Translations under genes and position numbers: made by a program
Origin: Geobacter sp.
GTDB taxonomy: Bacteria > Desulfobacterota > Desulfuromonadia > Geobacterales > Pseudopelobacteraceae
Direction of reading: 5' to 3'
Length of the DNA stretch: 56,568 nucleotides
Assembly (NCBI GenBank): GCA_031396605.1
Contig: JANNLB010000155.1
Coordinates: forward strand, 1-56,568
The notes under the pieces: model-generated
What the model was told of the DNA's origin: nothing
The model's database searches: none
The model's input: the letters and a program-made list of their open reading frames with translations, nothing else
Part shown: in pieces, positions 1-56,568 of the stretch
Layout: every line of letters begins with the position of its first letter
Position numbering within the stretch: position 1 is the first letter of the stretch

Positions 1-522
1 GATCGGGTGATCTTTCTTGGCGATCCAATCGATAACAGTGTCGCAAACATCGTGGTCGGGCAGTTGTTGTTTCTTGAATCGGTAGATCCTGAAAAAGATA
101 TCCACCTCTATATCAACTCTCCCGGCGGCATCGTAACCGCCGGCATGGCGATTCTGGACACCATGCGCTTTATCAAGTGCCCCGTCTGCACTATCTGCAT
201 CGGCGAGGCCTCATCCATGGGGGCAGTACTGCTGGCAGTCGGAGAAAAGGGGAAGCGCTTCTCGCTTCCCAATGCCCGAATCATGATTCACCAGCCTCTG
301 GGCGGCTTCCACGGCCAGGCAACCGATATCCAGATCCGGGCGAGGGAGATGCTGCTGGTCAAGGATAAACTGAACAGGATACTGGCCGATGCAACCGGTC
401 AGCCGTTCAAACGTCTTGAGGCCGACACTGAGCGCGATAATTTCATGTCAGCAGAAGAGGCCAAGGAGTACGGCCTGATCGACAAAATCATCGCCAATCG
501 TGCCGATGTGCAAATAGGATGA
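1..522 (+). CDS. clpP: ATP-dependent Clp protease proteolytic subunit ClpP (N-terminus lies left of the window)
   Basis: Frame 1 is open from base 1; the ORF track starts at an internal GTG at 7. The ClpP Ser/His/Asp contexts are visible: [28 protein letters not shown]. The next gene is a PP2C, not clpX. Confidence 0.9.
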
Positions 523-594
523 ACAGACTTCATTGTCAGGAAACCGAGAGGATGTCGTTATTAACAGGTACATCATAGAGTTAAAGGGGACTGC

Positions 595-1332
595 ATGAAC
601 AATACGGAGCGCAAAGGCTGTGCTGCAGTATCCTGGCTCAAGAATGCCAAGAACATCCGGAAGCCATACGAAGACCGCTACCGACTGTTGAGCAAAGATA
701 TACCGTTGGTTGGCAAGTCGGGACGTGGCGAACTGTTTGCCGTGCTGGATGGTATCGGCGGGGCACCTCGGGGCATGCAGGCAGCTCAGGCGGTTGCCGA
801 TTGCCTTTTGGATTTCTACCGCAAACCGGAAGAAATTCCGGCTGACAACAATGGGTTGAATCAGCTTCTGCTTCAAGCAAACCAGGCAATTAATGACTGG
901 GGTTGTGTGGATGGTACGGACAGTCCACTGGGAGGGGCCGCTGGAACAATCGTCTGGATTCAAGAGCAAAGGCTGACGCTATTCCATGCCGGAGATACTG
1001 CCGGGATACTCATTCGCCAGAATCAGGCGCCACAAGTTCTTACCAGCGCACATGAATTAGATGGCGGAATTTCCCGCTACTTCGGTCTGGGACGAAGACT
1101 AGAAATCGAGGTGAAGTCGGAGCGACTGGAAGAGGGCGATTTGATCCTGCTCGTGTCGGACGGTGTCACAAAAGCATTCAGTACTACAGAGGCAGCTAAT
1201 CTCGTGCTGGAGATTTACAACAAGACCGGAGATATTGGCTTTGCAGCACAGGAATTGGTGACCCGGTCGCGCAGCAAGAAGTCGGTTGATGATATTACCG
1301 TGATGCTGATTGAGGTAGAAGAAGATGAGTGA
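595..1332 (+). CDS. PP2C-family Ser/Thr phosphatase-like protein
   Basis: 245 aa with PP2C/SpoIIE-type motifs FAVLDGIGGAPRG, LILLVSDGVTKAF and DDITVMLIEV. Its stop overlaps the next start (ATGAGTGA), suggesting translational coupling. Confidence 0.8.
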   Translation: MNNTERKGCAAVSWLKNAKNIRKPYEDRYRLLSKDIPLVGKSGRGELFAVLDGIGGAPRGMQAAQAVADCLLDFYRKPEEIPADNNGLNQLLLQANQAINDWGCVDGTDSPLGGAAGTIVWIQEQRLTLFHAGDTAGILIRQNQAPQVLTSAHELDGGISRYFGLGRRLEIEVKSERLEEGDLILLVSDGVTKAFSTTEAANLVLEIYNKTGDIGFAAQELVTRSRSKKSVDDITVMLIEVEEDE

Positions 1333-2797
1333 ATGGTTGCAGCAAGAGGTATGTCGTAGAATCGAACTCTATTGCATTGATATGGGCTATGCTGAAGCAC
1401 CTGGCGAGAATTCATTTATCCCAAAAGATGCTGTAACTACATTCGGAATTGCCAGTCACATAGCAAATGTTGTGGGCTGTACTCACTATGTTGTCGTAGC
1501 ACCGCGCGGTCATATCTACGGATACTTTTTCAAGCAGTTCGGTTGCAAGGTTATGGAAGTGTATGTTTCGCCCCATTCGGGTGACGTTCAGGTTATAGAT
1601 GACCTATCCAGCATAAGAAAGCGAAGGGTATTCATCATAGAAGATAATGTGGTGAGTGAAGCGGCACTCCCGTCGGTTGTAAATTCACTGTTGCCGTATG
1701 AACCGGCTGAGATATGCCTGTTTGTTGGTGACACAAACGGTGAAAGACACCTGGATAACGTTCCACCGGCAATTTCACAGGTGTTCCTTACTGATCAGAT
1801 TTACAATTTTATCAGTCCGGAACAGCTCGAAAAAGATTTTACCGCTTTTTTTGCATATCTTGTTCCTGCTGCTATTGCGAACACAAACGCAGAAGCCACG
1901 ATGCAACCGAAATGGGCCCAAACTTCATACAATATTGGGAAAACGCTGAAGCCCTTTTTCAAAAGACTTAAACAAGTATGGGAGAGTCGTGCGGAGATAG
2001 ATCATAAACGCTTTCGGAATAAGCCGGGTACTATTCGTGTTGGTCAGAACAACATTGCTGACAATACCAGCTTCCTTTATTTCATGATGAATCTCTTTAA
2101 GCCTGGTTGCATGAGCCATATCTCAGTACGGCCCGGTTTGGCCTTGCCTTTGTCACTAATGCTTCTCCTTAAATATTCCAGGGGTATTCAACAGGCTGAA
2201 AACAGAAAGAAAGCTCTATTTATATCGTTAACGCACCCGATAGAAATTGCTGAAAACGTGATGGCTCACTGCCTGCGAAGAAGCGTCAAGCCGATGTTAA
2301 ATGGCAAAATCCTCGATAGAGACTGGCCATATTTGACCCGTGCGGCTGGTGAAGTGTATGACCTCTGCATAGATTTTTGGAAAGAAGATGTTTTTTTCGA
2401 GACGGATTTTCTGAAGCATATTCTTCAGTCCTCAGAATGGCCTTACGGGCTTGTCGTGATTAATGATTCGACTGGCCGGTTGGAGGAGGACAGCTACGGC
2501 ACAATTAATCCGTTGCAGCAATTGAAAAGCATCCGATTGCTAGCAACAGCACTGAATATTCCTGTCATTGTTATAAATTCAAGCCTCCAAAAGGACGTTA
2601 TGGACACAGATGTTTTTGATCACATTGCACAACTTAGCGATGACGTGGACAGATACCAGTTGTTCATATCTAAATCAAATAAAAGTGCATACGGTAAATT
2701 GACCTTTGTTATGTCCCGGAAATGCAACATTCTTGAGGATGCCTTGTCTAACTTTACTCAGACAAAGCCGGCTAATTACAATTCATGGAGCGAATAG
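1325..2797 (+). CDS. Fusion protein: N-terminal phosphoribosyltransferase (PRTase)-like domain plus C-terminal RecA/DnaB-C/KaiC-like domain lacking a Walker A lysine
   Basis: 490 aa. PRTase-like segments are VVVAPRGHIYGYFFKQFG and the PRPP-loop-like RRVFIIEDNVVSEAAL. The C-terminal half has DnaB-C/RecA-like strands (ALFISLTHPIEIAENV, GLVVINDSTGRLEE, LNIPVIVINSSLQKD). The position expected for a P-loop reads VRPGLALPLSL. Domain calls come from motif recognition only. Confidence 0.5.
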   Translation: MSEWLQQEVCRRIELYCIDMGYAEAPGENSFIPKDAVTTFGIASHIANVVGCTHYVVVAPRGHIYGYFFKQFGCKVMEVYVSPHSGDVQVIDDLSSIRKRRVFIIEDNVVSEAALPSVVNSLLPYEPAEICLFVGDTNGERHLDNVPPAISQVFLTDQIYNFISPEQLEKDFTAFFAYLVPAAIANTNAEATMQPKWAQTSYNIGKTLKPFFKRLKQVWESRAEIDHKRFRNKPGTIRVGQNNIADNTSFLYFMMNLFKPGCMSHISVRPGLALPLSLMLLLKYSRGIQQAENRKKALFISLTHPIEIAENVMAHCLRRSVKPMLNGKILDRDWPYLTRAAGEVYDLCIDFWKEDVFFETDFLKHILQSSEWPYGLVVINDSTGRLEEDSYGTINPLQQLKSIRLLATALNIPVIVINSSLQKDVMDTDVFDHIAQLSDDVDRYQLFISKSNKSAYGKLTFVMSRKCNILEDALSNFTQTKPANYNSWSE

Positions 2798-3058
2798 ATG
2801 AAGATTTTCTGGATAGGACTTGGAATTATGGGTGTGATTCACATCAGTAGGGGTGTGTGCTCACTACGGTAACGTTCCAAAGGTTGTAACAATTGTTATC
2901 AATTGCGCCATTCCGGTCATAATAGCACTGGCGATAGCATTAGTTAATCACATGAGAAGGCAACTTGAGCTAATGACTGAAGATGATGGGGAATGATGTA
3001 GGCACCAGTGGAATAAATGACCTGCAAGGATGTTTCTGATGATTTTATGGAGTAATTG

Positions 3059-3547
3059 ATGTTTAAAGACGATTTTGAGATTGATTTTGTTGATGGGGAC
3101 CTGCTGGATTTTGTAGGTGATGCTATTGTGGTCAATACAAATATACGGCTGAATTTGAATTACACATTGGGAAAAGCCATTTTGGGAAAAGCTGGACAAC
3201 CCCTTGAAATTGAACTTCAAGATATTCTTCATGATCGCTTTTCTGAAAAGGATTTACCATTAGGGACGGCGATGAGCACGAATGCATACGGCATGTCGGA
3301 TCATGTCCGAAAATTAATTTTTGTGAGTTGGTGGAACCAGGACAACGAATATACGGTCAACCATATATTCAAGGTGCATGCTGCCGCTATTCGAGAGGCT
3401 GATGCATTGGGATTGCGCACTATTGCATTTCCCTTGATGGGAAGAGGTCATCGAGTGAAATACTCGATTATAGCGGAAGGTATTGCCAAGACGATCAATG
3501 AGCTGAACAAGCTTGAAAGCGGTTTTCGGTTGAGAAAGTTGCTTTAA
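3059..3547 (+). CDS. Macro domain protein (ADP-ribose binding/processing); the 3' end probably continues to 3615 after a -1 shift
   Basis: Macro motifs are GDAIVVNTN, GKAILGKAG and TIAFPLMGRG. A GGAG lies 6 nt upstream of the ATG at 3059. The annotated frame stops at 3547. The -1 frame from the T-run at 3523-3526 encodes FSVEKVALITLHKEDVENVRRLVEAKLILG, which looks like a typical Macro terminal strand plus helix. Confidence 0.8.
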   Translation: MFKDDFEIDFVDGDLLDFVGDAIVVNTNIRLNLNYTLGKAILGKAGQPLEIELQDILHDRFSEKDLPLGTAMSTNAYGMSDHVRKLIFVSWWNQDNEYTVNHIFKVHAAAIREADALGLRTIAFPLMGRGHRVKYSIIAEGIAKTINELNKLESGFRLRKLL

Positions 3548-3609
3548 TTACACTTCATAAAGAAGACGTAGAAAATGTAAGGCGATTGGTCGAGGCTAAA
3601 TTAATACTG

Positions 3610-3649
3610 GGGTGAAATGTCAGAAATCGCCGCTTCTGTCGTTATGAAT
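3610..3649 (+). repeat. Conserved 40-nt motif, copy 1 (GGGTGAAATGTCAGAAATC...TGTCGTTATGAAT)
   Basis: 36 of 40 nt are identical to 10520-10559. In both copies it begins at the stop codon of a Macro-type reading frame. Confidence 0.7.
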
Positions 3650-3671
3650 AGATGAATCCAATTCCCTCGGT

Positions 3672-4115
3672 ATGGAGGCACAAAATACGATGAATGTTAT
3701 TCAACACCACCTCAACAACATCTCTGAAAATAGCTCTTCTTCCCCATCACCACTGACAAATGAAGGCATGTTTGTGGTAGCCATAGTACTTGAGATTCTG
3801 ATGGCTCATAATCGTTATGTTGACCAGCCATACACACGGGAAGACATTAACGATACGATTGAATCCTTACCAAGGTTTCAAATAAAATGGCTCCTCAGCA
3901 TTATTAAGTCACTCAAGACGAAAAAGCATTCACGGGTAAGGCAAAACCTTCTCGCAATTACTCTGCAGAAAACCCCGGAACCGGTTCTTACAATTGATTT
4001 GTCGAACTACCTCCGCATCAACTATTTCAATACGTTCATAAAATTGTTTGTCGGGCTCACTGATTGTAAGTTGCAGGAAGTTGGCAAATATCGATATTTG
4101 GTGACATCGTGGTGA
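3672..4115 (+). CDS. Hypothetical protein (ORFan)
   Basis: 147-aa ORF in operon orientation. An alternative start is ATG 3690, which has a GGAGG upstream. I recognise no motif. Confidence 0.5.
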   Translation: MEAQNTMNVIQHHLNNISENSSSSPSPLTNEGMFVVAIVLEILMAHNRYVDQPYTREDINDTIESLPRFQIKWLLSIIKSLKTKKHSRVRQNLLAITLQKTPEPVLTIDLSNYLRINYFNTFIKLFVGLTDCKLQEVGKYRYLVTSW

Positions 4116-4178
4116 CGTCGTGTAATTTTCGCAAACGAATGGCTGAAGTCTAACCGTAGTGAAATTTGTGAGGTGTGT

Positions 4179-4829
4179 ATGGGATGCTCATTTTATTATA
4201 AAGGTTGCCTTAAGGATCATAAAGCGCAGGAAGAGGTCATCGAGTTGGCAGCTCAACTTGCTGGAGATCATGGATTCATGGTTCTCCCGGATAGTAACAA
4301 AAAATATCTGGCGAGGATCGGATTAGACTCGAACCTTCTGGAAGATGGCAGTTATACCCAGAGTTCAGGAATCACGGACCCGTCATGTGGGTTTGATTTC
4401 TATGGAATAAGTTTCTATGGAAATCCGCTTCAGAATGATCATAGTTCTGTGCCGGATCAATTAATATTTCATCGTTGTCAGCTAGGCTCTCTCGCTTATA
4501 TGGAAAATAGAGAGGGAATGATAGTTTCATTAGCCTTGAAACAACTTCAGCAATACTCGCCCCCAGAATATGACGATACTATGGTTTATGACGGCCCTCT
4601 CTTGCATGTCGCTAGCGGCGGTGAATTTAGATGTGGAGGAGGAGCAAAGTTTGCATTGCTTCTTAATTTGATAAAATTACGCTGGATGCCTGATCTTGAT
4701 ATGTTTGATGATTATGGCAATTGCGACAGCATGGAAAGAATTATCCATCACCATCGGCTGGCTGGCAAATTTTCAAAAAAATCGATGTCATTTGAGGAGT
4801 GCTGGGAAATGGTTGAAGGTTTATTGTAA
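4179..4829 (+). CDS. Hypothetical protein (ORFan, Cys-rich N-terminus)
   Basis: The ORF track gives 4173-4829. ATG 4179 has a GAGG 6 nt upstream. I recognise no family. Confidence 0.55.
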   Translation: MGCSFYYKGCLKDHKAQEEVIELAAQLAGDHGFMVLPDSNKKYLARIGLDSNLLEDGSYTQSSGITDPSCGFDFYGISFYGNPLQNDHSSVPDQLIFHRCQLGSLAYMENREGMIVSLALKQLQQYSPPEYDDTMVYDGPLLHVASGGEFRCGGGAKFALLLNLIKLRWMPDLDMFDDYGNCDSMERIIHHHRLAGKFSKKSMSFEECWEMVEGLL

Positions 4830-4901
4830 TTTCCTCTGTCGAACATTTCCTCTTTTATCGTTAAAGATTATGAGATTTTAGGCTGGACCGAGTAGGAGAG
4901 T

Positions 4902-6071
4902 ATGCTTGTGAAGATAAGCGTGATGATATTCCTCCTCTTTTCTATGTACAGACATTCCCATGCATATGAAATCCGGAGTCCAATCGAAAAGGCCGAGGCT
5001 GGATCGGCTACGGTTGAGATGCTTGCGGATGCGATAAACGGTAATTTCGACAACAAGAATTTCAACTTTGACATAAACACAGGGGTTGATCTGACTTATT
5101 GGAATCCTGGTTTCGATGAAGATAAAGTTGTAAAATTCACCACCGAAGGGATGAAAACATATCACGTTGGTGCAAATTTTACCTACAACGACAAATCCAT
5201 GCTGGCCTTGCAATATGAAAGGCCTTTTGACGGGACAAAAAACCAGTTAGAGATCTTCAAGGCCAATATGAAACAGAATTCCGGCATTGAACGGTTCACC
5301 GGAGAGGTAAAACTCGACCCTCTCGCCGATCTCCTGTTTCCGGACAGTCTGCTGCTGAGAAAAATACTTTCCGTTGAATACAGATACTCAAGGGAACGCT
5401 TCTTTGGTGAGGTTACCGCTCAAAGAGAAATTGCGTACATTCCGAAAGATGCGATCGTTGACCACGTCAAGAGAACGATAACAGGAAGCAAATCCGTTTC
5501 TGCCGGGGAAAAACTGGATTTCAGGACTGAATTTATAAACCAGGAAATATCCATCCCTTTGGTGAGCCTGGATATGAAGAAAACCGTAAACTATAACGGG
5601 AGGGTGGAGAAGATAAGTTTCTTCCGGGAGGACTTCAGGGTGGGTTACTTCAATTTCCAGTGGAGCAGACCCTCCCATGGTACTGACGACACCCTCGCCG
5701 GCAAGCCGATCATCAGTGACACTACCTTCAAGTCACAAGGATATTATCTTTCCTTTGAGACTCAGGACCCCGGTTCTCCGGGATTTAACCTTGATTGGCT
5801 GGTACGAATTGGGCTAGGCGGCGAGGTGGACAATGCCTTTCACTATAATAAATCTGATGTGTCTTTTGTCGGCATGAGTATAAATACTTGGTACAATCAC
5901 TACTTCAACAGCAGGAATGGAGGTCCTGCAGCAACCTTCGGATTCCTCTTCGATTGGAGGCGCATGAATGTGGATGAGAAAACAACTGAAGCATCAACCA
6001 GCACTGTTCGGATTATGAATGAGCAGGAGAAACTCTATAAGGTCTACCTGAACCTCATCTATCGATTTTGA
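4902..6071 (+). CDS. Putative outer-membrane beta-barrel protein
   Basis: It has an N-terminal signal peptide (MLVKISVMIFLLFSMYRHSHA), an alternating aromatic/hydrophilic pattern, and a C-terminal LNLIYRF ending in Phe, which is the OMP signature. An AGGAG RBS is present. Confidence 0.6.
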   Translation: MLVKISVMIFLLFSMYRHSHAYEIRSPIEKAEAGSATVEMLADAINGNFDNKNFNFDINTGVDLTYWNPGFDEDKVVKFTTEGMKTYHVGANFTYNDKSMLALQYERPFDGTKNQLEIFKANMKQNSGIERFTGEVKLDPLADLLFPDSLLLRKILSVEYRYSRERFFGEVTAQREIAYIPKDAIVDHVKRTITGSKSVSAGEKLDFRTEFINQEISIPLVSLDMKKTVNYNGRVEKISFFREDFRVGYFNFQWSRPSHGTDDTLAGKPIISDTTFKSQGYYLSFETQDPGSPGFNLDWLVRIGLGGEVDNAFHYNKSDVSFVGMSINTWYNHYFNSRNGGPAATFGFLFDWRRMNVDEKTTEASTSTVRIMNEQEKLYKVYLNLIYRF

Positions 6072-6204
6072 GGAGAGTTTTCCGTTATTGAGTTATATCA
6101 GCATCTGCGCTGAGAAATAAATATCAGTTCCTGTTTGTCAGGATTTTCGCTTTCCATCGTTATTAGATGGCAGGCGAAACAAACGATAAAACAGGAGGGC
6201 GCAG

Positions 6205-7128
6205 ATGTCACACAATAGTCAGATTGTCAGGGAGATTGAAGAGTTCAAGGTTTTTGTAAAAACGGCCGGATCAGTCCCGGAAGCCGAGTTCGACATTGAA
6301 TTTCATAGTAGGCTCTGGAATATCGAAAAACTTGCCCGCCGGGAACCAGAAAATCGCAAGTCGTTGATGGCTGACTTCCTGGCATCAACGACATCAGAAT
6401 TCGAGGTCGGGCTCATGAGCTGCCACAGCAGAACCAAGCCTTTGGGGTATGCCGGCGACCATATCCTTATCGACATGATTTACCAGAAGACTGTTGCCAA
6501 TACAGAGGCGGGCAGGAGGATGGATGAATTCTTCCATCGCCAGAAAGCCCCCGCTGCAGTTCGCAACCGCAAGAGCTTTTTCATCGAAACATTCGTTGAA
6601 CTGTGCCAGAAAAAAGCTTCTCCATCGATTTTTGATATCGCCTGCGGTCCTTGCAGGGATGTGGCTGAGGCTCTTGAGGAAGCTGGCGATACGGCGGAAG
6701 GCGCCTCATTCCATTGCGTCGATATGGACCCGCGTGCGATTGCGTATGCCCAGTCGGTTGTAGATCCTTGCAGAGCTACCCAAATCTGCTGGCAGGTAAC
6801 TGATGTGTTCCGTCTTCGCACCAGGAAAAAACATGATCTTGCCTGGTCAGCCGGACTGTTCGATTATCTCAATGACCGGTTGGCTGCTGCTCTGCTCCGC
6901 AAGATGTGGGATGCGACAGTAGAAGGCGGAGAAGTCATCGTCGGCAATTTTCACACATCCAATCCAGACCGTGCCTGGATGGAGTGGTGCGGCGATTGGC
7001 ACCTTATTCACCGGGATGAGGAGGACATGCTCTATCTTTGTCACCGGGCTGGAGTACCGACGGATTCGATCCGATTCCATTACGAATTGACTGGCATAAA
7101 CATGTTTCTGAGGATATCGAAGGATTAA
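6205..7128 (+). CDS. Class I SAM-dependent methyltransferase with an extra N-terminal domain
   Basis: Motif I is IFDIACGPCRDV, followed by the acidic loop HCVDMD and post-I/II strands. An AGGAGG RBS is present. Confidence 0.8.
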   Translation: MSHNSQIVREIEEFKVFVKTAGSVPEAEFDIEFHSRLWNIEKLARREPENRKSLMADFLASTTSEFEVGLMSCHSRTKPLGYAGDHILIDMIYQKTVANTEAGRRMDEFFHRQKAPAAVRNRKSFFIETFVELCQKKASPSIFDIACGPCRDVAEALEEAGDTAEGASFHCVDMDPRAIAYAQSVVDPCRATQICWQVTDVFRLRTRKKHDLAWSAGLFDYLNDRLAAALLRKMWDATVEGGEVIVGNFHTSNPDRAWMEWCGDWHLIHRDEEDMLYLCHRAGVPTDSIRFHYELTGINMFLRISKD

Positions 7129-7157
7129 GTGACTTCGAAAAGGAGAGAAGTGGATTC

Positions 7158-7580
7158 ATGCTGAGAATTCTACTGATTGAAGATGATAACGGACGTGTCA
7201 GGATAATAAGGGAATGGTTGCCTGAGGATGTGCGTTTGGTGCACGCTGGCAGCGCCGGTCGCGCCATTGGCATTCTACAGCGAGACCGTGATGCCTACGC
7301 CGGAATTATGCTCGATCATGACCTGCAAGGTCAGGTCGCAACCGATATGGACTTCTTTCTTTCCGGCAGCAATGTGGTGAAGACAATCATTGCAAATGTC
7401 CCTTCTGACACGCCTGTTCTGGTTCACTCAATGAATCCTGAAGAAGCACCGAAGATGGTTATGACACTGACAAAATCAGGATTTAGCGTTACCCGCCACC
7501 CCATGAGTGTGTTGACAAAAGAATGTCTTGATGAGTGGCTGCAGGAAGTCCGTGAATGCTGGGACAGCCGTGACGAATGA
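7158..7580 (+). CDS. Stand-alone divergent receiver (CheY-like) domain protein, copy 1
   Basis: The start is ATG 7158, after AGGAGA. REC landmarks are LLIEDD, MLDHDL (acceptor Asp position) and VLVHS. It is a paralogue of 11172-11591. From memory it resembles the family described as the cyclic-phosphate processing receiver (cREC); this needs an HMM check. Confidence 0.7.
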   Translation: MLRILLIEDDNGRVRIIREWLPEDVRLVHAGSAGRAIGILQRDRDAYAGIMLDHDLQGQVATDMDFFLSGSNVVKTIIANVPSDTPVLVHSMNPEEAPKMVMTLTKSGFSVTRHPMSVLTKECLDEWLQEVRECWDSRDE

Positions 7581-7787
7581 GGTGTTCAGAGTGACGCCCT
7601 GGCAAATTCGGATTTTGTGTTTTCGTGCATTGCTCATTATGACAACCTTAATCTTATTGAGCGGCCACGTAACTGAAGTTGCTGGGCATCGGACAAAAAC
7701 GTAGGTTTATTCAAGTCGCAAATGTGCTCATCGAAGGATTGTGCCGTTGTAATCGCAAATAGTAATGGTCACGAGGAGTGGTTAATT

Positions 7788-8573
7788 ATGGATGAGCATT
7801 CCGATACAAGCCGATTAAACAAACAACGGCTTGTTATGACCCTATGCGGATTCTTTGTTTCATCGACCACAGTAATTGATTGGTACTTGAATGCGCCTCT
7901 CCGTATTTTGCCACTCAGTGAGGAAGAATATTTACGTTACCCGTATCTGTATTTAATTGTAAAACCCATACAAGTTATTGCTACGCCCGATCTAATTGCT
8001 TACTGGTGGATGGTCGTGCTGGTTGCGGGGTGGATGTTTATCCTTGGATTCATATCAGCAAAGATAGTTATTACCATTTATCAATCCAGATTTATCGCGA
8101 CCCAGAATGTCTATCTGAAAACCATTGCCATGGCAGGTCTGATAATTGGTCTTAGTGCCGGATATTTTCTGCTAATTGCTGCATACATGCTCCCATTAGT
8201 CTGGAAAATCTATATGTCCATTGTAACCGCCATGCTCACGTTTATTGGTACCTATTTGGTGTTTCGCTCTCCCTATCATTTGTATCTTTGGTGGAAAACA
8301 GAAAAGGTTTTACACCTGCTGTCTGCGCCGGCAAAGGTATTTACGGAACTCGGATACGGGAATTCGACTTTCCTCAGTACTGAAATCGAGCTGCCAGACG
8401 GGCGGGAGTATCGCCAAGCCTGTTTCGTCAGCATGAGGGTTGAAGGAGTGTATCTCCGTGTCTGGATGGGAACTCGTGTCTTTATTCTTTCAAGTCGAGA
8501 TGGGCTAAAAATACAGAGAAAAGACCGAAAAGCATTCAAAATATTGGTTGGCATTCATGGCCACGCGCAATAA
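7788..8573 (+). CDS. Multi-pass membrane protein with a soluble C-terminal domain
   Basis: The ORF track gives 7722-8573. ATG 7788 has a GAGGAG upstream. There are 4-6 hydrophobic helices (e.g. WWMVVLVAGWMFILGFISAKIVITI, LIIGLSAGYFLLIAAYMLPLVW). Confidence 0.6.
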   Translation: MDEHSDTSRLNKQRLVMTLCGFFVSSTTVIDWYLNAPLRILPLSEEEYLRYPYLYLIVKPIQVIATPDLIAYWWMVVLVAGWMFILGFISAKIVITIYQSRFIATQNVYLKTIAMAGLIIGLSAGYFLLIAAYMLPLVWKIYMSIVTAMLTFIGTYLVFRSPYHLYLWWKTEKVLHLLSAPAKVFTELGYGNSTFLSTEIELPDGREYRQACFVSMRVEGVYLRVWMGTRVFILSSRDGLKIQRKDRKAFKILVGIHGHAQ

Positions 8574-10299
8574 TGGCCGGGGTTTGTTTATGCGCACGGA
8601 TCTTAAACACATATTACGACCAGAGAATGGGCCTTCGCTCCGGACAAAGCTCTGGTGGCTCAGCTGGAATAATTACCAGTCACCACTTCCGACAAAGGGT
8701 TTCCTGGCTGGCGGTGCGGTTGCAAGCTTGGTACTTTCTGAAGCCTGGGGTGGAAATTTTCCGATCAACGATCTGGATGTATTTTTAACCGATTCAGAAA
8801 AAACAGATCCTCCCGCAACACCAGTACGCATAACCGGGATCGCTCTTGATAACCAGGTAGAAGACGATGAATACCAGGGGAGGTACAATGTTCGCAACAG
8901 GGGCTATCAGGTAGTCAACTCGGACCGCATTGATTTGATTAATACGGTGTCTGTTCGGATGCTGGAAGATGAACTGCCCGTTCTCGCCGCATACAGGTTC
9001 ATTCTCCAGGGTTTTGATCTCAACTGTTGCCAGATCGGTATTGACCTGGAGAGCGATCAACTGATATGGACACCGGAATTTGAAGAATTTGTCGCAACCG
9101 GCCAGTTGAAGGTTACCCATCTTGCAACCCCTTACCACACAGCTATCAGGCTGGCTAAGAAACAAGGCGAGCTTAATTGTTACTGCGACTTGAAAACAGA
9201 GCTCTCTCTTCTGACTACATATGTCGATATGGTGTCGGCTCTCGGTCGCAGCAACAGAAATAATGTAATGTATTCCCGATTTTTCGGGAAAAAGTATCAC
9301 GAAACGTATCTCTGTCATCAAAATTCACTTGAACCCTATTGCATTGTTTTTCCTGGAACCAATCAACTCCTGCTGCCAGGCACTGGGATTCCGACGCCTG
9401 ATTACTACAGCATGGAATTAAATGTTCCATCTGCTTATCAGGAATTGAGGCCGTATTTCTATATATACGGTGGCCTGCAACTCAGCAGTGTCAGTATGCT
9501 CCAAATGTTTGACAAAATCTGCCGCCCAACCACCCGATCCGTTACTCGGCGCAAATTTGTAACTGCTATTAAGTTAGGAGGACTGGCTGCAATCTGCGCT
9601 ATTCAAAACAGTGGCTTTCTGGATTGCAATCATCATCACAAGAACTTTAAAAAGCTTGAACAATTTGCTAGAGAGCATTTTGGCGTTATCTGCCTGTTTA
9701 ATCGACTTGGCTTGAATTTTTCAGAGCAGTTGCAGGCGATTCGCACCATCGGATGTTCTGTCAAAAAGCACGGATTGTTCGTCATCGGGCTGCTGGAAGA
9801 CAGTAATAACGTGATACTGCGGGAAGCAACCGAGTTATCTGAGGAGTTGATAGAGCACGTTGTCAGTGATTTCAGAAGAAGTGTCTCAGCCACACAACTG
9901 GTGTCGCCTGTAAATTTGTCCGGTTTCCCCCGAAAACACCTGGCAATTGTTATTGAGCTTGTCAATGCCCAGCAGTTAGAAGAGGAAGGCATAAAACAAC
10001 ACCATTGTGTAGGGGGGTACATAGATGCGATCCAATCCGGAAAATGCCGGATATTTCACCTGGAGTACCTTGGAGAATCGACAACTTTACAGATATTACG
10101 GAGCGGCAAATGTGGAGAGCACCGGGCACGCTTTAACAGATTACCGCCTCCGGAGCATGTCACTTTAGCTGCCGAGCTGTCTGACTATATCCATATGCTG
10201 AATTCAGACGTGGAAGCTGATTATGGGCAGGCTTTGCTGGATTCCATGCCCTATCATGGGGGTGATATTAATGACATTGTAAATCAGATTGAAGCCTGA
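8548..10299 (+). CDS. Large protein with an N-terminal nucleotidyltransferase-fold-like region and a C-terminal PcfJ-like domain
   Basis: The N-terminus has FLAGGAVASLV...INDLDVFL (a GG...DxD pattern) and FDLNCCQIG. The C-terminus has LEEEGIKQHHCVGGYIDAIQSGKCRIFHL, which is typical of PcfJ-like proteins. The start is uncertain: 8548 TTG, 8557 ATG or 8590 ATG. Confidence 0.5.
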   Translation: MAFMATRNNGRGLFMRTDLKHILRPENGPSLRTKLWWLSWNNYQSPLPTKGFLAGGAVASLVLSEAWGGNFPINDLDVFLTDSEKTDPPATPVRITGIALDNQVEDDEYQGRYNVRNRGYQVVNSDRIDLINTVSVRMLEDELPVLAAYRFILQGFDLNCCQIGIDLESDQLIWTPEFEEFVATGQLKVTHLATPYHTAIRLAKKQGELNCYCDLKTELSLLTTYVDMVSALGRSNRNNVMYSRFFGKKYHETYLCHQNSLEPYCIVFPGTNQLLLPGTGIPTPDYYSMELNVPSAYQELRPYFYIYGGLQLSSVSMLQMFDKICRPTTRSVTRRKFVTAIKLGGLAAICAIQNSGFLDCNHHHKNFKKLEQFAREHFGVICLFNRLGLNFSEQLQAIRTIGCSVKKHGLFVIGLLEDSNNVILREATELSEELIEHVVSDFRRSVSATQLVSPVNLSGFPRKHLAIVIELVNAQQLEEEGIKQHHCVGGYIDAIQSGKCRIFHLEYLGESTTLQILRSGKCGEHRARFNRLPPPEHVTLAAELSDYIHMLNSDVEADYGQALLDSMPYHGGDINDIVNQIEA

Positions 10300-10525
10300 A
10301 AAGGCTTTTCTGTGTCATGATTTCACCATCGGTGTACCGCTCTTCGGGTCTGACACCGGCGGGCTCAGCGCCGAGGACTCCCGCATTGCCATCTGCGAAG
10401 CCATGAAATCGCACTTTAAGAACAACCGGGAATTGCTCATCAGTCAGATATTGATCGTCAACAAGAAACCGGATGTCTGCAACACAGTGAAGTTGATTCT
10501 GGGACGTCATTTTGTATTTGGGTGA
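10283..10525 (+). pseudogene. Remnant encoding only the C-terminal half of a second Macro domain
   Basis: The translation DFTIGVPLFGSDTGGLSAEDSRIAICEAM...ISQILIVNKKPDVCNTVKLIL aligns by eye with TIAFPLMGRGHRVKYSIIAEGIAKTI...KVALITLHKEDVENV of the 3059-3615 Macro gene. The frame opens only at 10283, directly after a stop. Third codon positions are GC-rich in this frame. Confidence 0.5.
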
Positions 10526-10559
10526 AATGTCAGAAATCACTTCTTGTGTCGTTATGAAT
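10520..10559 (+). repeat. Conserved 40-nt motif, copy 2
   Basis: 36 of 40 nt are identical to 3610-3649, and it again starts at the stop codon (GGG TGA) of the Macro-type frame. Confidence 0.7.
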
Positions 10560-10665
10560 CAGAGTAGTCAATTCTGACAACATTGAGGCGGGCCAGATAA
10601 AAGTGACGATCAACATGAATTTTGAACAGGTGAGTATAAAGTATAAGTAAATTAGGGGGTGAATC

Positions 10666-11091
10666 ATGAAGTTAAGAGTACCAATGCTTGAATCAGTTTG
10701 TTATGTAGCCGAGAATGTTCCAAAGCGATGCAGAGACCTCTTTCATATCGAACTGGATTTTTCGGTAGAAAGCATTGAACACCTTGAAGGGATCATTGAA
10801 TCTTTTCCTCGTGGTGATGAACCAACAATACTGGAAAAATTGAACGAACCACTGGTAGCCATAGGGTGTTATGTCGGTGAAGTAATTCGCAGGAATTTCG
10901 GCGGTGAGTGGCAAGACACTTCAAGTGTTAATGGTTTTCCAATTGGCATCAAGCTGGGAAGTACATATCTGAACCCTATCGACAAGGTTATAAGGCGCTA
11001 CAAAGAAGGGAGTGAACACAATTTGACCGATTATGTGAAGTTCTCTTTATTGATGAAGGTAACTTTCGATAAAAATAGTATGACATTGTAG
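10666..11091 (+). CDS. Hypothetical protein
   Basis: 141-aa ORF with a GGGGGTG RBS. The pattern FSVESIEHLEGII...AIGCYVGEVIRRNFGGEW is reminiscent of small immunity/DUF-type proteins, but I cannot assign a family. Confidence 0.5.
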   Translation: MKLRVPMLESVCYVAENVPKRCRDLFHIELDFSVESIEHLEGIIESFPRGDEPTILEKLNEPLVAIGCYVGEVIRRNFGGEWQDTSSVNGFPIGIKLGSTYLNPIDKVIRRYKEGSEHNLTDYVKFSLLMKVTFDKNSMTL

Positions 11092-11171
11092 AAATCAAGA
11101 ATGTCATAAATCATCATATATGTCGTTTGAATAAGCTGGAAGGTTCAACTTCGTGAAAAGAAAGGAACCTC

Positions 11172-11591
11172 ATGATTCGAATTCTGCTTATCGAAGACGA
11201 CAATGGACGTGTCAGAACAATCAGGGAATGGTTGCCTGAAGATGTTCGTCTGGTACACGCCGGCAGCGCCGGTCGCGCAATCGGTATTCTCCAGAGAGAC
11301 CGTAATGCCTATGCCGGGATCATGTTGGATCATGACCTGCAAGGTCAGGTCGCAACCGATATGGACTTCTTTCTTTCCGGCAGCAATGTGATGAGGACAA
11401 TTATTGCAAATGTCCCTTCCGACACACCTGTTCTGGTTCACTCCATGATTCCCGCAGATGCTCCGAAAATGATTATGGCACTGACAAAATCCGGTTTCAG
11501 CGTTACACGCCTCCCAATGTGTGTTTTGACGAATGAGAACTTTAGCCAGTGGCTGGAAGAGGTGAGAGAAGTCTGGGCGGATCGGGAATGA
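11172..11591 (+). CDS. Stand-alone divergent receiver (CheY-like) domain protein, copy 2
   Basis: 139 aa and highly similar to 7158-7580, including a 63-nt block of perfect nucleotide identity (11328-11390 equals 7313-7375). Confidence 0.7.
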   Translation: MIRILLIEDDNGRVRTIREWLPEDVRLVHAGSAGRAIGILQRDRNAYAGIMLDHDLQGQVATDMDFFLSGSNVMRTIIANVPSDTPVLVHSMIPADAPKMIMALTKSGFSVTRLPMCVLTNENFSQWLEEVREVWADRE

Positions 11592-11609
11592 CGGAGGAGA
11601 TGGGTTGAG

Positions 11610-12551
11610 ATGAAAATAATCAGTGCTTCGCGACGAACAGATATCCCACAGTTCTACTCAGCCTGGTTCAAGGAGCGTCGCAAATCTGGCTTCGCTGAAT
11701 ACCGTACAGTTTATGGCGGTGGTAAAGACGGCAAGTTTAGGGTTTCCTTGAAAAATGAGGACGTTATCGGGTACCTGTTTTGGACAAAATTTGCCGGGCC
11801 GTTTCATGAGCAGTTGGAGGCCTTGCGGTCAGAAGGAATGCCGTATGTATTCCAGTATACCCTTACAGGATATGGCAAAGAGATCCAGCCTGGAATACCG
11901 GAACGTTCAGCAGCTATTGATGACTTCCTGCGGGTTTCTGTAGATCTACCCGCAGCAACAGCAATCCAGTGGCGATACGATCCGATTCTGGTGTCGCCGC
12001 GCTACAACATTGACTGGCACCGAAACAATTTTGAACAGATCGCGGAACAACTACAAGGATCTACTCGTGTGGTGAACGTTAGCTTTGTCGAACCGTATCT
12101 GAAAGCGATAACAAAGGCACCGGATTGGCGCGATATTCGGTGGCGAAAGCCAGATCCGATTCGCCACAAAACAGCCCTCAGCAAATATCCTGAAATCCGT
12201 GCCATCGGTGCTGAGGAGGATGTATTACTGTCTGACCTGGCTGAAATTGCCAGACAGCGAGGTATAGAACTGCGGGTCTGCTGTAATCGTGAACATGATG
12301 GACGGTTTCCGACAGCAGCGTGTTGCGGTTTGGAGCTTTTCCAAGCATACGGCACTGAATTGAATAAACGTGTTGCCGATCTTGCACCTGGCCCCTCACG
12401 TCCAGGTTGTCGGTGCCTGAAGACTGTTGATATCGGTATGGATACTACGTGCCCCGGAGGATGTTTCTATTGCTATGTCACAACCTCACTGGAACGCGCC
12501 CGATTGAATTATGAGAAACATGATCCGGCAGCCTCAATGATGAGATCGTGA
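11610..12551 (+). CDS. DUF1848 family protein (C-terminal Cys cluster, probable Fe-S)
   Basis: The N-terminus is IISASRRTDIPQFYSAWF and the C-terminus is CRCLKTVDIGMDTTCPGGCFYCY, as I remember for DUF1848. It starts 18 nt after the receiver gene. Confidence 0.7.
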   Translation: MKIISASRRTDIPQFYSAWFKERRKSGFAEYRTVYGGGKDGKFRVSLKNEDVIGYLFWTKFAGPFHEQLEALRSEGMPYVFQYTLTGYGKEIQPGIPERSAAIDDFLRVSVDLPAATAIQWRYDPILVSPRYNIDWHRNNFEQIAEQLQGSTRVVNVSFVEPYLKAITKAPDWRDIRWRKPDPIRHKTALSKYPEIRAIGAEEDVLLSDLAEIARQRGIELRVCCNREHDGRFPTAACCGLELFQAYGTELNKRVADLAPGPSRPGCRCLKTVDIGMDTTCPGGCFYCYVTTSLERARLNYEKHDPAASMMRS

Positions 12552-12567
12552 TTTGTTCTGAAATATA

Positions 12568-12603
12568 CAGGGACAGGAACGGCAGATGTCACTGCCGTCC
12601 CTG
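12568..12603. terminator. Hairpin between convergent genes (possible bidirectional terminator)
   Basis: The sequence CAGGG-ACAGGA-ACGGCAG [ATGTCA] CTGCCGT-CCCTG gives a 7+5 bp stem with a bulge. It sits between the 12551 (+) and 12622 (-) stops. Confidence 0.45.
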
Positions 12604-12621
12604 CTCTTAAGGCACATGGAG

Positions 12622-13065
12622 TTACGCTGTTGGCTCGACAACAGCCGTTTTTGATGCAGCAGGAGCCTTGACAGCGATCCCCTTTTTCACTTTTCCCTTT
12701 TCCTCTGCCTCGCCAAGCGGATTCGTGAACCCGCGCGGCGGTCTGTAATCCCACCCCATCTCCTTGCACATTTCAGCGTTCAGGAGATTGATTTCCTCTT
12801 TGATTTTCTGACTACGCTCGATGAATTCCTGAGCCTTTTCGAACTTGATGTTCTTATTCCGCCCCATGTTCATCCGCAACTGGTAGAGGACATTATCGAG
12901 GGTGTTGAGCATACCGATGAAGTCGCTCTGGTCCATGGTCTTCCGGGATATGACGTCTATGTCGTCCCGATTCACCTTTTCCAGCTTCCGTTCCTGCCAC
13001 GTCTTACCTCCTGAAGGTTTATTGCCTCCCTGTCCATCATTGGCTTGCTTACTCTTGTCAGTCAT
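12622..13065 (-). CDS. Hypothetical protein at the distal end of the transfer operon
   Basis: ATG 13065 is preceded by AGGAAAGGAG. The protein is charged and probably coiled-coil. No family recognised. Confidence 0.5.
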   Translation of the reverse strand: MTDKSKQANDGQGGNKPSGGKTWQERKLEKVNRDDIDVISRKTMDQSDFIGMLNTLDNVLYQLRMNMGRNKNIKFEKAQEFIERSQKIKEEINLLNAEMCKEMGWDYRPPRGFTNPLGEAEEKGKVKKGIAVKAPAASKTAVVEPTA

Positions 13066-13082
13066 GTTCACTCCTTTCCTGG

Positions 13083-14570
13083 TTAACTTCTTCCGGTAGC
13101 CCTGCGGGCCACTCCTGTTCCGAATCTGCCGGACAGTTCCGAGAAGACGGTATCGTCGAATCTCTTCATGGTGATGACCAGCATCTCTATCGCGTTCATT
13201 TCATTTACGACGTTGGCATATCCCTGTTGCGCCGTGGTCAGCAGGACCCGCGTCCTGTTTGTAAGCTGCTCGACGTTCTTCATACCGTCGAACAGCAGGG
13301 CGAGCTGGCAGCTGTTGGGGTTGGCACCCGCCTTGTTGTCCTTGTTCTGCGACTGGATCTGGGCTGAGAGGTTTTGCAGTTGCGCCGCCTCCTGCAGGAG
13401 ATCGAGAAGCATGTAGTAGGCGAATGCCCTGGCGGTTACCGCGGAAAGCTTGCCGATTACCTCTCCCTCTGTATTGGTGGCGATGGCGGTTTTCAGCACG
13501 AGACTGATGGAGAGCGGCGTTGCGTTAAGAAATGGCACGTCGTTGGTTGCGTCGAGGGTCTGCTTCGCTTTCATCTTTGTCGATATGGCCTGCATGCGGG
13601 TTGAGACGTATTGCATGATATTCGCGTTGGCGTCCGTGATGGCGCTGCATACTCCGGCTGAATTCTTTCCCTGCGCCGAACCGTCCAGGAATGTGTCGAA
13701 ATCGGTATTCTTGTCGCACGGTGGTATGAAGCTGGCGACATAGGTGCTGTTCGTCGTGGTGGGTGATTGCACAACCACGTCGCCGATGAACCCCCGGATG
13801 AGCTTGACATAGTTGGCGTTCATTCCCTTCTTGGCGGCCAGGTTGTCGAGTACCGAGCCTCCGCCGAAAATATCGGTGATGTCGCTGGGACAGCCGGCCG
13901 TGCTCCCCTGGGAGGCCTGGGCCACGATGTTGCCGACCGGCGGCGTGTTCCCCATGGCGGAATTCATCACCGAAGTCAGGTTCGTTTTTGAGGTCTGATA
14001 CATGTCATTTATGCCGCTGGATACCATGAAGTCATTCATCGAATTGCTCATTTCATTCTTCACGCTGTTGCTCATGATCGGCGAGAACGGTTCGCTTGCC
14101 ACTGCCACGAGAGCCTTGGCCGCCTTGCAGTCGTTAAGTTGTATGTTGTTCAGGCGGTCCACGATAGCCTCCAGGGATTTGATTGTATCCGCCACCTGGG
14201 GGGCCAGCGTCTTCATCGCGATGTCGAAGGCCGCCGCCGGCGCCGCCGAAAGGATGCGCTGCAGCTTCTGGACAAGGTAATCAACATTCATGAAGCTGAA
14301 CCCTCCCAAGAAAGCGTCGATCCCGCCGCAGCCGGACTTGATCGACGGCAGGGTCACGGTAACGGGATAGTCGGTGCCATTGGGCCAGCGGGCGGAAAAG
14401 CTGCCGCCGGTGTAGTAACCCCGCTTCGCCCCCTCGTAGTAGCTTGGTGATGTTGCGGTCTTCTGGGTCATCCAGTCATCGACCCAGCCGCTCCAGGAAA
14501 GAGCGGGCATCGTGGCGATCGCCAGGGCAAGCGCCGACGCAATGGTTTTCTTTGCTGTTTTTCTTTTCAT
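13083..14570 (-). CDS. traH: F-type conjugal transfer protein TraH
   Basis: It has a signal peptide after the ATG at 14570 (GGAAAGGAGGTG RBS). The block TLPSIKSGCGGIDAFLGGFSFMN...CKAAKALV matches the conserved TraH core. Confidence 0.85.
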   Translation of the reverse strand: MKRKTAKKTIASALALAIATMPALSWSGWVDDWMTQKTATSPSYYEGAKRGYYTGGSFSARWPNGTDYPVTVTLPSIKSGCGGIDAFLGGFSFMNVDYLVQKLQRILSAAPAAAFDIAMKTLAPQVADTIKSLEAIVDRLNNIQLNDCKAAKALVAVASEPFSPIMSNSVKNEMSNSMNDFMVSSGINDMYQTSKTNLTSVMNSAMGNTPPVGNIVAQASQGSTAGCPSDITDIFGGGSVLDNLAAKKGMNANYVKLIRGFIGDVVVQSPTTTNSTYVASFIPPCDKNTDFDTFLDGSAQGKNSAGVCSAITDANANIMQYVSTRMQAISTKMKAKQTLDATNDVPFLNATPLSISLVLKTAIATNTEGEVIGKLSAVTARAFAYYMLLDLLQEAAQLQNLSAQIQSQNKDNKAGANPNSCQLALLFDGMKNVEQLTNRTRVLLTTAQQGYANVVNEMNAIEMLVITMKRFDDTVFSELSGRFGTGVARRATGRS

Positions 14571-14605
14571 GGTAGTTTCACCTCCTTTCCGCTGGTGATG
14601 GAACT

Positions 14606-15445
14606 TCACTGCTGGTCGAGGTTCGACGGCCTCTTCCTGACATCGAAGCCGCCTCCCTTCTGGAAGTCGTACAGGCTGAAATCCTCCGGGGTGATCTCGC
14701 CTTTCAGGAGGCGCACCGCCCGGTATGTCTTGTCCTCGATCTCCTCGGCAGTTATCAGTCCGCTTGAGACAGGGAAGGAGTTCTGGTTACCCTTCTGGAT
14801 CAGGATCATGGCCGGCGTTATTTCGATACCGAACCTTCCGGCAAGGCCTGAATTCTCCTCGATGTTGATCCTCTTCACTTGCCAGCCGGTGGCATTGGTG
14901 AACCAGTCGATGATTGGCTGCTGCTGCTGGCAGTAGCCGCAGTCATTCTTGTAGAAATAGATCAGGGCGAACTCCTCCCTGTTGTCACGAAGCTTCCTGG
15001 TTTTTTCCTCCTGTATCTGGCCGACCCGGCTGAGATTGCCGGGGGTGGCAATCGGATAATCCTTGGCGGTGGTCAGCTCGGGGTATTTCTGCCAGACGTA
15101 CTGGGCGACGTTGGTGAACGCCAGGGCCTTTTTCCGGGCTATCTCCTGGACCTCGTAGTACTCCTTGACGTTCTCCTCGGACGGGTTCTGTACCGCCTTC
15201 CTCTTCAAGCCTTCGGCGAACTTCTCGAAGTCATCCGGGTGCATGTTCCAGATCTCGTCATAGGAGTAGTCCGAAAGCGCCGGCGCCTTCTTCGACTTTG
15301 TCTTTTTCCGCTCCGCCCCCTTTTCCTCCTTCTTGTCAGGCTCCTTCTGATACCACCACCATCCCTTACCCGAATCGGTGTAGTAACCGGCGCCAGCCGT
15401 AGCGGCAAAGGAGAGGAGAAGCAGGGCTGCGATTATATGACGCAC
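14606..15445 (-). CDS. traF: F-type conjugal transfer protein TraF (thioredoxin-fold)
   Basis: A GTG start at 15445 follows GGAGGAGG and gives the signal peptide MRHIIAALLLLSFAATAGA. GKGWWWYQKEP and a thioredoxin-like C-terminal half with CGYC match TraF. Confidence 0.8.
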   Translation of the reverse strand: MRHIIAALLLLSFAATAGAGYYTDSGKGWWWYQKEPDKKEEKGAERKKTKSKKAPALSDYSYDEIWNMHPDDFEKFAEGLKRKAVQNPSEENVKEYYEVQEIARKKALAFTNVAQYVWQKYPELTTAKDYPIATPGNLSRVGQIQEEKTRKLRDNREEFALIYFYKNDCGYCQQQQPIIDWFTNATGWQVKRINIEENSGLAGRFGIEITPAMILIQKGNQNSFPVSSGLITAEEIEDKTYRAVRLLKGEITPEDFSLYDFQKGGGFDVRKRPSNLDQQ

Positions 15446-16899
15446 GTTTCGACCTCCTCCTGCTTTGCTCTGATCTCCCTGACCATCTTCCGCAGCCGGG
15501 AAGACTTCTTCTCTTCGAGAGACGCATCCGTCTCGCCGAAGGCTTGCACCCTGAACGGCACGAGGAGCACAGTGAAGCCTTTTCCGGCGCCGGTGACGAC
15601 AGTTGTCTGGGTCGTGTAATATTTCGCGGCCACATACTCTGTGGCGATGGCGTCTTTTACCTTGCTCAGTTCCCATACGACCGTGTAGAGGATGTTTCTT
15701 TTCGCCCCTTCATCGGCTTCGGCCGCGAGGAGCGCCGGGTCTTTGCCGCTTACCTCCTTGAGGGCGCTCCACAGTCCGTCCGGGTGTGCGAAGACGACTC
15801 CAAGGTTTGTCGAGACCGCCGCCCAGCGTAGCCCTCCGGGAGATTCTTCCAGCTGGTTGATTCTTTTCTTTACCGCTGACAGGATCGCGTCGGCGTCGAA
15901 CCAGGACGGCAGTACCTGCGTAACAGGGGGGGGGAACTCCTGAGATTCAATCTCTCCCAACGGATGTTCCCGTTCATCTACAGGTGACTTGGTTCTCTTC
16001 ATGTCCGGCTTTTCCGTGATCGCGAGAGGATCAGTTTTTTGGGGTGAGCCGCTCCCTGTTTTTGCCGAGGTCTTGTCACGGTCAATCACCGCGCCGATGA
16101 GTGCGGCCAATTCCTCCTTGCGCACTTCCTGGTCGCAATGCTTGAGCAGATCCGTCAACTGGTTGTCCGGCTTCAGTGTGTGATGTCCTCTGACGATCCG
16201 GTCGAGTTCTCCCCGGTTGGCCAGGGAAGCGTATTCAGTAATCCTGTTGAGAACGACCACGGATATGAGCGGGTGATCTCCGGTGGAGTACAGCTTGTCA
16301 TGGTAGGACGGAATCTTGCCGATGTCGTGGGCGAGGGAGACGATCAGGATATCCGGCAGCATGACCTCCTGGTTGATTTTCGCCGCGCACTTCCTCGCCA
16401 CCTTGAGGGTGTGCCGGAAAAGCGGGATCGTAGCCAGCAGGGCGAAGGTCTCTTCCGGGAATTTATTTTCCGCTTCCTTATCGTTCTTCCTGACCACCGA
16501 CGGACAATCACCTTCTTCGTCGAGCATTTTTAGGAGTCGGACGATGATCGTCCTGCGGGCCCCTTTAATGGTGCGTCGCTTCTCTACCATGTCGGAAAAG
16601 AACTTCTCTACTTCTCCGTTCCTGAAGGTCGGGCGGGGCAGGGGGGGTGCTGTCTTTTCCGGTTCCGGCTCACGCCAGAGCATGGCCATGTCCCGGAGGT
16701 TGACAACATCGCCGCTCAACGCTTTGTTCTCGTTGAGTTTCCAGGTCCTGCTCACTTCGGCCAGGGTCTTTTCCTCGTCCTCTTCGTGGAGAGGCTCCAT
16801 CATGAGCTTCTCTTTCCCATCCTGACCGAAAAGGTTTCTGGCCGCATAGGTCACGAGTCCGGTCCCGATGATGGCCGCTGCGAGGAACAAATCGTTCAT
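15433..16899 (-). CDS. HD-domain protein with an N-terminal hydrophobic helix; possible MOBH-type relaxase
   Basis: HD motifs are LAHDIGKIP, GDHPL and VRGHH. The N-terminal helix is LFLAAAIIGTGLVTYAA. It lies directly downstream of the T4CP-like ATPase. The relaxase assignment is inference. Confidence 0.5.
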   Translation of the reverse strand: MNDLFLAAAIIGTGLVTYAARNLFGQDGKEKLMMEPLHEEDEEKTLAEVSRTWKLNENKALSGDVVNLRDMAMLWREPEPEKTAPPLPRPTFRNGEVEKFFSDMVEKRRTIKGARRTIIVRLLKMLDEEGDCPSVVRKNDKEAENKFPEETFALLATIPLFRHTLKVARKCAAKINQEVMLPDILIVSLAHDIGKIPSYHDKLYSTGDHPLISVVVLNRITEYASLANRGELDRIVRGHHTLKPDNQLTDLLKHCDQEVRKEELAALIGAVIDRDKTSAKTGSGSPQKTDPLAITEKPDMKRTKSPVDEREHPLGEIESQEFPPPVTQVLPSWFDADAILSAVKKRINQLEESPGGLRWAAVSTNLGVVFAHPDGLWSALKEVSGKDPALLAAEADEGAKRNILYTVVWELSKVKDAIATEYVAAKYYTTQTTVVTGAGKGFTVLLVPFRVQAFGETDASLEEKKSSRLRKMVREIRAKQEEVETCVI

Positions 16900-18284
16900 T
16901 GAGTGTCCGTCTCCTCAGTGGAACGGCAGGAATCGAACGAGGAGACGACGGCCGGCGCTTCCGGGAAGATTATTTTCGTCTTGGAGGGAAGCGCATCGAG
17001 TGTGGTTCCCTTGACCCTTCCCGAATAGGTGAGCATGTAAAACTCCCTGGGTTGGAGGCCCAAAATATCCTGGACCTTGAGGATGTCCTGCTCCACCTCC
17101 CGGGTCGTTACCTGGTTCGATCCAAAGATCCCCGTCAGGACGTTTCGCACCCCGAAATGCTTGACGACGTATTCGCTCGTCTCCGCGTCGGAACAGCGCA
17201 TGAAGATCTTCGTATTGGTGTTGTCGAGGATGCTCTTGCCGAACTCCTCACCCACGACAGCGTAGACCTGGTTTACCGACTGGGCAAAGGCTGTCACCAT
17301 TACGTCCGCTGATCCCGCCTTGGCGAAAAGGTCCTCTATTCCCTGGTAAAACAGGCTCTGCGCTTCATCGATGAAGATGGAGAGCGGGGGATCGACCCTC
17401 TGTTTGTTGGAATGATAGACCCTGCCGATGAAGGACTGGATCATAGAGAGGATAACCTTGCCGAGGGTTGCGGAAGCCTCCCGGGTAATCATCGTACCGG
17501 TGTGGACCACGAGGATGACCCGTTTTCCTTCCTCCAGGTTTTTGATGAAGCGGTTGGAGTCGGCCTGGCCGATGATTTTGCCGATATTGCCGGAGGAGAG
17601 CTCCATGAGGGCCGTCCTTAGCGTAGAGGAGACCTTGGCGTAGTACTCCATGGGGGACTTGAGAATATCCTCAAGCATCCCGGCCGTCAGGTCCGCCTCA
17701 TGCGTATTGAGACGGCGCAGCGCGTTCATCGTCTCCTCCAGGGCTTCACGGCGGATGCTTTGCCGGATGGTGTCGATGTTCATTACCGGCAGGCGGCCTT
17801 CCTCTTTTGCCAGGAGGATGTTGGCGGTGACGACGGCGGTGGTGATCTCCTTGGCGATGTTCCGGTAGAACGGCTCTTTTCCTCCCTGGATGCCGGAGAT
17901 AACATGGCCGACCAGTTCGTCTACCATGAAATAGTAGGCCATCGGGTCAACGACGGACGAGTATTCCGGAAAGATGGGAGTCACGAGCATCAGTTCATCG
18001 AGCCGCCCCGCCTTCCGCACCACATCGAAGATCTTCGTAAATATCTGCTGGTCACCCTTGGGATCGAAGTAAACGACCGAATACCCCTTGTTGATATCCT
18101 GTTCGATCAGGTTTTCGCAGAGCCTCGTCTTGCCGACGCCGGTCGTGCCGAACACGAACATGTGGCGCTTCCGAAAGGAGTCGGGGATGGAGAGCGGAAC
18201 AATTTTGGTCGGGTGCTCCATTTTCACCCCGACCCCAATATGGGTCAGGGGTTCATTTTCCGGACGTTTGCAAAATGGAAACAT
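16896..18284 (-). CDS. Type IV coupling protein-like (TraD/VirD4/FtsK-HerA superfamily) P-loop ATPase without obvious TM segments
   Basis: Walker A is FGTTGVGKTR and Walker B is SIFIDEAQSLF. TAFAQSVNQ...NTKIFMRCSDAETSEYV resembles the T4CP C-terminal region. An alternative start is ATG 18221. Confidence 0.65.
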   Translation of the reverse strand: MFPFCKRPENEPLTHIGVGVKMEHPTKIVPLSIPDSFRKRHMFVFGTTGVGKTRLCENLIEQDINKGYSVVYFDPKGDQQIFTKIFDVVRKAGRLDELMLVTPIFPEYSSVVDPMAYYFMVDELVGHVISGIQGGKEPFYRNIAKEITTAVVTANILLAKEEGRLPVMNIDTIRQSIRREALEETMNALRRLNTHEADLTAGMLEDILKSPMEYYAKVSSTLRTALMELSSGNIGKIIGQADSNRFIKNLEEGKRVILVVHTGTMITREASATLGKVILSMIQSFIGRVYHSNKQRVDPPLSIFIDEAQSLFYQGIEDLFAKAGSADVMVTAFAQSVNQVYAVVGEEFGKSILDNTNTKIFMRCSDAETSEYVVKHFGVRNVLTGIFGSNQVTTREVEQDILKVQDILGLQPREFYMLTYSGRVKGTTLDALPSKTKIIFPEAPAVVSSFDSCRSTEETDTQ

Positions 18285-18975
18285 TCAAGTGCTCTCCCAG
18301 TTCTTTTCCGACATGGTTGATAGCCTCCTTGGGGATGCGGATGGGTGTGATGATGTTGCTGAATCCGCCGGCAATCCTGCGCCGGCATTCGATGCCATAA
18401 ATTCCGGTCCGCTCCTGCAGGAGGAGCGCGGGAAGCTCCTTGCTGGTCCGGCTGAGCCGGATGCGAACATTGGCCGACCGGCTGTTGGCGACTATCGGCA
18501 GGACGCTCGATATGAAGAACTCCCGTACTTCACCGATCCGGAAACGGCCCCTTTCGTGAAGAGGCTGGTGGTCCACCGGGCATTCACCGGCCAGAATCAG
18601 TTGTTGGAAAACGTCGGTGAACTCCAGGGCGACGTGCAACATCCCGTTATCGGCGATCCGGGTTATCTCACCGGGTAAGGTAGTTCCCCGCAGCTCTTCC
18701 AGCTCCTCCGACTCACGCAGGGTCTGGCGTTTTTGTAGTTCCAGTTCGACCAGGTAGAGGATGTGGCGTCGCAGCTTACTGTCGATTTCCCCGGTGGAGA
18801 TCTCGACCGGTTCGCCCCTGTGCGAGAATGCGGTTATCTCCAGCTTGCCGTTGATCCTTACTGAGATGTTTTTTTTGAAGGCATGGGTAAGGGCCCGGGC
18901 AATCGCTACCTCAACCGCATCCAACGCGTCGGCTTCCCGAAGCCCGTATTTTGCCAGGAGCTCAGCGGGGATCAT
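18253..18975 (-). CDS. NusA-like protein (NusA-N / S1 / KH-like arrangement)
   Basis: PGEITRIADNGMLHVAL is S1-like. IRLSRTSKELPALLLQE matches the NusA LSRT..P.L motif. IECRRRIAGGFSNIITP...AINHVGKELGEHLNV is KH-like. Confidence 0.5.
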   Translation of the reverse strand: MIPAELLAKYGLREADALDAVEVAIARALTHAFKKNISVRINGKLEITAFSHRGEPVEISTGEIDSKLRRHILYLVELELQKRQTLRESEELEELRGTTLPGEITRIADNGMLHVALEFTDVFQQLILAGECPVDHQPLHERGRFRIGEVREFFISSVLPIVANSRSANVRIRLSRTSKELPALLLQERTGIYGIECRRRIAGGFSNIITPIRIPKEAINHVGKELGEHLNVSILQTSGK

Positions 18976-19489
18976 GACCGAACACCGCTTCCCATGGCGA
19001 TTCCTCCAAAGACACGCTGGCTGCTGCCACCTGTTTCTGTTCCTGACGGGTCTGCTGGAACGCTACTTGCTCCCGGCTCATCAGCCGGGCGATCCTGGCG
19101 GCGTACCTGTCCCGCTTCGACGGAGTGCGCGAGTTGTAGCAGCCGACTGCTGACCAAGTGTAGCCGTAGTCACGGATGCATTGGGCCAGCACCCAGGCCC
19201 CCACCTTGACGTTTGTGCACGGATCGGCAAGTGCTTCCCAAGAGATCCCCATCCTCCGAAGAGACGGCGCCCAGGAGGAATTGATCTGCATGAGCCCGAA
19301 GTCGTAACTCCCGTTGGTGTTGTTGTTGACGGCGGCAGGGTTGAAGTTGCTCTCTCCCTTGGAGATGGTCCAGAGAAGCCGGGGCGCGATGCCGTACATG
19401 GCGCCGGCCTCCTCGTAACAGAAGGCATGCGCTGTCCCGTAGGAACAGAGTGTCGACAGAATTATCAATCTCAGGATCACCCGACGCAT
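18962..19489 (-). CDS. Lytic transglycosylase (Slt domain; VirB1/Orf169-like)
   Basis: It has a signal peptide, a catalytic Glu context ISKGESNFNPAAV, and YDFGLMQINSSW. Confidence 0.85.
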   Translation of the reverse strand: MRRVILRLIILSTLCSYGTAHAFCYEEAGAMYGIAPRLLWTISKGESNFNPAAVNNNTNGSYDFGLMQINSSWAPSLRRMGISWEALADPCTNVKVGAWVLAQCIRDYGYTWSAVGCYNSRTPSKRDRYAARIARLMSREQVAFQQTRQEQKQVAAASVSLEESPWEAVFGHDPR

Positions 19490-19991
19490 TTTTCCCCCTT
19501 ACAACATAAATTCTGCGGGGGGGAAGTATGATGTGAGAAAATTCGGGAAAAAATTTGTTGTGTAAATTGTTTATCGTTGTTTTGCCGGAGAGTTACAGCG
19601 ATGGGGTGAGGTCGAAATAATTTTTAAGAGTGTATCTGAAGAGAAAAGGGGGGTTTTGCGATGCAGAAATTGACTCGTTGACTTCATGGTTGGTCGGAGC
19701 CGATATGGATCGCCACGATCTTAACGCCGGGCCGCAAGCTCAAACATGTCTGGTTCGAGTGGCGTAACCGAAAGCACATCCTGGAGACGACATATCACTG
19801 GAAAGAACAGGCAGGCGCCACGACACTCATGCACTACTCTGTTACGGATGGCGAGGCTCTTTATGATCAGATATCGAAAATATACAATACATATAAAATA
19901 GTGTCTAAAAGTCAACTTTAAGTTTACATTGGATACCAAATATAATACTATATTTTGAAGGCAATCAGAATAAATATAAAAAAGCGCTCAA

Positions 19992-20771
19992 ATGTCAACT
20001 AATAGTTTACATTCAAGTAAAAATTTAATAACAGCTATGTTTTCACTGCCGAAGGGGATGCCGGTTACGACCAGTCAAATGGTGCGTTGGGGCATATCTC
20101 GGCAGTTGACGCACAGGTATGTCCAAAGCGGCTGGCTTGAACCATTAGGCTACGGTTATTTCCTGCGACCGGAAGACACGCTAACTTTGCCGGGAGCGGT
20201 GGCAGCTCTTGAGGCACAAGGGGTGGCAGTACACATAGGCGGCAAAACGGCTCTGTCGTTACTGGGAGTCGTTCATTACCTGGCAATGGGCAAGGAGAAA
20301 CTGTTTCTTTACGGCACGGCACGGAAAAATCTTCCAGGCTGGTTTACCCACAAGTTTCCCTGTGAAGTCCGTATGAGTCACCTGTTTGATGAAGTTGTGG
20401 GACTGGAGAACAGGATGCATGTGAGACGCCAGGATGAAAATGATCCTTTCTCTCCCTTCGTCTCAGAGCCAGAACGGGCACTACTTGAGATGCTCGATGA
20501 CGTGCCTCAAAAACAAAGCCTCGATGAAGCCCGAAAAATAATGGAGCCCTTGTATACCCTGCGTCACGAAGTTCTGCAGTCACTCCTGGAAGCTTGCACA
20601 AGAATAAAGGTTAAGCGACTTTTTTTCTCACTGGCGGATGATTTAAAGCTACCGGTCTTGCAGCAACTGGACCTGAACCGTATGGATTTTGGCGCGGATT
20701 CCGTTTACATACGGACTAAAAAAGGGAACTCTCTGAAATTAAAGAATCCCAGGATGGCAAAACATGGATAG
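19992..20771 (+). CDS. abiEi: AbiEi-family antitoxin / transcriptional regulator (type IV TA)
   Basis: 259 aa. The N-terminal wHTH-like segment is VTTSQMVRWGISRQLTHRYVQSGWLEPLGYGYF. It overlaps the downstream AbiEii gene by 8 nt. Confidence 0.7.
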   Translation: MSTNSLHSSKNLITAMFSLPKGMPVTTSQMVRWGISRQLTHRYVQSGWLEPLGYGYFLRPEDTLTLPGAVAALEAQGVAVHIGGKTALSLLGVVHYLAMGKEKLFLYGTARKNLPGWFTHKFPCEVRMSHLFDEVVGLENRMHVRRQDENDPFSPFVSEPERALLEMLDDVPQKQSLDEARKIMEPLYTLRHEVLQSLLEACTRIKVKRLFFSLADDLKLPVLQQLDLNRMDFGADSVYIRTKKGNSLKLKNPRMAKHG

Positions 20772-21699
20772 CCGTTACCTCGAAATAGTAAGACTACTGA
20801 TCGATGCAGCACCGTTCGTTTTTACCCAGAAATGCTTTGCTTTGAAAGGTGGCACGGCAATAAATCTGTTTCTGGAGGACATGCCGAGACTATCGGTCGA
20901 TATAGACCTGGTTTATACGCGCCTTGATCATACTGATCGTGTGGCTGCGCTTGCTGCGATCGAAAAATCTCTTCATGCCGTTACTGATCTTCTGGAAAGC
21001 AAGCTGGGTGTTACGGTACGACCGACAACGTCGGGCAGTGAACACGAGTCGAAGCTTTTTATATCAAGGGGGCCCGTGCTGCTCAAGGTGGAAGTTAATC
21101 ACGTGTTCCGTGGTGCGGTATATCCTCTTGTGGTCGGCACCATGTCGGTGCAGGCGCAGAAACGTTTTTCGCGGGCTCTTTCCGTCCCTATGCTCGACCC
21201 GGACGAATTGTACGCAAGCAAACTCGTTGCGGCTATGGATCGTCAGCATCCGCGGGATCTCTTTGACGTGATGTTGTTGCTTGAAGGCGGAGGCATCACG
21301 CCGCGGATGCGTCGCGCCTTCACGGTCTACCTTGCCGGGCACAATCGTCCGATTCATGAACTGCTATCGCCTAACCCAAAGGACATCAGGACAGAATTTG
21401 AGAGTGATTTTGTTGGTATGGCCAGCAGAGAAGTTTCGCTCGAACAGCTTGAAGATGTCCGGGAGAAGATATTCCGGGAACTGCCTGCATCCCTTGACGA
21501 AGCCGAACGCAGCTTTCTGCTTTCAGTTAACCGCTGCGAGCCGGACTGGGAAATTCTCGGATTGGCCGGGATAGAAAACCTGCCGGCCATCAAATGGAAA
21601 TTGCTGAACCTTGGCAAGCTCGCCAGAGCCAATCCGAAGAAGTACGCGATGATTCTGAAATCATTGGAAGAGAAGTTCAATGCAGCTATGACTTTTTAA
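20764..21699 (+). CDS. abiEii: AbiEii/AbiGii-family nucleotidyltransferase toxin
   Basis: NTase motifs are ALKGGTAINLF...LSVDIDLVY and HPRDLFDV. Confidence 0.85.
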   Translation: MDSRYLEIVRLLIDAAPFVFTQKCFALKGGTAINLFLEDMPRLSVDIDLVYTRLDHTDRVAALAAIEKSLHAVTDLLESKLGVTVRPTTSGSEHESKLFISRGPVLLKVEVNHVFRGAVYPLVVGTMSVQAQKRFSRALSVPMLDPDELYASKLVAAMDRQHPRDLFDVMLLLEGGGITPRMRRAFTVYLAGHNRPIHELLSPNPKDIRTEFESDFVGMASREVSLEQLEDVREKIFRELPASLDEAERSFLLSVNRCEPDWEILGLAGIENLPAIKWKLLNLGKLARANPKKYAMILKSLEEKFNAAMTF

Positions 21700-23054
21700 T
21701 GGATGACTGATTGCTCTGCCGCTTCACTCTGCGACGGTTTATTTTTCAGTATCTCAAGCAGAAGGACTTCCCATTTGAGGAGAGCATCTTTCTTCTCATT
21801 ATCGTAGCGGTACTTGTTGTAAACTCCTATAATTCCTGGCTTAGTATGGTTCAAGACTTCTTCTGCATGTTCGTCTGAAATGCCAATACGCGGCATGTTC
21901 GTTCGAGCAGTGCGTCGGAGATCGTGCGGGGTCCAGGGGGACATCCCGAAATAAGGGGCCTTCCTTGCCTTTATTTTTCTGGTTCCGACCATCTTGATAA
22001 TTTCATTCGACAAGTAACCACGGTTGATTGCCTGGGAAAGGGTGTTCCCGGCAACATGCCCCTTGTTATCCTTCCCTGATGGGAAAATATATCCTTTCAG
22101 GCCGCCGATCAGGGAAAGAGCCATATCGGTCAGATAGACCCGGTGCTCTCTTCCATTTTTTGCTACATCTGCGGGAATCGTCCACCATCTGTCCTTGATC
22201 TGATCACTATGCATCTGTGATACTTCACCAGGACGTTGCGCAGTAATGAGAATCATCTTGAGTGCACGTTTCACCGAATTGGAAGAAGGCGACTTCGATA
22301 TCTTTGTCCATGCCTGAAGAACCTCATCATCATCCAGTACTCTCTCACGAGCTTTCGATATTGCTTTCGGCACGGCTTTCGTTATTTGCAAAAACGGCTG
22401 GTTTTCAACCCATTCCCGCTGAAGTGCGTACTCGAACATCTGCCTGCCGGCTTTAAGCACATTTCCGGCCTGCCCCGGCGCGCGGGATGCTATGCTTTGA
22501 ATCAGCATGACGGCATCCTTACGGCGGACCTCCGTAATGGGTTTCCTCCCAATGGAGGAGATAATTCCGCTCTGAAGAGCGTAGAGAAGATTTCTCTGGG
22601 TTTGAATTCCATGATTTTCTCTGGAGTACATGACGAAGTACACCGCTGCAAGCTGCTCGACGGTTGAGGGAACGAATCCGTTTGGGATCCCTTCGTCCAT
22701 GAGAGTCTGGAAAATGTGCCGCTCAATCAAGGTGGCGGTGTTGGCGATATCCTCGGCCTTTTTCCTCGCATCGGCCAACTCCTCGGCGGCGGCTTTCTTT
22801 TGGACACGAGGGTCAATTCCTCTCTTGATCAACTTGTATGCGTCGTTGTACGCTATCCTTGCGTCAGCCAATGATATGGCGGGATAGTTGCCAATATGCA
22901 AATACCCCTTTTGTTTGTTCAGCTCGAAGATGTACAAGAATGACTTCGACCCCGAGGGGAGGACTTGAAATGCGAAACCTCTCCCCTCCCTGACCGTGTA
23001 TTTCTTCTCTTGAGGCTTGAGAGAGACCAGGAATCTTTCCGTGAATTGCTTCAT
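21696..23054 (-). CDS. int: Tyrosine-type site-specific integrase (P4-like, DUF4102 N-terminal arm-binding domain)
   Basis: The N-terminus reads LKPQEKKYTVREGRGFAFQVLPSGSKSFLYIF. Catalytic region motifs are TPHDLRRTARTN and LNHTKPGIIGVYNKY. It sits adjacent to a tRNA 3' fragment. Confidence 0.9.
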   Translation of the reverse strand: MKQFTERFLVSLKPQEKKYTVREGRGFAFQVLPSGSKSFLYIFELNKQKGYLHIGNYPAISLADARIAYNDAYKLIKRGIDPRVQKKAAAEELADARKKAEDIANTATLIERHIFQTLMDEGIPNGFVPSTVEQLAAVYFVMYSRENHGIQTQRNLLYALQSGIISSIGRKPITEVRRKDAVMLIQSIASRAPGQAGNVLKAGRQMFEYALQREWVENQPFLQITKAVPKAISKARERVLDDDEVLQAWTKISKSPSSNSVKRALKMILITAQRPGEVSQMHSDQIKDRWWTIPADVAKNGREHRVYLTDMALSLIGGLKGYIFPSGKDNKGHVAGNTLSQAINRGYLSNEIIKMVGTRKIKARKAPYFGMSPWTPHDLRRTARTNMPRIGISDEHAEEVLNHTKPGIIGVYNKYRYDNEKKDALLKWEVLLLEILKNKPSQSEAAEQSVIH

Positions 23055-23070
23055 TCACTCCTCCATTTTT

Positions 23071-23133
23071 TGCATCCGTTTTGCATCCGTTTAAGTCGTA
23101 AAAGAACCCCTTGCATCCGTTTTGCATCCGTTT
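23071..23133. repeat. Four copies of the 11-mer TGCATCCGTTT (2 + 2 tandem, 19-bp spacer) upstream of int
   Basis: Exact copies lie at 23071-23081, 23082-23092, 23112-23122 and 23123-23133, with a partial fifth (TGCAGG) at 23134. They sit between the int start (23054) and the att core. Confidence 0.85.
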
Positions 23134-23271
23134 TGCAGGTGGCAAAGAGAGATTAATTATGAAACTTCAAGACACGAAATTACTATATTTTATGTACATT
23201 GTCAATGAGTTGAGTAAGGCTATCGATACAAGCGGATGCAAGCTGAAACAGTCTGAATATGAAATCATCAA

Positions 23272-23318
23272 AATTCCCAAGGTTGAGGTCGCGAGTTCGA
23301 ATCTCGTTTCCCGCTCCA
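23272..23318 (+). other. 3' half of tRNA-Gly (anticodon-loop CCC through CCA); probable island att site
   Basis: TTCCCAAGGTTGAGGTCGCGAGTTCGAATCTCGTTTCCCGCTCCA matches the anticodon loop, T-arm and acceptor 3' strand of bacterial tRNA-Gly (discriminator U, CCA). No D-arm or 5' acceptor strand (GCGGGAA) lies upstream. Confidence 0.7.
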
Positions 23319-23330
23319 ATATAAATAGGT

Positions 23331-23357
23331 TCAGCCAGAACAGGCTGGACCTTTTTT
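23331..23357 (+). terminator. Weak rho-independent terminator after the tRNA fragment
   Basis: A TCAGCC [AGAACA] GGCTGG stem (5 bp plus a wobble) is followed by a T6 run. Confidence 0.4.
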
Positions 23358-23493
23358 GCGTTCTGAGTGGCCTCAGATAGATTGCCAATGAAGCTTGAAC
23401 ATGCTAATCAAAACAGCCAGGCGGGTTGATATGTCGCAGCCAAAAAAATTGAATCGCCGGCATTCAATACTAAAGCACGCGGAGGAAAGGTAA

Positions 23494-24105
23494 ATGACCA
23501 CGAACGTCAATCAGGCCTGCGATAGCGGTTCAGGCAAGGCTTCGCGTGCCGGAACCGTTTTGCGGTTGGCGCTGATGGGCATCGTCTTGTGCCTCCTTGC
23601 CCCCTGGCCGAGCCGCGCAGAAGACCTGCGTTTGCTGAGCGTCGGCATGCGAGCGCGCGTCTCAGGGGTGACCGTGCTCGGAGATGTGCAACCGGAGTCG
23701 TTTCAAGAGTACGACGCGGTGGCGAACTTCGGGCTGCCCTGGGGGCGATATTCCCTGTCTGGCTGGGGAGTGGGCACGCGGCTGATGGCGAGCGCCGGGG
23801 CTCTTCGGGGAGTAGGGGAAACCGCGCTCGTCGTTTCTCTCATCCCCGTTCTTGCCCTTGGGAGTCAAGACGGGCGGCTTACATTGGACCTGGGAATTGG
23901 AGGAGCGCTGCTCAGCAAGTATCGTTTTGGGACACAGGACTACGGCGGACCTTTCCAATTTGCCCTGACTCTAGGCACCGGCGTTCCGCTCTACGAACGC
24001 CTGGGGCTGGGCTACCGGTTTATGCACTATTCCGATGCAGGCATTAACGGTTCTAACACCACAGGGGCGGATTTTCACATGGTTGAGTTCACCTACCGGT
24101 TCTGA
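23494..24105 (+). CDS. Acyloxyacyl hydrolase / lipid A deacylase (PagL-like) outer-membrane protein
   Basis: It has a signal peptide and beta-barrel-like repeats. The C-terminus is FMHYSDAGINGSN...FHMVEFTYRF. Confidence 0.65.
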   Translation: MTTNVNQACDSGSGKASRAGTVLRLALMGIVLCLLAPWPSRAEDLRLLSVGMRARVSGVTVLGDVQPESFQEYDAVANFGLPWGRYSLSGWGVGTRLMASAGALRGVGETALVVSLIPVLALGSQDGRLTLDLGIGGALLSKYRFGTQDYGGPFQFALTLGTGVPLYERLGLGYRFMHYSDAGINGSNTTGADFHMVEFTYRF

Positions 24106-24135
24106 CGCCTGGGGGTTGTCAATCGGCGTTGAAAA

Positions 24136-24321
24136 TTGACCCACCCCAGGATAGAGGCATGTGATATGTGCGGAGGATATCTGAAGGAAATTTCATCCTT
24201 TACACCCACTCCGCCCGAAATGCTTGTTGTGGAAGACCTTGCTACTCTGCATCTGGATTTTATAGCTCAGCAAATGGGGTATGTGAAATCAACACAATAC
24301 GGGATGCCACCGGTTGAATAA
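24136..24321 (+). pseudogene. C-terminal fragment of an FdhE-like protein
   Basis: ACDMCGGYLKEI...PEMLVVEDLATLHLDFIAQQMGY parallels the last CxxC and DDLAS..LD...EG tail of FdhE. Only about 60 codons are present. Confidence 0.45.
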
Positions 24322-24716
24322 TGAGTAGAATAAAGCGGGTTGACACAAATGTTCACGGACAGCGGTAAAAAAGACAGTTATGCCAGACGACGTCTTTACA
24401 GAATTTCTTCACAAAGACACCAGCTTTCAGATCATTGCTGCTGTCCATGAAGCACGCAATATCACTGCTGTTAAAGAAGGACAAAACGGACTCGTTTTTT
24501 ATTGTATCGATACTTGACTTCAAAACTTTCTCTGTTACCATATAACACAAATTAATGCTCTTAACGAAAAGAAATATTCTTCCGAGGCCCAGACTTGGGA
24601 ACCCATGAAAAACCATATGTATATGATTGCCGATGCGCTGGGAAAAGGGATTGTGAAACAGTTCCCGAAGAAGTTCTAACCAATAACTTGAATTCAACAT
24701 TACGAGAGGAACGCAC

Positions 24717-26072
24717 ATGAAAAAGTTTTATTGGCTGTCCGGCATTGCGGCAACAGGTATTCTGTTGGCGGTAATAATAGTTAGTTGCGGTGGCGGTGGC
24801 GGTGATGGTACTAGCGGTACCACACCGGTTGTCGACTTGAACCGGGCAAACGCCTTGCAGACGTTCGACGCGGGGAAGCAGACCTTTCGTTTCGATACCT
24901 TTGGTGATGAGGCTTTCTGGGGGGATGCCCTCAAGCTCCACCAGGGGGTTGCCACTGTGGGCCCCGAGACCGCTCTGGCCGTCGGCCTGAAGGTCGACGT
25001 GGATGCCCTGCCCGGCGACCTGGTCACCAAACTCAAGAACGGTACCCTCGATCTCAAAGACCCGGCCAACACCCTGGCACTTCTGAAACTGAACTCAGTG
25101 CTGGGGATCACCGGCTTCTTCAACAGCGACGGCACCATGAAATCGATCGGCATCCAGTGCGCCTTGTGCCACTCCACGGTTGACGACTCGCTCGCCCCCG
25201 GCATCGGCCATCGGCTCGACGGCTGGGCCAACCAGGATCTGAATGTGGGCGCCATTGTCAATCTTGCCCCGGATGCCGGATTGATCAACGTGGCCAATTT
25301 GCTGGGTGTCCCCCTTGCCACTGTTCGCGCAGTACTGCAGGGCTGGGGACCAGGCAAGTTTGATGCCGGACTCTTTATCGACGGCAAAGCGGCCAATGGG
25401 AGCGGCATCCTCGGCTCGTCAGCCACACTTATTCCGGCCGCCTTCGGTCTGGCCGGTGTCAACCTGCACACATGGACAGGTTGGGGATCCGTCACCCACT
25501 GGAATGCCTTCGTTGCCGTTCTGGAAATGCATGGCAAGGGGACTTTCATTGATTCCAGGCTGAATAACCCAACCAAATTCCCCATTGCCGCCAATCCGGC
25601 CAACAAGTTTTATGATGTGCGACAGCCTACACCTGAAGCCGACCTGGTTACCTCCAAGTTGGCTGCCCTCCAGTTCTATCAGCTGGCCATTCAGGCTCCT
25701 GCCTCGCCTGCCACCGCATTTGATGCAGCGCGCGCGGCTACCGGCAAAGCTCTCTTTGCCGGTAAGGCGAGGTGCGCCCGCTGTCATGTGCCCCCCCTCT
25801 TCACCGAACCGGGTTGGAATATGCACACTGCCGCCGAGATCGGTATCGACGACTTTCAGGCTAAACGTTCACCCGACGAAGGTTATCGCACGTCACCTCT
25901 GAAAGGGGTCTGGATCCGCGAAAACCGACCAGCTGCCCAAAAGCGTGGTTTTTTCCATGACGGCCGCTTTCCTACCCTGCTTGACGTGGTCAACCACTAC
26001 AGCACCTTCTTTGCCCTCGGTCTGACCGACGTTGAAAAGGGAGACTTGGTCGAGTACTTGAAGTCTCTATAG
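24717..26072 (+). CDS. Di-haem c-type cytochrome lipoprotein (CCP/MauG-like)
   Basis: The lipobox is LAVIIVSCGG. There are two CxxCH motifs (CALCH, CARCH). Confidence 0.65.
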   Translation: MKKFYWLSGIAATGILLAVIIVSCGGGGGDGTSGTTPVVDLNRANALQTFDAGKQTFRFDTFGDEAFWGDALKLHQGVATVGPETALAVGLKVDVDALPGDLVTKLKNGTLDLKDPANTLALLKLNSVLGITGFFNSDGTMKSIGIQCALCHSTVDDSLAPGIGHRLDGWANQDLNVGAIVNLAPDAGLINVANLLGVPLATVRAVLQGWGPGKFDAGLFIDGKAANGSGILGSSATLIPAAFGLAGVNLHTWTGWGSVTHWNAFVAVLEMHGKGTFIDSRLNNPTKFPIAANPANKFYDVRQPTPEADLVTSKLAALQFYQLAIQAPASPATAFDAARAATGKALFAGKARCARCHVPPLFTEPGWNMHTAAEIGIDDFQAKRSPDEGYRTSPLKGVWIRENRPAAQKRGFFHDGRFPTLLDVVNHYSTFFALGLTDVEKGDLVEYLKSL

Positions 26073-26096
26073 AGTGCGGAATAACCGCCTATTGAG

Positions 26097-26123
26097 AAGG
26101 GGGCAGAGTTTATCTGTCCCCTT
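26097..26123. terminator. Strong hairpin between convergent genes
   Basis: AAGGGGGCAGA [GTTTA] TCTGTCCCCTT forms an 11-bp stem including one G-U pair. Confidence 0.55.
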
Positions 26124-26178
26124 CCTGTTTGCCCAGTTTGATGTCGTCGGTTTTAACTGCTTTTTTTACATCCTGCCT

Positions 26179-26409
26179 TTATTCCGGACTCTCCAGTTTC
26201 CAGCGCAGGTACATCTCCTCGACCTTGACCCTGGCCCATGGTGTCCGACGCAGAAATTTCAGGCTGGACGGAATACTCGGCTCATGGGTGAAACAGTTGA
26301 TTTGGATGTTTTTGCCCATCTCTTCCCAGCCGTACCGCTCCACCAGCCCGGAAAGGATCGTATTCAAGGTTACACCCTGCAGTGGATCATGTCTGTTGTG
26401 ATCTGGCAT
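26179..26409 (-). CDS. VF530/DUF2132 family small DNA/RNA-binding protein
   Basis: DPLQGVTLNTILSGLVERYGWEEMG...SLKFLRRTPWARVKVEEMY matches the family. ATG 26409 has a GAGG upstream; the ORF track extends to 26505. Confidence 0.7.
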   Translation of the reverse strand: MPDHNRHDPLQGVTLNTILSGLVERYGWEEMGKNIQINCFTHEPSIPSSLKFLRRTPWARVKVEEMYLRWKLESPE

Positions 26410-26479
26410 CTCGCCTCGTAACCACCCGGTAACCGGCTGTTTTTTTAGAGCATTATTCAATAATTTCGTCCGGAAATTG

Positions 26480-28435
26480 TTAAATTTCAGCCTGCTTTTC
26501 CACAACTCCCTTCATCACCTCTCGCAATCGGTTAAAACTGTACGGCTTGCTGAGATATCCCGCAACTTTTCCTTCTGCAATCTGTGAAGTAACATCCATA
26601 TCTCCAAAACCACTGGAAATAATGATCGGCAGATCCGGGTTGATTATTTTCAGTTCCCGGATCAATTCATACCCGTCCATGACCGGCATGCCTATGTCTG
26701 TCACTACCAGGGTGATACATTCGGCATTCTTACGATACAGCTCCACCGCTTCCTTGCCGTTTGTTGCTTCAAAAACAGAGAACCCCAGTTCATTCAACAG
26801 GGTTTTCGCAATCAGCATAAGCTGTGGCTCATCTTCTACAAGAAGAATCGTACCGTTCCCCTGCCACGGTGCCGGGGCGACCGGCGGAAGAGATTCGTCC
26901 CCGGCGGAGTCACTGCCCTGAACAGACAGATACACCTTGAAGGTTGAGCCCTGGCCGGGTTGGCTGGAAACCTGCATCGCTCCCTTATGCGCCGTGATGA
27001 TTCCGAGTACGGCTGACAGTCCCAGGCCGCGGCCGGTAAATTTGGTGGTGTAGAACGGTTCGAAAACCCGCTGCCTGGTCTCATCATCCATGCCGCAGCC
27101 GTTATCGGATACTTCCAGACAAACATACCGACCCGCCGTAATAATTTTACCGAGATGGTCCTTGTCCGGTTGTCCCGCATGGATCTCGGTCTTTGTCAAC
27201 GATACACGAATTTCCCCCGGCGCTTCGCCGATAGCTTCCGATGCATTGATAATCAGATTCATGACAATCTGTCTGATCTGGCTGGCATCGGCTCTGATTG
27301 ATGGAACTTCAGGTGATAGATCGTGCTTGATCACTACTTTTTGATTGAGGGTCGATCTCAGCATCTTGACCATATCATCCACCAGTGCTGTCATGTTGAC
27401 CTGAGTGATTGTTGACATGGCTTTTCCGGCGTAGGCCAGCATCTGGCGGCATAAATCAGCCGCGCGGTGGGCGGCTGATTCTATCTCGGTGATCAGTTCA
27501 TCAGCCAATTTCGGACGTTGCTTTGCCAGTGAACAATTGCACATGATGACTGCCAGAATGTTGTTGAAGTCATGAGCGATGCCGCCGGCAAGTACCCCCA
27601 GACTCTCAAGTTTTTGACCCTGCTGGAGTTGCTGTTCGACAGCCAGCTTTTCTACAGCAACTTTTTTGCGCTCGGTCACATCCCGCATGACATGGGCATA
27701 GGATGTTATGCGTCCCTTTTCGTCAGTTAGAGGTGAAATCGTGATATCAAAAACACCGTTAAGCCTGTTTACTTCTATTTCTTTTATATGCACGAAATCA
27801 TCCTGCTTCATATCGAATCGAGGGCAGCAGGCAGGCGCTTCGCGCAGACCGTGTACCGCCTCATAGCATTTCCGCCCTACAATCTCCTGCACTGTTAACC
27901 CGCAACGCTCAGCCATGCCTTTGTTGACACGTATTATGGTATGGTTGATATCGATGATGGAGAGCAGGTCGGGTACGGCATCAAAGGTTCGCTCCCAATC
28001 CCTTTTTGCACGAATAACCGCCTCATCAGCCTGTCTGCGTGCCTGAATCAGGAGCCAGGATTTCAAGGCAAACGACACGGTGCGCGGCATTATCCCGAAA
28101 GATTCCGGCGATTTTACTATGTAATCCTGAGCACCGGACTTCATGACCTCAACCGCAATCTGTTCACTCCCTTGCGATGTCATTATGATAACCGGCAACG
28201 ATTCTGCTGCCGTCGCCACTAATTCGCTGCCATCTCCGTCCGGCAATCGATAGTCAGTCAGAATAAGGCCGGGAGAGCGGCCTTCCATGGCCTTCTTCGC
28301 ATCGTAAACGGTGCTGACGAATTCAAGGCGAAACTCTTCCAGATCATCCTCAAACGAGCGTTTAATAAGTTCGGCGTGATTGTCGTCGTCTTCAACGACC
28401 AGTATGTGTGGTGCAAACGGGTTGTCTGTCAGCAT
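26480..28435 (-). CDS. Hybrid sensor histidine kinase (REC-PAS-HisKA-HATPase-REC)
   Basis: The N-terminal REC is ILVVEDDDNH...TDYRLPDGDG. The H-box is IAHDFNNIL, with DNGCGMD and GRGLGLS. The C-terminal REC is ILLVEDEP...TDIGMPVMDG. Confidence 0.85.
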   Translation of the reverse strand: MLTDNPFAPHILVVEDDDNHAELIKRSFEDDLEEFRLEFVSTVYDAKKAMEGRSPGLILTDYRLPDGDGSELVATAAESLPVIIMTSQGSEQIAVEVMKSGAQDYIVKSPESFGIMPRTVSFALKSWLLIQARRQADEAVIRAKRDWERTFDAVPDLLSIIDINHTIIRVNKGMAERCGLTVQEIVGRKCYEAVHGLREAPACCPRFDMKQDDFVHIKEIEVNRLNGVFDITISPLTDEKGRITSYAHVMRDVTERKKVAVEKLAVEQQLQQGQKLESLGVLAGGIAHDFNNILAVIMCNCSLAKQRPKLADELITEIESAAHRAADLCRQMLAYAGKAMSTITQVNMTALVDDMVKMLRSTLNQKVVIKHDLSPEVPSIRADASQIRQIVMNLIINASEAIGEAPGEIRVSLTKTEIHAGQPDKDHLGKIITAGRYVCLEVSDNGCGMDDETRQRVFEPFYTTKFTGRGLGLSAVLGIITAHKGAMQVSSQPGQGSTFKVYLSVQGSDSAGDESLPPVAPAPWQGNGTILLVEDEPQLMLIAKTLLNELGFSVFEATNGKEAVELYRKNAECITLVVTDIGMPVMDGYELIRELKIINPDLPIIISSGFGDMDVTSQIAEGKVAGYLSKPYSFNRLREVMKGVVEKQAEI

Positions 28436-28592
28436 GGAAGATTCCTTTTGTCCACGAAAGACACGAAAAAACTCGAAAGAGAAACAAAAAACGGGTTATG
28501 ACCTGAAATAACAGATTTATATTGATGATTCATCGTGTGTCAATTTGTTCGTGTATTTCGTCCTTTTCATGGATACTATTTTTTGGGCCTTC

Positions 28593-29033
28593 TCACCATG
28601 GGTGTTTGTTCCATGCCAGCCAGTAGAACCCCAGATCTTTCAGGAGTTTGCTGAAATCAGCAAAATTAACCGGCTTGGTCACGTAGCTGTTGGCATGGTA
28701 TTCGTGGGCCATTGCCATGTCTCGATCAGCATCTGAAGTTGTCAATACTACCACCGGTATCGCCCGTAATTTATCGTCATTTTTTACCTCTTTAAGTACT
28801 TCCAGGCCGTCTATCCTGGGCAGGCGCAGATCTAGCAGCATCAAGTGCGGCAGGGGAAATTGCTTTCGATCGGAATAATTACCTCGCCCGTACAGGTAAT
28901 CCAGAGCCGCTTCGCCATCCTCGACGTGGATAATGGTATTGGCCACCTGAAAATCTTCCAAATTACGTATTACCAATTCGGCGTGGTCGGGGTTGTCCTC
29001 CACCAGTAAAACAGTCAACGGTTCGCCTTTCAT
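28593..29033 (-). CDS. Single-domain response regulator
   Basis: REC landmarks are VLLVEDNPDHAEL, MLLDLRLPRIDG, VVVLTTS and a conserved KP. Confidence 0.85.
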   Translation of the reverse strand: MKGEPLTVLLVEDNPDHAELVIRNLEDFQVANTIIHVEDGEAALDYLYGRGNYSDRKQFPLPHLMLLDLRLPRIDGLEVLKEVKNDDKLRAIPVVVLTTSDADRDMAMAHEYHANSYVTKPVNFADFSKLLKDLGFYWLAWNKHPW

Positions 29034-29048
29034 TGTGTTGTCTCCCTT

Positions 29049-30953
29049 TTAACCATTCCACTTTTTCCCTACCGTAAAACAAAATCTGCTTCCCGTACCG
29101 AGTCCATTCGACTCAACCCAGACGTTACCGCCCTGTACTTCGATGATCCGCTTTACAAGTGCCAGGCCGATGCCGGTCCCTCTGCTTTTGGCGTCCAGCT
29201 TGTTAAACAGTCCGAAGATGACCTGGTTATATTTTTCATCAATGCCGATGCCGTTGTCCTGCAAAAAAAAGACGTGCGTATCAGCTTCTGCCCGCATACC
29301 AAACTGTATGCAAGGTTCTGCCTGATCACCCATGTAATTGATGGCATTCTCAGCCAGAATTTGGACAACCTCTTCCATCCGCCGCCGGTCGCAGAATATA
29401 TGCGGCAGGTCGGGTTGCACGAAAATCGTCACGTTGTGATTTTTCAATGGTCCGGCCAACTTTGCCAGTACCTCTTCGGCCAGCAGATTCATATCGACTG
29501 ATTCAGGTGGGTTGATGAGACGCCCGATGGTTGAGAGTTCAAGCAGATCACGCAACAGGTCGTTCATCTTGTCGGCCGCTTCGCATACCCGTTTCAGGTC
29601 ACCCGCCATCCGCTCGTATCGGCCCTCCTGAAGATCATTTAACAAAGCGCCGGCAAAGCCTTTGATGGTGATTAGCGGACTCTTCAGGTCGTGAGAAACG
29701 GTGTAGGTGAAGCGCTCCAGTTCGGCGTTTTTTTGCTGAAGGTCTTTTTCTATCTTTTTCCGTTCAGTAATAAATCTTGCCTGCTGAACATTCTGATAGG
29801 CTTTTTGAGACAATTCATTGGCCAACAAGTATAACGCCAGCGCCACTTTATCAAAGCGCTCTTTTGACATGGTCGGAACTTCTGACAACGCGCTTCTGAA
29901 CAGTTCTCGATCAACACCGATTTCATCCGCATATTCCACCATCTTTGTTTCGTCCTGTTCCTCGTTCCTGACCTGTCCAATCAGCCAGTTGGCAATATGC
30001 CTGCCTCCAACTGTGATACTTGCCCCGCCATCCCAAAGTCCGCCGCTCATGCATGGTTGGACTATCGGGCCTGACGGATTACATTTTCCCAGCGCAGTGT
30101 CCGACTTTATGCAGTTTGCCAGACCTTTTTCCGACGTCCGGATAATCTCACTACATAATCTGCAAAAGTTACTTGGCCTGGTAATTGGTATGCCGTCAGG
30201 GGTAGTGATTATAGACGCTACTCCTGTCGCTTCAGCAAAGGCATCCTGAATGTGTTGCAGCTCATCAATGTTGAACAAATCGGAAAACTGGATGCCGACA
30301 GCATCATTCAGTGGCTGGGTAAGAACTGCGAGCTGTTTCTGAAGTATAGCCTGTAACCGTTTGCGTTCAGACATTGCATCTTTAAGTACTACATTGTTGA
30401 AATTTGATCTGGAGATCATCTGTGCCAGTTTTGAATAATAGCTCATAGCGGTCTGAACAGTCTGCCTGCTGAAGCGGGATACCCTGTTAAGCGCGGCAAT
30501 GTAAGCTGTTTCGTCATAGCCGAAACGTCGTGCCTGTGCACGAAATAGTTCATAATCCGGTTCTTCATCGTCATACAGAAACTGACCAAGAAAAATGTTA
30601 CCGATATGTCTGTCCCCAAGCATGATCGGGGTTGCAATATCCCACAGGTTGTTTTTACAGCGGTAAATCTTGAAGGCACCAGGAACAACGCCTCTGGAGA
30701 GAAAAATATCGCTTTCGTGGCAGAATGCGCAGGACTCTGGCTGCGCCCGGTGGAACTTGACGCAGATATCCTGCCATCCGGTACTGACCAGCACCTCGCC
30801 TTTGAGATCAATGATCCCGATCCCGATCCCGGTAAGAGCATAATAATCGTCCATCATCTCCTGAAAAGCAGGAGCGTCTATGACGTCGGCCAGCACTATA
30901 TTTTCAGAATCCAGCGGGCCTGTTTCAGCTTCCTGAAGATGTTTTTGCGTCAC
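29049..30953 (-). CDS. Sensor histidine kinase with PocR-like Cys-rich sensory domains
   Basis: There are two PocR-like regions (CVKFHRAQPESCAFCHESD, FCRLCSEIIRTSEKGLANC). The H-box is FTYTVSHDLKSPL, with DNGIGID and GTGIGLALV. Confidence 0.75.
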   Translation of the reverse strand: MTQKHLQEAETGPLDSENIVLADVIDAPAFQEMMDDYYALTGIGIGIIDLKGEVLVSTGWQDICVKFHRAQPESCAFCHESDIFLSRGVVPGAFKIYRCKNNLWDIATPIMLGDRHIGNIFLGQFLYDDEEPDYELFRAQARRFGYDETAYIAALNRVSRFSRQTVQTAMSYYSKLAQMISRSNFNNVVLKDAMSERKRLQAILQKQLAVLTQPLNDAVGIQFSDLFNIDELQHIQDAFAEATGVASIITTPDGIPITRPSNFCRLCSEIIRTSEKGLANCIKSDTALGKCNPSGPIVQPCMSGGLWDGGASITVGGRHIANWLIGQVRNEEQDETKMVEYADEIGVDRELFRSALSEVPTMSKERFDKVALALYLLANELSQKAYQNVQQARFITERKKIEKDLQQKNAELERFTYTVSHDLKSPLITIKGFAGALLNDLQEGRYERMAGDLKRVCEAADKMNDLLRDLLELSTIGRLINPPESVDMNLLAEEVLAKLAGPLKNHNVTIFVQPDLPHIFCDRRRMEEVVQILAENAINYMGDQAEPCIQFGMRAEADTHVFFLQDNGIGIDEKYNQVIFGLFNKLDAKSRGTGIGLALVKRIIEVQGGNVWVESNGLGTGSRFCFTVGKKWNG

Positions 30954-31029
30954 TGTCGTATCCTTCTGTTTGGTTTATGCCGGATCCAGGCCACTCACAT
31001 ACACACTTTTCAGAATTAAAAATTCAAAA

Positions 31030-33330
31030 TTACCCCACTCCCGGCAGTGAAATACAGAACGTACTCCCCATCCCGGCACCTTCCGATTCCACCCAGACTC
31101 TTCCACCGTGGACCTCTACGATCCGCTTGACCAGTGCCAGGCCGATACCGGTCCCCTCGCTTTTAGCGTCCAGTTTGTTGAACAGGCTGAAGATGTTTTC
31201 GTGAAATTGCAGATCAATTCCCTTGCCGTTGTCTTTGACGAACAATACGCACTCTTTTCCGTCCTGTCGTGTGCCGATTTCTATGCGTGGCGCAGCCTGA
31301 TCGCCCATGTATTTGATGGCATTCTCGACCAGGTTCTGAATCACCTCGGCGATGCGCTTTTGGTCTCCATGTGTCTCGGGAAGATCCTGACAGATAATCA
31401 TTTCAATCTTTCGCCCAAGCAGGCCGGCGAGTTGCGTCATAACTTCCTTGACCAGCCGGTTCATATCAATCCGCGACGGAGCATTCATAATTCTGCCTAC
31501 TCGAGACAATTCCAGCAGATCGTTGAGCAGGTCGGACATCTTTGCTGCTGCATCCTCGATCCTCGTCAGATCAACCTGGGCGCGGGCAAGTTTACCTGTT
31601 TCCATATCCTGCCTGATCATGCCGGCATACGCCTGAATGGTGACAAGCGGACTTTTCAGATCGTGCGAAACGGTGTAGGTGAAACCCTCAAGTTCGGCAT
31701 TCTTGTCCTGAAGAACTTTTTCGAACTGTTTGCGATCAGAAATGTCCCGCAGAAATGCCAGACATTGCCCTTCGTCGGGCCGCTGCTGGACGCTGACTTC
31801 GACCTCAAAAAAAGTACCATCCTTGCGGCGGTGGCGGGTCTCATAACGTTTCTCACCCCGAGTCATGATTCCTTCCTTGCGGGCAGACGTGTCGTCAACA
31901 TCTACATCCGGAATACTCATAGATAACAGTTCTTGCATGTTATAACCGCTCATACGGCAATAACTATCATTCACTTCTATCAAGCGCCCCCGTGTGTCTG
32001 CAAGCCAGATTCCGTCCATTGCCGTCCGAAGGATAGTCCGGTGTCGCTCTTCGCTCTCTTTCAATGTATTTTCGGCCTGCTTGCGTTCGGTGATGTCCCG
32101 TGCGGTAGACAACGAGCCTGTTACCGAGCCATGCTCATCTTCAAGCGCCTTACACCACCACGCCAGAAGCCGAACCTCGCCATCTTTGCGTCGCTGCCAG
32201 CTCTCGATATAGAGTGTCTTTTCTGTACCTTCGAGTAAAGGCTGGACAATTTCGTATGTATGTTGTGTGGCCGCAAAATAGGAGCCGGCCTCTTTGCCGA
32301 TAACATCGTCACCGAAGAACGCAAATCCGGCACTGTTCGACCATGTATACACCCACTGAGAGTCTACCTCCATGATGATATCGGGGACGGCTGCCAGGAT
32401 TGCATTCTGGCGTGCCGACAAGAGTTGATACTGTTCTGCTGACTCCACAACTGAACGGGTTTTTCTGCGCACCTGCCTCTTGAGTACGACAATAAAAGCT
32501 ACTGCGACCAGCGTCATCATGGCAAGGATAGCGATAGAATAACCCAACCAGCTGGGAATGACCTGCACCGGGACGTTGTTGCTGTGCGACCATTTCTGAC
32601 GAGCCTTGTTATAGGGCGAATCCGCCTGATGCCTCCAGTTGGCCAGGTTGTTTTCCAGAAGCGTCAGCAGACTCTGATTTTTCCCTTTGGCAACAGTAAA
32701 GAAGATATCGAACGGATTGAACACGACGCCGGTAGAACGGAGACCGTACTCTTCCTGTTTGGCTACGCCAAAGGAGCTGTTTACGACTCCGGCACCAACC
32801 TTTTTTGATGCTACCGCTTTAAAAACATCATCGAAGCCGGGCAGCTCGATAATTACGCAGGTAATATCGAACTTTTTCATCAGATCGATGAAATGCCGGG
32901 CATTGAAATCACCCTTCATCACGGCAATTTTTTTACCCTGAACCTCGCGGATACCATCAATTTCGGATGCCAGCGGCGCATACAACTCACCCCACACCGT
33001 CAGAAGCGGTGTCGCAGTGTAATCCATATATTCAGCCCGTTCCGGTGTGAAGGCAACACTGGTGAGAACATCCACCTCGCCGGATTTTAAACGCTCCAGT
33101 CCTTCACTCCATGAGCCGTAGACGTAATCAAAGCGAATGTTTTCCCGTTGTGCAAGATCGGCAAGTGCATCTACGTAGAATCCCTTTACTACGCCATCTT
33201 TGTCCTGAAAAATAGCGGGGTAATAATTGAAAGCTCCGATCCGGACAACACGAGGCCCGGCGGCGTACAAAGAGATACAACTCAAGATGAGGAACAGTAT
33301 GCCGGTGGCCGATATGATATACTTTTTCAT
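31030..33330 (-). CDS. Sensor histidine kinase with a periplasmic solute-binding (SBP_bac_3-like) domain, TM, two PAS domains and a kinase core
   Basis: It has a signal peptide, an SBP-like N-terminal half, a TM segment (SIAILAMMTLVAVAFIVVL) and PAS repeats. The H-box FTYTVSHDLKSPL and DNGKGID are present. The kinase core is paralogous to 29049-29800. Confidence 0.85.
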   Translation of the reverse strand: MKKYIISATGILFLILSCISLYAAGPRVVRIGAFNYYPAIFQDKDGVVKGFYVDALADLAQRENIRFDYVYGSWSEGLERLKSGEVDVLTSVAFTPERAEYMDYTATPLLTVWGELYAPLASEIDGIREVQGKKIAVMKGDFNARHFIDLMKKFDITCVIIELPGFDDVFKAVASKKVGAGVVNSSFGVAKQEEYGLRSTGVVFNPFDIFFTVAKGKNQSLLTLLENNLANWRHQADSPYNKARQKWSHSNNVPVQVIPSWLGYSIAILAMMTLVAVAFIVVLKRQVRRKTRSVVESAEQYQLLSARQNAILAAVPDIIMEVDSQWVYTWSNSAGFAFFGDDVIGKEAGSYFAATQHTYEIVQPLLEGTEKTLYIESWQRRKDGEVRLLAWWCKALEDEHGSVTGSLSTARDITERKQAENTLKESEERHRTILRTAMDGIWLADTRGRLIEVNDSYCRMSGYNMQELLSMSIPDVDVDDTSARKEGIMTRGEKRYETRHRRKDGTFFEVEVSVQQRPDEGQCLAFLRDISDRKQFEKVLQDKNAELEGFTYTVSHDLKSPLVTIQAYAGMIRQDMETGKLARAQVDLTRIEDAAAKMSDLLNDLLELSRVGRIMNAPSRIDMNRLVKEVMTQLAGLLGRKIEMIICQDLPETHGDQKRIAEVIQNLVENAIKYMGDQAAPRIEIGTRQDGKECVLFVKDNGKGIDLQFHENIFSLFNKLDAKSEGTGIGLALVKRIVEVHGGRVWVESEGAGMGSTFCISLPGVG

Positions 33331-33884
33331 CTTATCCCCTGGACACTGTTACTTCAAACATGATCCCGCTCCATAAAGTTACACTATCTTCTGACGCTCA
33401 ATTTTTACGCGATAGAGGTTTCCCGGACGGTTTCGCGCTTGATCAGGGGTCTGGCTCAGCAACTAAAACCGGGAACTAATTTATACTAAATAGAACTATA
33501 TTGTAAAGGAATCGGTCCCCTTCACGCATCTGCGCAAAGAGAGACTTTCTCCCCTTAAGATGAAGGCATGAGTCTGGCGATTATAAATATGTTTGAAGCG
33601 CTTATCTGTCAGGAAAACTGGACATTTGGAAAATATTTAGCTGTATTCAGGTGGTCTTACCCCATTGATTGATCCAGGTGTCGGCCTGGATGTTGCGGGA
33701 AACTTCAATAACAAGGCCAGCAGCATCGCCAAACAACTGCGCCAGCTTGAGTGCACGCTCGGAATCGCCGCCATCGGGCTCTCCGATGATCAACTTTTTG
33801 CCGAATCCGTCGCGTACGAAACCGGGTTGAGCAACATTATCATAACTGAGGATGACGGTTAAAGTTGTTTCGTATAGTGATATT

Positions 33885-34009
33885 ATTCCAATTCCAAATC
33901 AAGGGTGAAATCAAGGCGGCGGGGATTGAGGCGACGAAGGCATACAACTCGTACGTTGAGGAGCCGAAGTCGAGCCAACGAAGATGGCGCCTTGATCTGG
34001 AATTGGAAT
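33885..34009. repeat. 20-nt inverted repeat (19/20) enclosing an 85-nt spacer upstream of glnD
   Basis: ATTCCAATTCCAAATCAAGG (33885-33904) pairs with CCTTGATCTGGAATTGGAAT (33990-34009). Confidence 0.7.
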
Positions 34010-34104
34010 TACAATACTGCTATTGCTTTTGACTCATTCGGGTGTATGTCGTATAATCCCCCGCCGGTCTGTTGCTACCAATCACCGCTTCACAAGGAAC
34101 ATGA

Positions 34105-36816
34105 ATGCAGTTTTTTATTGACCCCTATTTCCCCGATACAATCGATGCTGTCGGCGATGCCGGCATGGCCGGTTTTGATGAAAAGCGGCCGCTGTATCTT
34201 TCCGGCTGCAAGAATTTTCTGGCAAAGTATCGAGAAGAAATAAGGCTGCTGCATCAGGGGGGGGCTTCCGGCAGCGATGTATCCCATCTACTCAGCGATA
34301 TGATGGACGAATTGAACAACAAACTGTTCCTTTCCATCGTCTATGACCTGGGCGGCGGTGACGCCATGCTGGAGCACATCACGCTGGTGGCTGTGGGGGG
34401 ATATGGTCGCGGAGAGCTGAACCCCTATTCCGATATCGACATCATGTTTCTGCACGACGGTATCCTGCCTGTTGCGACGGTTGAGGATATTGCTCAGAAA
34501 CTGCTCTATTTTCTGTGGGATATGCGGCTTGATGTCGGCTATTCGGTGCGCAAGATTGCCGACTGCGTTGAAATGGCGGCGGCAGACGGCACCGTCAAGA
34601 CGGCGCTGATGGATGCCCGTTTTCTTTCGGGCAGCAGGCCGCTGTATGCTGCCCTCACCAAGGTTATTTTCAGCCAGATCCTGCCCAAATCGAGTGACTC
34701 ATTCATAAAGGAAAAAGTGTCCGATATGAAGAGCCGCCGTGACAAGTACGGCTCCACGGTCTATCTGCTGGAGCCGAACCTGAAAGAAGGGGAGGGGGGG
34801 CTGCGTGATCTGCAGACCGCCATCTGGGTGGCCCGCGTCAAGTACAAGTTTTCCGATCTGCGTGAACTGATCATCAAGGGAATACTAGACGATGAAGAAC
34901 TGGAAACGTACTACGCGGCGCTTGAATACCTCTGGCGCATCCGCAATGAACTGCATTACTTTAACGGCCGCAAAAATGATCAGCTGACCTTTGATGCCCA
35001 AGTACATCTGGCCGGATTTTTGGGGTATGAAGACGGCGTACTGGTGCTGGCGGTGGAAGATTTCATGAGGGATTATTACCGTCAGGCCAACAAAGTCGAA
35101 CATTTTACCTCCAGCCTGATTTCCCGCTGTATCTGGCGCGATGAAGGGGCTTTGAAGATCTTGGGATATTTTGTTCGGCGACCGGTTGGGGACGGCTGTT
35201 TCGTGCTCAAGGGAGAGTTGATCGTTCCGGATGAAGCCATTGTTGAAGAAAATCCGGGTGTCATGATGAAGATATTCGAGTTAGCCCAAAAACATGGTGT
35301 CTCCCTCAATGTCCGGGTTAAAGGAATCATCAGAAAAAATCTGGCGCTGATAAACGACAAGTTCCGCCGCAACCACGAGGTGAATCAGTCTTTTCTGAAC
35401 ATTCTGCGCTCAACCAAGGGCGTAGCCGACACTCTGCGTCTGATGCATCATCTGGAGTTCCTGAACCGCTATATTCCCGAACTTGAGCATATTTATTGTA
35501 AAGTTCAGCACGACATTTATCATATCTACACGGTTGACATTCACACCCTTTTTGCCGTTGAGCAGGCTGAAAAAATGCTGAGCGGAGAACTTAAGGGGAG
35601 TATGTCGCTCCCCTGCCAGATTGCTTCCGAGATCGGCAAGCCGGAATTACTGATTCTGGCGGTACTTTTTCATGACATTGGCAAGGGATCCGGAGGGGGG
35701 CATGCCGAGAAGGGGGGCGCCATGATTCCGACAATCGCCGACCGGATGGGGCTTTCCCGGGAGGAGAGCGAACGGCTGGAATTTCTGGTCCGCCAGCATC
35801 TGCAGTTTGCCCATATTTCGCAGCGCCGTGATCTGAATGACGAAAAAATGATTGCGCAGTTTGCCCGCCAGATGAAAACCAGCGAGAATCTCAAAATGCT
35901 TTACCTGCTTACGGTTGCTGACGTTCGGGCGGTTGGTTCGGATGTCTGGACGACCTGGAAGGCCTCACTGTTTCAGGAATTGTTCGAAAAGGCTTTCGGG
36001 ATTCTCGATAGGGGCGGATTCCAGCTGGAAGGCAACAGCGAGCGGGTCACCTCCGTTATCAAAAAAGTTACCGGTATTCTGGAGAATGAATTCCCCGTCG
36101 CAGAGATTCTGTTCGAGCTCAAGGCAATGCCGGTGCGGCTCCTACTTTCCAATCCGGCCCCGTTGATCGCAGATCATGTCCGTCTGCTGCTCGGTCTGGA
36201 AAGGTCTGATATCCTGCTGCGCCTTACGCATCAGCCGGAGAGCGGCTATTCCGAGTACATCATCTGTGCCCGCGACATGCCGGGGATGTTTTCACGGATT
36301 ACCGGCGTCATGGCGGCCAACGGCATAAATATTCTGGGGGCTCAGATCAATACCAGTAATAACGGCAAAGTACTGGACATCCTGCAGGTTAATTCACCGC
36401 AGGGAAATCTGGTCACCGATTCGGCCCGCTGGGATAAAATCGAACTTGATATGCGCCATGTTATTCATGGAGAGGTGCGGGTGTCAACCCTGGTAGCGAA
36501 GCGAAAGCGCCCCACATTGCTGACGGTACGTCCGACACCCCGCTTTGCGACCAAAGTTGATATCGATAATGATGTTTCCGAAGAGTATACCGTTATCGAT
36601 ATCCTGACTCACGACAAGGTTGGACTGCTGTATCTGATTACCAGTACCCTGGCTGAAATGGGGCTGTACATTGGAGTCTCCAAGATATCCACCAAAGTCG
36701 ATCAAGTGGCTGACGTATTTTATGTCCGGGATATTTTCGGCCATAAAATCACTGCTCCTGACAAACTGAACGAGATCTGCAGCAAACTGATGGCCGCAAT
36801 TGATGAGTGGGTGTGA
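34105..36816 (+). CDS. glnD: [Protein-PII] uridylyltransferase / uridylyl-removing enzyme GlnD
   Basis: 903 aa. The NTase motif is GGYGRGELNPYSDIDIMFLH and the HD domain motif is LFHDIGKG. There are two C-terminal ACT-like domains. Confidence 0.9.
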   Translation: MQFFIDPYFPDTIDAVGDAGMAGFDEKRPLYLSGCKNFLAKYREEIRLLHQGGASGSDVSHLLSDMMDELNNKLFLSIVYDLGGGDAMLEHITLVAVGGYGRGELNPYSDIDIMFLHDGILPVATVEDIAQKLLYFLWDMRLDVGYSVRKIADCVEMAAADGTVKTALMDARFLSGSRPLYAALTKVIFSQILPKSSDSFIKEKVSDMKSRRDKYGSTVYLLEPNLKEGEGGLRDLQTAIWVARVKYKFSDLRELIIKGILDDEELETYYAALEYLWRIRNELHYFNGRKNDQLTFDAQVHLAGFLGYEDGVLVLAVEDFMRDYYRQANKVEHFTSSLISRCIWRDEGALKILGYFVRRPVGDGCFVLKGELIVPDEAIVEENPGVMMKIFELAQKHGVSLNVRVKGIIRKNLALINDKFRRNHEVNQSFLNILRSTKGVADTLRLMHHLEFLNRYIPELEHIYCKVQHDIYHIYTVDIHTLFAVEQAEKMLSGELKGSMSLPCQIASEIGKPELLILAVLFHDIGKGSGGGHAEKGGAMIPTIADRMGLSREESERLEFLVRQHLQFAHISQRRDLNDEKMIAQFARQMKTSENLKMLYLLTVADVRAVGSDVWTTWKASLFQELFEKAFGILDRGGFQLEGNSERVTSVIKKVTGILENEFPVAEILFELKAMPVRLLLSNPAPLIADHVRLLLGLERSDILLRLTHQPESGYSEYIICARDMPGMFSRITGVMAANGINILGAQINTSNNGKVLDILQVNSPQGNLVTDSARWDKIELDMRHVIHGEVRVSTLVAKRKRPTLLTVRPTPRFATKVDIDNDVSEEYTVIDILTHDKVGLLYLITSTLAEMGLYIGVSKISTKVDQVADVFYVRDIFGHKITAPDKLNEICSKLMAAIDEWV

Positions 36817-36935
36817 AAAAAATTTTGAATTTTGAATTTTGAAGGCCTGCCCTGAGCGGCTTGTACTGAGCGAAGTCGAAGTAAGTCGAAGGGGTGAAAA
36901 TTGTAGGGGCGCGGTCCGTGACCTACCCGCCTTTT
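36817..36935. repeat. REP-like intergenic element (TTTTGAA tandem, CGAAGTCGAAG motif, GTAGGGGCG...CCTAC)
   Basis: It contains AATTTTGAATTTTGAATTTTGAA, then GAGCGAAGTCGAAGTAAGTCGAAGGGG, then GTAGGGGCGCGGTCCGTGACCTAC. Related motifs occur at about 31010-31030 and 33955-33985. Confidence 0.35.
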
Positions 36936-36948
36936 AAGGAGTGAAGTA

Positions 36949-37887
36949 TTGGAAGAGTTTATAAAGATTGTACTATTATCCGGAAGAACCGCTCTTGAGT
37001 TGGCGCTGTATGTGCTGCTGCCGGTGCTGGTGATCATGATGGCGCTGATGAAAGTCGTCGAGGCTCGCGGGGTTCTGGCTCTGGTCGCCAGAGTTATCCA
37101 GCCGGTTCTCAAGTTTTTCGGTGTTCCCGGAGCGGGTGTGTTTGCCATGCTGCAGCTGCTTCTGGTCAGTTTTGCTGCTCCGGTAGCAACGCTTGCCATC
37201 ATGGAGAAGGATGGCACCGCCCGGCGCAGGATTGCCGCCACCCTTGCCATGCTGTTTACAATGTCGCAGGCCAATGCGGTGTTTCCGCTGGTGGCGGTCG
37301 GTCTGAATCTGGGTATAATCATGGCGACTTCAGTAGCCGGCGGTCTTATTTCAGCAGCGTTAACCTATTATATTTTTGCCTGTTCAATCAATGATGGCGC
37401 TGCTCCAGCCGACTCTCACGAGCAAACGCCAACTAAAACCAACAGTGGTTCGTTGCTTAACATCATGATAGTCGGTGGTCAGGAGGCGGTGCAGGTTATT
37501 CTCGGTGCCATTCCCATGTTGATTCTGGCCATCTTCGTTGTGAATATTCTCAAGGCCACCGGAGCCATTTCCGGACTTGAAGTCTTGCTGGCGCCGCTTT
37601 TCGGTATGGTAGGCGTCCCTGCTGTGGCCGTACTGCCGATTGCCACCAAATACCTGGCCGGCGGAACCGCAATGATGGGGGTTACTCTCAATCTCATGAA
37701 AGAAGGCGCTATCACAATCCAGGAACTGAACCGTATGGCCGGTTTTATCATAAACCCCTGTGATATTGTTGGTGTTGCGGTACTGATTTCGGCCGGTGCG
37801 CGCTGTACTTCGGTTGTCAGGCCCGCCATCGCCGGTGCTGCGGTCGGGATCGTTGTCCGCGGAATACTGCATCTGCTGATTTTCTGA
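36949..37887 (+). CDS. Nucleoside-recognition (Gate) domain membrane protein (SpmA/SpmB-like)
   Basis: 312 aa with a TTG start and multiple TM helices. The N-terminus reads LSGRTALELALYVLLPVLVIMMALMKVVEARGVL. Confidence 0.65.
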   Translation: MEEFIKIVLLSGRTALELALYVLLPVLVIMMALMKVVEARGVLALVARVIQPVLKFFGVPGAGVFAMLQLLLVSFAAPVATLAIMEKDGTARRRIAATLAMLFTMSQANAVFPLVAVGLNLGIIMATSVAGGLISAALTYYIFACSINDGAAPADSHEQTPTKTNSGSLLNIMIVGGQEAVQVILGAIPMLILAIFVVNILKATGAISGLEVLLAPLFGMVGVPAVAVLPIATKYLAGGTAMMGVTLNLMKEGAITIQELNRMAGFIINPCDIVGVAVLISAGARCTSVVRPAIAGAAVGIVVRGILHLLIF

Positions 37888-37895
37888 TTCGTCGT

Positions 37896-38027
37896 TTACT
37901 TTTTCTTCAGCTCTTTCACGCGTTTTTCTTTTCTGCGACGCAAGGCTGCCCGGGCGCCAAAGAAGGTTCCTGCGGCCGTTAATACCCAGATAGTTATAGT
38001 GACTGCTGTTTCGCTGGTTGTTATCAT
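37896..38027 (-). CDS. Possible 43-aa single-TM small protein
   Basis: It is not in the ORF track (under 60 aa). ATG 38027 is preceded by AGGAG at 8 nt. The translation is MITTSETAVTITIWVLTAAGTFFGARAALRRRKEKRVKELKKK. Confidence 0.3.
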   Translation of the reverse strand: MITTSETAVTITIWVLTAAGTFFGARAALRRRKEKRVKELKKK

Positions 38028-38130
38028 ATGCGGAACTCCTTATTGCAACTGAAAGTATGTATTCATTCTGTCACTGAATCAGCCGGATTGCCTTGATGCA
38101 GGTCAAGCCGGAGAAGTCTGGAGAATATGA

Positions 38131-39018
38131 TTGAACGACTTCCTTGACCTCTTCATATCCTATCTTGCTGTGGAAAAAGGGCTCTCAGCGAACACGAGGA
38201 GCGCCTACAGCAGTGATCTGGCCCGTTATCTGGATTTTCTCGAAAAAGCCGGACGGCAGAAACCGTCGGATGTTGGTCCGGCAGATATTGCCGCATTCAT
38301 GGGTGCACTGCAGAAATTGGCTATCGGTCCGCGCAGCCGTGGCCGCTGTCTGTCGGCCATTCGCATGTTCCACAAATTTCTGATGATTGAAAACTACGCT
38401 GACAGCAATCCGGCAACAATCATTGAAGCGCCGCGTACTCTGCATAAACTGCCTCAGTTTCTCGACGGGCGCGAAGTCGATGCCCTGTTCACTGCCTGCC
38501 GGGGCGAGCGGGGCGAGGAGATGCGCGATCTCGCCATGCTTGAGTTGCTCTACGCCACCGGCTTGCGGGCGTCTGAATTGGTTAATCTCAAACTGCGTGA
38601 AGTCAATCTTGACTCCGGCTATCTGATGACGGTGGGAAAGGGGAACAAGGAACGCCTGGTGCCGATCGGTGAGTCGGCCCGCGTACGGGCAGCTTCCTAT
38701 CTCGACGCAGTCCGAAGCAAACAGGATCCGCAGCGGCTGAATCCGTACTTTTTTCTGTCCCGTCTGGGTGGAGTAATGAGCCGCCAGGCGTTCTGGAATA
38801 TCATCAAGAAACGGGCGCAGATGGCGGCTATCCGGAAAAATATTTCACCACACACCCTGCGGCACTCTTTTGCCACCCATCTGCTGGAAAACGGTGCTGA
38901 CCTGCGCAGTGTGCAGATCATGCTCGGGCATGCCGACCTGGCCAGCACCCAGATTTATACCCACGTTACCCGGGAGAGGCTGAAAAGGCTTCATCAGCAG
39001 ATTCATCCGCGCGGGTGA
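38131..39018 (+). CDS. xerD: Tyrosine recombinase XerD (XerC/D family)
   Basis: LYATGLRASELVNLKL and HTLRHSFATHLLENGADLRSVQIMLGHADLASTQIYTHV match the family. Confidence 0.8.
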   Translation: MNDFLDLFISYLAVEKGLSANTRSAYSSDLARYLDFLEKAGRQKPSDVGPADIAAFMGALQKLAIGPRSRGRCLSAIRMFHKFLMIENYADSNPATIIEAPRTLHKLPQFLDGREVDALFTACRGERGEEMRDLAMLELLYATGLRASELVNLKLREVNLDSGYLMTVGKGNKERLVPIGESARVRAASYLDAVRSKQDPQRLNPYFFLSRLGGVMSRQAFWNIIKKRAQMAAIRKNISPHTLRHSFATHLLENGADLRSVQIMLGHADLASTQIYTHVTRERLKRLHQQIHPRG

Positions 39019-39098
39019 TCTGCTCTTTGGTCCGCTTGTTCGGCGTAGTTTTATTGACACGTATGTCTATACAGACTACAATTTCTCACTTGTCGTAA

Positions 39099-41573
39099 AT
39101 GCTGAAATTCAATCATCAAGTGGCGCATGTATTTATGGCTGAACAGCCCGGCAGTAAGCAGGAACAGCATACACTTACATATTTGAGTCAGTTCGGATCG
39201 AATCTGCTTGATTCCCTGATCAAGCAGTTTTCCAACCCCGATACGGCCAGCCGCAACCGGTTTATTCTGCTCGTTTCTACCTCTCTGCTGCTGACACTGG
39301 CCATTCTACCTAACCAGCACACCTCCAAACTCTCCTATAAAATCGGTGATATTGCTACCTCCGATATTCGTGTAACCCAGGATCTTCTGGTAGAAGACAG
39401 GGCATTGACGGAACAGCGGCGCAAAGATGCCGGTAACAACGCCCCGGTTGTGTATAACCTGAGAGATCAGGTGTCCGGGGTTATTATTGACAAACTGCAA
39501 CAGGCCCTTACAATTGTTCGCTCCGGGCGTGAGGTAAAGCCGGAAAAAACTATTTCCCAGTTGCGGGCACAACTTACGCCGTTACTGGATACCGATCTGA
39601 GCGACGCTGAAATTCTGGCGCTGACCCGGATAAAGTCAGATAAAATTTTTCTCGCACGTGCGGCTGAGTTACTGAACGAACTGTATCAGCGAAAAATTGT
39701 TCTGGATGGGAAAGTCTTTCAGAGCGACTCCCGTCGCGGACTCGAAATATCTGACGACAATGGTCATCCCATCGGCGGCGACATCTCCACCGGTTTTACG
39801 GAGATTGGAGAGGCCCGCCGAATCGTCGGCAGTTGGAGTTTCAAGGGAGTGGGAGCCGATTCTGACAATGCCCGCATTTCGGCGGTGATAGCCAGGATCC
39901 TGCTCCCCAACCTTTTCTCCAATATCGAGGCAACCGAAGTGCGGTCCCGCAGAGCTATGGAAACGGTGCGACCGATTCTTTTCAAATTGCAGAAGGGGGA
40001 GATGGTCGTTCGGACAGGTGAACGGATTACCCCTGAACAGGCCCACAAACTTGAAGCGATCTTCGGCAATCAGCACGGCGGGAGTCGTCTCTTCACGGCG
40101 ATAGGTACCTTTGCGCTGATCCTTGTGTTGTTTTATTTCCCGTACCGGTTTGCCTGCAAGAATATTCGAAAATTCAATCCGACCAATAAAGATGTCCTTA
40201 TCATCTCTTTGCTGATAACCATCAGCTTCATCTGCTTCAAGACCGCTCTTCTGATCACCCATAACATCGGACCGGTATTCCCCTCGGTTGATGCTTCAAA
40301 TTATTTCTACCTGTTTCCGTTTGCCGCCGGAGCTATGATCGTCCGGATATTTATCAACTCGGAAGTCGCGCTGGTCTATTGTGCAATTCTGGCGCCGCTG
40401 CTCGGAATCATGTTTGAAAACAATATGCTGGTTGTTATCTATTCGCTGCTGGGAGGTATTATCGGCGCTCATGGTGTTCGTCACTGCACCAGTCGCGGCA
40501 CGATCTATACCGCCGGCATCAAGGTTTCGGTCGTCAACCTGGCTCTGGCGCTGTCGTTCCAGACTTTTAACAATGATATCTTCACCATGCAGACCCTGTA
40601 TGTAGCCTTCTTCGCCCTGCTCAGCGGATTTATCAGCGCCGGTTTCGTGTCGAGCTTCATTCCGCTGATTGAAACGCTCTTTCAGTATACGACCGATATC
40701 AAACTGCTGGAGCTCGCAAATCTCAACTCTCCGGTGCTTCGGGAACTGATGATCAAGGCTCCGGGAACGTATCACCACAGTATTGTTGTCGGTAATCTGG
40801 TAGAAGCGGCCGCCGAATCCATTGGCGCCAACCCCCTTCTGGCACGGGTTGCTGCCTATTATCACGATATCGGCAAGGCCTCAAAGCCGCACTATTTTAT
40901 TGAAAATCAGGCCGGTGAAGAGAATCGTCACGACAAGCTCACGCCCAGTATGAGTGCGCTGATTCTGATTTCGCATATCAGGGAAGGTGCGGAACTGGCC
41001 CGAGAAAACAGGCTGGGACAGCAAATAATTGATATCATCCGTCAGCACCACGGCACTGCTTTGATAAAGTTTTTTTATGAGCGCGCCAAAAGTCAGGCCG
41101 CATCAAACGGTCAGACTGTTGAGGAAAACGAGTTCCGCTATCCCGGTCCCAAGCCGCAGACTCGCGAGGCGGGCATTGTCATGCTGGCAGACTGTGTTGA
41201 AGCCGCCTCACGCACCCTCGTAAACCCCTCTCCCGACAGTATTCAGGGGTTGGTTCAGAAGTTGATCAATAATATATTTATCGATGGCCAACTGGACGAA
41301 TGTGAACTGACCCTTAAAAATCTGCACGAAATTGCCAAGAGTTTTACCGGCATTCTTAACGGCATCTTTCATCACCGGATCGACTATCCGGAGCCTGCCT
41401 ACAAAGGGGGGATTCGATCCAAAAAAACGGGACCCCGTGACCACGCCAAAACTGAACATGAGGTAGAGACGCATGTTGATACTGCTGAACAATCGCCAGA
41501 GACGCCATCGCTGCATAAGCCGGCAGTTAAAAAAAGTGGCGGTGAGAATCTTAAGCGCCTTGGGATGTCCTGA
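39099..41573 (+). CDS. 7TM-receptor HD-domain phosphohydrolase (PgpH/YqfF-like)
   Basis: It has an extracellular N-terminal domain, 7 TM helices, and HD motifs YHHSIVVGNL, AYYHDIGK and QHHG. It sits in the conserved position upstream of ybeY. Confidence 0.8.
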   Translation: MLKFNHQVAHVFMAEQPGSKQEQHTLTYLSQFGSNLLDSLIKQFSNPDTASRNRFILLVSTSLLLTLAILPNQHTSKLSYKIGDIATSDIRVTQDLLVEDRALTEQRRKDAGNNAPVVYNLRDQVSGVIIDKLQQALTIVRSGREVKPEKTISQLRAQLTPLLDTDLSDAEILALTRIKSDKIFLARAAELLNELYQRKIVLDGKVFQSDSRRGLEISDDNGHPIGGDISTGFTEIGEARRIVGSWSFKGVGADSDNARISAVIARILLPNLFSNIEATEVRSRRAMETVRPILFKLQKGEMVVRTGERITPEQAHKLEAIFGNQHGGSRLFTAIGTFALILVLFYFPYRFACKNIRKFNPTNKDVLIISLLITISFICFKTALLITHNIGPVFPSVDASNYFYLFPFAAGAMIVRIFINSEVALVYCAILAPLLGIMFENNMLVVIYSLLGGIIGAHGVRHCTSRGTIYTAGIKVSVVNLALALSFQTFNNDIFTMQTLYVAFFALLSGFISAGFVSSFIPLIETLFQYTTDIKLLELANLNSPVLRELMIKAPGTYHHSIVVGNLVEAAAESIGANPLLARVAAYYHDIGKASKPHYFIENQAGEENRHDKLTPSMSALILISHIREGAELARENRLGQQIIDIIRQHHGTALIKFFYERAKSQAASNGQTVEENEFRYPGPKPQTREAGIVMLADCVEAASRTLVNPSPDSIQGLVQKLINNIFIDGQLDECELTLKNLHEIAKSFTGILNGIFHHRIDYPEPAYKGGIRSKKTGPRDHAKTEHEVETHVDTAEQSPETPSLHKPAVKKSGGENLKRLGMS

Positions 41574-41943
41574 GGGGACGGAACTCTCGGTTTCAATTGT
41601 GGGTGACCGCTCGATCAGGATCATCAACCGCCGGTATCTTGCCAAAGATCGACCGACCAACGTGATTTCATTTTCACTGCAGGAGGGAGACTGCGGCGGG
41701 GTAAACCCGCATGCTCTCGGAGATGTAATTATCTCGGCAGATACTGCGGCGCGAGAGGCAGAAGAGGGTGGCATGGTCTTCTTCGAGAGACTGTCGTTCC
41801 TGCTGCTGCACGGAATTATGCATCTGTGCGGGTATGATCATGAACGGAGCGGTGAGGCGGAAGCACACAAAATGCAGCAGAAGGAGCAGCAGCTATTCAG
41901 AATTCTGAAGAAGGAAGGGTTGTTAAGCCCGACCGGTTTATAG
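41473..41943 (+). CDS. ybeY: Endoribonuclease YbeY
   Basis: The zinc motif is HGIMHLCGYDHE. The N-terminus ILLNNRQRRH is typical of YbeY. It overlaps the upstream gene by 101 nt if 41473 is the start. Confidence 0.85.
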   Translation: MLILLNNRQRRHRCISRQLKKVAVRILSALGCPEGTELSVSIVGDRSIRIINRRYLAKDRPTNVISFSLQEGDCGGVNPHALGDVIISADTAAREAEEGGMVFFERLSFLLLHGIMHLCGYDHERSGEAEAHKMQQKEQQLFRILKKEGLLSPTGL

Positions 41944-41999
41944 ATTCGGCCAACAGCGCTGTTGAGGGAATCCTGCACGCGGCCCGTGCTGAAAAGCAT

Positions 42000-42629
42000 A
42001 TGCGTATTCATTTCATCGCGGCCATTGCAGTATTGCTGACGGCACTGTTTCTCAAAGTCAGCCCGCTTGAGTTTGCGCTGCTTGCGCTGTCAATCCTGTT
42101 AGTACTCTGCGCAGAAATGTTTAATACCGCGGTTGAAGCGGTTGTCGATCTCGTCTCACCCGGCTACCATCCGTTGGCCAAAATTGCGAAAGATACGGCT
42201 GCCGGAGCCGTGCTGATCGCAGCATGCGGCGCCGCCATCATGGGGTACCTGATTCTGGCAAAATACGTTTTGCCGCTTTATGGGGAGGTTCTTGCGATGT
42301 TTGGCACTGAGTCTGACATTGGTACGGTCGTCTCGATACTGATCGTAGTAATCATAGTAGTTATTGTAAAGAGTGCAACCGGTACCGGCACTCCTCTCAA
42401 GGGTGGAATACCGAGCGGACACTCTGCTGTCGCGTTCTCAATCGCAACAGCGATAACGCTTACTACTCGTGATCCGCTTATTTCTCTGCTTTCACTTTCA
42501 TTGGCTGCGATGGTAAGTCACTCACGACTGCTGATGAGAATTCATTCAATGCGCGAGACCGTCATCGGTGCATGTATCGGTACTGTTGTTACGTTGCTGG
42601 TTCTTCAGCTTTTCAAGATGTATGCATGA
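42000..42629 (+). CDS. dgkA: Diacylglycerol/undecaprenol kinase (DgkA) fused to a PAP2-type phosphatase C-terminal module
   Basis: The DgkA core is RIHFIAAIAVL...AEMFNTAVEAVVD...AKDTAAGAVL. The C-terminus carries the PAP2 motifs PSGHS and SHSRLLMRIHSMRE. Confidence 0.7.
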   Translation: MRIHFIAAIAVLLTALFLKVSPLEFALLALSILLVLCAEMFNTAVEAVVDLVSPGYHPLAKIAKDTAAGAVLIAACGAAIMGYLILAKYVLPLYGEVLAMFGTESDIGTVVSILIVVIIVVIVKSATGTGTPLKGGIPSGHSAVAFSIATAITLTTRDPLISLLSLSLAAMVSHSRLLMRIHSMRETVIGACIGTVVTLLVLQLFKMYA

Positions 42630-42658
42630 CATCGGCCCGGAGATCGGCTCGTGAGGGT

Positions 42659-43033
42659 CTACTTCAATCGGGCTTTTTGCAATTTTTCCTGAAACAGTTC
42701 GGGCGTAAATCCTTTCATAATTATCTCATCCTTGTCTTTGCCAAAAATAATCACCGGAACTCCGGTACTGTTGTACTTGACCGTCAAATCATCCATCGCC
42801 TTGGCATCGACCTCGACGTCACGATTAATAAACGGGATGTCGTTTTTGGTCAGGTATTCCTTGGCTTCACGACAGTGGGGACACCAGGCGACCGAGTAGA
42901 GGACGATCTGGGGATATTGCTTTGCCGCCGCCGCTTTGGCAGGGTCCAGGACGCTCTGGCGGGTCTCTTCGGCACCGGCTGAAACGAACAAGAGCAAGGT
43001 TAAGGCCAGAGCTGTATATACTGATCGTGTCAT
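42659..43033 (-). CDS. Secreted thioredoxin/glutaredoxin-fold protein
   Basis: ATG 43033 follows AAGGAG. It has a signal peptide and the redox motif WCPHC. Confidence 0.7.
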   Translation of the reverse strand: MTRSVYTALALTLLLFVSAGAEETRQSVLDPAKAAAAKQYPQIVLYSVAWCPHCREAKEYLTKNDIPFINRDVEVDAKAMDDLTVKYNSTGVPVIIFGKDKDEIIMKGFTPELFQEKLQKARLK

Positions 43034-43127
43034 GGTAGATTCTCCTTTTTTATGCATTGCGATGTTCAGTAAATTATCACATTGCTGTCGGCAAGGTCAA
43101 ACAAACAAGCTGCGTGGAGACGTAATA

Positions 43128-44507
43128 ATGAGAACGCGAATCAAGGAAATTCTTGAACCGGGGACCGGGGCGGAACTCTGCTCTTTTTCAGGATGGGTCC
43201 GGTCGGTCAGGTCGTCAAAAGAGATCTGTTTTATTGTGCTCAACGACGGATCGACTGTTGATGGTATCCAGGTAGTGGCAGATTCTACTCTGCCGAATTT
43301 CAGCCATGTCTGCCGCATTGGAACCGGAGCGGCCCTTACCGTGGCCGGCGCTCTTGTTGAATCTCCGGCGTCCGGCCAAAAATGGGAATTAGCGGCAAAA
43401 TCAATAGAAATTATCGGCGGATCCGATGACAGCTATCCCCTTCAGAAAAAACGGCACTCATTCGAATACCTGCGCACCATCTCGCATCTGCGTCCCCGCA
43501 CAAATACCTTTGGGGCGGTGTTTCGCCTTCGGTCACGACTGGCACAGGCGGTTCATCGATTTTTTTCAGAACAAAACTTCCTGTACGTCCATACGCCCAT
43601 CATTACAGCCAGCGACTGCGAAGGCGCCGGCGAACTGTTTCGCGTAAGTACGCTCGATGCGGCAGACCCACCCACTCTGGATGGGCAGCCGGATTTCAAC
43701 CAGGATTTCTTTGGTCAGAAAACCGGACTGACCGTCAGCGGCCAGCTTGAAGGGGAGCTGTTTGCCCTTGCTTTTGGCGATATATACACGTTTGGTCCGA
43801 CGTTCCGGGCAGAAAACTCCAACACCGCCCGGCATGCCTCCGAGTTCTGGATGATCGAACCGGAGATGGCGTTTGCAACGCTGGACGACGATGCCGATCT
43901 GGCGGAAGAATTTATCCGGTATCTCTGCCGTTTTGCTCTCGAAGAGTGTGCCGATGAAATGGCCTTCTTTGACAAGCACATTGAAAACGGTCTGATTGAG
44001 CGTATCCGCAGTGTAGCGGAGGCTGATTTTGTCAGGATGGAATATGCGGACGCGATTGAGCGCTTGCAGCGATCCGGCGCCTCATTTGCCTATCCGGTGG
44101 AGTGGGGGCTTGATCTGCAGACCGAACACGAACGCTATATCACCGAGCAGATTGTGGGCGGTCCGGCTTTTATCATCAACTATCCCAAGGACATCAAGGC
44201 TTTCTACATGAGGCAGAATGACGATGGCCGTACTGTAGCCGCCATGGATCTGCTGGTTCCCAAGGTGGGTGAGATTATCGGCGGCAGCCAGCGCGAGGAG
44301 CGGCTGGATCGTCTGGAATTACGGATGACTGAGATGGGGATTGCCCGCGAACCGCTCTGGTGGTATCTGGACAGCCGCCGCTGGGGTAGCTGCACTCATG
44401 CAGGTTTCGGGCTCGGTTTCGAGCGGTTGGTCATGTATCTGTCCGGGATGGAAAACATCCGCGATGTGATCCCCTTTCCGCGCACGCCGCGGCACTGCGA
44501 GTTTTGA
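43128..44507 (+). CDS. asnS: Asparagine--tRNA ligase
   Basis: ATG 43128 follows GGAGA. The class IIb motifs are FRAENSNTARHASEFWMIEPE and GFGLGFERL. Confidence 0.9.
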   Translation: MRTRIKEILEPGTGAELCSFSGWVRSVRSSKEICFIVLNDGSTVDGIQVVADSTLPNFSHVCRIGTGAALTVAGALVESPASGQKWELAAKSIEIIGGSDDSYPLQKKRHSFEYLRTISHLRPRTNTFGAVFRLRSRLAQAVHRFFSEQNFLYVHTPIITASDCEGAGELFRVSTLDAADPPTLDGQPDFNQDFFGQKTGLTVSGQLEGELFALAFGDIYTFGPTFRAENSNTARHASEFWMIEPEMAFATLDDDADLAEEFIRYLCRFALEECADEMAFFDKHIENGLIERIRSVAEADFVRMEYADAIERLQRSGASFAYPVEWGLDLQTEHERYITEQIVGGPAFIINYPKDIKAFYMRQNDDGRTVAAMDLLVPKVGEIIGGSQREERLDRLELRMTEMGIAREPLWWYLDSRRWGSCTHAGFGLGFERLVMYLSGMENIRDVIPFPRTPRHCEF

Positions 44508-44551
44508 ATAATATCCATTGACGATAATATCTGTACGGGATAATATTGCTT

Positions 44552-44833
44552 ATGATAAAAACCTTCAAATGCAAGGAAACCGAAAAACTCTTTCGTGGTC
44601 AATTCTCCACGAAATTGCCGCAGGCCATTCAGCGAGCGGCGGCAATCAAGCTTGCTATTCTGAGTGCAGTCAGCATGATTGAGACTCTGCGCGTTCCGCC
44701 TTCCAACCACTTGGAGGCTTTGCATCATGACAGAGAAGGGCAATGCAGCATAAGGATTAACAAACAATGGCGAATCTGCTTTATATGGCATGGCACTGAT
44801 GCCTATGACGTTGAGATCGTTGATTATCATTGA
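44552..44833 (+). CDS. higB: HigB-like toxin (plasmid maintenance system killer family)
   Basis: MIKTFKCKETEKLF...QWRICFIWHGTDAYDVEIVDYH matches the family. Confidence 0.8.
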   Translation: MIKTFKCKETEKLFRGQFSTKLPQAIQRAAAIKLAILSAVSMIETLRVPPSNHLEALHHDREGQCSIRINKQWRICFIWHGTDAYDVEIVDYH

Positions 44834-44844
44834 GAGGTAATAGT

Positions 44845-45150
44845 ATGACAAAACGCGATTTCCCCCCTATCCACCCCGGAGAAATTCTTTTGGCAGAATT
44901 TTTAGAGCCGATGCAAATCACCCAGTATCGCCTAGCAAAGGATATTGGTGTAACCCCACGGCGTATAAATGAAATTGTACATGGTCGGCGGGCAATTACT
45001 GCAGACACTGCGCTCCGTCTCGGGCGGTTTTTTAACATGGAAACCCAATTCTGGCTCAATCTTCAGACCCATTATGATCTCGAAGTGGCGCTTGAAATCC
45101 TTCAAGACCGTCTGGATAAGGAAGTTCATCCTTTGCCTCTTGCAGCTTAA
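44845..45150 (+). CDS. higA: HigA antitoxin (XRE-family HTH)
   Basis: HPGEILLAEFLEPMQITQYRLAKDIGVTPRRINEIVHGRRAITADTALRL matches the family. Confidence 0.8.
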   Translation: MTKRDFPPIHPGEILLAEFLEPMQITQYRLAKDIGVTPRRINEIVHGRRAITADTALRLGRFFNMETQFWLNLQTHYDLEVALEILQDRLDKEVHPLPLAA

Positions 45151-45206
45151 ATCTTCTCTCTTGTTACCAAACGACCGCATATGAGAAGTAAATAGGAGTA
45201 AGCTCC

Positions 45207-46511
45207 ATGATCCGATTGTTCACAATCACCCTGTTCGCCTCCCTACTCCTACCTTTATCTGCCTTCGCAGAAATCAAGACTATCAATCACACCTTGAAAC
45301 AACCGTTCGGCGGCAGCCAGTCCCCTGATGATGCTCGAACCGCCGGTATAGCCAGGGCAAAGCGCGAAGCCCTTGAACAGTTCGGCACCTACATTGAGAG
45401 CGCGACCGTTGTCAAAAATGCGCAAGTTGACAGCGATGAGATACTGGCCCTGACCGCCGGGGTTACCAAGGCCGAGGTGATCAAACAGAAGAACTACGCT
45501 GATGGTGATGCCTTCGGCATAGAAATAACCGTCAAGGTGGAGTTGGATACGGCGGTGCTTGAAAGTAGCCTGAAGAGATTGCTTGAGGACCGAAACCATC
45601 TGAAGGACTTGAAGGCGGCTCGTGAGCGTGAGAGGAAGCTTCTGGCACGTATTGCGGAGCTTGAGAAGCAAAATAGGCAGAAGGGAAAAACCAAGCAGGA
45701 AACAGCGAAATTGAAGAAGGAGTTCCAAGCAGCCAGCCAGGGGCTAACTGCGGTGGAGTGGTTTGATAAGGCTGTTGCCCTGTCGGACGGGAAGAAATAT
45801 TCCGATCCGAAAAAGGCGGTTGAATACCTCACCCAAGCGATCCGCCTTGATACGAATGATGCATTAGGATATCTCCTTCGGGGTGGTGCATATTACGAGC
45901 TCAAGCGGTTTGATCGTGCCATAGTAGACTTTGACCATTCTATCCATCTTGATCCGAATTTTGCATCGACCTACAAATTCCGGGGGCATGCATATGCCTA
46001 TCTCAATCAGTTTGATCGCGCCATAGCAGATTATGACCAGGCAATCGGCCTTGATCCGAATGATGAAAAGACATACTTCAACCGGGGAATGGCATGTTAC
46101 GAGCTAAAGCAGTTTGATCGCGCCATAGTAGACTTTGACCGAGCTATCCGCCTTGATCCGAATTATACAGCGGCATACGGCAATCGGGGAATTATATATG
46201 CCGAGCTCAAGCAGTTTAGTCGCGCCATTGCAGACTTTGACCAAGTTATCCGTCTTGAACCGAATGATGCAAAAGCATTCTACAATCGGGGACTTGCCTA
46301 TAACGAGCTCAAACAATTTGATCGAGCTATAGCAGACTATGTCCAGGCTATCGGCCTTGATCCGAATGATACGAATGCATACATCCTCCGGGAACTTTCA
46401 TATAGGCAGTTATACAAAACCCAAGACGGCTGTGTAGATCTTGAAAAAACCTGCAAATTGGGAGTTTGCAACGAAGATGATACTGCACGGCAAGAAAAGT
46501 ATTGCAGGTAG
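45207..46511 (+). CDS. Secreted TPR-repeat protein with an LPP20-like N-terminal domain and a coiled coil
   Basis: It has a signal peptide and six or so 34-aa TPR units with recurring FDRAIADYDQAIGLDPN. Confidence 0.8.
   Translation: MIRLFTITLFASLLLPLSAFAEIKTINHTLKQPFGGSQSPDDARTAGIARAKREALEQFGTYIESATVVKNAQVDSDEILALTAGVTKAEVIKQKNYADGDAFGIEITVKVELDTAVLESSLKRLLEDRNHLKDLKAARERERKLLARIAELEKQNRQKGKTKQETAKLKKEFQAASQGLTAVEWFDKAVALSDGKKYSDPKKAVEYLTQAIRLDTNDALGYLLRGGAYYELKRFDRAIVDFDHSIHLDPNFASTYKFRGHAYAYLNQFDRAIADYDQAIGLDPNDEKTYFNRGMACYELKQFDRAIVDFDRAIRLDPNYTAAYGNRGIIYAELKQFSRAIADFDQVIRLEPNDAKAFYNRGLAYNELKQFDRAIADYVQAIGLDPNDTNAYILRELSYRQLYKTQDGCVDLEKTCKLGVCNEDDTARQEKYCR
45815..46395 (+). repeat. Tandem 102-bp (34-codon) TPR-coding repeats
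   Basis: Nucleotide-level recurrence of CAGTTTGATCGCGCCATAG.AGA.T.TGACC...CTTGATCCGAAT. Confidence 0.8.
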
Positions 46512-46522
46512 AGAGGATCTAT

Positions 46523-46927
46523 ATGCTTATTACACATGGTGGCCGCAAAGCAAAACGCTTTGAATGGTTATTTCGTAACGGCATCGTCAAAATCAAGAAC
46601 GAGAAGGGACGACAAGAGGAATACTCTCTCGATGAAATACTTGCCGTCCTTAGTTGGCTGACGGACAGATTCGGCGCTGCCTGGTTCCCATTGGCCAACA
46701 ATGTTGTTAAGCTTTATCACGACGAAGAAGCTGACGGGCTTGGCGTTGCAATCCTACAACAACGACGCCCCAAAAACATAAGCCATGCGCAGGGATCATC
46801 CTACTTGGGCGTAGTTCTGGAGCATGCAGGAATATTGGAATGGAACAACAGAAAGAGGGGAATAGAATGGCGCATCATCCGTCAAACCCGGACTCTTGAT
46901 GAACTCAGAAAAGTCATAGCCGGGTAG
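46523..46927 (+). CDS. Hypothetical protein
   Basis: ATG 46523 follows GAGAGG; the ORF track starts at TTG 46502. No family recognised. Confidence 0.5.
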   Translation: MLITHGGRKAKRFEWLFRNGIVKIKNEKGRQEEYSLDEILAVLSWLTDRFGAAWFPLANNVVKLYHDEEADGLGVAILQQRRPKNISHAQGSSYLGVVLEHAGILEWNNRKRGIEWRIIRQTRTLDELRKVIAG

Positions 46928-46988
46928 GGTGGGCATGGCTTCATCATGCCCACGCGGAACAATGCGAAAAACGGCAACGCTGTTGAAA
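46924..46988 (+). repeat. REP-like element, copy A (GTAGGGTGGGCATG...CATGCCCAC...GCAACGCTGTTGAAA)
   Basis: About 58 of 65 nt are identical to 48238-48302. It contains a perfect 9-bp hairpin, GTGGGCATG/CATGCCCAC. Confidence 0.75.
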
Positions 46989-47017
46989 CATTCATCGGTG
47001 AGGAGAGGAGACCAATA

Positions 47018-47344
47018 ATGGCAATAAAAGATAACGACTTACTGCTTGCCAGAAAGCTTAAAGAACGGGTCGCAAAGATCGCGCCACTTGTTGACTTTCG
47101 AGTATTCGGTTCGCGGGGGCGGGGTGATGCAACCTGGGATTCTGATCTGGATGTGTTCATTGAATTTGAGACCGTGACTAAATCAATTGAGGAACAGGTA
47201 TCCGAGGCTGCTTGGGAGATTGGATTCTATAACGACTGTATCGTCATCTGCCCGCTGGTTTTCAGCCGCTATGAGATTGAAGAATCGTCGATGAGGATTT
47301 CATCCATAGTCAAAGTGATTCTTGAAGAGGGGGTGCAAGTATGA
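47018..47344 (+). CDS. Nucleotidyltransferase-domain antitoxin (MNT of an MNT/HEPN pair)
   Basis: ATG 47018 follows AGGAGAGGAG. The NTase motif is FGSRGRGDATWDSDLDVFIEF. Confidence 0.8.
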   Translation: MAIKDNDLLLARKLKERVAKIAPLVDFRVFGSRGRGDATWDSDLDVFIEFETVTKSIEEQVSEAAWEIGFYNDCIVICPLVFSRYEIEESSMRISSIVKVILEEGVQV

Positions 47345-47592
47345 CAAACACGGAAACTCTCTTTACTTATCGATTGAGGCAGGCTGATGAAACCCTTCAA
47401 GACATTGATAACCTGTCTGTCGGGCTTGGCTCAAATCCCACCCTTCGTACCATGAGCGAGCTGCATCTTCCCTGGCTGAATTTTTCTTGTAAGCAGTTTG
47501 CTGGTCAGGTACTATATTCTTACCAAATCTTACATGAGGTGCCACATGGAAACTACACTCCTGTCAAGCAAGGGGCAGGTAATTATTCCTAA
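47341..47592 (+). pseudogene. Truncated/degenerate HEPN-domain toxin
   Basis: It has a 4-nt overlap with MNT. Only the first 25 or so residues (LFTYRLRQADETLQDIDNL) look HEPN-like. The rest is unrelated and overlaps the next gene's start. Confidence 0.4.
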
Positions 47593-47806
47593 AACTATAC
47601 GCTCTAACCATCACTGGAGGCCGGGTACCCGTTTTGTGGTTGAAGATGTGCAAGGCGGGGTACTGCTCAAACCATTAAACTGTTTTGCTGCTACCGATCT
47701 GCAGAGCGGTCTGGGGTGCGTCGGCTATAAAGGTGTGGCAATTAGCCTGGAGGAGATGCAGGCGGCGATTGATGATGAAATGGCGCGTGCCTGGCGTAAG
47801 GAGTAA
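47546..47806 (+). CDS. AbrB/MazE/SpoVT-family antitoxin
   Basis: METTLLSSKGQVIIPKTIRSNHHWRPGTRFVVEDVQGGVLLKPL matches the family. Confidence 0.75.
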   Translation: METTLLSSKGQVIIPKTIRSNHHWRPGTRFVVEDVQGGVLLKPLNCFAATDLQSGLGCVGYKGVAISLEEMQAAIDDEMARAWRKE

Positions 47807-47811
47807 CTACG

Positions 47812-48210
47812 ATGGTTACTCTTGATACCAATGTCTGGGTGCGCTACCTGACAAACGATGACGAGCTTCAGGCTCGTCGAGCTTTGAAGCTTCTGGAACA
47901 GTCTGATTCCGTCTTTCTGCCCAAAACGGTGCTGCTTGAACTGGAGTGGGTATTGCGGGCGGCATATCGGGTGAAACCGGCCGATATACACCGATCGTTA
48001 TTGCATATCCTGGGGCTGCCGATGGTGATTGCCGAATCTGCCGGACAGGTTGCCGCAGCACTTGATTTTTTTGCTCAGGGGTATGATTTTGCTGATGCAC
48101 TACACCTTGTCAGTAGTGATACCGTGAATGCCGTCTATACTTTTGACGAACAGTTCGTCCGTAAAGGGAAAAATGCGGTGCCACCGGTCAAGGGTGTACC
48201 AGGGAAATAA
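47812..48210 (+). CDS. vapC: PIN-domain toxin (VapC-like)
   Basis: VTLDTNVWVRYL is the first PIN acidic residue context. The gene is 132 aa, the usual size. Confidence 0.8.
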   Translation: MVTLDTNVWVRYLTNDDELQARRALKLLEQSDSVFLPKTVLLELEWVLRAAYRVKPADIHRSLLHILGLPMVIAESAGQVAAALDFFAQGYDFADALHLVSSDTVNAVYTFDEQFVRKGKNAVPPVKGVPGK

Positions 48211-48237
48211 CAAATATGTGGGCTTGAATGGAGTCAG

Positions 48238-48302
48238 TTAGGTTGGGCATTGATTCATCATACCCAAGCGGAACAATGCGAAAAACTGCAACGCTGTTGA
48301 AA
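48238..48302 (+). repeat. REP-like element, copy B
   Basis: It is a direct repeat of 46924-46988. The outermost pair of the hairpin stem changes in a compensatory way (G-C in A, T-A in B). It is followed by a second GTGGGCA/TGCCCAC hairpin at about 48318-48342. Confidence 0.75.
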
Positions 48303-48436
48303 TCGACAACAAAAAATGGTGGGCATTAAAACTCTGCCCACTATGATGGCTTGGCTGTGAAACTATTCGAATATATTGACTCTCGCAATCACATCCTATA
48401 AACTATTCTATGGTAAACAATAGAAAGGTGGTCAAA

Positions 48437-48697
48437 ATGACAGTTTTAGCGCGGCAGGCAAATTTTATGCTTCCCGATGATCTTCTGAATGATCTGAAGC
48501 AACTGGTTGGTCAGCGTCAGCAAAGCCGCTTTGTCGCTGAAGCGCTTCGCAAGGAACTGCAGCGTGAAAAGATGAAAATTGCCTTGAAGACAAGTTTTGG
48601 TGCATGGAAAGACGAAGACCATCCTGAGCTGCAGGGCGGCGTTGATCACTATGTTAGAAACCAGCGGAGATCTACCAGAGTGGAACGCAACGCATGA
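48437..48697 (+). CDS. Ribbon-helix-helix (CopG/VapB-like) antitoxin
   Basis: ATG 48437 follows AAAGGTGG. ANFMLPDDLLNDLKQLVGQRQQSRFVAEALRKEL matches the family. It overlaps the PIN gene by 4 nt. Confidence 0.65.
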   Translation: MTVLARQANFMLPDDLLNDLKQLVGQRQQSRFVAEALRKELQREKMKIALKTSFGAWKDEDHPELQGGVDHYVRNQRRSTRVERNA

Positions 48698-49074
48698 GCA
48701 GCTTGCTTCTGGATACTGATATTCTCATCAACCTGTTGCGAGGCAATGTTGCTGCGCGGGATTTTATCGCAAACAATCTGGAAGAAAACGAACTGCTCTG
48801 TTCCGTGATTTCTGTTGCTGAAATTTGGGCTGGTATGCGTCCGCATGAGGAACTGGCGACAAGGAGGCTGGTGGATTCGCTCAAAATTGTTGATGTAAAT
48901 CAGACTATGGCAATGAAAGCCGGCAGCTTTAAAGGAGCAACCAAAAGCCATTCCCTTGAACTGGATGATTGCATGATTGCCGCAACAGCTTTTTGCACGG
49001 GGGCGACTCTCGCAACAGGCAATGGCAAGCATTATCCTATGAAGGATCTACTTACGATTGTGGTGAAAATGTAA
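48694..49074 (+). CDS. vapC: PIN-domain toxin (VapC-like)
   Basis: LLLDTDILINLLRG and LDDCMIAATA are PIN acidic residue contexts. Confidence 0.8.
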   Translation: MSSLLLDTDILINLLRGNVAARDFIANNLEENELLCSVISVAEIWAGMRPHEELATRRLVDSLKIVDVNQTMAMKAGSFKGATKSHSLELDDCMIAATAFCTGATLATGNGKHYPMKDLLTIVVKM

Positions 49075-49106
49075 GGGTGACACCAATAAACCCCTCCCCA
49101 TAACTT

Positions 49107-49388
49107 ATGCATATCTTCTGCCTGGAAATCCATCTCTCCCTAACATCCCACTCACTCAAAGAGAAGCGCGGCATCGTCAAAAGCATCCTGGGACGGGCAA
49201 AGAACCGTTTCAATGTAGCTTGCGCCGAGGTTGATCGTCAGGATAATGCTATGGTGGGAGTCCTTGCTTTTGTTACCGTCAGCCCGGATAAAAACATTCC
49301 GCGGCAGGCGCTGGAACGGGTAGAAGAGTGGATCTACGAGGGATGGCCTGACGTTGAAATAACTGCTGCGGATATCTCCGAAATCTGA
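49107..49388 (+). CDS. DUF503 (YlxP-like) protein
   Basis: LEIHLSLTSHSLKEKRGIVKSILGRAKNRFNVACAEVD matches the family. Confidence 0.75.
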   Translation: MHIFCLEIHLSLTSHSLKEKRGIVKSILGRAKNRFNVACAEVDRQDNAMVGVLAFVTVSPDKNIPRQALERVEEWIYEGWPDVEITAADISEI

Positions 49389-49571
49389 GGAACGCACCTC
49401 ACGATCACGACGATAAACCTTGAAACTATTACCGGCTTCAGTGTATAAATATCTCTTGTCCAAGCGTCACCTGCAACATCCCGATATTTGAATATAACCT
49501 GTTGTAGTTCCTCTGCTTACTGCCGGTAATCTCTTCCGGCGCACCATTAACCCGAAATTCCTGGAGCCTGT

Positions 49572-50342
49572 GTGAAAATCTGTTCGCTGGCGAGCGGCAG
49601 CAAGGGTAACTGTCTCTACCTCGAGACCGGGGAGACCCGCATTCTGATAGATGTCGGCCTGTCGTTGCGTGAAACGCTGCTGCGTATGGATGAGGTCGGA
49701 ATCGATGCATCACGTATCCATGCGGTGCTGGTCACGCATGAGCATATCGACCACATCCGGAGCGCCGGCTCTTTCGGGCGCAAGTTCAATGTGCCGGTCT
49801 TTGCCAGCCATCTGGTTCGCGCCAAAGCCGATAAATATTTCAAGAAGAGTCAGGTCTGCGAGTTTGAATCAGGCTCGGCACTCACCTTCAGGGATGTCCG
49901 GATCGATCCGGTGCCGATTACCCATGACAGTTGCGATCCGGTCGGCTTCGTGATCGAATCCCGTGAGGGGCGCGCTGCTTCCGTTACCGATTTTGGCATC
50001 GTCACGCGCCTGGTAACTGAAAAACTGCGCGGCTGCCGCTTTCTTAATCTGGAGTCGAATCACGATGTTGACATGCTTATGAACGGCCCATATCCGTGGG
50101 AGTTGAAACAGCGCATCAAGTCCCGTCACGGCCATATCTCCAACGAGGAGTCACTGGAACTGCTGCATGAACTTGCTCATGAAGGGCTGGAAGCCTTGGT
50201 AATGGCGCATCTTTCCGAGGTGAACAACCATCCGGAACATGTGCTGAGAACCACACGGGCTTTTTTAAGTGACCAGAATATCTGTGCGCCGCGGGTTGTC
50301 ATCGGTGATCAGTACCGCGCCAGTGCGGTTATGGAAATATAG
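49572..50342 (+). CDS. MBL-fold metallo-hydrolase
   Basis: GTG start. The metal-binding motif is LVTHEHIDHI. Confidence 0.8.
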   Translation: MKICSLASGSKGNCLYLETGETRILIDVGLSLRETLLRMDEVGIDASRIHAVLVTHEHIDHIRSAGSFGRKFNVPVFASHLVRAKADKYFKKSQVCEFESGSALTFRDVRIDPVPITHDSCDPVGFVIESREGRAASVTDFGIVTRLVTEKLRGCRFLNLESNHDVDMLMNGPYPWELKQRIKSRHGHISNEESLELLHELAHEGLEALVMAHLSEVNNHPEHVLRTTRAFLSDQNICAPRVVIGDQYRASAVMEI

Positions 50343-50374
50343 CATTACGTACAAATAAAACCAGGAGTTCTTAC

Positions 50375-51670
50375 ATGATTGAACGCTATTCCCGCCCCGA
50401 AATGACCCATATATGGACCGCTGAAAACCGCTTTCGCATCTGGCTCGAAATCGAGACTCTGGCTTGCGAAGCTCAGGCTGAACTGGGGGTCATCCCCAAG
50501 GAGGTTGTGCCGGTTATTCGCGCCAAGGGAGATTTTGATATCGCCCGGATCGACGCCATCGAGGCCGAGGTCAAGCATGACGTGATCGCCTTTCTGACAT
50601 CGGTCGCCGAATACGTCGGGCCGGAAGCCCGTTTTATCCATCAGGGCATGACATCGTCCGATGTCCTTGATACCTGCCTGTCGGTGCAGCTTGTTCAGGC
50701 CGCCGATGAACTGTTGGCCGATCTGGACATTTTACTGGGGTCGATCAGGGAGCGCGCTTTCGAGCATAAGGATTCGGTCTGCATCGGTCGTTCTCATGGG
50801 ATTCATGCCGAACCGGTGACCTTCGGACTCAAGCTGGCCTCTTTTTATGCCGAGATGCAGCGTAACCGGGTCCGTCTGCTCGCAGCCCGCGAGAACATCG
50901 GAACCGGCGCCATTTCCGGAGCTGTGGGCACGTTCGCCAATATAGATCCCTATGTCGAAGAATACGTCTGCACAAAAATGGGGCTCAAGCCTGAGCCGGT
51001 CTCTACCCAGATCATCCCGCGCGACCGACATGCCGAGTTTTTCTGCACCTTGGCAATTATTGCATCGTCCATAGAGCGTATCGCCGTGGAGATCCGTCAT
51101 CTGCAGCGCACGGAGGTTCTGGAGGCGGAAGAATTTTTCAGCAAGGGACAGAAAGGCTCCTCGGCCATGCCGCACAAGCGGAACCCGATCCTGGCCGAGA
51201 ACCTGACCGGACAGGCCCGCTATATCCGCTCACTCTGCATCCCTGCCCTTGAAAACGTGGCTTTGTGGCATGAACGGGATATTTCTCACTCATCGGTTGA
51301 ACGTTATATCGCGCCGGATGCGACCGTGGCGCTCGACTTTTCTCTGCGGCGCCTTAACGGCCTGATCAAGAATCTGGTCGTCTACCCGGATAATATGCTG
51401 AGAAACTTGAACCAGATGAAAGGTCTTGTTTTTTCGCAGAAGATCCTGCTTGACCTGACTCAGGCCGGGGTATCGCGTGAAGAGTCATACAGTATGGTAC
51501 AGCGTAATGCGATGAAGGTCTGGGAGCAGGGTGCGGACTTTCAGGCGGAACTGCTGGCAGACAAGGAAGTTGTCGGGGCGCTCGGAGAAGCTAAAATCCG
51601 CGAGTCCTTCGATCTCTCCTACCATCTGAAACATGTGAACACAATATTCAAGCGGGTGTTTGGTGAATAG
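50375..51670 (+). CDS. purB: Adenylosuccinate lyase
   Basis: The fumarate-lyase signature is SSAMPHKRNP. The N-terminus MIERYSRPEM is typical of PurB. Confidence 0.92.
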   Translation: MIERYSRPEMTHIWTAENRFRIWLEIETLACEAQAELGVIPKEVVPVIRAKGDFDIARIDAIEAEVKHDVIAFLTSVAEYVGPEARFIHQGMTSSDVLDTCLSVQLVQAADELLADLDILLGSIRERAFEHKDSVCIGRSHGIHAEPVTFGLKLASFYAEMQRNRVRLLAARENIGTGAISGAVGTFANIDPYVEEYVCTKMGLKPEPVSTQIIPRDRHAEFFCTLAIIASSIERIAVEIRHLQRTEVLEAEEFFSKGQKGSSAMPHKRNPILAENLTGQARYIRSLCIPALENVALWHERDISHSSVERYIAPDATVALDFSLRRLNGLIKNLVVYPDNMLRNLNQMKGLVFSQKILLDLTQAGVSREESYSMVQRNAMKVWEQGADFQAELLADKEVVGALGEAKIRESFDLSYHLKHVNTIFKRVFGE

Positions 51671-52769
51671 ATTCCTCGAATTCATACTGGGGTTCCTCCA
51701 GACCCAGGAGGCGGACAGCCTCCTGCTGTTCTGGGCCAAAGAGATCCTGGGGGCACTGCTGATTCTGGCTCTGTTCTGGGTTCTGTCGCATCTGGTCGTC
51801 ATGGTGCTGAACAAATGGGGGAAGCGCCTGTCAGCTTTCACCTCAACCGATCTGGACGATCGTGTCCTGCAGCGGGTGATTCCGTACGTGTCACGACTTT
51901 TCGTGGTGCTGGGCGTTTATCTGGCCATCCGCTCGCTGCCGCTGCACGAGAAGCTGGTCATGATCGTCTCCGGTATTATCTATGTCATCCTGGTGGTGAT
52001 CGTATGTAACCTGATCTACCATGTTCTTGATGAACTGCTGAAATGGTATGTTGCCAGTCAACAGGATACAGTCGGGGCTGTCATGTCGCGCCAGCTGACC
52101 CCGATGGCTGAAAAGATAGTATCCCTGTTTCTGATGGGTGCCGCTCTGATCGTGATACTCAAGCATTTCAATTACGATATTTTTTCACTTGTTACCGCCC
52201 TCGGTATCGGATCGCTGGCGATAGGCATGGCTGCCAAGGATACGCTGGCCCACATGATATCCGGCTTTACCATCATGCTGGATCGCCCGTTTCGCATCGG
52301 CGACCGCATCCAGCTGGTCGGCGGCCAGATCGGGGATGTGGCGGATATCGGCCTGCGGAGCACCAAGATCAGGACACCGGATAACCAGCTGCTGATTGTC
52401 CCCAATTCAGACCTTTGTAACACCATGCTGACAAACCAGGCCTTTCCCAACAGCCGGGCCAAAGGAAGCATCAACATCGGCGTGGCATACGGCAGCGATG
52501 TCGATCTGGTAAAGCAGCTGTTGGTAGCCACCGCCGGCGAAGTTGAGGATGTCCTGACCGACCCTCCCCCCGAAGCCTTTTTTGTCAGCTTTGGCGATTC
52601 CGCCCTCAAAATGACGCTTTTCTTCTGGGTTGAGGAGTACGGTACTTTGTTTGCCGTTACGGATAAAATCAATTCTCTTATTCTCAAAAGGTTTAGCGAG
52701 CACTCTATCGAAATTCCGTTCCCGACCAGGACGGTGAAAATGCACAAGGGAACAGACTGTCATGGCTAA
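51660..52769 (+). CDS. Mechanosensitive ion channel (MscS family)
   Basis: TM helices are followed by FRIGDRIQLVGGQIGDVADIGLRSTKIRTPDNQLLIVPNS. Confidence 0.8.
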   Translation: MVNRFLEFILGFLQTQEADSLLLFWAKEILGALLILALFWVLSHLVVMVLNKWGKRLSAFTSTDLDDRVLQRVIPYVSRLFVVLGVYLAIRSLPLHEKLVMIVSGIIYVILVVIVCNLIYHVLDELLKWYVASQQDTVGAVMSRQLTPMAEKIVSLFLMGAALIVILKHFNYDIFSLVTALGIGSLAIGMAAKDTLAHMISGFTIMLDRPFRIGDRIQLVGGQIGDVADIGLRSTKIRTPDNQLLIVPNSDLCNTMLTNQAFPNSRAKGSINIGVAYGSDVDLVKQLLVATAGEVEDVLTDPPPEAFFVSFGDSALKMTLFFWVEEYGTLFAVTDKINSLILKRFSEHSIEIPFPTRTVKMHKGTDCHG

Positions 52770-55700
52770 CAGAATAGAAACAGCATTAAAAGTTGGCGTG
52801 CGTGATCCCCGAGGCGAGCGGATCAATCGCGAGATCAAGCACTTCCTGCAGCTTGAGGTTGAAGAGGTACGTACGCTTGACGTATACACGCTCGATACGG
52901 ACCTAGGCGGAAATGAGCTGGAACAGGCCGCCGCCGGTCCCTTCAGTGATCCGGTTATTCAGCTCTGGAGCATCGATCGGCCGCTTGCCGCCGATTTCGA
53001 TTTTGCCGTGGAAGTCGGATTCCGCCCTGGTGTTACCGACAATGTCGGACGCACCGCCCGCGAGGCGGTCGCCTACCTGACCGGCCGTCCCTCCGCTCCC
53101 GGCGACGGGGTGTATTACTCGGTGCAATACCTTCTCAAAGGCAAGTCCCACCCTCACCCCAACCCTCTCTTTATGCCCCAGAGGGTACCTGAGGGCGAGG
53201 GAGTTTTAAGCTTGGCCGATGTAGAGAGAATTGCCACCGGCCTCCTCTGCAACACCCTTATTCAGCGCTACAGCATCCTTTCAGCCGCCGATTTCGCTGC
53301 AAAAGGGGGCTTTCCGGTTACCGTGCCCAAGGTCAGCGGCGAAATGAAGGCCGAGGTGCGTGAGATCGATCTGGAAGTTTCGGACGAAGAGCTGATGCGA
53401 ATCAGCAAGGATGGGGTTCTGGCGCTGACTCTGGATGAAATGAAGATCATCCAGGCCCACTACCGTGACGCACAGACCCTGGCAGGGCGCCGGAAACATG
53501 GTCTTGGCGCGAAACCGACCGACGTGGAGCTGGAATGTCTGGCCCAGACCTGGTCGGAGCACTGCAAACACAAGATCTTTGCCGGCACCGTGCAGTATGA
53601 GGATGAAAAAGGCAACCGTCAGGAGATAAAATCGCTGTTCAAATCATTTATCCAGCGCACGACTAAAGAGGTCCGCGAACGGATGGGGGAGAAGGATTTC
53701 TGCCTCTCCGTATTCAAGGACAACGCCGGCGTGATTAAATTTAATGATACTCACTCTCTGGTTTTCAAGGTTGAAACCCATAACTCCCCATCAGCCCTTG
53801 ATCCGTACGGCGGGGCGCTGACCGGCATCGTCGGCGTCAACCGTGACCCTTTCGGCACCGGTATAGGATCAAAACTGATCTTCAACACAGATGTCTTCTG
53901 TTTTGCCGACCCGTTCTATGCCAAGCCGCTTCCCAGCCGCTTGCTGCATCCGCGACGGATCTACGAAGGTGTCGTCGAAGGGGTCGAGCATGGCGGCAAC
54001 AAGAGCGGCATCCCGACCGTCAACGGTTCGCTGGTTTTTGATGACCGTTTTGCCGGCAAACCGCTGGTATTCTGCGGTACCGCCGGTCTGATGCCCGCCG
54101 TGGTCAACGGCCTCCCGGCGCACGAAAAGTCCATCAAGCCGGGCGACCTGATCGTCATGACCGGTGGCCGCATCGGCAAGGACGGCATCCACGGCGCGAC
54201 CTTCTCGTCAGAAGAACTCAACGAGAACTCGCCGGTTACGGCGGTGCAGATCGGCGATCCGATCACCCAGAAGCGGATGTTCGACTTTCTGATCCGGGCT
54301 CGCGACAAGGGGCTCTACCGTTTCATCACCGATAACGGCGCCGGCGGCTTGTCATCCTCTATCGGCGAGATGGCCGGTGAGTGCGGCGGCTGCCGGATGG
54401 ACCTTGCCAAGGCGCCGCTCAAATATCCCGGTCTCAACCCCTGGGAGATCCTTATTTCCGAAGCTCAGGAGCGGATGTCACTGGCTGTTCCCCCCGAACA
54501 GGTTGACGAGTTTCTGGCCATGGCCGTCCGCTTCGGCGTCGAGGCAACCGTGCTGGGTGAATTCACCGACAATGGGGTCTTCCATATGCTCTACGGCGAG
54601 CAGACGGTCGCCTGGCTGCCGATGGAATTCATGCATGAGGGACTCCCTCCGATGCAGCTGTCTGCCAAGTGGACCCCTCCGCAGCATCAGGAACCGGAGC
54701 TGGAAGTTAAAGAGAATTACACGAGCGACCTGATGCAGCACCTCTCCGCGCTTAACATCTGCTCTAAAGAGTCGGTGGTTCGCCGCTACGACCATGAAGT
54801 TCAGGGTGGCTCCGTCGTCAAGCCGTTCACCGGAGTAGCCAACGACGGCCCCTCCGATGCGGCGGTTGTCAGGCCGCTGCTCGATTCATTCGAGGGTGTT
54901 GTGACAGCCCACGGCATCTGCCCGCGATTCTCGGATATCGATACTTATCACATGACCGCCAACGCAGTTGACGAGTCACTGCGCAACTACGTGGCGGTCG
55001 GCGGTTCACTGGACCTTGTCGCCGGTCTGGACAACTTCTGCTGGTGCGATCCGGTCCTGTCGGAGAAGACGCCGGACGGTTCTTACAAGATGGCCCAGCT
55101 GGTGCGCTCCAATCAGGCGCTCTATGACATCTGCATGGCGTACAACCTGCCGTTGATCTCCGGTAAGGACTCCATGAAGAACGACTTCTATGACGGTACG
55201 ACCAAGATATCGATCCCGCCGACGCTGCTTTTCTCGGTCATCGGCAAGATCGATGATGCCAGAAAGGCGGTCACGATGGATGTCAAGCGTCCGGGCGATA
55301 TCGTCTATCTGCTCGGCAAAACGGCGGACGAACTGGGTGGCTCAGAATATATGGCGCTCTCCGGAGCGATCGGCAACAAGGTGCCGCACGTTGATACCGC
55401 CAGGGCGTATCTCCGCTATCAGGCCTATCACGAAGCGGTCACCGAGGGAACGGTTGCTTCCTGCCATGATCTCTCCGACGGCGGCCTGGCGGTGGCAGCG
55501 GCCGAATCAGCCTTTGCCGGAGGGTACGGCATGAACCTGGATCTTTCCCGCATTCTCTGGAAGGGTGATGCGGCTGGCAGGAACGACTGTACGCTGCTCT
55601 TCTCCGAGTCGGCTTCCCGTCACCTCGTGACGGTTCACCCGGAAAAGCGCGCCCAATTCGAGACGGTCATGAGCGGTAACTGTTTTGCTTCGATCGGTGT

Positions 55701-55812
55701 AATAACGACAGAACAGCTGCTTTCAATAACCGGATTGAATGGCGCAGTCGTTGTCTCAGCGGATCTGGCCGAGCTGAAAGAGGCGTGGCAGCAGACGTTG
55801 AGAGAGCTGTAA
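52762..55812 (+). CDS. purL: Phosphoribosylformylglycinamidine synthase PurL with N-terminal PurS-like region
   Basis: 1016 aa. AIR-synthase-related repeats include DPYGGALTGIVGVNRD and ITDNGAGGLSSSIGEM. There is no glutaminase domain. Confidence 0.9.
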   Translation: MANRIETALKVGVRDPRGERINREIKHFLQLEVEEVRTLDVYTLDTDLGGNELEQAAAGPFSDPVIQLWSIDRPLAADFDFAVEVGFRPGVTDNVGRTAREAVAYLTGRPSAPGDGVYYSVQYLLKGKSHPHPNPLFMPQRVPEGEGVLSLADVERIATGLLCNTLIQRYSILSAADFAAKGGFPVTVPKVSGEMKAEVREIDLEVSDEELMRISKDGVLALTLDEMKIIQAHYRDAQTLAGRRKHGLGAKPTDVELECLAQTWSEHCKHKIFAGTVQYEDEKGNRQEIKSLFKSFIQRTTKEVRERMGEKDFCLSVFKDNAGVIKFNDTHSLVFKVETHNSPSALDPYGGALTGIVGVNRDPFGTGIGSKLIFNTDVFCFADPFYAKPLPSRLLHPRRIYEGVVEGVEHGGNKSGIPTVNGSLVFDDRFAGKPLVFCGTAGLMPAVVNGLPAHEKSIKPGDLIVMTGGRIGKDGIHGATFSSEELNENSPVTAVQIGDPITQKRMFDFLIRARDKGLYRFITDNGAGGLSSSIGEMAGECGGCRMDLAKAPLKYPGLNPWEILISEAQERMSLAVPPEQVDEFLAMAVRFGVEATVLGEFTDNGVFHMLYGEQTVAWLPMEFMHEGLPPMQLSAKWTPPQHQEPELEVKENYTSDLMQHLSALNICSKESVVRRYDHEVQGGSVVKPFTGVANDGPSDAAVVRPLLDSFEGVVTAHGICPRFSDIDTYHMTANAVDESLRNYVAVGGSLDLVAGLDNFCWCDPVLSEKTPDGSYKMAQLVRSNQALYDICMAYNLPLISGKDSMKNDFYDGTTKISIPPTLLFSVIGKIDDARKAVTMDVKRPGDIVYLLGKTADELGGSEYMALSGAIGNKVPHVDTARAYLRYQAYHEAVTEGTVASCHDLSDGGLAVAAAESAFAGGYGMNLDLSRILWKGDAAGRNDCTLLFSESASRHLVTVHPEKRAQFETVMSGNCFASIGVITTEQLLSITGLNGAVVVSADLAELKEAWQQTLREL

Positions 55813-55819
55813 ACCCATA

Positions 55820-55895
55820 GTAGGTTGGGCAAAACGACAGTGTGCCCAACAAGACCGGTGCGGATGTTGGGCACATTTCACTTTGCCCAACCTAC
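55820..55895. repeat. REP-like double palindrome after purL (may double as a terminator)
   Basis: The outer stem is GTAGGTTGGGCAAA ... TTTGCCCAACCTAC. The inner stem is TGTGCCCAACA ... TGTTGGGCACA. Confidence 0.7.
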
Positions 55896-56009
55896 GAGCT
55901 GCTGGATAAGGTGTAAAGTGGTTATTGATGTAGTAAAATAGCAACCAGGGTTGGAGAATGTTTACTTCGTTGTGAGGGAACATAAGCAGTCAGATTTTGG
56001 AGGTTAATT

Positions 56010-56237
56010 ATGTTGACTGATCTAAAAACCTTTGAAGCTGAAGCATTGACTTTGCCTGTTTCTCAGCGTGCTATATTGGCGCAACACCTTCTGGCTAGCC
56101 TTGATGATGTTAATGAGCAGGAAAATGAGTTGTTGTGGTTGAGGGAAGCGCAACGACGATATAAAGCCTACAAAAACGGCAATGTTTCATCTCGGGATGC
56201 TTTTGAGGCAATCGCCGATGTGCGTGGGCAGTTGTGA
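56010..56237 (+). CDS. Putative addiction-module antitoxin component
   Basis: 75 aa. FEAEALTLPVSQRAILAQHLLASLD...WLREAQRRYKAYKNG is typical of this small antitoxin family. Confidence 0.6.
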   Translation: MLTDLKTFEAEALTLPVSQRAILAQHLLASLDDVNEQENELLWLREAQRRYKAYKNGNVSSRDAFEAIADVRGQL

Positions 56238-56368
56238 TCTATGCAACTCGCCTGCTTCTTCCAGCAGAGCATGAAATGTTTGATGCCGCTCGCTACTATG
56301 AATTGCAAGCTGCCTGGAGGAAAAGAGCCTATCTGCAGCAACGATCAAAAAACACTGTTCAAACGTAG
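56234..56368 (+). pseudogene. Truncated RelE/ParE-like toxin remnant
   Basis: A GTG overlaps the antitoxin stop (GTGA). AEHEMFDAARYYELQA resembles the RelE/ParE N-terminal helix. The ORF is only 44 codons. Confidence 0.35.
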
Positions 56369-56568
56369 ATTTCTATATCAATGAGTTTCTTCTGCATGAG
56401 GAAAACATTGAAGCTGCTGACGGAACAGAAGATATTGGAGAGTTTTTGGGTTTTTGGTTTATTCGTAAAGCGATGTGGGCAAGTCCGGCTGCCATAAAGG
56501 AGAATGCTTCGAGCCTGAAAACTTTTTATAAATTCATGCTAGAAAACGGTAAAATATCAAAGGAATCA
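56302..56568 (+). CDS. Open frame running off the right edge, with no canonical start seen (hypothetical; fragment)
   Basis: The frame opens after the TGA at 56299 and stays open to the window end. The protein-like translation is LEEKSLSAATIKKHCSNVDFYINEFLL...IKENASSLKTFYKFMLENGKISKE. Confidence 0.25.
   Translation, partial: MASCLEEKSLSAATIKKHCSNVDFYINEFLLHEENIEAADGTEDIGEFLGFWFIRKAMWASPAAIKENASSLKTFYKFMLENGKISKES

Follow-up and report, generated by a model that had tools for sequence, protein, structure and literature searches.

Closest described systems

In the clean-up of Appr>p, a by-product of Tpt1/KptA, a cyclic phosphodiesterase, a Macro ADPr-1''-phosphatase and a NUDIX ADPr pyrophosphatase act in one pathway, and phage cREC-Nudix-Macro neighbourhoods have been predicted, in which cREC (cyclic-phosphate-processing receiver-like), often found with NUDIX in such counter-defence or RNA-repair settings, is predicted to open ADPr>p (PMC9503650). 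The locus described here lies in a window of 56,568 nucleotides from Geobacter sp., which is the whole stretch of DNA that was analysed. It resembles the Appr>p route in that cREC, Macro and NUDIX genes occur in one same-strand array (two cREC and a Macro gene in the window, with NUDIX in sister loci), in its mobile-element host and in the eraser or processing character of its enzymes. However, the array contains no linked KptA, sirtuin or RNA ligase, and it adds PP2C, DSPc, CYTH, ClpP, a TraD/HerA-like ATPase and a pseudo-PRTase::pseudo-DnaB protein. Unlike the phage neighbourhoods, it resides on an integrated island and has no IMG/VR or PHROG matches.

PsyrTA, RqlHI and ShosTA are helicase-PRTase pairs. 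The array shares with them, as well as with ComFC/ComFA and the PRTase-SF2 helicase fusion, a PRTase fold that is functionally linked, on a mobile element, to a protein with a helicase fold. Its helicase-fold partner, however, is of the DnaB-type RecA class (SF4) instead of SF2 and lacks the NTPase motifs, its fused PRTase has no PRPP loop, and neither DprA nor a zinc ribbon is present; the PsyrA, ShosT and retron PRTase models gave no PADLOC match at E values up to 1. A distinct PRTase clade typical of phages and conjugative elements has been linked to DNA entry (PMC5512222). The anti-defence islands of plasmid leading regions (PMC11541004) are also comparable, being composed of small same-strand genes on conjugative elements with a methyltransferase and many unknowns, but in a comparison of gene content the hallmarks ssb, psiB, ardA and acr were not seen in the array, and that paper makes no mention of Macro, Nudix, phosphatase or protease genes.

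The array and its island

Positions 1-3615 had been proposed, in a reading made from the sequence alone, to form a conflict system of four genes. All four genes as called there (ClpP, PP2C, a 490-aa fusion and Macro) hold and lie on one strand, but the boundary was wrong. The region is not a self-contained unit; it is the promoter-proximal front of a same-strand array of about 12.5 kb that begins upstream at an ATPase gene and, in intact copies, includes genes for a two-TM (2TM) peptide, CYTH and NUDIX. This array belongs to a rare, modular family and forms the accessory part of a conjugative or mobilisable element that is integrated into the chromosome. The island with AbiE and tra genes is indeed present: AbiEi/AbiEii, TraH, TraF, T4CP, SLT and integrase genes are found at 12.6-23 kb, followed by chromosomal housekeeping genes. 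A terminator-like hairpin (12626-12645) is located after the DUF1848 gene, and the GC content is mosaic, with 54% in the ClpP gene, 41-43% across the genes for the 490-aa to 218-aa proteins and 57% in the tra genes.

After the 490-aa gene, the window array encodes Macro, an OMP-like protein, a methyltransferase, two cREC proteins and DUF1848. The phosphate-, nucleotide- or ADP-ribose-processing enzymes of this copy are PP2C, Macro, the two cREC proteins and the methyltransferase; sister loci encode, in addition, CYTH, NUDIX, DSPc, PLD and a PRTase that appears to be active. The description of a neighbourhood rich in nucleotide- and ADP-ribose-processing domains on a mobile element is thus borne out, and this neighbourhood recurs in the sister loci. 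PADLOC scans gave no match to a named defence system for the core proteins of the array, in agreement with the earlier failure to recognise one. The window copy is eroded, with CYTH and NUDIX absent and the 2TM and Macro genes frameshifted. About half of the genes of the array have no recognisable domain, and "writers" could hide there.

ClpP and the lead ATPase

The clpP gene (1..522, forward strand) encodes a canonical ClpP (PF00574, E 1.8e-75; NCBIfam NF001368, 283 bits versus a cut-off of 249), whose 5' end, known to be missing, is removed by the window edge together with the first 25 residues. Comparison with a full-length sister copy and with E. coli ClpP, which are 62% identical, confirmed the Ser (ASSMG), His (MIHQP) and Asp (DTERD) residues of the catalytic triad, and the window protein is 87-92% identical to ClpP of the sister loci L001, L004, L007 and L009. 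A canonical protein this close to the E. coli enzyme might be expected if clpP were the host housekeeping gene of a tig-clpP-clpX locus with foreign genes inserted downstream. However, a TraD/HerA-like ATPase gene, and not tig, lies directly 5' of clpP in five of the five sister loci with upstream sequence (L001, L004, L007, L009 and, as a remnant only, L006), clpX never follows, the gene is placed inside an integrase-bounded island, and clpP is common on mobile replicons (215 plasmid records). Since the ATPase takes the place of tig in all five loci, the check for a housekeeping copy was negative, and we regard such an origin as extremely improbable.

The ATPase gene, which is located just upstream of the window edge and outside the window, is the lead gene of the array. 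Its PADLOC matches are defence ATPases, with mad8 as the best (E 2.7e-15) and HerA, DndH and PbeA as weaker ones. The resemblance to the ATPases of MADS, Dnd and Pbe is, however, a match of the P-loop core only, and the other genes of these systems are absent. Plasmid homologues of the ATPase are mostly carried by non-mobilisable plasmids, and one is found beside CHAT proteins.

A coupled phosphatase, DnaB-like protein and two-TM peptide

The gene following clpP, where clpX might have been expected, encodes a PP2C-family Ser/Thr phosphatase (595..1332, forward strand), as the sequence-only reading had recognised. It matches PF00481, PF13672 and PF07228 (E 6e-11 to 1e-8), and all metal-binding motifs (ED, DGxGG, GDT, SDG and DDIT) can be read in the translation. 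The reported overlap of its stop with the next start was located at ATGAGTGA in the context GAAGATGAGTGAATGG, with ATG at 1325 and TGA at 1330-1332. An overlap of 8-11 nt with the DnaB-like or PRTase gene is found in the window, L006, L007, L008, L009 and L015, and PP2C, which is 73-83% identical across loci, is predicted to be translationally coupled to this gene in at least six independent loci.

The 490-aa ORF (1325-2797) has no match in Pfam, NCBIfam, PADLOC or PHROG. Its N-terminal domain (1325..1900, forward strand) adopts the fold of type I (HGPRT-like) PRTases, and its PRPP loop is degenerate; the C-terminal part (1901..2797) consists of a linker helix and a RecA fold of the DnaB C-terminal type. 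The profile of the N-domain matches HGPRT-type PRTases (PDB, E 2e-6) and its relatives match PF00156, while the profile of the C-domain matches DnaB (E 3.6e-7); all top Foldseek matches of the AF2 model (pLDDT 83.8) are DnaB helicases (E 3.5e-11). The proposed fusion of a PRTase-like domain to a P-loop-less RecA/DnaB-like domain is therefore upheld. The fused PRPP loop reads IIEDNVVSEAAL versus IIEDDxxSGxTL in stand-alone relatives; it is degenerate only in the fused copies, and stand-alone PRTases of sister loci keep the catalytic DD motif. The C-domain retains the DnaB fold in the predicted structure, the preceding linker helix, RP..., a DW motif, GLxVI and LAxELxxPVI. Unlike DnaB, it has no N-terminal primase-binding domain and has lost all NTPase motifs: GKT of Walker A is replaced by ALP, the Walker B Asp by Asn, and there is no catalytic Glu, motif-H3 Gln or Arg-finger segment. 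As judged from these motifs, the DnaB-like protein is predicted not to be a helicase. The whole protein is undescribed, and both of its domains appear to be catalytically dead, which makes synthesis or transfer of a nucleotide-derived signal by this protein improbable. The C-domain is also found as stand-alone proteins of 267-308 aa and its gene as tandem paralogues. In the window, the pseudo-DnaB protein is still fused to the pseudo-PRTase. Identity of the DnaB-like protein across loci is 35-83% (median 52), and its distant DnaB_C relatives include TIR-DnaB_C fusions.

The "260-nt gap" (2798-3055) is not empty; it is occupied by a frameshifted gene (2798..2996, forward strand) that begins where the DnaB-like gene stops. 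Its product would be a conserved two-TM peptide of 65-68 aa whose tail is acidic, but loss of 2 bp between 2849 and 2850 breaks the frame in the window. Intact copies are present in L008 (1027-1224), L009 (5120-5320), L007, L001 and L004, the start is visible in L015, and identity across loci is 29-90% (median 35). PP2C, the pseudo-DnaB ring-type protein and the two-TM peptide form, in this order, the most distinctive unit of the array, translationally coupled and its fastest-evolving part.

This unit could be part of a new defence system of the abortive-infection type that the island carries as cargo. In such a system, replication proteins of an invader, such as helicase loaders, would bind the P-loop-less DnaB-like ring (with or without the pseudo-PRTase) as a decoy or sensor; PP2C would restrain the ring, the two-TM peptide (perhaps with ClpP) would be the effector, and resetting or buffering of a nucleotide signal would fall to NUDIX, Macro and cREC. 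The tight coupling of the three genes by overlaps or abutment in at least six loci, the fast evolution of the DnaB-like and 2TM proteins, the tandem paralogues and TIR-fused relatives of the former, the resemblance of the lead ATPase to defence ATPases with a homologue beside CHAT proteins, and AbiE on the same island are all consistent with such a system, and the 2TM frameshift in the window is as for a toxic effector in a decaying copy. However, the core proteins were not matched by PADLOC, no signal generator or classical toxin domain is recognisable, the divergent loci L017/L018, as far as sequenced, keep the eraser set but have neither a DnaB-like nor a 2TM gene, and the loci lie outside recognisable defence islands. 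Based on these observations, we consider a defence system possible but somewhat unlikely.

Downstream genes

The Macro domain assigned to the next gene (3056..3615, forward strand) is present (PF01661, E 5e-8), but its reading frame is broken. Loss of 1 bp at 3519/3520 makes the present ORF (3056-3547) stop early; the ancestral frame stops at 3613-3615, which is the end coordinate given previously. The window Macro is 81% and 61% identical to those of L001 and L017, respectively. It is a distal gene present in only some loci: in L001 several other genes intervene, and the sequenced parts of L007, L008 and L009 have no Macro gene. As in DarTG, a Macro domain is found on a mobile island beside conflict genes; unlike in DarTG, there is no DarT-like ART neighbour, and the Macro is neither fused nor adjacent to a toxin.

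All further genes of the array are on the forward strand. Two conserved proteins of 147 aa (3672-4115) and 218 aa (4173-4829), together at 3672..4829, have no family match and are 92% and 82% identical to L008 and L001 genes. A 389-aa protein (4902..6071; 75% identity to an L001 gene) with a signal-peptide-like N-terminus and a C-terminal ...YRF gave no match in searches against protein families and is likely an outer-membrane beta-barrel protein. It is followed by a class I SAM-dependent methyltransferase (6205..7128; 79% identity to an L001 gene), which belongs to no recognisable DNA methyltransferase family, and by the first cREC copy (7158..7580; PF20274, E 1.7e-7; 86% identity to L001 cREC). 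Between the cREC copies, an insert (7722..11091) contains a DUF3977-containing membrane protein (7722-8573; L016 homologue 52% identical), a PcfJ-like protein (8548-10299) and a 141-aa ORF (10666-11091). The second cREC (11172-11591) and DUF1848 (11610-12551; 69-79% identity to the L017 and L006 copies) form the 3' end of the array.

Sister loci and the divergent lineage

Homologues are rare, only about 10 among 5.8 billion proteins, and shuffled versions of the array occur in about nine closely related metagenomic loci. The usual order is TraD/HerA-like ATPase, ClpP, CYTH, PP2C, DnaB-like (with or without PRTase), 2TM, NUDIX and, further on, cREC. The window is syntenic with L001 for ClpP, the 490-aa, Macro, 218-aa and 389-aa proteins, the methyltransferase and cREC (75-89% amino acid identity), and the order is shuffled in L004, L006, L007, L008, L009, L015 and an ERZ1426828 contig. 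At about 47-70% identity, L017/L018 have a single run of same-strand genes for ATPase, PP2C, NUDIX, Macro, cREC, DSPc, PRTase and DUF1848; their sequenced stretch has no ClpP, CYTH, DnaB-like or 2TM gene, and a multi-TM protein takes the place of ClpP. The lineage of the window has added ClpP, CYTH and the DnaB-like protein as features of its own. L016 contains a DnaB-like gene with Macro, cREC, PP2C and a serpin.

The anticipated linkage to ClpP, PP2C and Macro thus stands in part: PP2C, PRTase and Macro are neighbours in L017/L018, with NUDIX, cREC and DUF1848, whereas ClpP is missing there. Conservation across unrelated taxa was not found, as the close loci are near relatives (ClpP 87-92%) and only one of them, a Geobacteraceae MAG, has a taxon, nor are the loci embedded in recognisable defence islands. 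Given this kinship of the close loci, some of their synteny is plain inheritance. The sequences flanking the array vary from locus to locus; therefore, the array may not be tied to conjugation.

These data bear on the original proposal of a four-gene system that couples proteolysis by ClpP to a signal or modification derived from a nucleotide or ADP-ribose. In its favour, all four genes exist and lie close together on one strand, ClpP and PP2C adjoin the fusion or the stand-alone C-domain in the window, L007 and L009 (in L006, ClpP is truncated and separated from PP2C by IS elements), and the serpin of L016 repeats the protease theme. However, ClpP always abuts the upstream ATPase and not the fusion, CYTH, 2TM and NUDIX lie between the four genes in intact loci, Macro is distant or absent in several loci, and the fusion has lost the catalytic motifs of both domains. 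ClpP is conserved at 87-92% versus 40-66% for the fusion and therefore does not co-evolve with it, and the lack of ClpP in the divergent lineage shows that a link to proteolysis is not conserved. We thus find the four-gene system very doubtful.

The genes might also have no joint function and represent unrelated cargo, found together because a few decaying, closely related islands descend from a common ancestor. The small number of homologues and the near relatedness of the close loci, the two frameshifts and gene loss in the window copy, the IS elements throughout L006 and the mosaic GC content fit this explanation. On the contrary, the domain set recurs in one orientation at about 50-60% identity, the stop/start overlaps survive gene shuffling, and cREC, Macro and NUDIX constitute a coherent chemical pathway, so that independent cargo seems unlikely to us.

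Proposed role of the array

No kinase, ART, TIR, sirtuin or RNase toxin was detected by Pfam among the called genes of the sister loci that are not cut by contig ends or by the ORF scans of the window. The gene content is one of erasers without writers and therefore leads us to lean, tentatively, to a counter-defence or clean-up module of the mobile element. Against it, the lead ATPase has its best PADLOC matches among defence ATPases, and a small coupled two-TM peptide with a fast-diverging, paralog-expanding pseudo-enzyme is also typical of abortive-infection defence, as sensor and membrane effector.

In the counter-defence or clean-up module, which would be expressed by the mobile element, the apparently dead PRTase::DnaB-like protein would serve as a binding scaffold or decoy and not as an enzyme, and ClpP would be an accessory effector using host Clp ATPases. 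cREC would convert ADPr>p (ADP-ribose 1'',2''-cyclic phosphate) to ADPr-1''-phosphate, Macro would convert this to ADP-ribose, and NUDIX would cleave ADP-ribose to AMP and ribose-5-phosphate. Together with the phosphatases, these enzymes may erase the ADP-ribose-, cyclic-phosphate- and phospho-type marks or signals that are made by immune enzymes of the host.

The 490-aa protein is a PRTase-like::DnaB-like fusion

The 490-aa protein gave no match in Pfam, NCBIfam, PADLOC or PHROGs, and about 8-10 close relatives were found among 5.8 billion clustered proteins. Searching 1.84 billion representatives exhaustively with a profile gave 113 matches, dividing into two domains. Residues 1 to about 185 match stand-alone proteins of ~185 aa and the C-terminal domains of larger proteins; relatives of this N-domain match PF00156, and its profile retrieved HGPRT-type PRTases from the PDB (E 2e-6). 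From about residue 195 to residue 490 the matches are to stand-alone proteins of 267-308 aa, to TIR-DnaB_C fusions and to true DnaB, and the C-domain profile matches DnaB 2r6a with an E-value of 3.6e-7. The AF2 model, for which a 37-sequence alignment was drawn from the representative search, has a pLDDT of 83.8 and shows a DnaB-like linker helix preceding the RecA core, and all top Foldseek matches were DnaB helicases (E 3.5e-11 in the PDB and 5.5e-12 in BFVD). The sequence-only reading had described a PRTase-like/RecA-like fusion without a P-loop, and profile searches, structure prediction and Foldseek support these folds, with the C-domain assigned to DnaB, the N-domain to HGPRT-type PRTases and ALP at the Walker A position.

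The PRPP loop, an acidic pair followed by xxSGxT, is absent from the fusion: the window protein reads IIEDNVVSEAAL and other fusions read VDNVESEITL and ADASIDAESL, while stand-alone PRTase relatives in sister loci retain EDDxxSGxT. The DnaB-like domain carries RPGLALPL for the RPxxGKT of DnaB, SLTHP for SLEMS and VVIND for VVIDY. Across the C-domains, GKT of Walker A is changed to ALP, the catalytic Glu to Thr/Ser and the Walker B Asp to Asn/His/Tyr, and the Arg-finger segment is deleted. Judged by these motifs, both domains of the fusion look catalytically dead. Stand-alone DnaB-like proteins retain the first six residues and the linker of the fusion, and in L009, a contig with another version of the array, ~530 nt are missing relative to the window exactly at the PRTase domain, suggesting that a dispensable PRTase head has been lost in frame repeatedly.

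Tandem DnaB-like paralogues were also observed. The ERZ1426828 contig has genes of 291 aa and 287 aa, each followed by a ~65-aa ORF, and the L001 contig (5455-8032) has a 488-aa gene with a 67-aa ORF and then a 294-aa gene with a 98-aa ORF. Some distant C-domain relatives (P0089, P0118) are TIR-DnaB_C fusions whose P-loops are intact, and in these the DnaB fold seems to have been put to a separate use of the defence type.

PP2C, a two-TM peptide and Macro

The PP2C phosphatase gene (595-1332) matches PF00481 with 43 bits (cut-off 20.3), and the metal-binding motifs ED, DGxGG, SDG and DDxT are all read in its translation. Its stop codon overlaps the next start, as had been noted from the sequence: the TGA (1330-1332) overlaps the 490-aa ORF, which begins with the ATG at 1325, within ATGAGTGA. 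The Macro ORF (3056-3547) matches PF01661 with 33 bits (cut-off 22), and a 1-bp deletion at 3519/3520 replaces its last ~25 residues; the undamaged frame would end at 3615, where the sequence-only reading had ended its gene string. That reading had placed Macro after a gap of 260 nt. The Macro assignment holds, but the gap is not empty, because 2798-3055 contains the gene of a conserved two-TM peptide of 65-68 aa (2TM); in the window this gene has lost 2 bp between 2849 and 2850, which breaks it. In the loci where 2TM comes after the DnaB-like gene, its start coincides with the stop codon of that gene.

ClpP and its upstream ATPase

The clpP gene (1-522) encodes a canonical ClpP (PF00574, E 1.8e-75, 253 bits against a cut-off of 20). 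Although the window edge cuts its first 25 codons, the product reaches 283 bits against NF001368 (cut-off 249). A full-length ClpP from a sister locus shows 62% identity to E. coli ClpP, and the catalytic triad is kept in the ClpP alignment with the E. coli enzyme (S in ASSMG, H in MIHQP and D in DTERD), in agreement with the intact triad read earlier. That clpX does not follow clpP also proved correct, and on a wider scale, since neither the window array nor any sister locus encodes an AAA+ Clp ATPase (clpX/clpA). In sister loci, the neighbour upstream of clpP encodes a TraD/HerA-like ATPase, which adjoins clpP in all five loci with upstream sequence, and we therefore rejected a housekeeping tig-clpP-clpX gene. 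A phage head-maturation ClpP-like protease was also rejected (NF045542, 79 bits against a cut-off of 120). The best PADLOC matches of the ATPase are mad8, HerA, DndH and PbeA. By eye, its C-terminal tail (L004, 111-380; ...GGIRKLLREGGCNTIQDVLARTKCELIQKVGLNNNMMNKLERELEKIG...) seems similar to the helix-hairpin-helix found in the C-terminal domain of the RNA polymerase alpha subunit.

The array and its island in the window

The four genes had been taken as a block; they do form a same-strand string, but the boundary does not hold, as they begin a same-strand array of 12.5 kb. Macro is followed by genes for proteins of 147 aa and 218 aa, a 389-aa OMP-like protein, a class I methyltransferase, a cyclic-phosphate-processing receiver-like protein (cREC), DUF3977, a PcfJ-like protein, a 141-aa protein, a second cREC and DUF1848. 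The 389-aa protein (4902-6071) has a signal-peptide-like N-terminus, is 75% identical to its L001 counterpart and has no family match; its C-terminal ...LIYRF is typical of outer-membrane beta-barrels. The two cREC copies (7158-7580 and 11172-11591) share 84% identity, each has ~80-86% identity to the one cREC of L001, and the DUF3977, PcfJ-like and 141-aa genes sit between them, so that the arrangement looks like a duplication with insertion of the intervening block. In L001, a short DUF1848 remnant (11707-11866) lies 5' of the methyltransferase gene.

The 3' end of the array meets minus-strand genes (12622-19489) for TraH, TraF, an HD-domain protein, T4CP and SLT. The HD-domain protein has 488 aa and is possibly a fragment of a MOB_H-type relaxase; the T4CP is short (462 aa), and the 240-aa ORF before it received no assignment. 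Either this T4SS set is incomplete or decayed, or its remainder lies beyond the left window edge. AbiEi/AbiEii (19992-21699) adjoins a tyrosine integrase with an Arm-DNA-binding domain (21696-23054), and chromosomal housekeeping genes (GlnD, an aminoacyl-tRNA synthetase, PurB, PurL and MscS) run from 23.5 kb. The island carrying AbiE and tra genes that had been proposed is thus present, and its junction with the chromosome is expected at ~23.1-23.5 kb, where no tRNA gene was seen. The window gave no hits in Rfam or tRNA scans, and a promoter scan of it did not rise above shuffled background.

The GC content of the array (1-12551) is 54% in ClpP, 52% in PP2C, 41-43% from the 490-aa gene through the 218-aa gene, and about 50% in the methyltransferase, cREC and DUF1848 genes, while the tra genes (13083-19489) have 57%. 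This mosaic suggests that pieces of differing history were brought together in the array. The window copy is probably eroded, unless the frameshifts are assembly errors, since CYTH and NUDIX are missing, 2TM and Macro are frameshifted, cREC is duplicated with the apparent insertion, and only a partial T4SS lies nearby.

Related loci

Contigs encoding homologues bear reshuffled versions of the array; their flanks differ, and the window begins inside the array. L001 encodes a small HTH-like ORF, the TraD/HerA-like ATPase (937 aa), ClpP, CYTH, 2TM, NUDIX, a 488-aa fusion, a 67-aa protein, a 294-aa DnaB-like paralogue, a 98-aa protein, Macro, proteins of 101, 217 and 389 aa, the methyltransferase and cREC. 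L007 has the ATPase, ClpP, CYTH, PP2C, a stand-alone PRTase with an overlapping start, 2TM, a 215-aa protein, NUDIX, a 506-aa fusion and, further on, DSPc. L009 has the ATPase, ClpP, CYTH, PP2C, an overlapping DnaB-like gene, 2TM and NUDIX. L008 has PP2C, DnaB-like, 2TM, a 219-aa protein, a TM protein, NUDIX, a 339-aa protein, PRTase, proteins of 140 and 220 aa, PLD, a 139-aa protein and cREC. L006 (4900-17250), an IS-riddled copy on the Geobacteraceae MAG CAJAFV010000033, is the sole locus with a taxon. Its ClpP is cut to 83 aa, its ATPase is a 60-aa remnant, and a 555-aa transposase-like ORF splits its DUF1848; the near-identical fragments L013 and L014 belong to its lineage. A scan of genome contigs returned one locus, the Geobacteraceae MAG, and a metagenome scan returned L002 again. 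The viral collection (IMG/VR) gave no match, and in the plasmid collection neither DNA nor protein matched the 490-aa protein or the array.

Between loci, ClpP shows 87-92% identity, PP2C 73-83%, the ATPase 69-76% and NUDIX 62-91%. The DnaB-like protein reaches only 35-83% (median 52) and the 2TM peptide 29-90% (median 35). The high values indicate that the loci are near kin, and synteny alone is therefore weak evidence of function. That the genes are pure hitch-hiking cargo is, in our estimate, unlikely. A new abortive-infection defence, with the pseudo-DnaB as sensor or decoy, PP2C as regulator and 2TM as effector, is a somewhat better candidate, though still a doubtful one, and the main rival of the counter-defence reading favoured below; the tight coupling of PP2C, DnaB-like protein and 2TM, the fast evolution and paralogy, the frameshift of 2TM in a decaying copy and the PADLOC matches of the ATPase speak for it. 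We give little probability to a further reading in which the DnaB-like ring, P-loop-less and with a vestigial PRTase head, serves as a replicative-helicase decoy and gates, together with the dedicated PP2C, the 2TM membrane peptide. Such a ring would capture the helicase loaders or hijackers of an invader or, in a counter-defence version, host factors attacking incoming DNA.

More divergent loci gave a stronger test. The array genes of L017/L018 share one orientation and include a small HTH-like ORF, the ATPase (47%), a multi-TM protein, PP2C (56%) and NUDIX (57%) and, after intervening genes, Macro (61%), cREC (70%), DSPc, a stand-alone PRTase with an overlapping start, 38% identical to the fusion N-domain, and DUF1848 (69%). 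ClpP, CYTH and the DnaB-like gene are absent from these two loci. L016 encodes a DnaB-like protein (24% identical), a DUF3977-like membrane protein, a serpin, an ATP-grasp ligase, Macro, cREC and PP2C. The 410-aa serpin and the D-Ala-D-Ala-ligase-like ATP-grasp protein (1784-4110) lie between DnaB-like and Macro/cREC/PP2C, so that one variant of the array contains a protease inhibitor and others contain a protease, ClpP. L006 has the ATP-grasp gene too, in split form (13315-14216). More distant PRTase relatives sit in unrelated chromosomal contexts. From these comparisons the conserved neighbourhood, as read from gene content, is ATPase, PP2C, NUDIX, Macro, cREC, PRTase and DUF1848, and ClpP, CYTH and the DnaB-like/2TM pair are lineage-specific additions. 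The expected conservation of neighbours holds in part: PP2C, PRTase and Macro are kept in L017/L018, but ClpP and DnaB-like are absent there. The four-gene model of the sequence-only reading, in which a nucleotide-derived signal or modification is coupled to proteolysis, is very improbable, because conservation of ClpP does not extend to the divergent loci, ClpP and the fusion do not co-evolve, and it is the ATPase with which ClpP pairs.

Comparison with known systems and proposed function

No named defence system had been recognised in the gene string, and PADLOC-DB v2 likewise gave no system match: ClpP, the 490-aa protein, Macro, PRTase, CYTH and the unknown proteins matched nothing, PP2C weakly matched PDC-M21C (E about 1e-6) and the ATPase matched mad8. 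Membership in PsyrTA, ShosTA or retron PRTase systems was rejected on the lack of a PADLOC match for PRTase. PHROGs gave no match beyond weak PP2C ones. PDB sequence searches with the unknown proteins of 218, 339 and 215 aa, the methyltransferase and DUF1848 were uninformative, and a Hen1-like RNA methyltransferase was not supported by them.

The Aravind group predicted that cREC-Nudix neighbourhoods in phages process ADP-ribose 1'',2''-cyclic phosphate (ADPr>p) and counter host RNase/NAD-based immunity (PMC9503650), and described a PRTase clade specific to phages and conjugative elements and tied to DNA entry (PMC5512222). The array resembles the predicted cREC-centred neighbourhood (PMC9503650) in the two cREC and Macro of the window, with NUDIX added in L001, L008 and L017/L018, but differs in that Pfam found no KptA/Tpt1, sirtuin, RNA ligase or kinase-phosphatase in any locus. 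In the literature, we found no description of ClpP, CYTH and Nudix together on conjugative elements or of PRTase combined with DnaB-like and PP2C. The cREC/Macro/NUDIX processing neighbourhoods and the PRTases of invasive elements are of a known kind, and the pseudo-PRTase::pseudo-DnaB fusion, its coupling to PP2C and the 2TM peptide, and the lead ATPase with ClpP are new.

All recognisable enzymes of the loci (PP2C, DSPc, Macro, NUDIX, cREC and CYTH) are erasers, which remove or process phosphate, nucleotide or ADP-ribose groups. No kinase, ART, TIR, sirtuin or RNase was detectable in any locus, although unknown proteins remain, and the writers of such marks are therefore most simply sited in the opponent. 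The route from ADPr>p through ADP-ribose-1''-phosphate and ADP-ribose (ADPr) to AMP and ribose-5-phosphate is known from the Tpt1/KptA by-product pathway, and its steps correspond to cREC (a predicted cyclic phosphodiesterase), Macro (an ADPr-1''-phosphatase/de-ADP-ribosylase) and NUDIX (an ADPr pyrophosphatase). The array is a recurrent, modular, mobile-element-borne set of processing enzymes with a fast-evolving pseudo-enzyme unit. We tentatively favour, at rather less than even confidence, a counter-defence or clean-up array, in which cREC, Macro and NUDIX would act along the ADPr>p route and the dead PRTase::DnaB-like protein would act through binding.

The pseudo-PRTase::pseudo-DnaB family is known solely from metagenomes and one Geobacteraceae MAG, and since it is very rare and taxonomically narrow, its general importance is limited unless the mechanism proves new. 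If the decoy reading were true, a dead helicase serving as guard or decoy would be a mechanism so far undescribed in bacterial conflict systems. If the array is a functional unit, it would add a new combination (TraD/HerA-like ATPase, phosphatases, cREC, Macro, NUDIX and PRTase) to the predicted ADP-ribose/cyclic-phosphate eraser toolkits of mobile elements against host immunity. The pseudo-PRTase::pseudo-DnaB proteins, coupled to PP2C and a two-TM peptide, make up a family that had no annotation, in which replication-protein folds appear to be recycled as non-catalytic parts.

Follow-up and report, generated by a model that had tools for sequence, protein, structure and literature searches.

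A degenerate phosphoribosyltransferase-like head on a DnaB body predicted to lack the helicase motor, encoded by a conserved cargo gene of a Geobacter conjugative element

What can a protein do that carries the folds of two enzymes, both in altered form? This question is raised by the open reading frame at positions 1325–2797 (forward strand) of the window, the whole stretch of 56,568 nucleotides of Geobacter sp. contig JANNLB010000155.1 that was analysed here. The frame is open and translates into a protein of 490 amino acids, P0001. A preliminary description, made from the letters alone, had read a phosphoribosyltransferase (PRTase) layout in the N-terminal third and a RecA-like half without Walker A motif. 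All the peptide strings it quoted are present in the translation and in the given order, and both folds were found by profiles, AF2 and Foldseek. Direct family searches gave no match for P0001 in Pfam (even at E<=10), NCBIfam, PHROGs or PADLOC. P0001 is a conserved gene whose family is so far unannotated. The features discussed below are as follows.

595–1332, forward strand: gene of a PP2C (Stp1/IreP-like) Ser/Thr phosphatase (Pfam PP2C/PP2C_2/SpoIIE; NCBIfam Stp1_PP2C, 1.6e-19).
1325–2797, forward strand: the whole P0001 frame, with PRTase-like domain, disordered linker, DnaB linker helix and dead DnaB C-terminal domain.
1325–1864, forward strand: domain of type I PRTase fold, residues 1–180 (profile against the PDB, AF2, Foldseek, Pfam matches of relatives).
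1622–1669, forward strand: degenerate PRPP loop, residues 100–115 (family motif table and alignment).
1931–1987, forward strand: homologue of the linker helix (LH), residues 203–221 (family conservation, alignment with the genome's own DnaB).
2063–2749, forward strand: RecA-like core of the DnaB C-terminal domain, residues 247–475 (VIA, Foldseek, hhalign).
2126–2158, forward strand: Walker A remnant, residues 268–278 (hhalign columns against the own DnaB, family table).
2315–2371, forward strand: docking/determinant helix (DH), residues 331–349, with invariant D333-W334.
2447–2476, forward strand: remnant of the Walker B strand, residues 375–384 (hhalign, family table).
2726–2785, forward strand: C-terminal tail, residues 468–487, conserved, acidic and Asn-rich (alignments).

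The PRTase-like half of P0001 is of the HGPRT/PRTFDC1 kind. A profile of 14 N-domain sequences matched PRTFDC1/HGPRT in the PDB (E 1.4e-7), with an alignment spanning the PRPP loop. The AF2 model of residues 1–190 has a pLDDT of 88.9, and Foldseek with this model retrieved HGPRT (E 3.5e-7), PRTFDC1 and PyrR, in agreement with the layout proposed earlier. N-domain relatives collected by exhaustive phmmer, including P0012 and P0021, match PF00156 (Pribosyltran), whereas P0001 itself falls below the Pfam gathering threshold for this family and has no match at E<=10. The only name returned by a cluster look-up was one 'hypoxanthine phosphoribosyltransferase', and a word-indexed search for short N-domain proteins yielded a single fragment. 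PADLOC had no match for nine of ten N-domain relatives, and the tenth, P0057, weakly matches PRTase_III-A (E 2.6e-4). An identity with retron-type PRTase effectors was rejected, as it would have to be built on this weak match of one distant relative.

A canonical PRPP loop consists of four hydrophobic residues and an acidic pair, followed by x-x-x-[ST]-G-x-[ST]. P0001 retains the acidic pair (E106-D107) and departs from the pattern in the turn binding the 5'-phosphate, where it has Glu for Gly and Ala for the last Thr, as had been noticed before. Both Gly and Thr are gone in all four known fusion proteins, three of which have also lost the first acid. Stand-alone PRTase relatives (30–40% identity) retain the canonical acidic pair and S/T-G-x-S/T, and the degeneracy of this loop is limited to the fusions. 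P0001 shares the core fold, the PPi-loop and the hydrophobic strand that runs up to the PRPP loop with HGPRT, PRTFDC1 and PyrR, and retains the PPi-loop motif of its own family. It differs from these proteins by the lost Gly and Thr and by the absence of a hood subdomain match (TM only 0.4–0.47). PRTFDC1 and PyrR show that a PRTase fold can have a weak or altered function.

PRTase domains on conjugative elements among conflict genes were described by Iyer et al. 2017 (PMC5512222), and P0001 resembles them in this setting. The hallmarks of that group are a catalytic DD motif and a conserved Arg in common with ComFC (PMC5512222). P0001 reads E-D-N at the DD position, a degenerate version when set against the motif as described. 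At the position of the Arg, after strand 2, R61 is found in three fusions only and the stand-alone relatives have Glu. A fusion of a PRTase to a DnaB body is not mentioned in PMC5512222.

Residues ~200–475 of P0001 correspond to the linker helix and the RecA-like C-terminal domain of DnaB. The family profile of this half matches DnaB in the PDB (E 8e-7), hhalign pairs it with the DnaB of the genome itself at 97.5% probability (E 7e-12), and the best Foldseek matches are all DnaB (E 6e-10). VIA-align superposes 213 residues on Bst DnaB 191–441 with a Z of 19.6 and an rmsd of 2.7 Å, compared with a Z of ~16 for Twinkle/T7 gp4, 15.3 for RadA, 14.7 for KaiC and 14.6 for BcsE. The PDB profile matches of the C-half are to DnaB only, except for RadB at E 0.7. 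KaiC, RadA or a generic RecA protein as parent was rejected on account of these lower Z values and the lack of profile matches. The likeness to DnaB-C/KaiC/RadA proposed earlier thus holds for the RecA-like fold and narrows specifically to DnaB. Both the PRTase and the DnaB matches of P0001 are far above chance. PF00772, the N-terminal domain of DnaB, has no Pfam match in P0001 and the PRTase fold occupies its place; the N-terminal collar of DnaB has been swapped for a degenerate PRTase-like domain.

The family profile scores Geobacteraceae DnaBs at 51–60 bits, compared with 23–44 bits for DnaBs of 24 other families, and in a quick ML tree the P0001 family attaches on the Geobacteraceae DnaB side. 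The branch leading to the family is extremely long (~7 substitutions per site), and for this reason its derivation from a Geobacteraceae DnaB is only suggestive. A related Geobacteraceae MAG encodes P0110 (321 aa), a catalytically intact DnaB paralogue without the N-terminal domain, located within an accessory island (type I R-M, PLD). P0110 has the same truncation point as P0001, consisting of linker helix and C-terminal domain, but keeps all helicase motifs and has lost the DH Trp. It was rejected as an evolutionary intermediate, since its match to the family (E 1.3e-5) is weaker than that of the canonical host DnaB (7e-12).

The motor motifs are lost throughout the family. In the Walker A remnant, the preceding strand and R-P are retained, whereas G-K-T has become A-L-P. 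The absence of GxxGxGK[ST] was observed already in the preliminary description, and [AG]xxxxGK[ST] is likewise absent anywhere in 12 of 12 family members. The loss extends well beyond Walker A, as 13 of 13 members have lost together with it the catalytic Glu, the Walker B Asp and the sensor Gln. Where the H1a (SLEMS) motif has its catalytic Glu, the family has Thr or Ser; at the Walker B Asp position P0001 has Asn and some members His or Tyr, and the SQL motif of H3 with its sensor Gln has been replaced. In addition, the H4 loop, which binds ssDNA, is deleted (~25 residues around H4 are missing), and the Arg-finger position is variable. The only GKT of P0001, at residue 205, was rejected as a displaced P-loop; it lies within the linker helix and is not conserved. 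Since these losses are family-wide, P0001 is not a one-off degenerate copy, and judged by its motifs it cannot be a helicase.

P0001 nevertheless follows DnaB (PF03796 plus linker helix) not only in fold but also in the order of its elements, namely linker helix, pre-P-loop strand, H1a strand, DH with Trp, Walker B strand and C-terminal β-hairpin, and the DnaB nearest to it in sequence is that of the host's own family. Unlike DnaB, it is devoid of PF00772, Walker A/B, catalytic Glu, sensor Gln, a conserved Arg finger and the H4 loop. It adds to the DnaB plan a 30-residue insert after the linker helix, disordered in the AF2 model, and the conserved tail, which runs past the end of DnaB.

Two helices of the DnaB body are conserved across the family. 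The LH-DH module, to which they correspond, is the surface joining DnaB protomers. The LH of P0001 is identical to that of the genome's own DnaB at 7 of 18 positions, and AF2 models a helix at 201–226 with low pLDDT (51–70). The DH core is identical to the own DnaB at 10 of 11 positions, and its D-W is found in every one of the 13 members, including those with only 24% overall identity. The LH-DH module thus appears to be kept in P0001, which is best described, as far as its residues tell, as a DnaB body without motor motifs and with the docking surface retained. The same module is the common docking site of DciA, DnaC and lambda P, and the Trp halfway along the DH helix corresponds to Trp291 of V. 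cholerae DnaB and Trp294 of E. coli DnaB (PMC9912922). DciA is encoded by the host genome (80 bits). The DH motif is common to DnaBs across the whole phylum, so that its retention in P0001 could reflect ancestry and structural need rather than docking. P0001 has no sequence or fold relationship to DciA, DnaC or lambda P; these loaders act on the LH-DH of DnaB, P0001 carries one copy of each module half, and the comparison is one of working principle only, with an action on DnaB being hypothetical. RecA-like cores serve as regulatory or scaffolding modules in the BcsE N-domain and in Rad51 paralogues, but their structural match to P0001 is far weaker than that of DnaB (BcsE Z 14.6) and they are without LH-DH.

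The family comprises 13 clusters with intact frames at 24–67% identity. In an alignment of 10 sequences, down to 24% identity, 17 columns are invariant and 22 nearly invariant. Five short-form members are devoid of the PRTase domain and retain the DnaB part, which seems to be under selection in them. Searches of 36 genomes from the same genus, a further 24 from the order and 400 from the phylum turned up no true family member. A tblastn search of 72,556 plasmids and 50,697 phages gave no match to P0001, and IMG/VR contained no relative when searched with the C-domain profile. HMM searches of all frames in the first 12.6 kb of the window and in the homologous loci L003 and L004 revealed no hidden further copies of the domains. 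The combination of a PRTase-like head with a dead DnaB body is rare, and no description of it was found in Pfam, NCBIfam, PADLOC, PHROGs or the literature searched for it, in line with the earlier impression of novelty.

The P0001 gene travels as cargo on an F-type integrative conjugative element, whose markers around it are TraH, TraF, a coupling protein and an integrase. It is part of a one-strand array with Macro, two cREC genes and a methyltransferase, and in homologous loci NUDIX and CYTH genes directly adjoin the family member. cREC/Macro/Nudix genes are co-located with the family in three of three loci, with differing immediate neighbours and varying spacing. The neighbours Macro, cREC, NUDIX and CYTH point to NAD+/ADP-ribose chemistry, not replication. 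Immediately upstream, the stop of the PP2C gene overlaps the P0001 ATG by 8 nt (ATGAGTGA), an arrangement by which the start of P0001 is predicted to be translationally coupled to the PP2C gene. A PP2C with 83% identity lies immediately upstream of a short-form homologue in L003, but the pairing is found in only two of three loci, and L004 has no PP2C. There, full-length and short paralogous copies stand in tandem, an arrangement that fits hetero-oligomers.

The collar swap and the lost motor motifs indicate that P0001 is probably a binding or mimic protein, not an enzyme. Our preferred reading, held tentatively and at somewhat less than even confidence, is an interaction protein derived from DnaB, without enzymatic activity, that the conjugative element carries as cargo. 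Most likely it serves, without catalysis, as a module for oligomerisation or docking, possibly as a DnaB mimic whose target is host DnaB-DciA. Both halves would be ligand-binding or scaffolding modules, as the preliminary description also supposed. P0001 would then be unable to hydrolyse NTP, translocate on DNA or use PRPP, and would act through protein–protein contacts of the LH-DH type. It may form DnaB-like oligomers, with the normally dimeric PRTase fold replacing the dimeric collar, and it may dock onto host DnaB or its loader DciA, whose site on DnaB is the LH-DH module. The element could thereby influence helicase loading or profit from it, for instance while the transferred strand is being established or when other elements compete with it. 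A phosphoribosyl-type ligand may also be sensed by the PRTase-like head, and the co-translated phosphatase may be a partner of P0001. A more elaborate scenario, which we regard as speculative and rather unlikely, is that the element captured the DnaB of the host lineage, stripped its motor and kept only the LH-DH, with the PRTase-like domain as a dimerising and possibly ligand-sensing head in place of the primase-binding collar. Such a DnaB mimic would co-assemble into, cap or crack the ring of the host DnaB, or it would titrate DciA.

The gene neighbourhood suggests another function, in which P0001 is a ligand sensor, sponge or scaffold in a counter-defence array centred on NAD+/ADP-ribose or nucleotides. 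Its degenerate PRTase pocket would bind a signal of phosphoribosyl type, namely PRPP, a nucleotide or an ADPR derivative, and the dead DnaB ring would contribute only multivalency, with no link to host replication. The one-strand array and the adjoining NUDIX and CYTH genes argue for this possibility, which we consider doubtful, and cREC neighbourhoods have been described as NAD+/ADPr-processing systems (PMC7824862). Solo or fused PRTase domains are moreover known from conflict proteins of conjugative elements and phages, where they are enigmatic and were proposed to produce or sense nucleotides (PMC5512222). However, the Gly-to-Glu change at the phosphate turn, together with the first acid lost in three of four fusions, argues against usual 5'-phosphoribosyl binding, the short-form members keep the DnaB part under apparent selection after dispensing with the PRTase domain, and the variation of cargo neighbours between loci leaves a functional link unproven. 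P0001 might instead be a decoy, or guard, in an element-borne anti-phage or anti-plasmid module, where phage loaders and hijackers aimed at DnaB LH-DH bind the dead copy and the binding is transduced, for example, via PP2C. The preserved LH-DH site used by phage loaders such as lambda P, the tight coupling to a signalling-type phosphatase that weakly matches the PADLOC candidate component PDC-M21C (3.8e-6), and the location on a mobile element, a frequent home of defence genes, are consistent with such a role. It is improbable all the same, as no nuclease, NADase or membrane protein consistently accompanies it as an effector, PADLOC matches neither P0001 nor nine of the ten N-domain relatives (P0057 weakly), and L004 does without PP2C.

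Retained catalysis by P0001, as a PRTase acting on an unusual substrate or as an NTPase whose site is non-canonical, is very improbable. The retained E-D pair and PPi-loop motif would suit such activity, but every member is without all ATPase motifs, the PRPP-loop Gly is gone in all fusions and the acidic pair in three of four. A functionless, decaying relic of a captured DnaB is scarcely credible; the lost catalytic motifs and the very long branch would be expected of it, but frames remain intact, the invariant and nearly invariant columns persist down to 24% identity, the members share a conserved C-terminal tail, paralogues persist in tandem and the start is apparently coupled in translation.

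The loading of DnaB in DciA-dependent bacteria and the takeover of loading by mobile elements are active questions, and the LH-DH module is where the known hijackers, DnaC and lambda P, all act. A natural DnaB body that keeps only LH-DH would be a ready-made probe of the loader interface. To our knowledge, no helicase-derived pseudo-enzyme has been known as a means of mobile-element control over helicase loading; if P0001 is a DnaB mimic, it would be the first, and it would add a new class of element-encoded replication modulator. Even as a mere scaffold in an ADP-ribose/nucleotide conflict array, P0001 would represent an unannotated family with an undescribed architecture, and it would show that an essential helicase can find new use as a pseudo-enzyme.

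The gene at 1325-2797 on the forward strand is an open reading frame encoding the 490-residue protein P0001. From its ATG on, the gene shares 8 nt with the end of the PP2C gene upstream, stop codon included (ATGAGTGA), coupling the two genes, and every peptide string quoted in the preliminary description is found in its translation. P0001 has no match in Pfam (to E<=10), NCBIfam, PHROGs or PADLOC, and no model in these libraries represents the family of its DnaB-like body, referred to here as dead DnaB. Both domains of P0001 fall in known superfamilies, so it does not represent a novel type of protein; no description of a degenerate-PRTase/dead-DnaB fusion was found in the literature searched.

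The PRTase layout previously proposed for the N-terminal part is borne out by three lines of evidence. Relatives of residues 1-180 reach PF00156, a 14-sequence profile of this domain retrieves PRTFDC1 and HGPRTs with PRPP-loop-centred matches at 1e-7 to 1e-5, and the domain modelled alone (pLDDT 88.9) returns HGPRT, PRTFDC1 and PyrR in Foldseek. The degenerate PRPP loop is conserved in the fusions, whereas the stand-alone relatives are canonical in the motif table, with an acidic pair followed by x-x-x-[ST]-G-x-[ST]. The loop Gly is gone in all four fusions (Glu in three, Ala in one), and the first acidic residue is missing in three of the four. P0001 itself retains E106-D107 and carries S-E-A-A at the expected S/T-G-x-T, and the PPi-loop motif A-P-x-G-x-x-Y is retained. 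Because the PRPP loop is degenerate in the fusions, established PRTase structure-function knowledge suggests that the N-terminal half is a PRTase fold that has very probably lost binding of the PRPP 5'-phosphate in the usual mode.

The C-terminal half, earlier likened to DnaB-C, KaiC and RadA alike, does have a RecA-like fold, and its best match is DnaB. A 10-sequence profile retrieves only DnaB chains from the PDB (8e-7) and recovers DnaB in every relative genome, and hhalign aligns this half with the host's own DnaB over 214 columns (97.5% probability, E 7e-12). DnaB is also the first Foldseek return for the full-length model, and the ESM Atlas neighbours are likewise DnaB_C-type clusters. 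In VIA-align, the C-domain model, of moderate confidence (pLDDT 60-82), scores Z 19.6 to Bst DnaB residues 191-441, compared with about 16 for Twinkle/T7 gp4, 15.3 for RadA, 14.7 for KaiC and 14.6 for BcsE.

The motor motifs are lost throughout this family. The P-loop loss reported for P0001 extends to all members, the Walker A pattern being present in 0 of 12. In the column-by-column alignment the pre-P-loop strand and R-P are retained, with A-L-P in place of G-K-T. In addition, Thr or Ser stands in for the H1a catalytic Glu and Asn, His or Tyr for the Walker B Asp, no S-Q-L sensor motif is left, a deletion of about 25 residues removes the H4 DNA-binding loop, and the Arg-finger position shows no conservation. 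A GKT at P0001 residue 205 was rejected as a Walker A motif; it lies inside a helix, is not conserved and is a coincidence.

Two surface elements of DnaB are retained, the linker helix (LH) and the determinant/docking helix (DH). Residues 203-221, predicted helical and conserved family-wide, match the host DnaB LH at 7 of 18 positions. The DH core segment is identical to the host DnaB at 10 of 11 positions, and D333-W334-x-x-L337 is among the invariant family residues; the DnaB DH has a conserved mid-helix Trp (Trp291 in V. cholerae, Trp294 in E. coli; PMC9912922). Since the LH is retained, the short forms of the family, which consist of the C-terminal half, represent DnaB minus its N-terminal domain, the place of which is occupied in the fusions by the PRTase fold. 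A mirror image is found in the related Geobacteraceae MAG, where a 321-residue DnaB paralogue lacking the N-terminal domain (7874-8839, minus strand, of locus L054) keeps all helicase motifs intact and has Leu for the DH Trp. This gene adjoins two HsdM genes, an HsdS gene, a PLD-like gene and an IrrE/HTH pair. Behind the DnaB-like core, P0001 has a conserved tail (residues 468-487, window 2726-2785) with an acidic I-L-E-D turn and an Asn/Tyr-rich end, which has no counterpart in DnaB and might be a short docking motif.

The family is rare. A word-indexed search of 5.8 billion proteins gave eight relatives, three full-length (55-57% identity) and five short forms of 287-308 residues spanning just residues ~200-490. 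Exhaustive phmmer against 1.84 billion representatives gave 95 matches, with the C-terminal half present in only six further clusters (P0002, P0009, P0006, P0010, P0023 and P0036). Most of the others match the N-terminal half alone, either as stand-alone proteins of ~185 residues or as the C-terminal part of proteins of 430-960 residues. Four distant N-domain relatives (P0021, P0032, P0037 and P0053) are metagenomic proteins of 590-960 residues with two PRTase domains, whose N-terminal 260-500 residues have no Pfam match. All relatives are of metagenomic source, with uninformative names, and no family member was found in plasmid collections, phage collections or IMG/VR, nor in 36 same-genus, 24 other same-order and 400 phylum-wide genomes.

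The family HMM scores 51-60 bits against DnaBs of the host's family, with alignments extending back into the Walker A strand, and 23-44 bits against those of 24 other families, of which one shares the host's order and 23 come from the rest of the phylum. In the 400-genome phylum sample, the DnaBs that passed 1e-12 all belonged to the host's family. A quick ML tree places the dead-DnaB family on the host-family side (split support 95) on a very long branch. These comparisons are suggestive, though not proof, of derivation from that side of the DnaB tree. In this tree, P0004-P0008, all short forms, branch from within the fusion clade; they also retain the first few residues of the fusions, and probably arose through deletion of the PRTase domain.

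The first 23 kb of the window are part of an integrative conjugative element (ICE) with an F-type transfer system, and the window starts inside it. Its transfer and integrase genes, within 12622-23054, are as follows.

13083-14609, minus strand, TraH, ICE transfer gene
14606-15676, minus strand, TraF, ICE transfer gene
16896-18284, minus strand, TraD/TraG-type coupling protein, ICE transfer gene
21696-23054, tyrosine integrase

Host genes for histidine kinases, GlnD, LysS and PurL lie beyond the ICE, and no tRNA gene was found within the window. Genes in 1-12551 are all on the plus strand, and G+C is lower (0.42-0.48) at 2001-12000. The cargo comprises, in order, ClpP, PP2C, the P0001 gene, Macro, three proteins without family match, methyltransferase, cREC, DUF3977, PcfJ-like, a second cREC and DUF1848. 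The two cREC genes (PF20274-type, receiver-like; 7038-7580 and 11172-11591) both match the single copy of L004, a syntenic metagenome contig, at 80-86%.

In L004, PP2C is replaced by CYTH, an 89-residue ORF and NUDIX, and a full-length fusion (1933-3399) is followed by a short-form paralogue (3575-4510) 61% identical over the C-terminal half. Such pairs could form hetero-oligomers. There is a hint that the short form P0006 and the divergent P0108 perhaps share one 13,565-nt contig. L003, a locus in the related Geobacteraceae MAG, carries TPR, PP2C, short form and NUDIX. The DnaB of this MAG is 94% identical to that of the host, which makes the host a member of the Geobacteraceae. Its 491-residue TPR protein (7634-9109), directly upstream of the PP2C/short-form pair, has no window counterpart, and its DUF1848 is in two pieces. 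The ClpP heading the cargo array (window 1-522) is bona fide (283 bits to NCBIfam PRK00277), is 88% identical to that of L004 (1-537) and persists in L003 as a 58-residue remnant (5150-5401); ClpP therefore travels with this element family.

Neighbourhoods of cREC, Macro and Nudix genes have been characterised as NAD+/ADP-ribose-centred conflict systems (PMC7824862), and PRTase domains are a known, unexplained part of conflict proteins of conjugative elements and phages (PMC5512222). P0001 might accordingly be pictured as a ligand sponge or scaffold in an ADP-ribose/nucleotide array, a reading we regard as possible but doubtful. DciA, DnaC and lambda P share a binding site on DnaB, the LH-DH module, in which the DH pairs with the LH of an adjacent protomer (PMC9912922), and a gene for the loader DciA is present in the host genome. 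That P0001 is a decoy guarding this site from phage loaders seems unlikely to us. Catalytic motifs are lost family-wide, and LH and DH persist. A residual enzyme is in our judgement very improbable, and a relic scarcely credible.

Our preferred reading, held tentatively, is that P0001 has no catalytic role and works by contacts of the LH-DH type. Its main weakness is that DH retention may reflect ancestry and fold stability instead of function. Through such contacts, P0001 would either assemble with itself into DnaB-like oligomers or, alternatively, dock onto the host DnaB or DciA.

Follow-up and report, generated by a model that had tools for sequence, protein, structure and literature searches.

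A probable variable cargo array, built around two old cREC receiver genes, in a Desulfuromonadales-type integrative conjugative element

The block between positions 3059 and 12551 of the window (the whole 56 568-nucleotide stretch of Geobacter sp. DNA analysed here) carries two receiver-like genes and two copies of a 40-nt motif, and raises the question of whether it consists of two diverged copies of one module, running from a Macro gene to a receiver gene, and whether its products work together on a ribose-phosphate-type modification or signal, as the initial annotation had proposed. Our analysis identified the block as the variable accessory region of an integrative conjugative element from a Desulfuromonadales-type bacterium, in which predicted ‘eraser’ and RNA-end-repair enzymes are arrayed on one strand around two old cREC copies. 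The array is probably of an accessory counter-defence or RNA-repair type; islands of this kind are already known, and it adds a member to them without defining a new system. Of the earlier calls, the gene order and most domain assignments were borne out, Macro, methyltransferase, two cREC_REC, DUF3977, PcfJ and DUF1848 all being recognized in Pfam. The features are as follows.

595..1332, + strand, PP2C-type phosphatase, backbone-proximal, after ClpP (Pfam PP2C, PP2C_2, SpoIIE)
1325..2797, + strand, 490-aa protein, fusion of two families that are separate in relatives
3056..3615, + strand, Macro-domain gene with a 1-nt deletion (Pfam Macro PF01661, E 5e-8)
3616..3692, + strand, junction element copy 1, with GGAGG, the ribosome-binding site for orf147, at its 3' end (covariance model 80.3 bits, E about 1e-14)
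3687..4115, + strand, orf147 family, conserved hypothetical, start revised to ATG 3687
4173..4829, + strand, orf218 family, conserved hypothetical with homologues in related elements
4902..6071, + strand, 389-aa protein with a signal-peptide-like N-terminus in its sequence
6205..7128, + strand, class I SAM-dependent methyltransferase, 29 nt upstream of cREC1 (Pfam Methyltransf_25, _12, _31)
7158..7580, + strand, cREC receiver-like protein, copy 1 (PF20274, 33.1 bits)
7722..8573, + strand, membrane protein with C-terminal DUF3977 (Pfam E 1e-9)
8548..10299, + strand, fusion of a class II nucleotidyltransferase (NTase) fold (N-terminal, predicted from the fold) and a PcfJ-like part (C-terminal; Pfam PcfJ, residues 468-507), 583 aa
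10289..10525, + strand, mini-Macro, a derivative of a Macro domain (C-terminal third), overlapping the NTase/PcfJ stop with its start
10526..10602, + strand, junction element copy 2, followed by a 15-codon relic ORF (covariance model 71.7 bits)
10666..11091, + strand, orf141 family, conserved hypothetical with homologues in L054 and L053
11172..11591, + strand, cREC receiver-like protein, copy 2 (PF20274, 27.0 bits, exactly at the cut-off)
11610..12551, + strand, DUF1848 protein (Pfam E 9e-63; PADLOC model RTasDUF1848, E 1e-33)

The cargo comprises about 15 genes, all co-directional and low in G+C (41-50% versus 56-57% in the transfer genes). It begins behind the ClpP (7-522) and PP2C genes of the element and ends at a terminator-like hairpin detected by a terminator scan at 12626-12645, before a convergent TraH/TraF/coupling-protein block; TraH, TraF, the coupling protein, SLT, AbiE and the integrase are encoded at 13-23 kb. 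Relatives (loci designated L plus a number) show the order VirB4/TraC-like ATPase, ClpP, cargo and cREC, and the PP2C protein is 82-83% identical to those of L001 and L008, whose genes lie behind the same ATPase and ClpP genes. The 490-aa protein had been taken for a PRTase, an assignment left without support as nothing was found in Pfam, NCBIfam, PHROG or PDB sequences; its residues 5-177 and 245-472 correspond to genes that are separate in relatives, the former in L001 and L007, the latter in L007 and L010, where Pfam DnaB_C is hit weakly.

Both receivers belong to the Pfam family cREC_REC (PF20274, cut-off 27 bits) and stand outside two-component signalling. Residues E8, D9, H54, D55, H90 and S91 were invariant in the cREC alignment (A3), 134 homologues having been found, and histidine kinases were missing both from the eight annotated cREC contexts and from the 25 neighbour families seen most often. 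Descriptions of the cREC family are computational only (PMC7824862, PMC9503650) and predict a phosphoesterase acting on cyclic phosphates or ADPr>P; the membership considered earlier, in a family linked to cyclic-phosphate/ADP-ribose-phosphate processing, is supported. Partners of a ribose-phosphate or RNA-end kind were also present, namely Macro and the class II NTase fold in the window, and Nudix and a DSP phosphatase in relatives. The receiver gene is indeed duplicated, over 300 nt at 87% nucleotide identity, and the two proteins are 84% identical (dS 0.81, dN/dS 0.12). cREC1 and cREC2 are not sister sequences, and the duplication is old.

At the DNA level, duplication is limited to the receiver gene and a region of about 75 nt around the 40-nt motif, which occurs at 3610-3649 and 10520-10559, compared with none expected in shuffled sequence. 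Of the supposed two module copies, the repeated motif and receiver therefore stand, and one related contig, L054, shows this two-unit layout as well, indicating that it is inherited and did not arise by recent tandem duplication; a module-wide duplication, or one including Macro, does not stand. Likewise, the duplication ascribed to the 3' end of Macro together with the motif holds for the motif region, and between the Macro gene at 3056..3615 and mini-Macro at 10289-10525 no similarity was detectable. The segment comprising the DUF3977 protein, NTase/PcfJ, mini-Macro, junction element and orf141 now separates a methyltransferase-cREC pair from a cREC-DUF1848 pair.

The Macro gene lacks 1 nt in the A-run at 3516-3518, and its uncorrected open frame stops at 3547. 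Once frame-corrected it encodes 186 aa, terminates at TGA 3613-3615 and can be aligned along its full length with macro domains of solved structure (residues 9-178 versus TTHA0132, E 9e-10; also AF1521). Mini-Macro, when queried alone, had no Pfam, PDB or BLASTP support; its matches lie in L054, where the C-terminus encoded by the Pfam-Macro gene at 7130-7699 is 47% identical to it across 66 aa (E 3e-18) and a short ORF at 10001-10345 is 81% identical. It had been termed a Macro remnant, and while the Macro origin is upheld, it is not debris: it is a conserved short gene, with homologues of 86-116 aa and a dN/dS of 0.083 versus L054.

The 40-nt motif is the 5' part of an element of about 65 nt, whose 3' end is the ribosome-binding site of the following gene. 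Eight strong and two to three weak copies were found; copy 1 can be aligned with those of L014 and L050-L053, and L054 carries a shortened element at the junction matching copy 2. Between copies the element is 76-100% identical, whereas the 80 nt upstream are 49-65% identical, which is the noise level. As the copies thus lie between unrelated upstream genes, the element behaves as a cassette junction at which recombination would reshuffle the cargo. In four relatives the element forms a stable hairpin (-22 to -30 kcal/mol; fold z-scores -4.6 to -8.2) that pairs with, and hides, the ribosome-binding site, whereas both window copies have lost this fold (z-scores +0.7 for copy 1 and -0.7 for copy 2). 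Covariation support for the hairpin was not significant. The element resembles the PeSL mobile regulatory cassettes of T4-type phages, which consist of an early promoter and a terminator stem-loop (Arbiol et al. 2010, PMC2839356; Comeau et al. 2014, PMC4122927), in being a short conserved intergenic stem-loop unit repeated between variable genes, with copies at breakpoints of gene gain, loss or replacement. It differs from PeSL in that it has no sigma-70 promoter match and ends in a ribosome-binding site paired by its own hairpin, and in that its host is a conjugative element and no phage. The hairpin duplex of about 20 bp leaves no room for both a -35 and a -10 box, and hence no Frpo-like single-strand promoter is present here.

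Comparison of about 38 related loci revealed DUF1848, SAM methyltransferase, Nudix and PP2C as recurrent cREC neighbours (6, 5, 4 and 4, respectively, among 138 same-strand neighbours in 36 loci). Where cREC shared 60% or more identity with that of the window, 9 of 11 loci carried DUF1848, and cREC relatives at 40-56% identity had different neighbours. Macro adjoined this cREC clade in only 3 of the approximately 38 loci, and PcfJ likewise in only 3; co-occurrence with the receiver elsewhere, as asked about earlier, is recurrent for DUF1848 and rare for these two. The most conserved units are two tight pairs, methyltransferase followed by cREC and cREC followed by DUF1848. The methyltransferase directly precedes cREC also in L007 and L008 (81-85% aa identity; 28-29 nt between the called genes), and lies near cREC with another ORF intervening in L010, L014 and L029; cREC2 ends 18 nt upstream of DUF1848, and the corresponding spacing in L001 and L014 is 18-19 nt. 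L014, L053 and L054 contain the same families in a different order, and Macro, NTase/PcfJ with mini-Macro, the DUF3977 membrane protein and the lineage-specific families orf147, orf218 and orf141 have been gained or lost between related elements. L014 additionally encodes a Nudix protein and a DSP phosphatase, the latter also weakly matching the ‘Swiss Army Knife’ phosphatase family. All cases of linkage come from one lineage of Desulfuromonadales-type conjugative elements and may therefore be explained by shared descent rather than by selection for linkage.

The remaining cargo proteins are conserved to differing degrees. The products of orf147 and orf218 gave no family match, and the 389-aa protein gave none in Pfam, NCBIfam or PHROG, its earlier description as an OMP barrel having neither family nor structure support. 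Several ORFs had been regarded as ORFans without relatives, which they are not, as homologues exist in related elements: orf147 shows 92% aa identity to L014 5830-6249, with which its ribosome-binding site and start align, and 91% to L053; orf218 has homologues of 26-46% identity in L011, L014 (two copies), L016 and L032; and orf141 is 93% identical to its counterpart in L054 (dN/dS 0.07) and 76% to that in L053. A 30%-identical homologue of the 389-aa protein is encoded immediately upstream of the L054 Macro gene, and DUF3977 homologues adjoin cREC in L010, L011 and L014.

The N-terminal half of the 583-aa protein is predicted to fold like class II nucleotidyltransferases (CCA-adding or poly(A)-polymerase-like), in agreement with the earlier NTase call. 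Its AF2 model (pLDDT 88.3) matched A-adding and CCA-adding enzymes in Foldseek (probability 0.99-1.0, E 4e-5, with TM-scores of only 0.2-0.29), and the conserved motifs GG..V...NDxDxF and FDxN correspond in place to the GG...DxD and D-x-N motifs of those enzymes. No Pfam PolyA_pol or PDB sequence match was obtained. The protein differs from them by its fusion to a PcfJ-like domain, typical of phages and plasmids; its family comprises 968 clusters, with numerous structural matches among phage ‘PcfJ-like’ proteins. The DUF1848 protein, a presumed Fe-S protein with 2707 homologues, has an invariant C-terminal CX3CX2C (C281, C285, C288); its AF2 model (pLDDT 88.8) gave weak TIM-barrel-like matches, the Elp3 radical-SAM domain among them.

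Taken jointly, these data are, on balance, probably best read as a cREC-centred cargo array with an inherited two-unit order, whose enzymes act largely one by one, erasing or repairing nucleotide-based damage or signals that the transferring element would meet. Thus, cREC might open 2',3'-cyclic or ADPr-cyclic phosphates, Macro might strip ADP-ribose groups and the NTase might restore RNA 3' ends. For phages and prophages, Iyer et al. (2021, PMC7824862; 2022, PMC9503650) predicted neighbourhoods centred on cREC and concerned with NAD+/ADP-ribose and RNA repair. The array shares with them the PF20274 receiver fold with its conserved acidic residues and no histidine-kinase partner, as well as Nudix, Macro-type and RNA-end enzymes as neighbours. 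It differs in its setting, an integrative conjugative element, with a cREC clade nearly absent from viral contigs (1 locus versus 37 in genomes), in its commonest partners, DUF1848, SAM methyltransferase and PP2C, and in missing sirtuin, KptA, 2H and RNA ligase. With the anti-defence islands of conjugative-element leading regions (Samuel et al. 2024, PMC11541004), it has in common co-directional small accessory genes including a methyltransferase, carriage on a conjugative element, content that varies between relatives and a plausible role in establishment in a new host. No oriT, relaxase or T-strand was located here, and, unlike in those islands, ArdA, SSB, PsiB and other known anti-defence families were undetected by Pfam search.

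Rather unlikely, by our estimate, is a single coherent pathway in which Macro, cREC, NTase, methyltransferase and DUF1848 process a common substrate step by step, for example a toxin-cut tRNA whose cyclic phosphate is opened by cREC, whose CCA end is rebuilt by the NTase and which is capped by the methyltransferase, with Macro (together with Nudix in relatives) clearing ADP-ribose-phosphate by-products. The tight pairs of conserved spacing, the likeness of the NTase fold to tRNA A-adding and CCA-adding enzymes, the prediction in the literature (PMC7824862, PMC9503650) that cREC cooperates with RNA ligases and with Nudix and Macro enzymes, the Nudix and DSP phosphatase of L014, and the placement of all genes on one strand, closely spaced and with one terminator-like site closing the array, all agree with such a pathway. 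However, RNA ligase, polynucleotide kinase, KptA/Tpt1, sirtuin and ADP-ribosyltransferase were all absent from family searches, the Hen1 model in NCBIfam was unmatched, the Macro gene of the window is frameshifted, membership shifts between loci as shown by Macro and PcfJ, and DUF1848 relatives of 60-70% identity are stand-alone chromosomal genes. A coherent, conserved multi-gene system is not supported.

We consider it improbable that the array is a host-benefiting defence island, whose enzymes regulate or belong to anti-phage systems of the element, for instance through breakdown or resetting of the NAD-derived or cyclic-nucleotide signals that its own immune genes use. AbiEi/AbiEii adjoins the integrase, a TIR/NB-ARC/TPR protein lies upstream in L054, cREC of L004 stands beside Wadjet JetABC, and DUF1848 is an accessory gene of the UG25 defence-type reverse transcriptases (Mestre et al., 10.1101/2021.12.02.470933). 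The resemblance to UG25 extends to the tie of DUF1848 to a SAM methyltransferase module in a mobile or defence locus and to the RTasDUF1848 match, but no reverse transcriptase is present here, and the methyltransferase is a separate gene. A full-text search found no paper joining DUF1848 with cREC. Against such an island, PADLOC detected no defence system in the block apart from a hit to the DUF1848 model in isolation and a methyltransferase hit that was partial, the window lacks a sensor/effector pair as well as any partner of the TIR, reverse transcriptase or nuclease kind, and the families are mainly hydrolases or erasers.

The Macro frameshift and the degraded hairpins of both window copies imply that part of the cREC-centred array may be decaying. 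That the whole is a functionless, recombination-made graveyard of hitch-hiking genes and fragments, its ‘modules’ being accidents of illegitimate recombination, is very improbable, for although these two defects, the truncated Macro, the relic ORF after element copy 2 and the damage to both cREC copies of L054 would fit, long intact ORFs are kept across several contigs, and mini-Macro, orf141, DUF1848 and both cREC copies are maintained by strong purifying selection, with dN/dS of 0.07-0.12 (cREC1 versus cREC2 included).

The plus strand of the window carries, between 595 and 12551, a continuous series of co-directional ORFs. The members recognized by Pfam and the genes that follow them are arranged as given below.

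Genes of the array and of the region 3' of it
595-1332, plus strand: PP2C (Pfam)
3056-3547, plus strand: Macro (Pfam, E 5e-8)
6205-7128, plus strand: class I SAM methyltransferase (Pfam)
7158-7580, plus strand: cREC1, cREC_REC receiver (Pfam, 33.1 bits, cut-off 27)
7722-8573, plus strand: membrane protein with DUF3977 (Pfam)
8548-10299, plus strand: PcfJ-like protein (Pfam)
11172-11591, plus strand: cREC2, cREC_REC receiver (Pfam, 27.0 bits, cut-off 27)
11610-12551, plus strand: DUF1848 (Pfam, E 9e-63)
3' of the array, minus strand: TraH, TraF, HD-domain protein, coupling protein and SLT
beyond the SLT/Tra genes: AbiEi/AbiEii, then a tyrosine integrase

Past the integrase the sequence continues into chromosomal genes (sensor kinases, GlnD, XerD-like, LysRS), and this succession of transfer genes, integrase and chromosomal genes 3' of the array indicates that the array is the cargo of an integrative conjugative element. 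The G+C content of the array is 41-50%, as against 56-57% for the transfer genes. Megablast against plasmids gave no match to positions 2800-12800, an Rfam search of positions 1-24000 gave no match at E<=1, and the tRNA scan detected no tRNA gene. The window begins inside the element's ClpP gene (7-522); in three related loci (L001, L007 and L008) a VirB4/TraC-like ATPase is directly followed by a ClpP of the element's own and then, as a rule, by a PP2C phosphatase. The 488-aa HD-domain protein (15433-16899, minus strand), whose gene is flanked by those of the coupling protein and TraF, is a candidate MOBH-like relaxase; otherwise no relaxase or oriT was seen in the window. The AbiEi/AbiEii toxin-antitoxin pair (19992-21699 and 21696-23054) adjoins the tyrosine integrase at the chromosomal junction.

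Both receivers matched PF20274, cREC1 with 33.1 bits and cREC2 with 27.0 bits, the latter being borderline, and neither matched Response_reg (PF00072) in Pfam at E<=0.01. Alignment of 34 homologues revealed invariant residues E8, D9, H54, D55, H90 and S91, with D53 nearly invariant. No histidine kinase was located next to cREC in eight annotated contexts, and across 36 loci no kinase family ranked among the top 25 neighbour families; the sensor kinases found at 26-33 kb of the window lie past the integrase and are accompanied by their own PF00072 receivers. The identity of cREC as a two-component response regulator was rejected on the lack of a PF00072 match, an output domain and an adjacent kinase. 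The possibility raised in the initial annotation that the receiver belongs to the family associated with cyclic-phosphate/ADP-ribose-phosphate processing was thus upheld by the PF20274 match, the conserved acidic residues and the lack of a kinase partner. The cREC proteins are described as experimentally uncharacterized and as never paired with histidine kinases, and are predicted to be metal-independent phosphoesterases acting on 2',3'-cyclic RNA ends or ADP-ribose cyclic phosphate (PMC7824862, PMC9503650); their hydrolysis of 2',3'-cyclic or 1''-2'' cyclic phosphates is a literature prediction (PMC9503650). A full-text search returned no later literature on cREC.

The repeat finder detected a 300-nt repeat at 87% identity in the receiver genes, confirming the duplication noted previously, and cREC1 and cREC2 share 84% protein identity. 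The two copies show a dS of 0.81 and a dN/dS of 0.12, and fall in one subclade of the family tree, yet are not sister sequences. The dS value and the non-sister placement point either to a duplication that took place long ago or to acquisition in separate events, both copies having been maintained, and rule out a recent tandem duplication.

A survey of eight annotated contexts and 37 genome loci was used to define the surroundings of cREC in other genomes. cREC1 has 134 homologues, mostly metagenomic, and its clade is nearly absent from viral contigs. In the close relatives (Desulfuromonadales, Geobacter-type MAGs) a VirB4/TraC-like ATPase is followed by ClpP, a set of variable genes and then cREC. 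Same-strand neighbours located within 2.6 kb numbered 138 in 36 non-redundant loci; the top Pfam families among them were DUF1848 (6), SAM methyltransferases (5), Nudix (4, in 4 of the 36 loci) and PP2C (4), and Macro was not among the 25 most frequent. Besides the window, a phmmer scan recovered Macro-like ORFs only in L030 and L054, and PcfJ-like genes were present in L014 and L054, so that Macro and the NTase/PcfJ fusion each occur in three loci. Of the partners of the receiver named in the initial annotation, DUF1848 is recurrent (6 of the neighbours counted), and Macro and PcfJ are restricted to three loci each.

Gene spacing was also conserved in the close relatives. In both L007 and L008 the methyltransferase gene immediately precedes cREC, the called genes being 28-29 nt apart, and cREC is followed by DUF1848 in L001 and L014 at a spacing of 18-19 nt, as in the window. 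Loci with a cREC of 40-56% identity have other neighbours, and the DUF1848 proteins of 60-70% identity in Elusimicrobia and other phyla (L055, L056) are encoded by stand-alone chromosomal genes. The recurrence of these pairs in close relatives together with the different neighbours in distant ones indicates that the linkage is real and confined to one element lineage, within which shared descent and selection are not separable on these loci. The published cREC network lacks DUF1848, the methyltransferase and PP2C, which are the most frequent partners here. Defence-type genes occur near cREC cargo in two loci, namely a TIR/NB-ARC/TPR protein (L054, 1-2423) and Wadjet JetABC (L004, 13110-18984).

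The DUF1848 protein has 2,707 homologues and an invariant C-terminal CX3CX2C motif at residues 281-288. Its structural model (pLDDT 88.8) showed a weak TIM-barrel-like likeness to solved structures in Foldseek, including a TM-score of 0.35 with the Elp3 radical-SAM domain, and Pfam gave no Radical_SAM match. Among the PADLOC models, the one for the partner of UG25 reverse transcriptases matched this protein, and DUF1848 has been described as the partner of these defence-type enzymes (10.1101/2021.12.02.470933). The methyltransferase-reverse transcriptase fusions of UG25 provide a second, independent DUF1848-methyltransferase link.

The family of the 583-aa NTase/PcfJ protein comprises 968 clusters and keeps a constant build of two domains; Pfam PcfJ was the sole match in 37 of the 53 members scanned. 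Its AlphaFold model, built from a 53-sequence alignment (pLDDT 88.3), had its best PDB matches with class II tRNA nucleotidyltransferases of the A-adding and CCA-adding types (probability 0.99-1.0, E 4e-5), followed by poly(A)-polymerase-like proteins; the low TM-scores (0.2-0.29) accord with its multi-domain nature. Many phage 'PcfJ-like' proteins also matched the model. The conserved residues G51, G55, V58, N74, D75, D77 and F79, together with F156, D157 and N159, fit the NTase head motifs, and no Pfam or PDB sequence match of the NTase region to class II nucleotidyltransferases was obtained. Fold match and conserved motifs thus support the NTase-fold call of the initial annotation at the level of the predicted fold. 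The PRTase call made for the 490-aa protein upstream (1325-2797) found neither family nor structure-sequence support, as searches of Pfam, NCBIfam, PHROGs and PDB gave no match. This protein is a fusion, whose N-terminal ~175 aa and C-terminal ~230 aa are encoded by separate genes in L001, L007 and L010, and the C-terminal family shows a weak DnaB_C match in L010.

The Macro gene (3056-3615) is frameshifted as sequenced by a 1-nt deletion in the A-run at 3516-3518: the first ORF ends at 3547, while the other frame runs on to a TGA at 3613-3615. Restoring one A in this run yields a 186-aa protein that can be aligned from end to end with two macro domains of known structure, TTHA0132 (E 9e-10) and AF1521. 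The frameshift may be a real mutation, in which case the gene is a true pseudogene, or may stem from a sequencing error in the homopolymer. An intact full-length macro-fold gene is absent as sequenced, since the first copy is broken and the second comprises a C-terminal third. This second copy, the 78-aa mini-Macro at 10289-10525, was not recognized as a Macro by Pfam at E<=10 or by phmmer against PDB and gave no BLASTP alignment with the Macro of the window; its homologues in the databases are likewise short (ORFs of 86-116 aa). Its Macro origin was settled only through L054, in which it is 81% identical to an equivalent short ORF and matches the C-terminus of a 189-aa Pfam-Macro gene (47% over 66 aa, E 3e-18). 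Compared with L054, dN/dS was 0.083 for the mini-Macro, 0.085 for DUF1848 and 0.070 for orf141, a conserved hypothetical gene. Thus, the 'Macro remnant' of the initial annotation is indeed Macro-derived but is not debris; to judge from its substitution pattern, it behaves like a maintained short gene, and the two Macro sequences of the window represent different Macro lineages. A 186-aa ORF in L014 has a Macro-like N-terminal motif and was rejected as a Macro, the match not being significant.

The gene orders of the window, L054 and L014 were compared.

Gene orders (percentages in parentheses are identities; braces set off single genes or groups of genes)
Window, first half: Macro, {orf147, orf218, p389, methyltransferase}, cREC1
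Window, second half: {DUF3977 protein}, NTase/PcfJ, mini-Macro, orf141, cREC2, DUF1848
L054: p389-like, Macro, cREC-like, PcfJ-like, mini-Macro, orf141 (93% identity), cREC (truncated), DUF1848
L014, start: PcfJ-like, Nudix, orf218-like, Macro tail, 186-aa ORF, DSP phosphatase, HEAT protein
L014, middle: orf147 (92% identity), zincin-like protein, orf218-like, methyltransferase, 115-aa ORF
L014, end: cREC, cREC, DUF1848, DUF3977-like

The three loci share families in differing orders, and the two-unit layout, as judged by its presence in L054, is inherited. In the window it is most simply described as a methyltransferase-cREC pair and a cREC-DUF1848 pair with a ~3.6-kb segment between them, which bears the NTase/PcfJ gene and its mini-Macro partner.

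The 40-nt motif noted earlier was indeed duplicated (3610-3649 and 10520-10559, shuffles predicting no matches), and the repeat finder extended it to 75 nt at 73% identity. Alignment of both window copies with a pair of copies from L014 defined a conserved unit of ~65 nt, absent from Rfam and extending from TGTCAGAAA to a GGAGG right before the next start codon, and the start of orf147 was accordingly moved to 3687. A pattern scan of metagenomes yielded four further copies and a covariance model two or three weaker ones; no copy was found in viral contigs.

Copies of the junction element
Window: 3616-3692 and 10526-10602
L014: 5756-5832 and 6268-6344
L050-L053: further loci carrying the element

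Identity among the eight strong copies is 76-100% within the element and at noise level (49-65%) in the 80 nt upstream, and three or four groups can be distinguished among the downstream genes. The conservation of the element between unrelated upstream flanks and varied downstream genes places it at cassette junctions. The copies of four relatives fold into a hairpin of three helices (GCCTCT/GGAGGC, TGTCGT/ACGACA, GAATTG/CAATTC), in which the ribosome-binding site is paired (-22 to -30 kcal/mol, z-scores of -4.6 to -8.2); the fold is lost in both window copies (z +0.7 and -0.7), and covariation for the hairpin was not significant with 7-9 distinct copies. The left arm is covered in all eight copies by a putative ORF of 11-16 codons (MSEIxxxVVMN) with an ATG or GTG start, which in the window occupies 3617-3655 (MSEIAASVVMNR) and 10527-10577 (MSEITSCVVMNQSSQF) and begins 1 nt past the Macro-type stop codon. 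The invariant 5' TGTCAGAAA is also able to pair with TTCT(CAC)GACA in the right arm to form an alternative helix.

Several known structures were considered and rejected for this element. No sigma-70 promoter was detected in it, promoter-like sites in the array being no commoner than in shuffles, and by eye the spacings do not fit a sigma-54 or ECF-type promoter. An Frpo-like single-strand promoter was rejected because the duplex is only ~20 bp. Unlike an integron attC site, the element is located 5' of the genes, carries their ribosome-binding site and occurs at two junctions only, and an integron-type cassette array was dismissed as the sole integrase is of phage type, 9 kb away and on the opposite strand, with no IntI adjoining. 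Of the known elements, it most resembles the PeSL regulatory cassette of T4-type phages (PMC2839356, PMC4122927).

Taken together, we consider it the best-supported interpretation, at slightly better than an even call, that the region is an accessory array on a conjugative element, made up of individually acting eraser/repair enzymes and reshuffled at a structured pre-gene element. Every biochemical role in the array is predicted, on the basis of family assignments and of the predictions in the papers cited. One coherent pathway of RNA repair or ADP-ribose processing, as envisaged in the initial annotation, appears unlikely, because it lacks a ligase, a kinase or a transferase and because membership is unstable between loci. 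No array gene matched an RNA ligase, kinase or Hen1 model in Pfam or NCBIfam, which also ruled out a Pnkp/Hen1 or RtcB RNA repair cassette. A host-defence role gains some colour from AbiE in the window, the TIR/NB-ARC protein in L054 and Wadjet in L004, and we regard it as very unlikely for the array itself, in which the PADLOC matches were limited to a DUF1848 model on its own and, in part, a mad2-like methyltransferase, and hence gave no named defence system. Of the families known from leading-region anti-defence islands, searches of Pfam, NCBIfam and PHROGs gave none (anti-defence, SSB or PsiB) in the array. Pure decay, which the broken Macro gene might be taken to reflect, is contradicted by the dN/dS values and is most improbable.

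Neighbourhoods centred on cREC and accessory or counter-defence islands on mobile elements are already known, and what is new here is that the setting is a conjugative element, that DUF1848 and a methyltransferase recur as partners, that this PcfJ family has a predicted NTase fold, that the mini-Macro is maintained and that a hairpin lies at the junctions. A more far-reaching proposal, which we rate as unlikely when its two linked parts are taken together, combines a three-enzyme module on conjugative elements with a new cis-regulatory RNA family. In its first part, methyltransferase, cREC and DUF1848 may form an unrecognized module repairing or chemically marking nucleic-acid ends, in which DUF1848 may be a circularly permuted radical-SAM-like enzyme and cREC the first receiver-fold phosphoesterase. 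In its second part, the ~65-nt element may represent a new cis-regulatory RNA family that blocks translation of the cargo genes as long as the hairpin is not opened by a trigger, such as the translation of an 11-codon leader over the left arm, and may double as a homology patch shuffling cargo cassettes between elements.

Both cREC and DUF1848 are widespread families without experimental function, DUF1848 alone comprising more than 2,700 sequence clusters. The element family gives them a reproducible context, consisting of conjugative elements, methyltransferase, Nudix, Macro, PP2C and a CCA-adding-like NTase, which suggests cyclic-phosphate RNA ends and ADP-ribose derivatives as candidate substrates, and it points to a short structured pre-gene element as a possible site of cargo reshuffling in such elements. 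If true, the eraser/repair reading would help to explain how conjugative elements establish themselves in hosts with RNA-cleaving or NAD-based immunity.

Tandem cREC pairs were also seen in L011 (3261-4132), L014 (9495-10420) and L015 (1492-2383). These pairs span two deep clades, and the two copies of the window share one subclade; the pairs were for this reason excluded as orthologues of the window's pair. Cluster 5 of the crude gene calls consisted of antisense ORFs over cREC and is no real family. In L054 both cREC copies (7706-8386 and 10816-11118) look damaged: the first shifts frame part-way, and the second is without its first ~38 codons, the missing start being due to a 210-nt deletion relative to the window.
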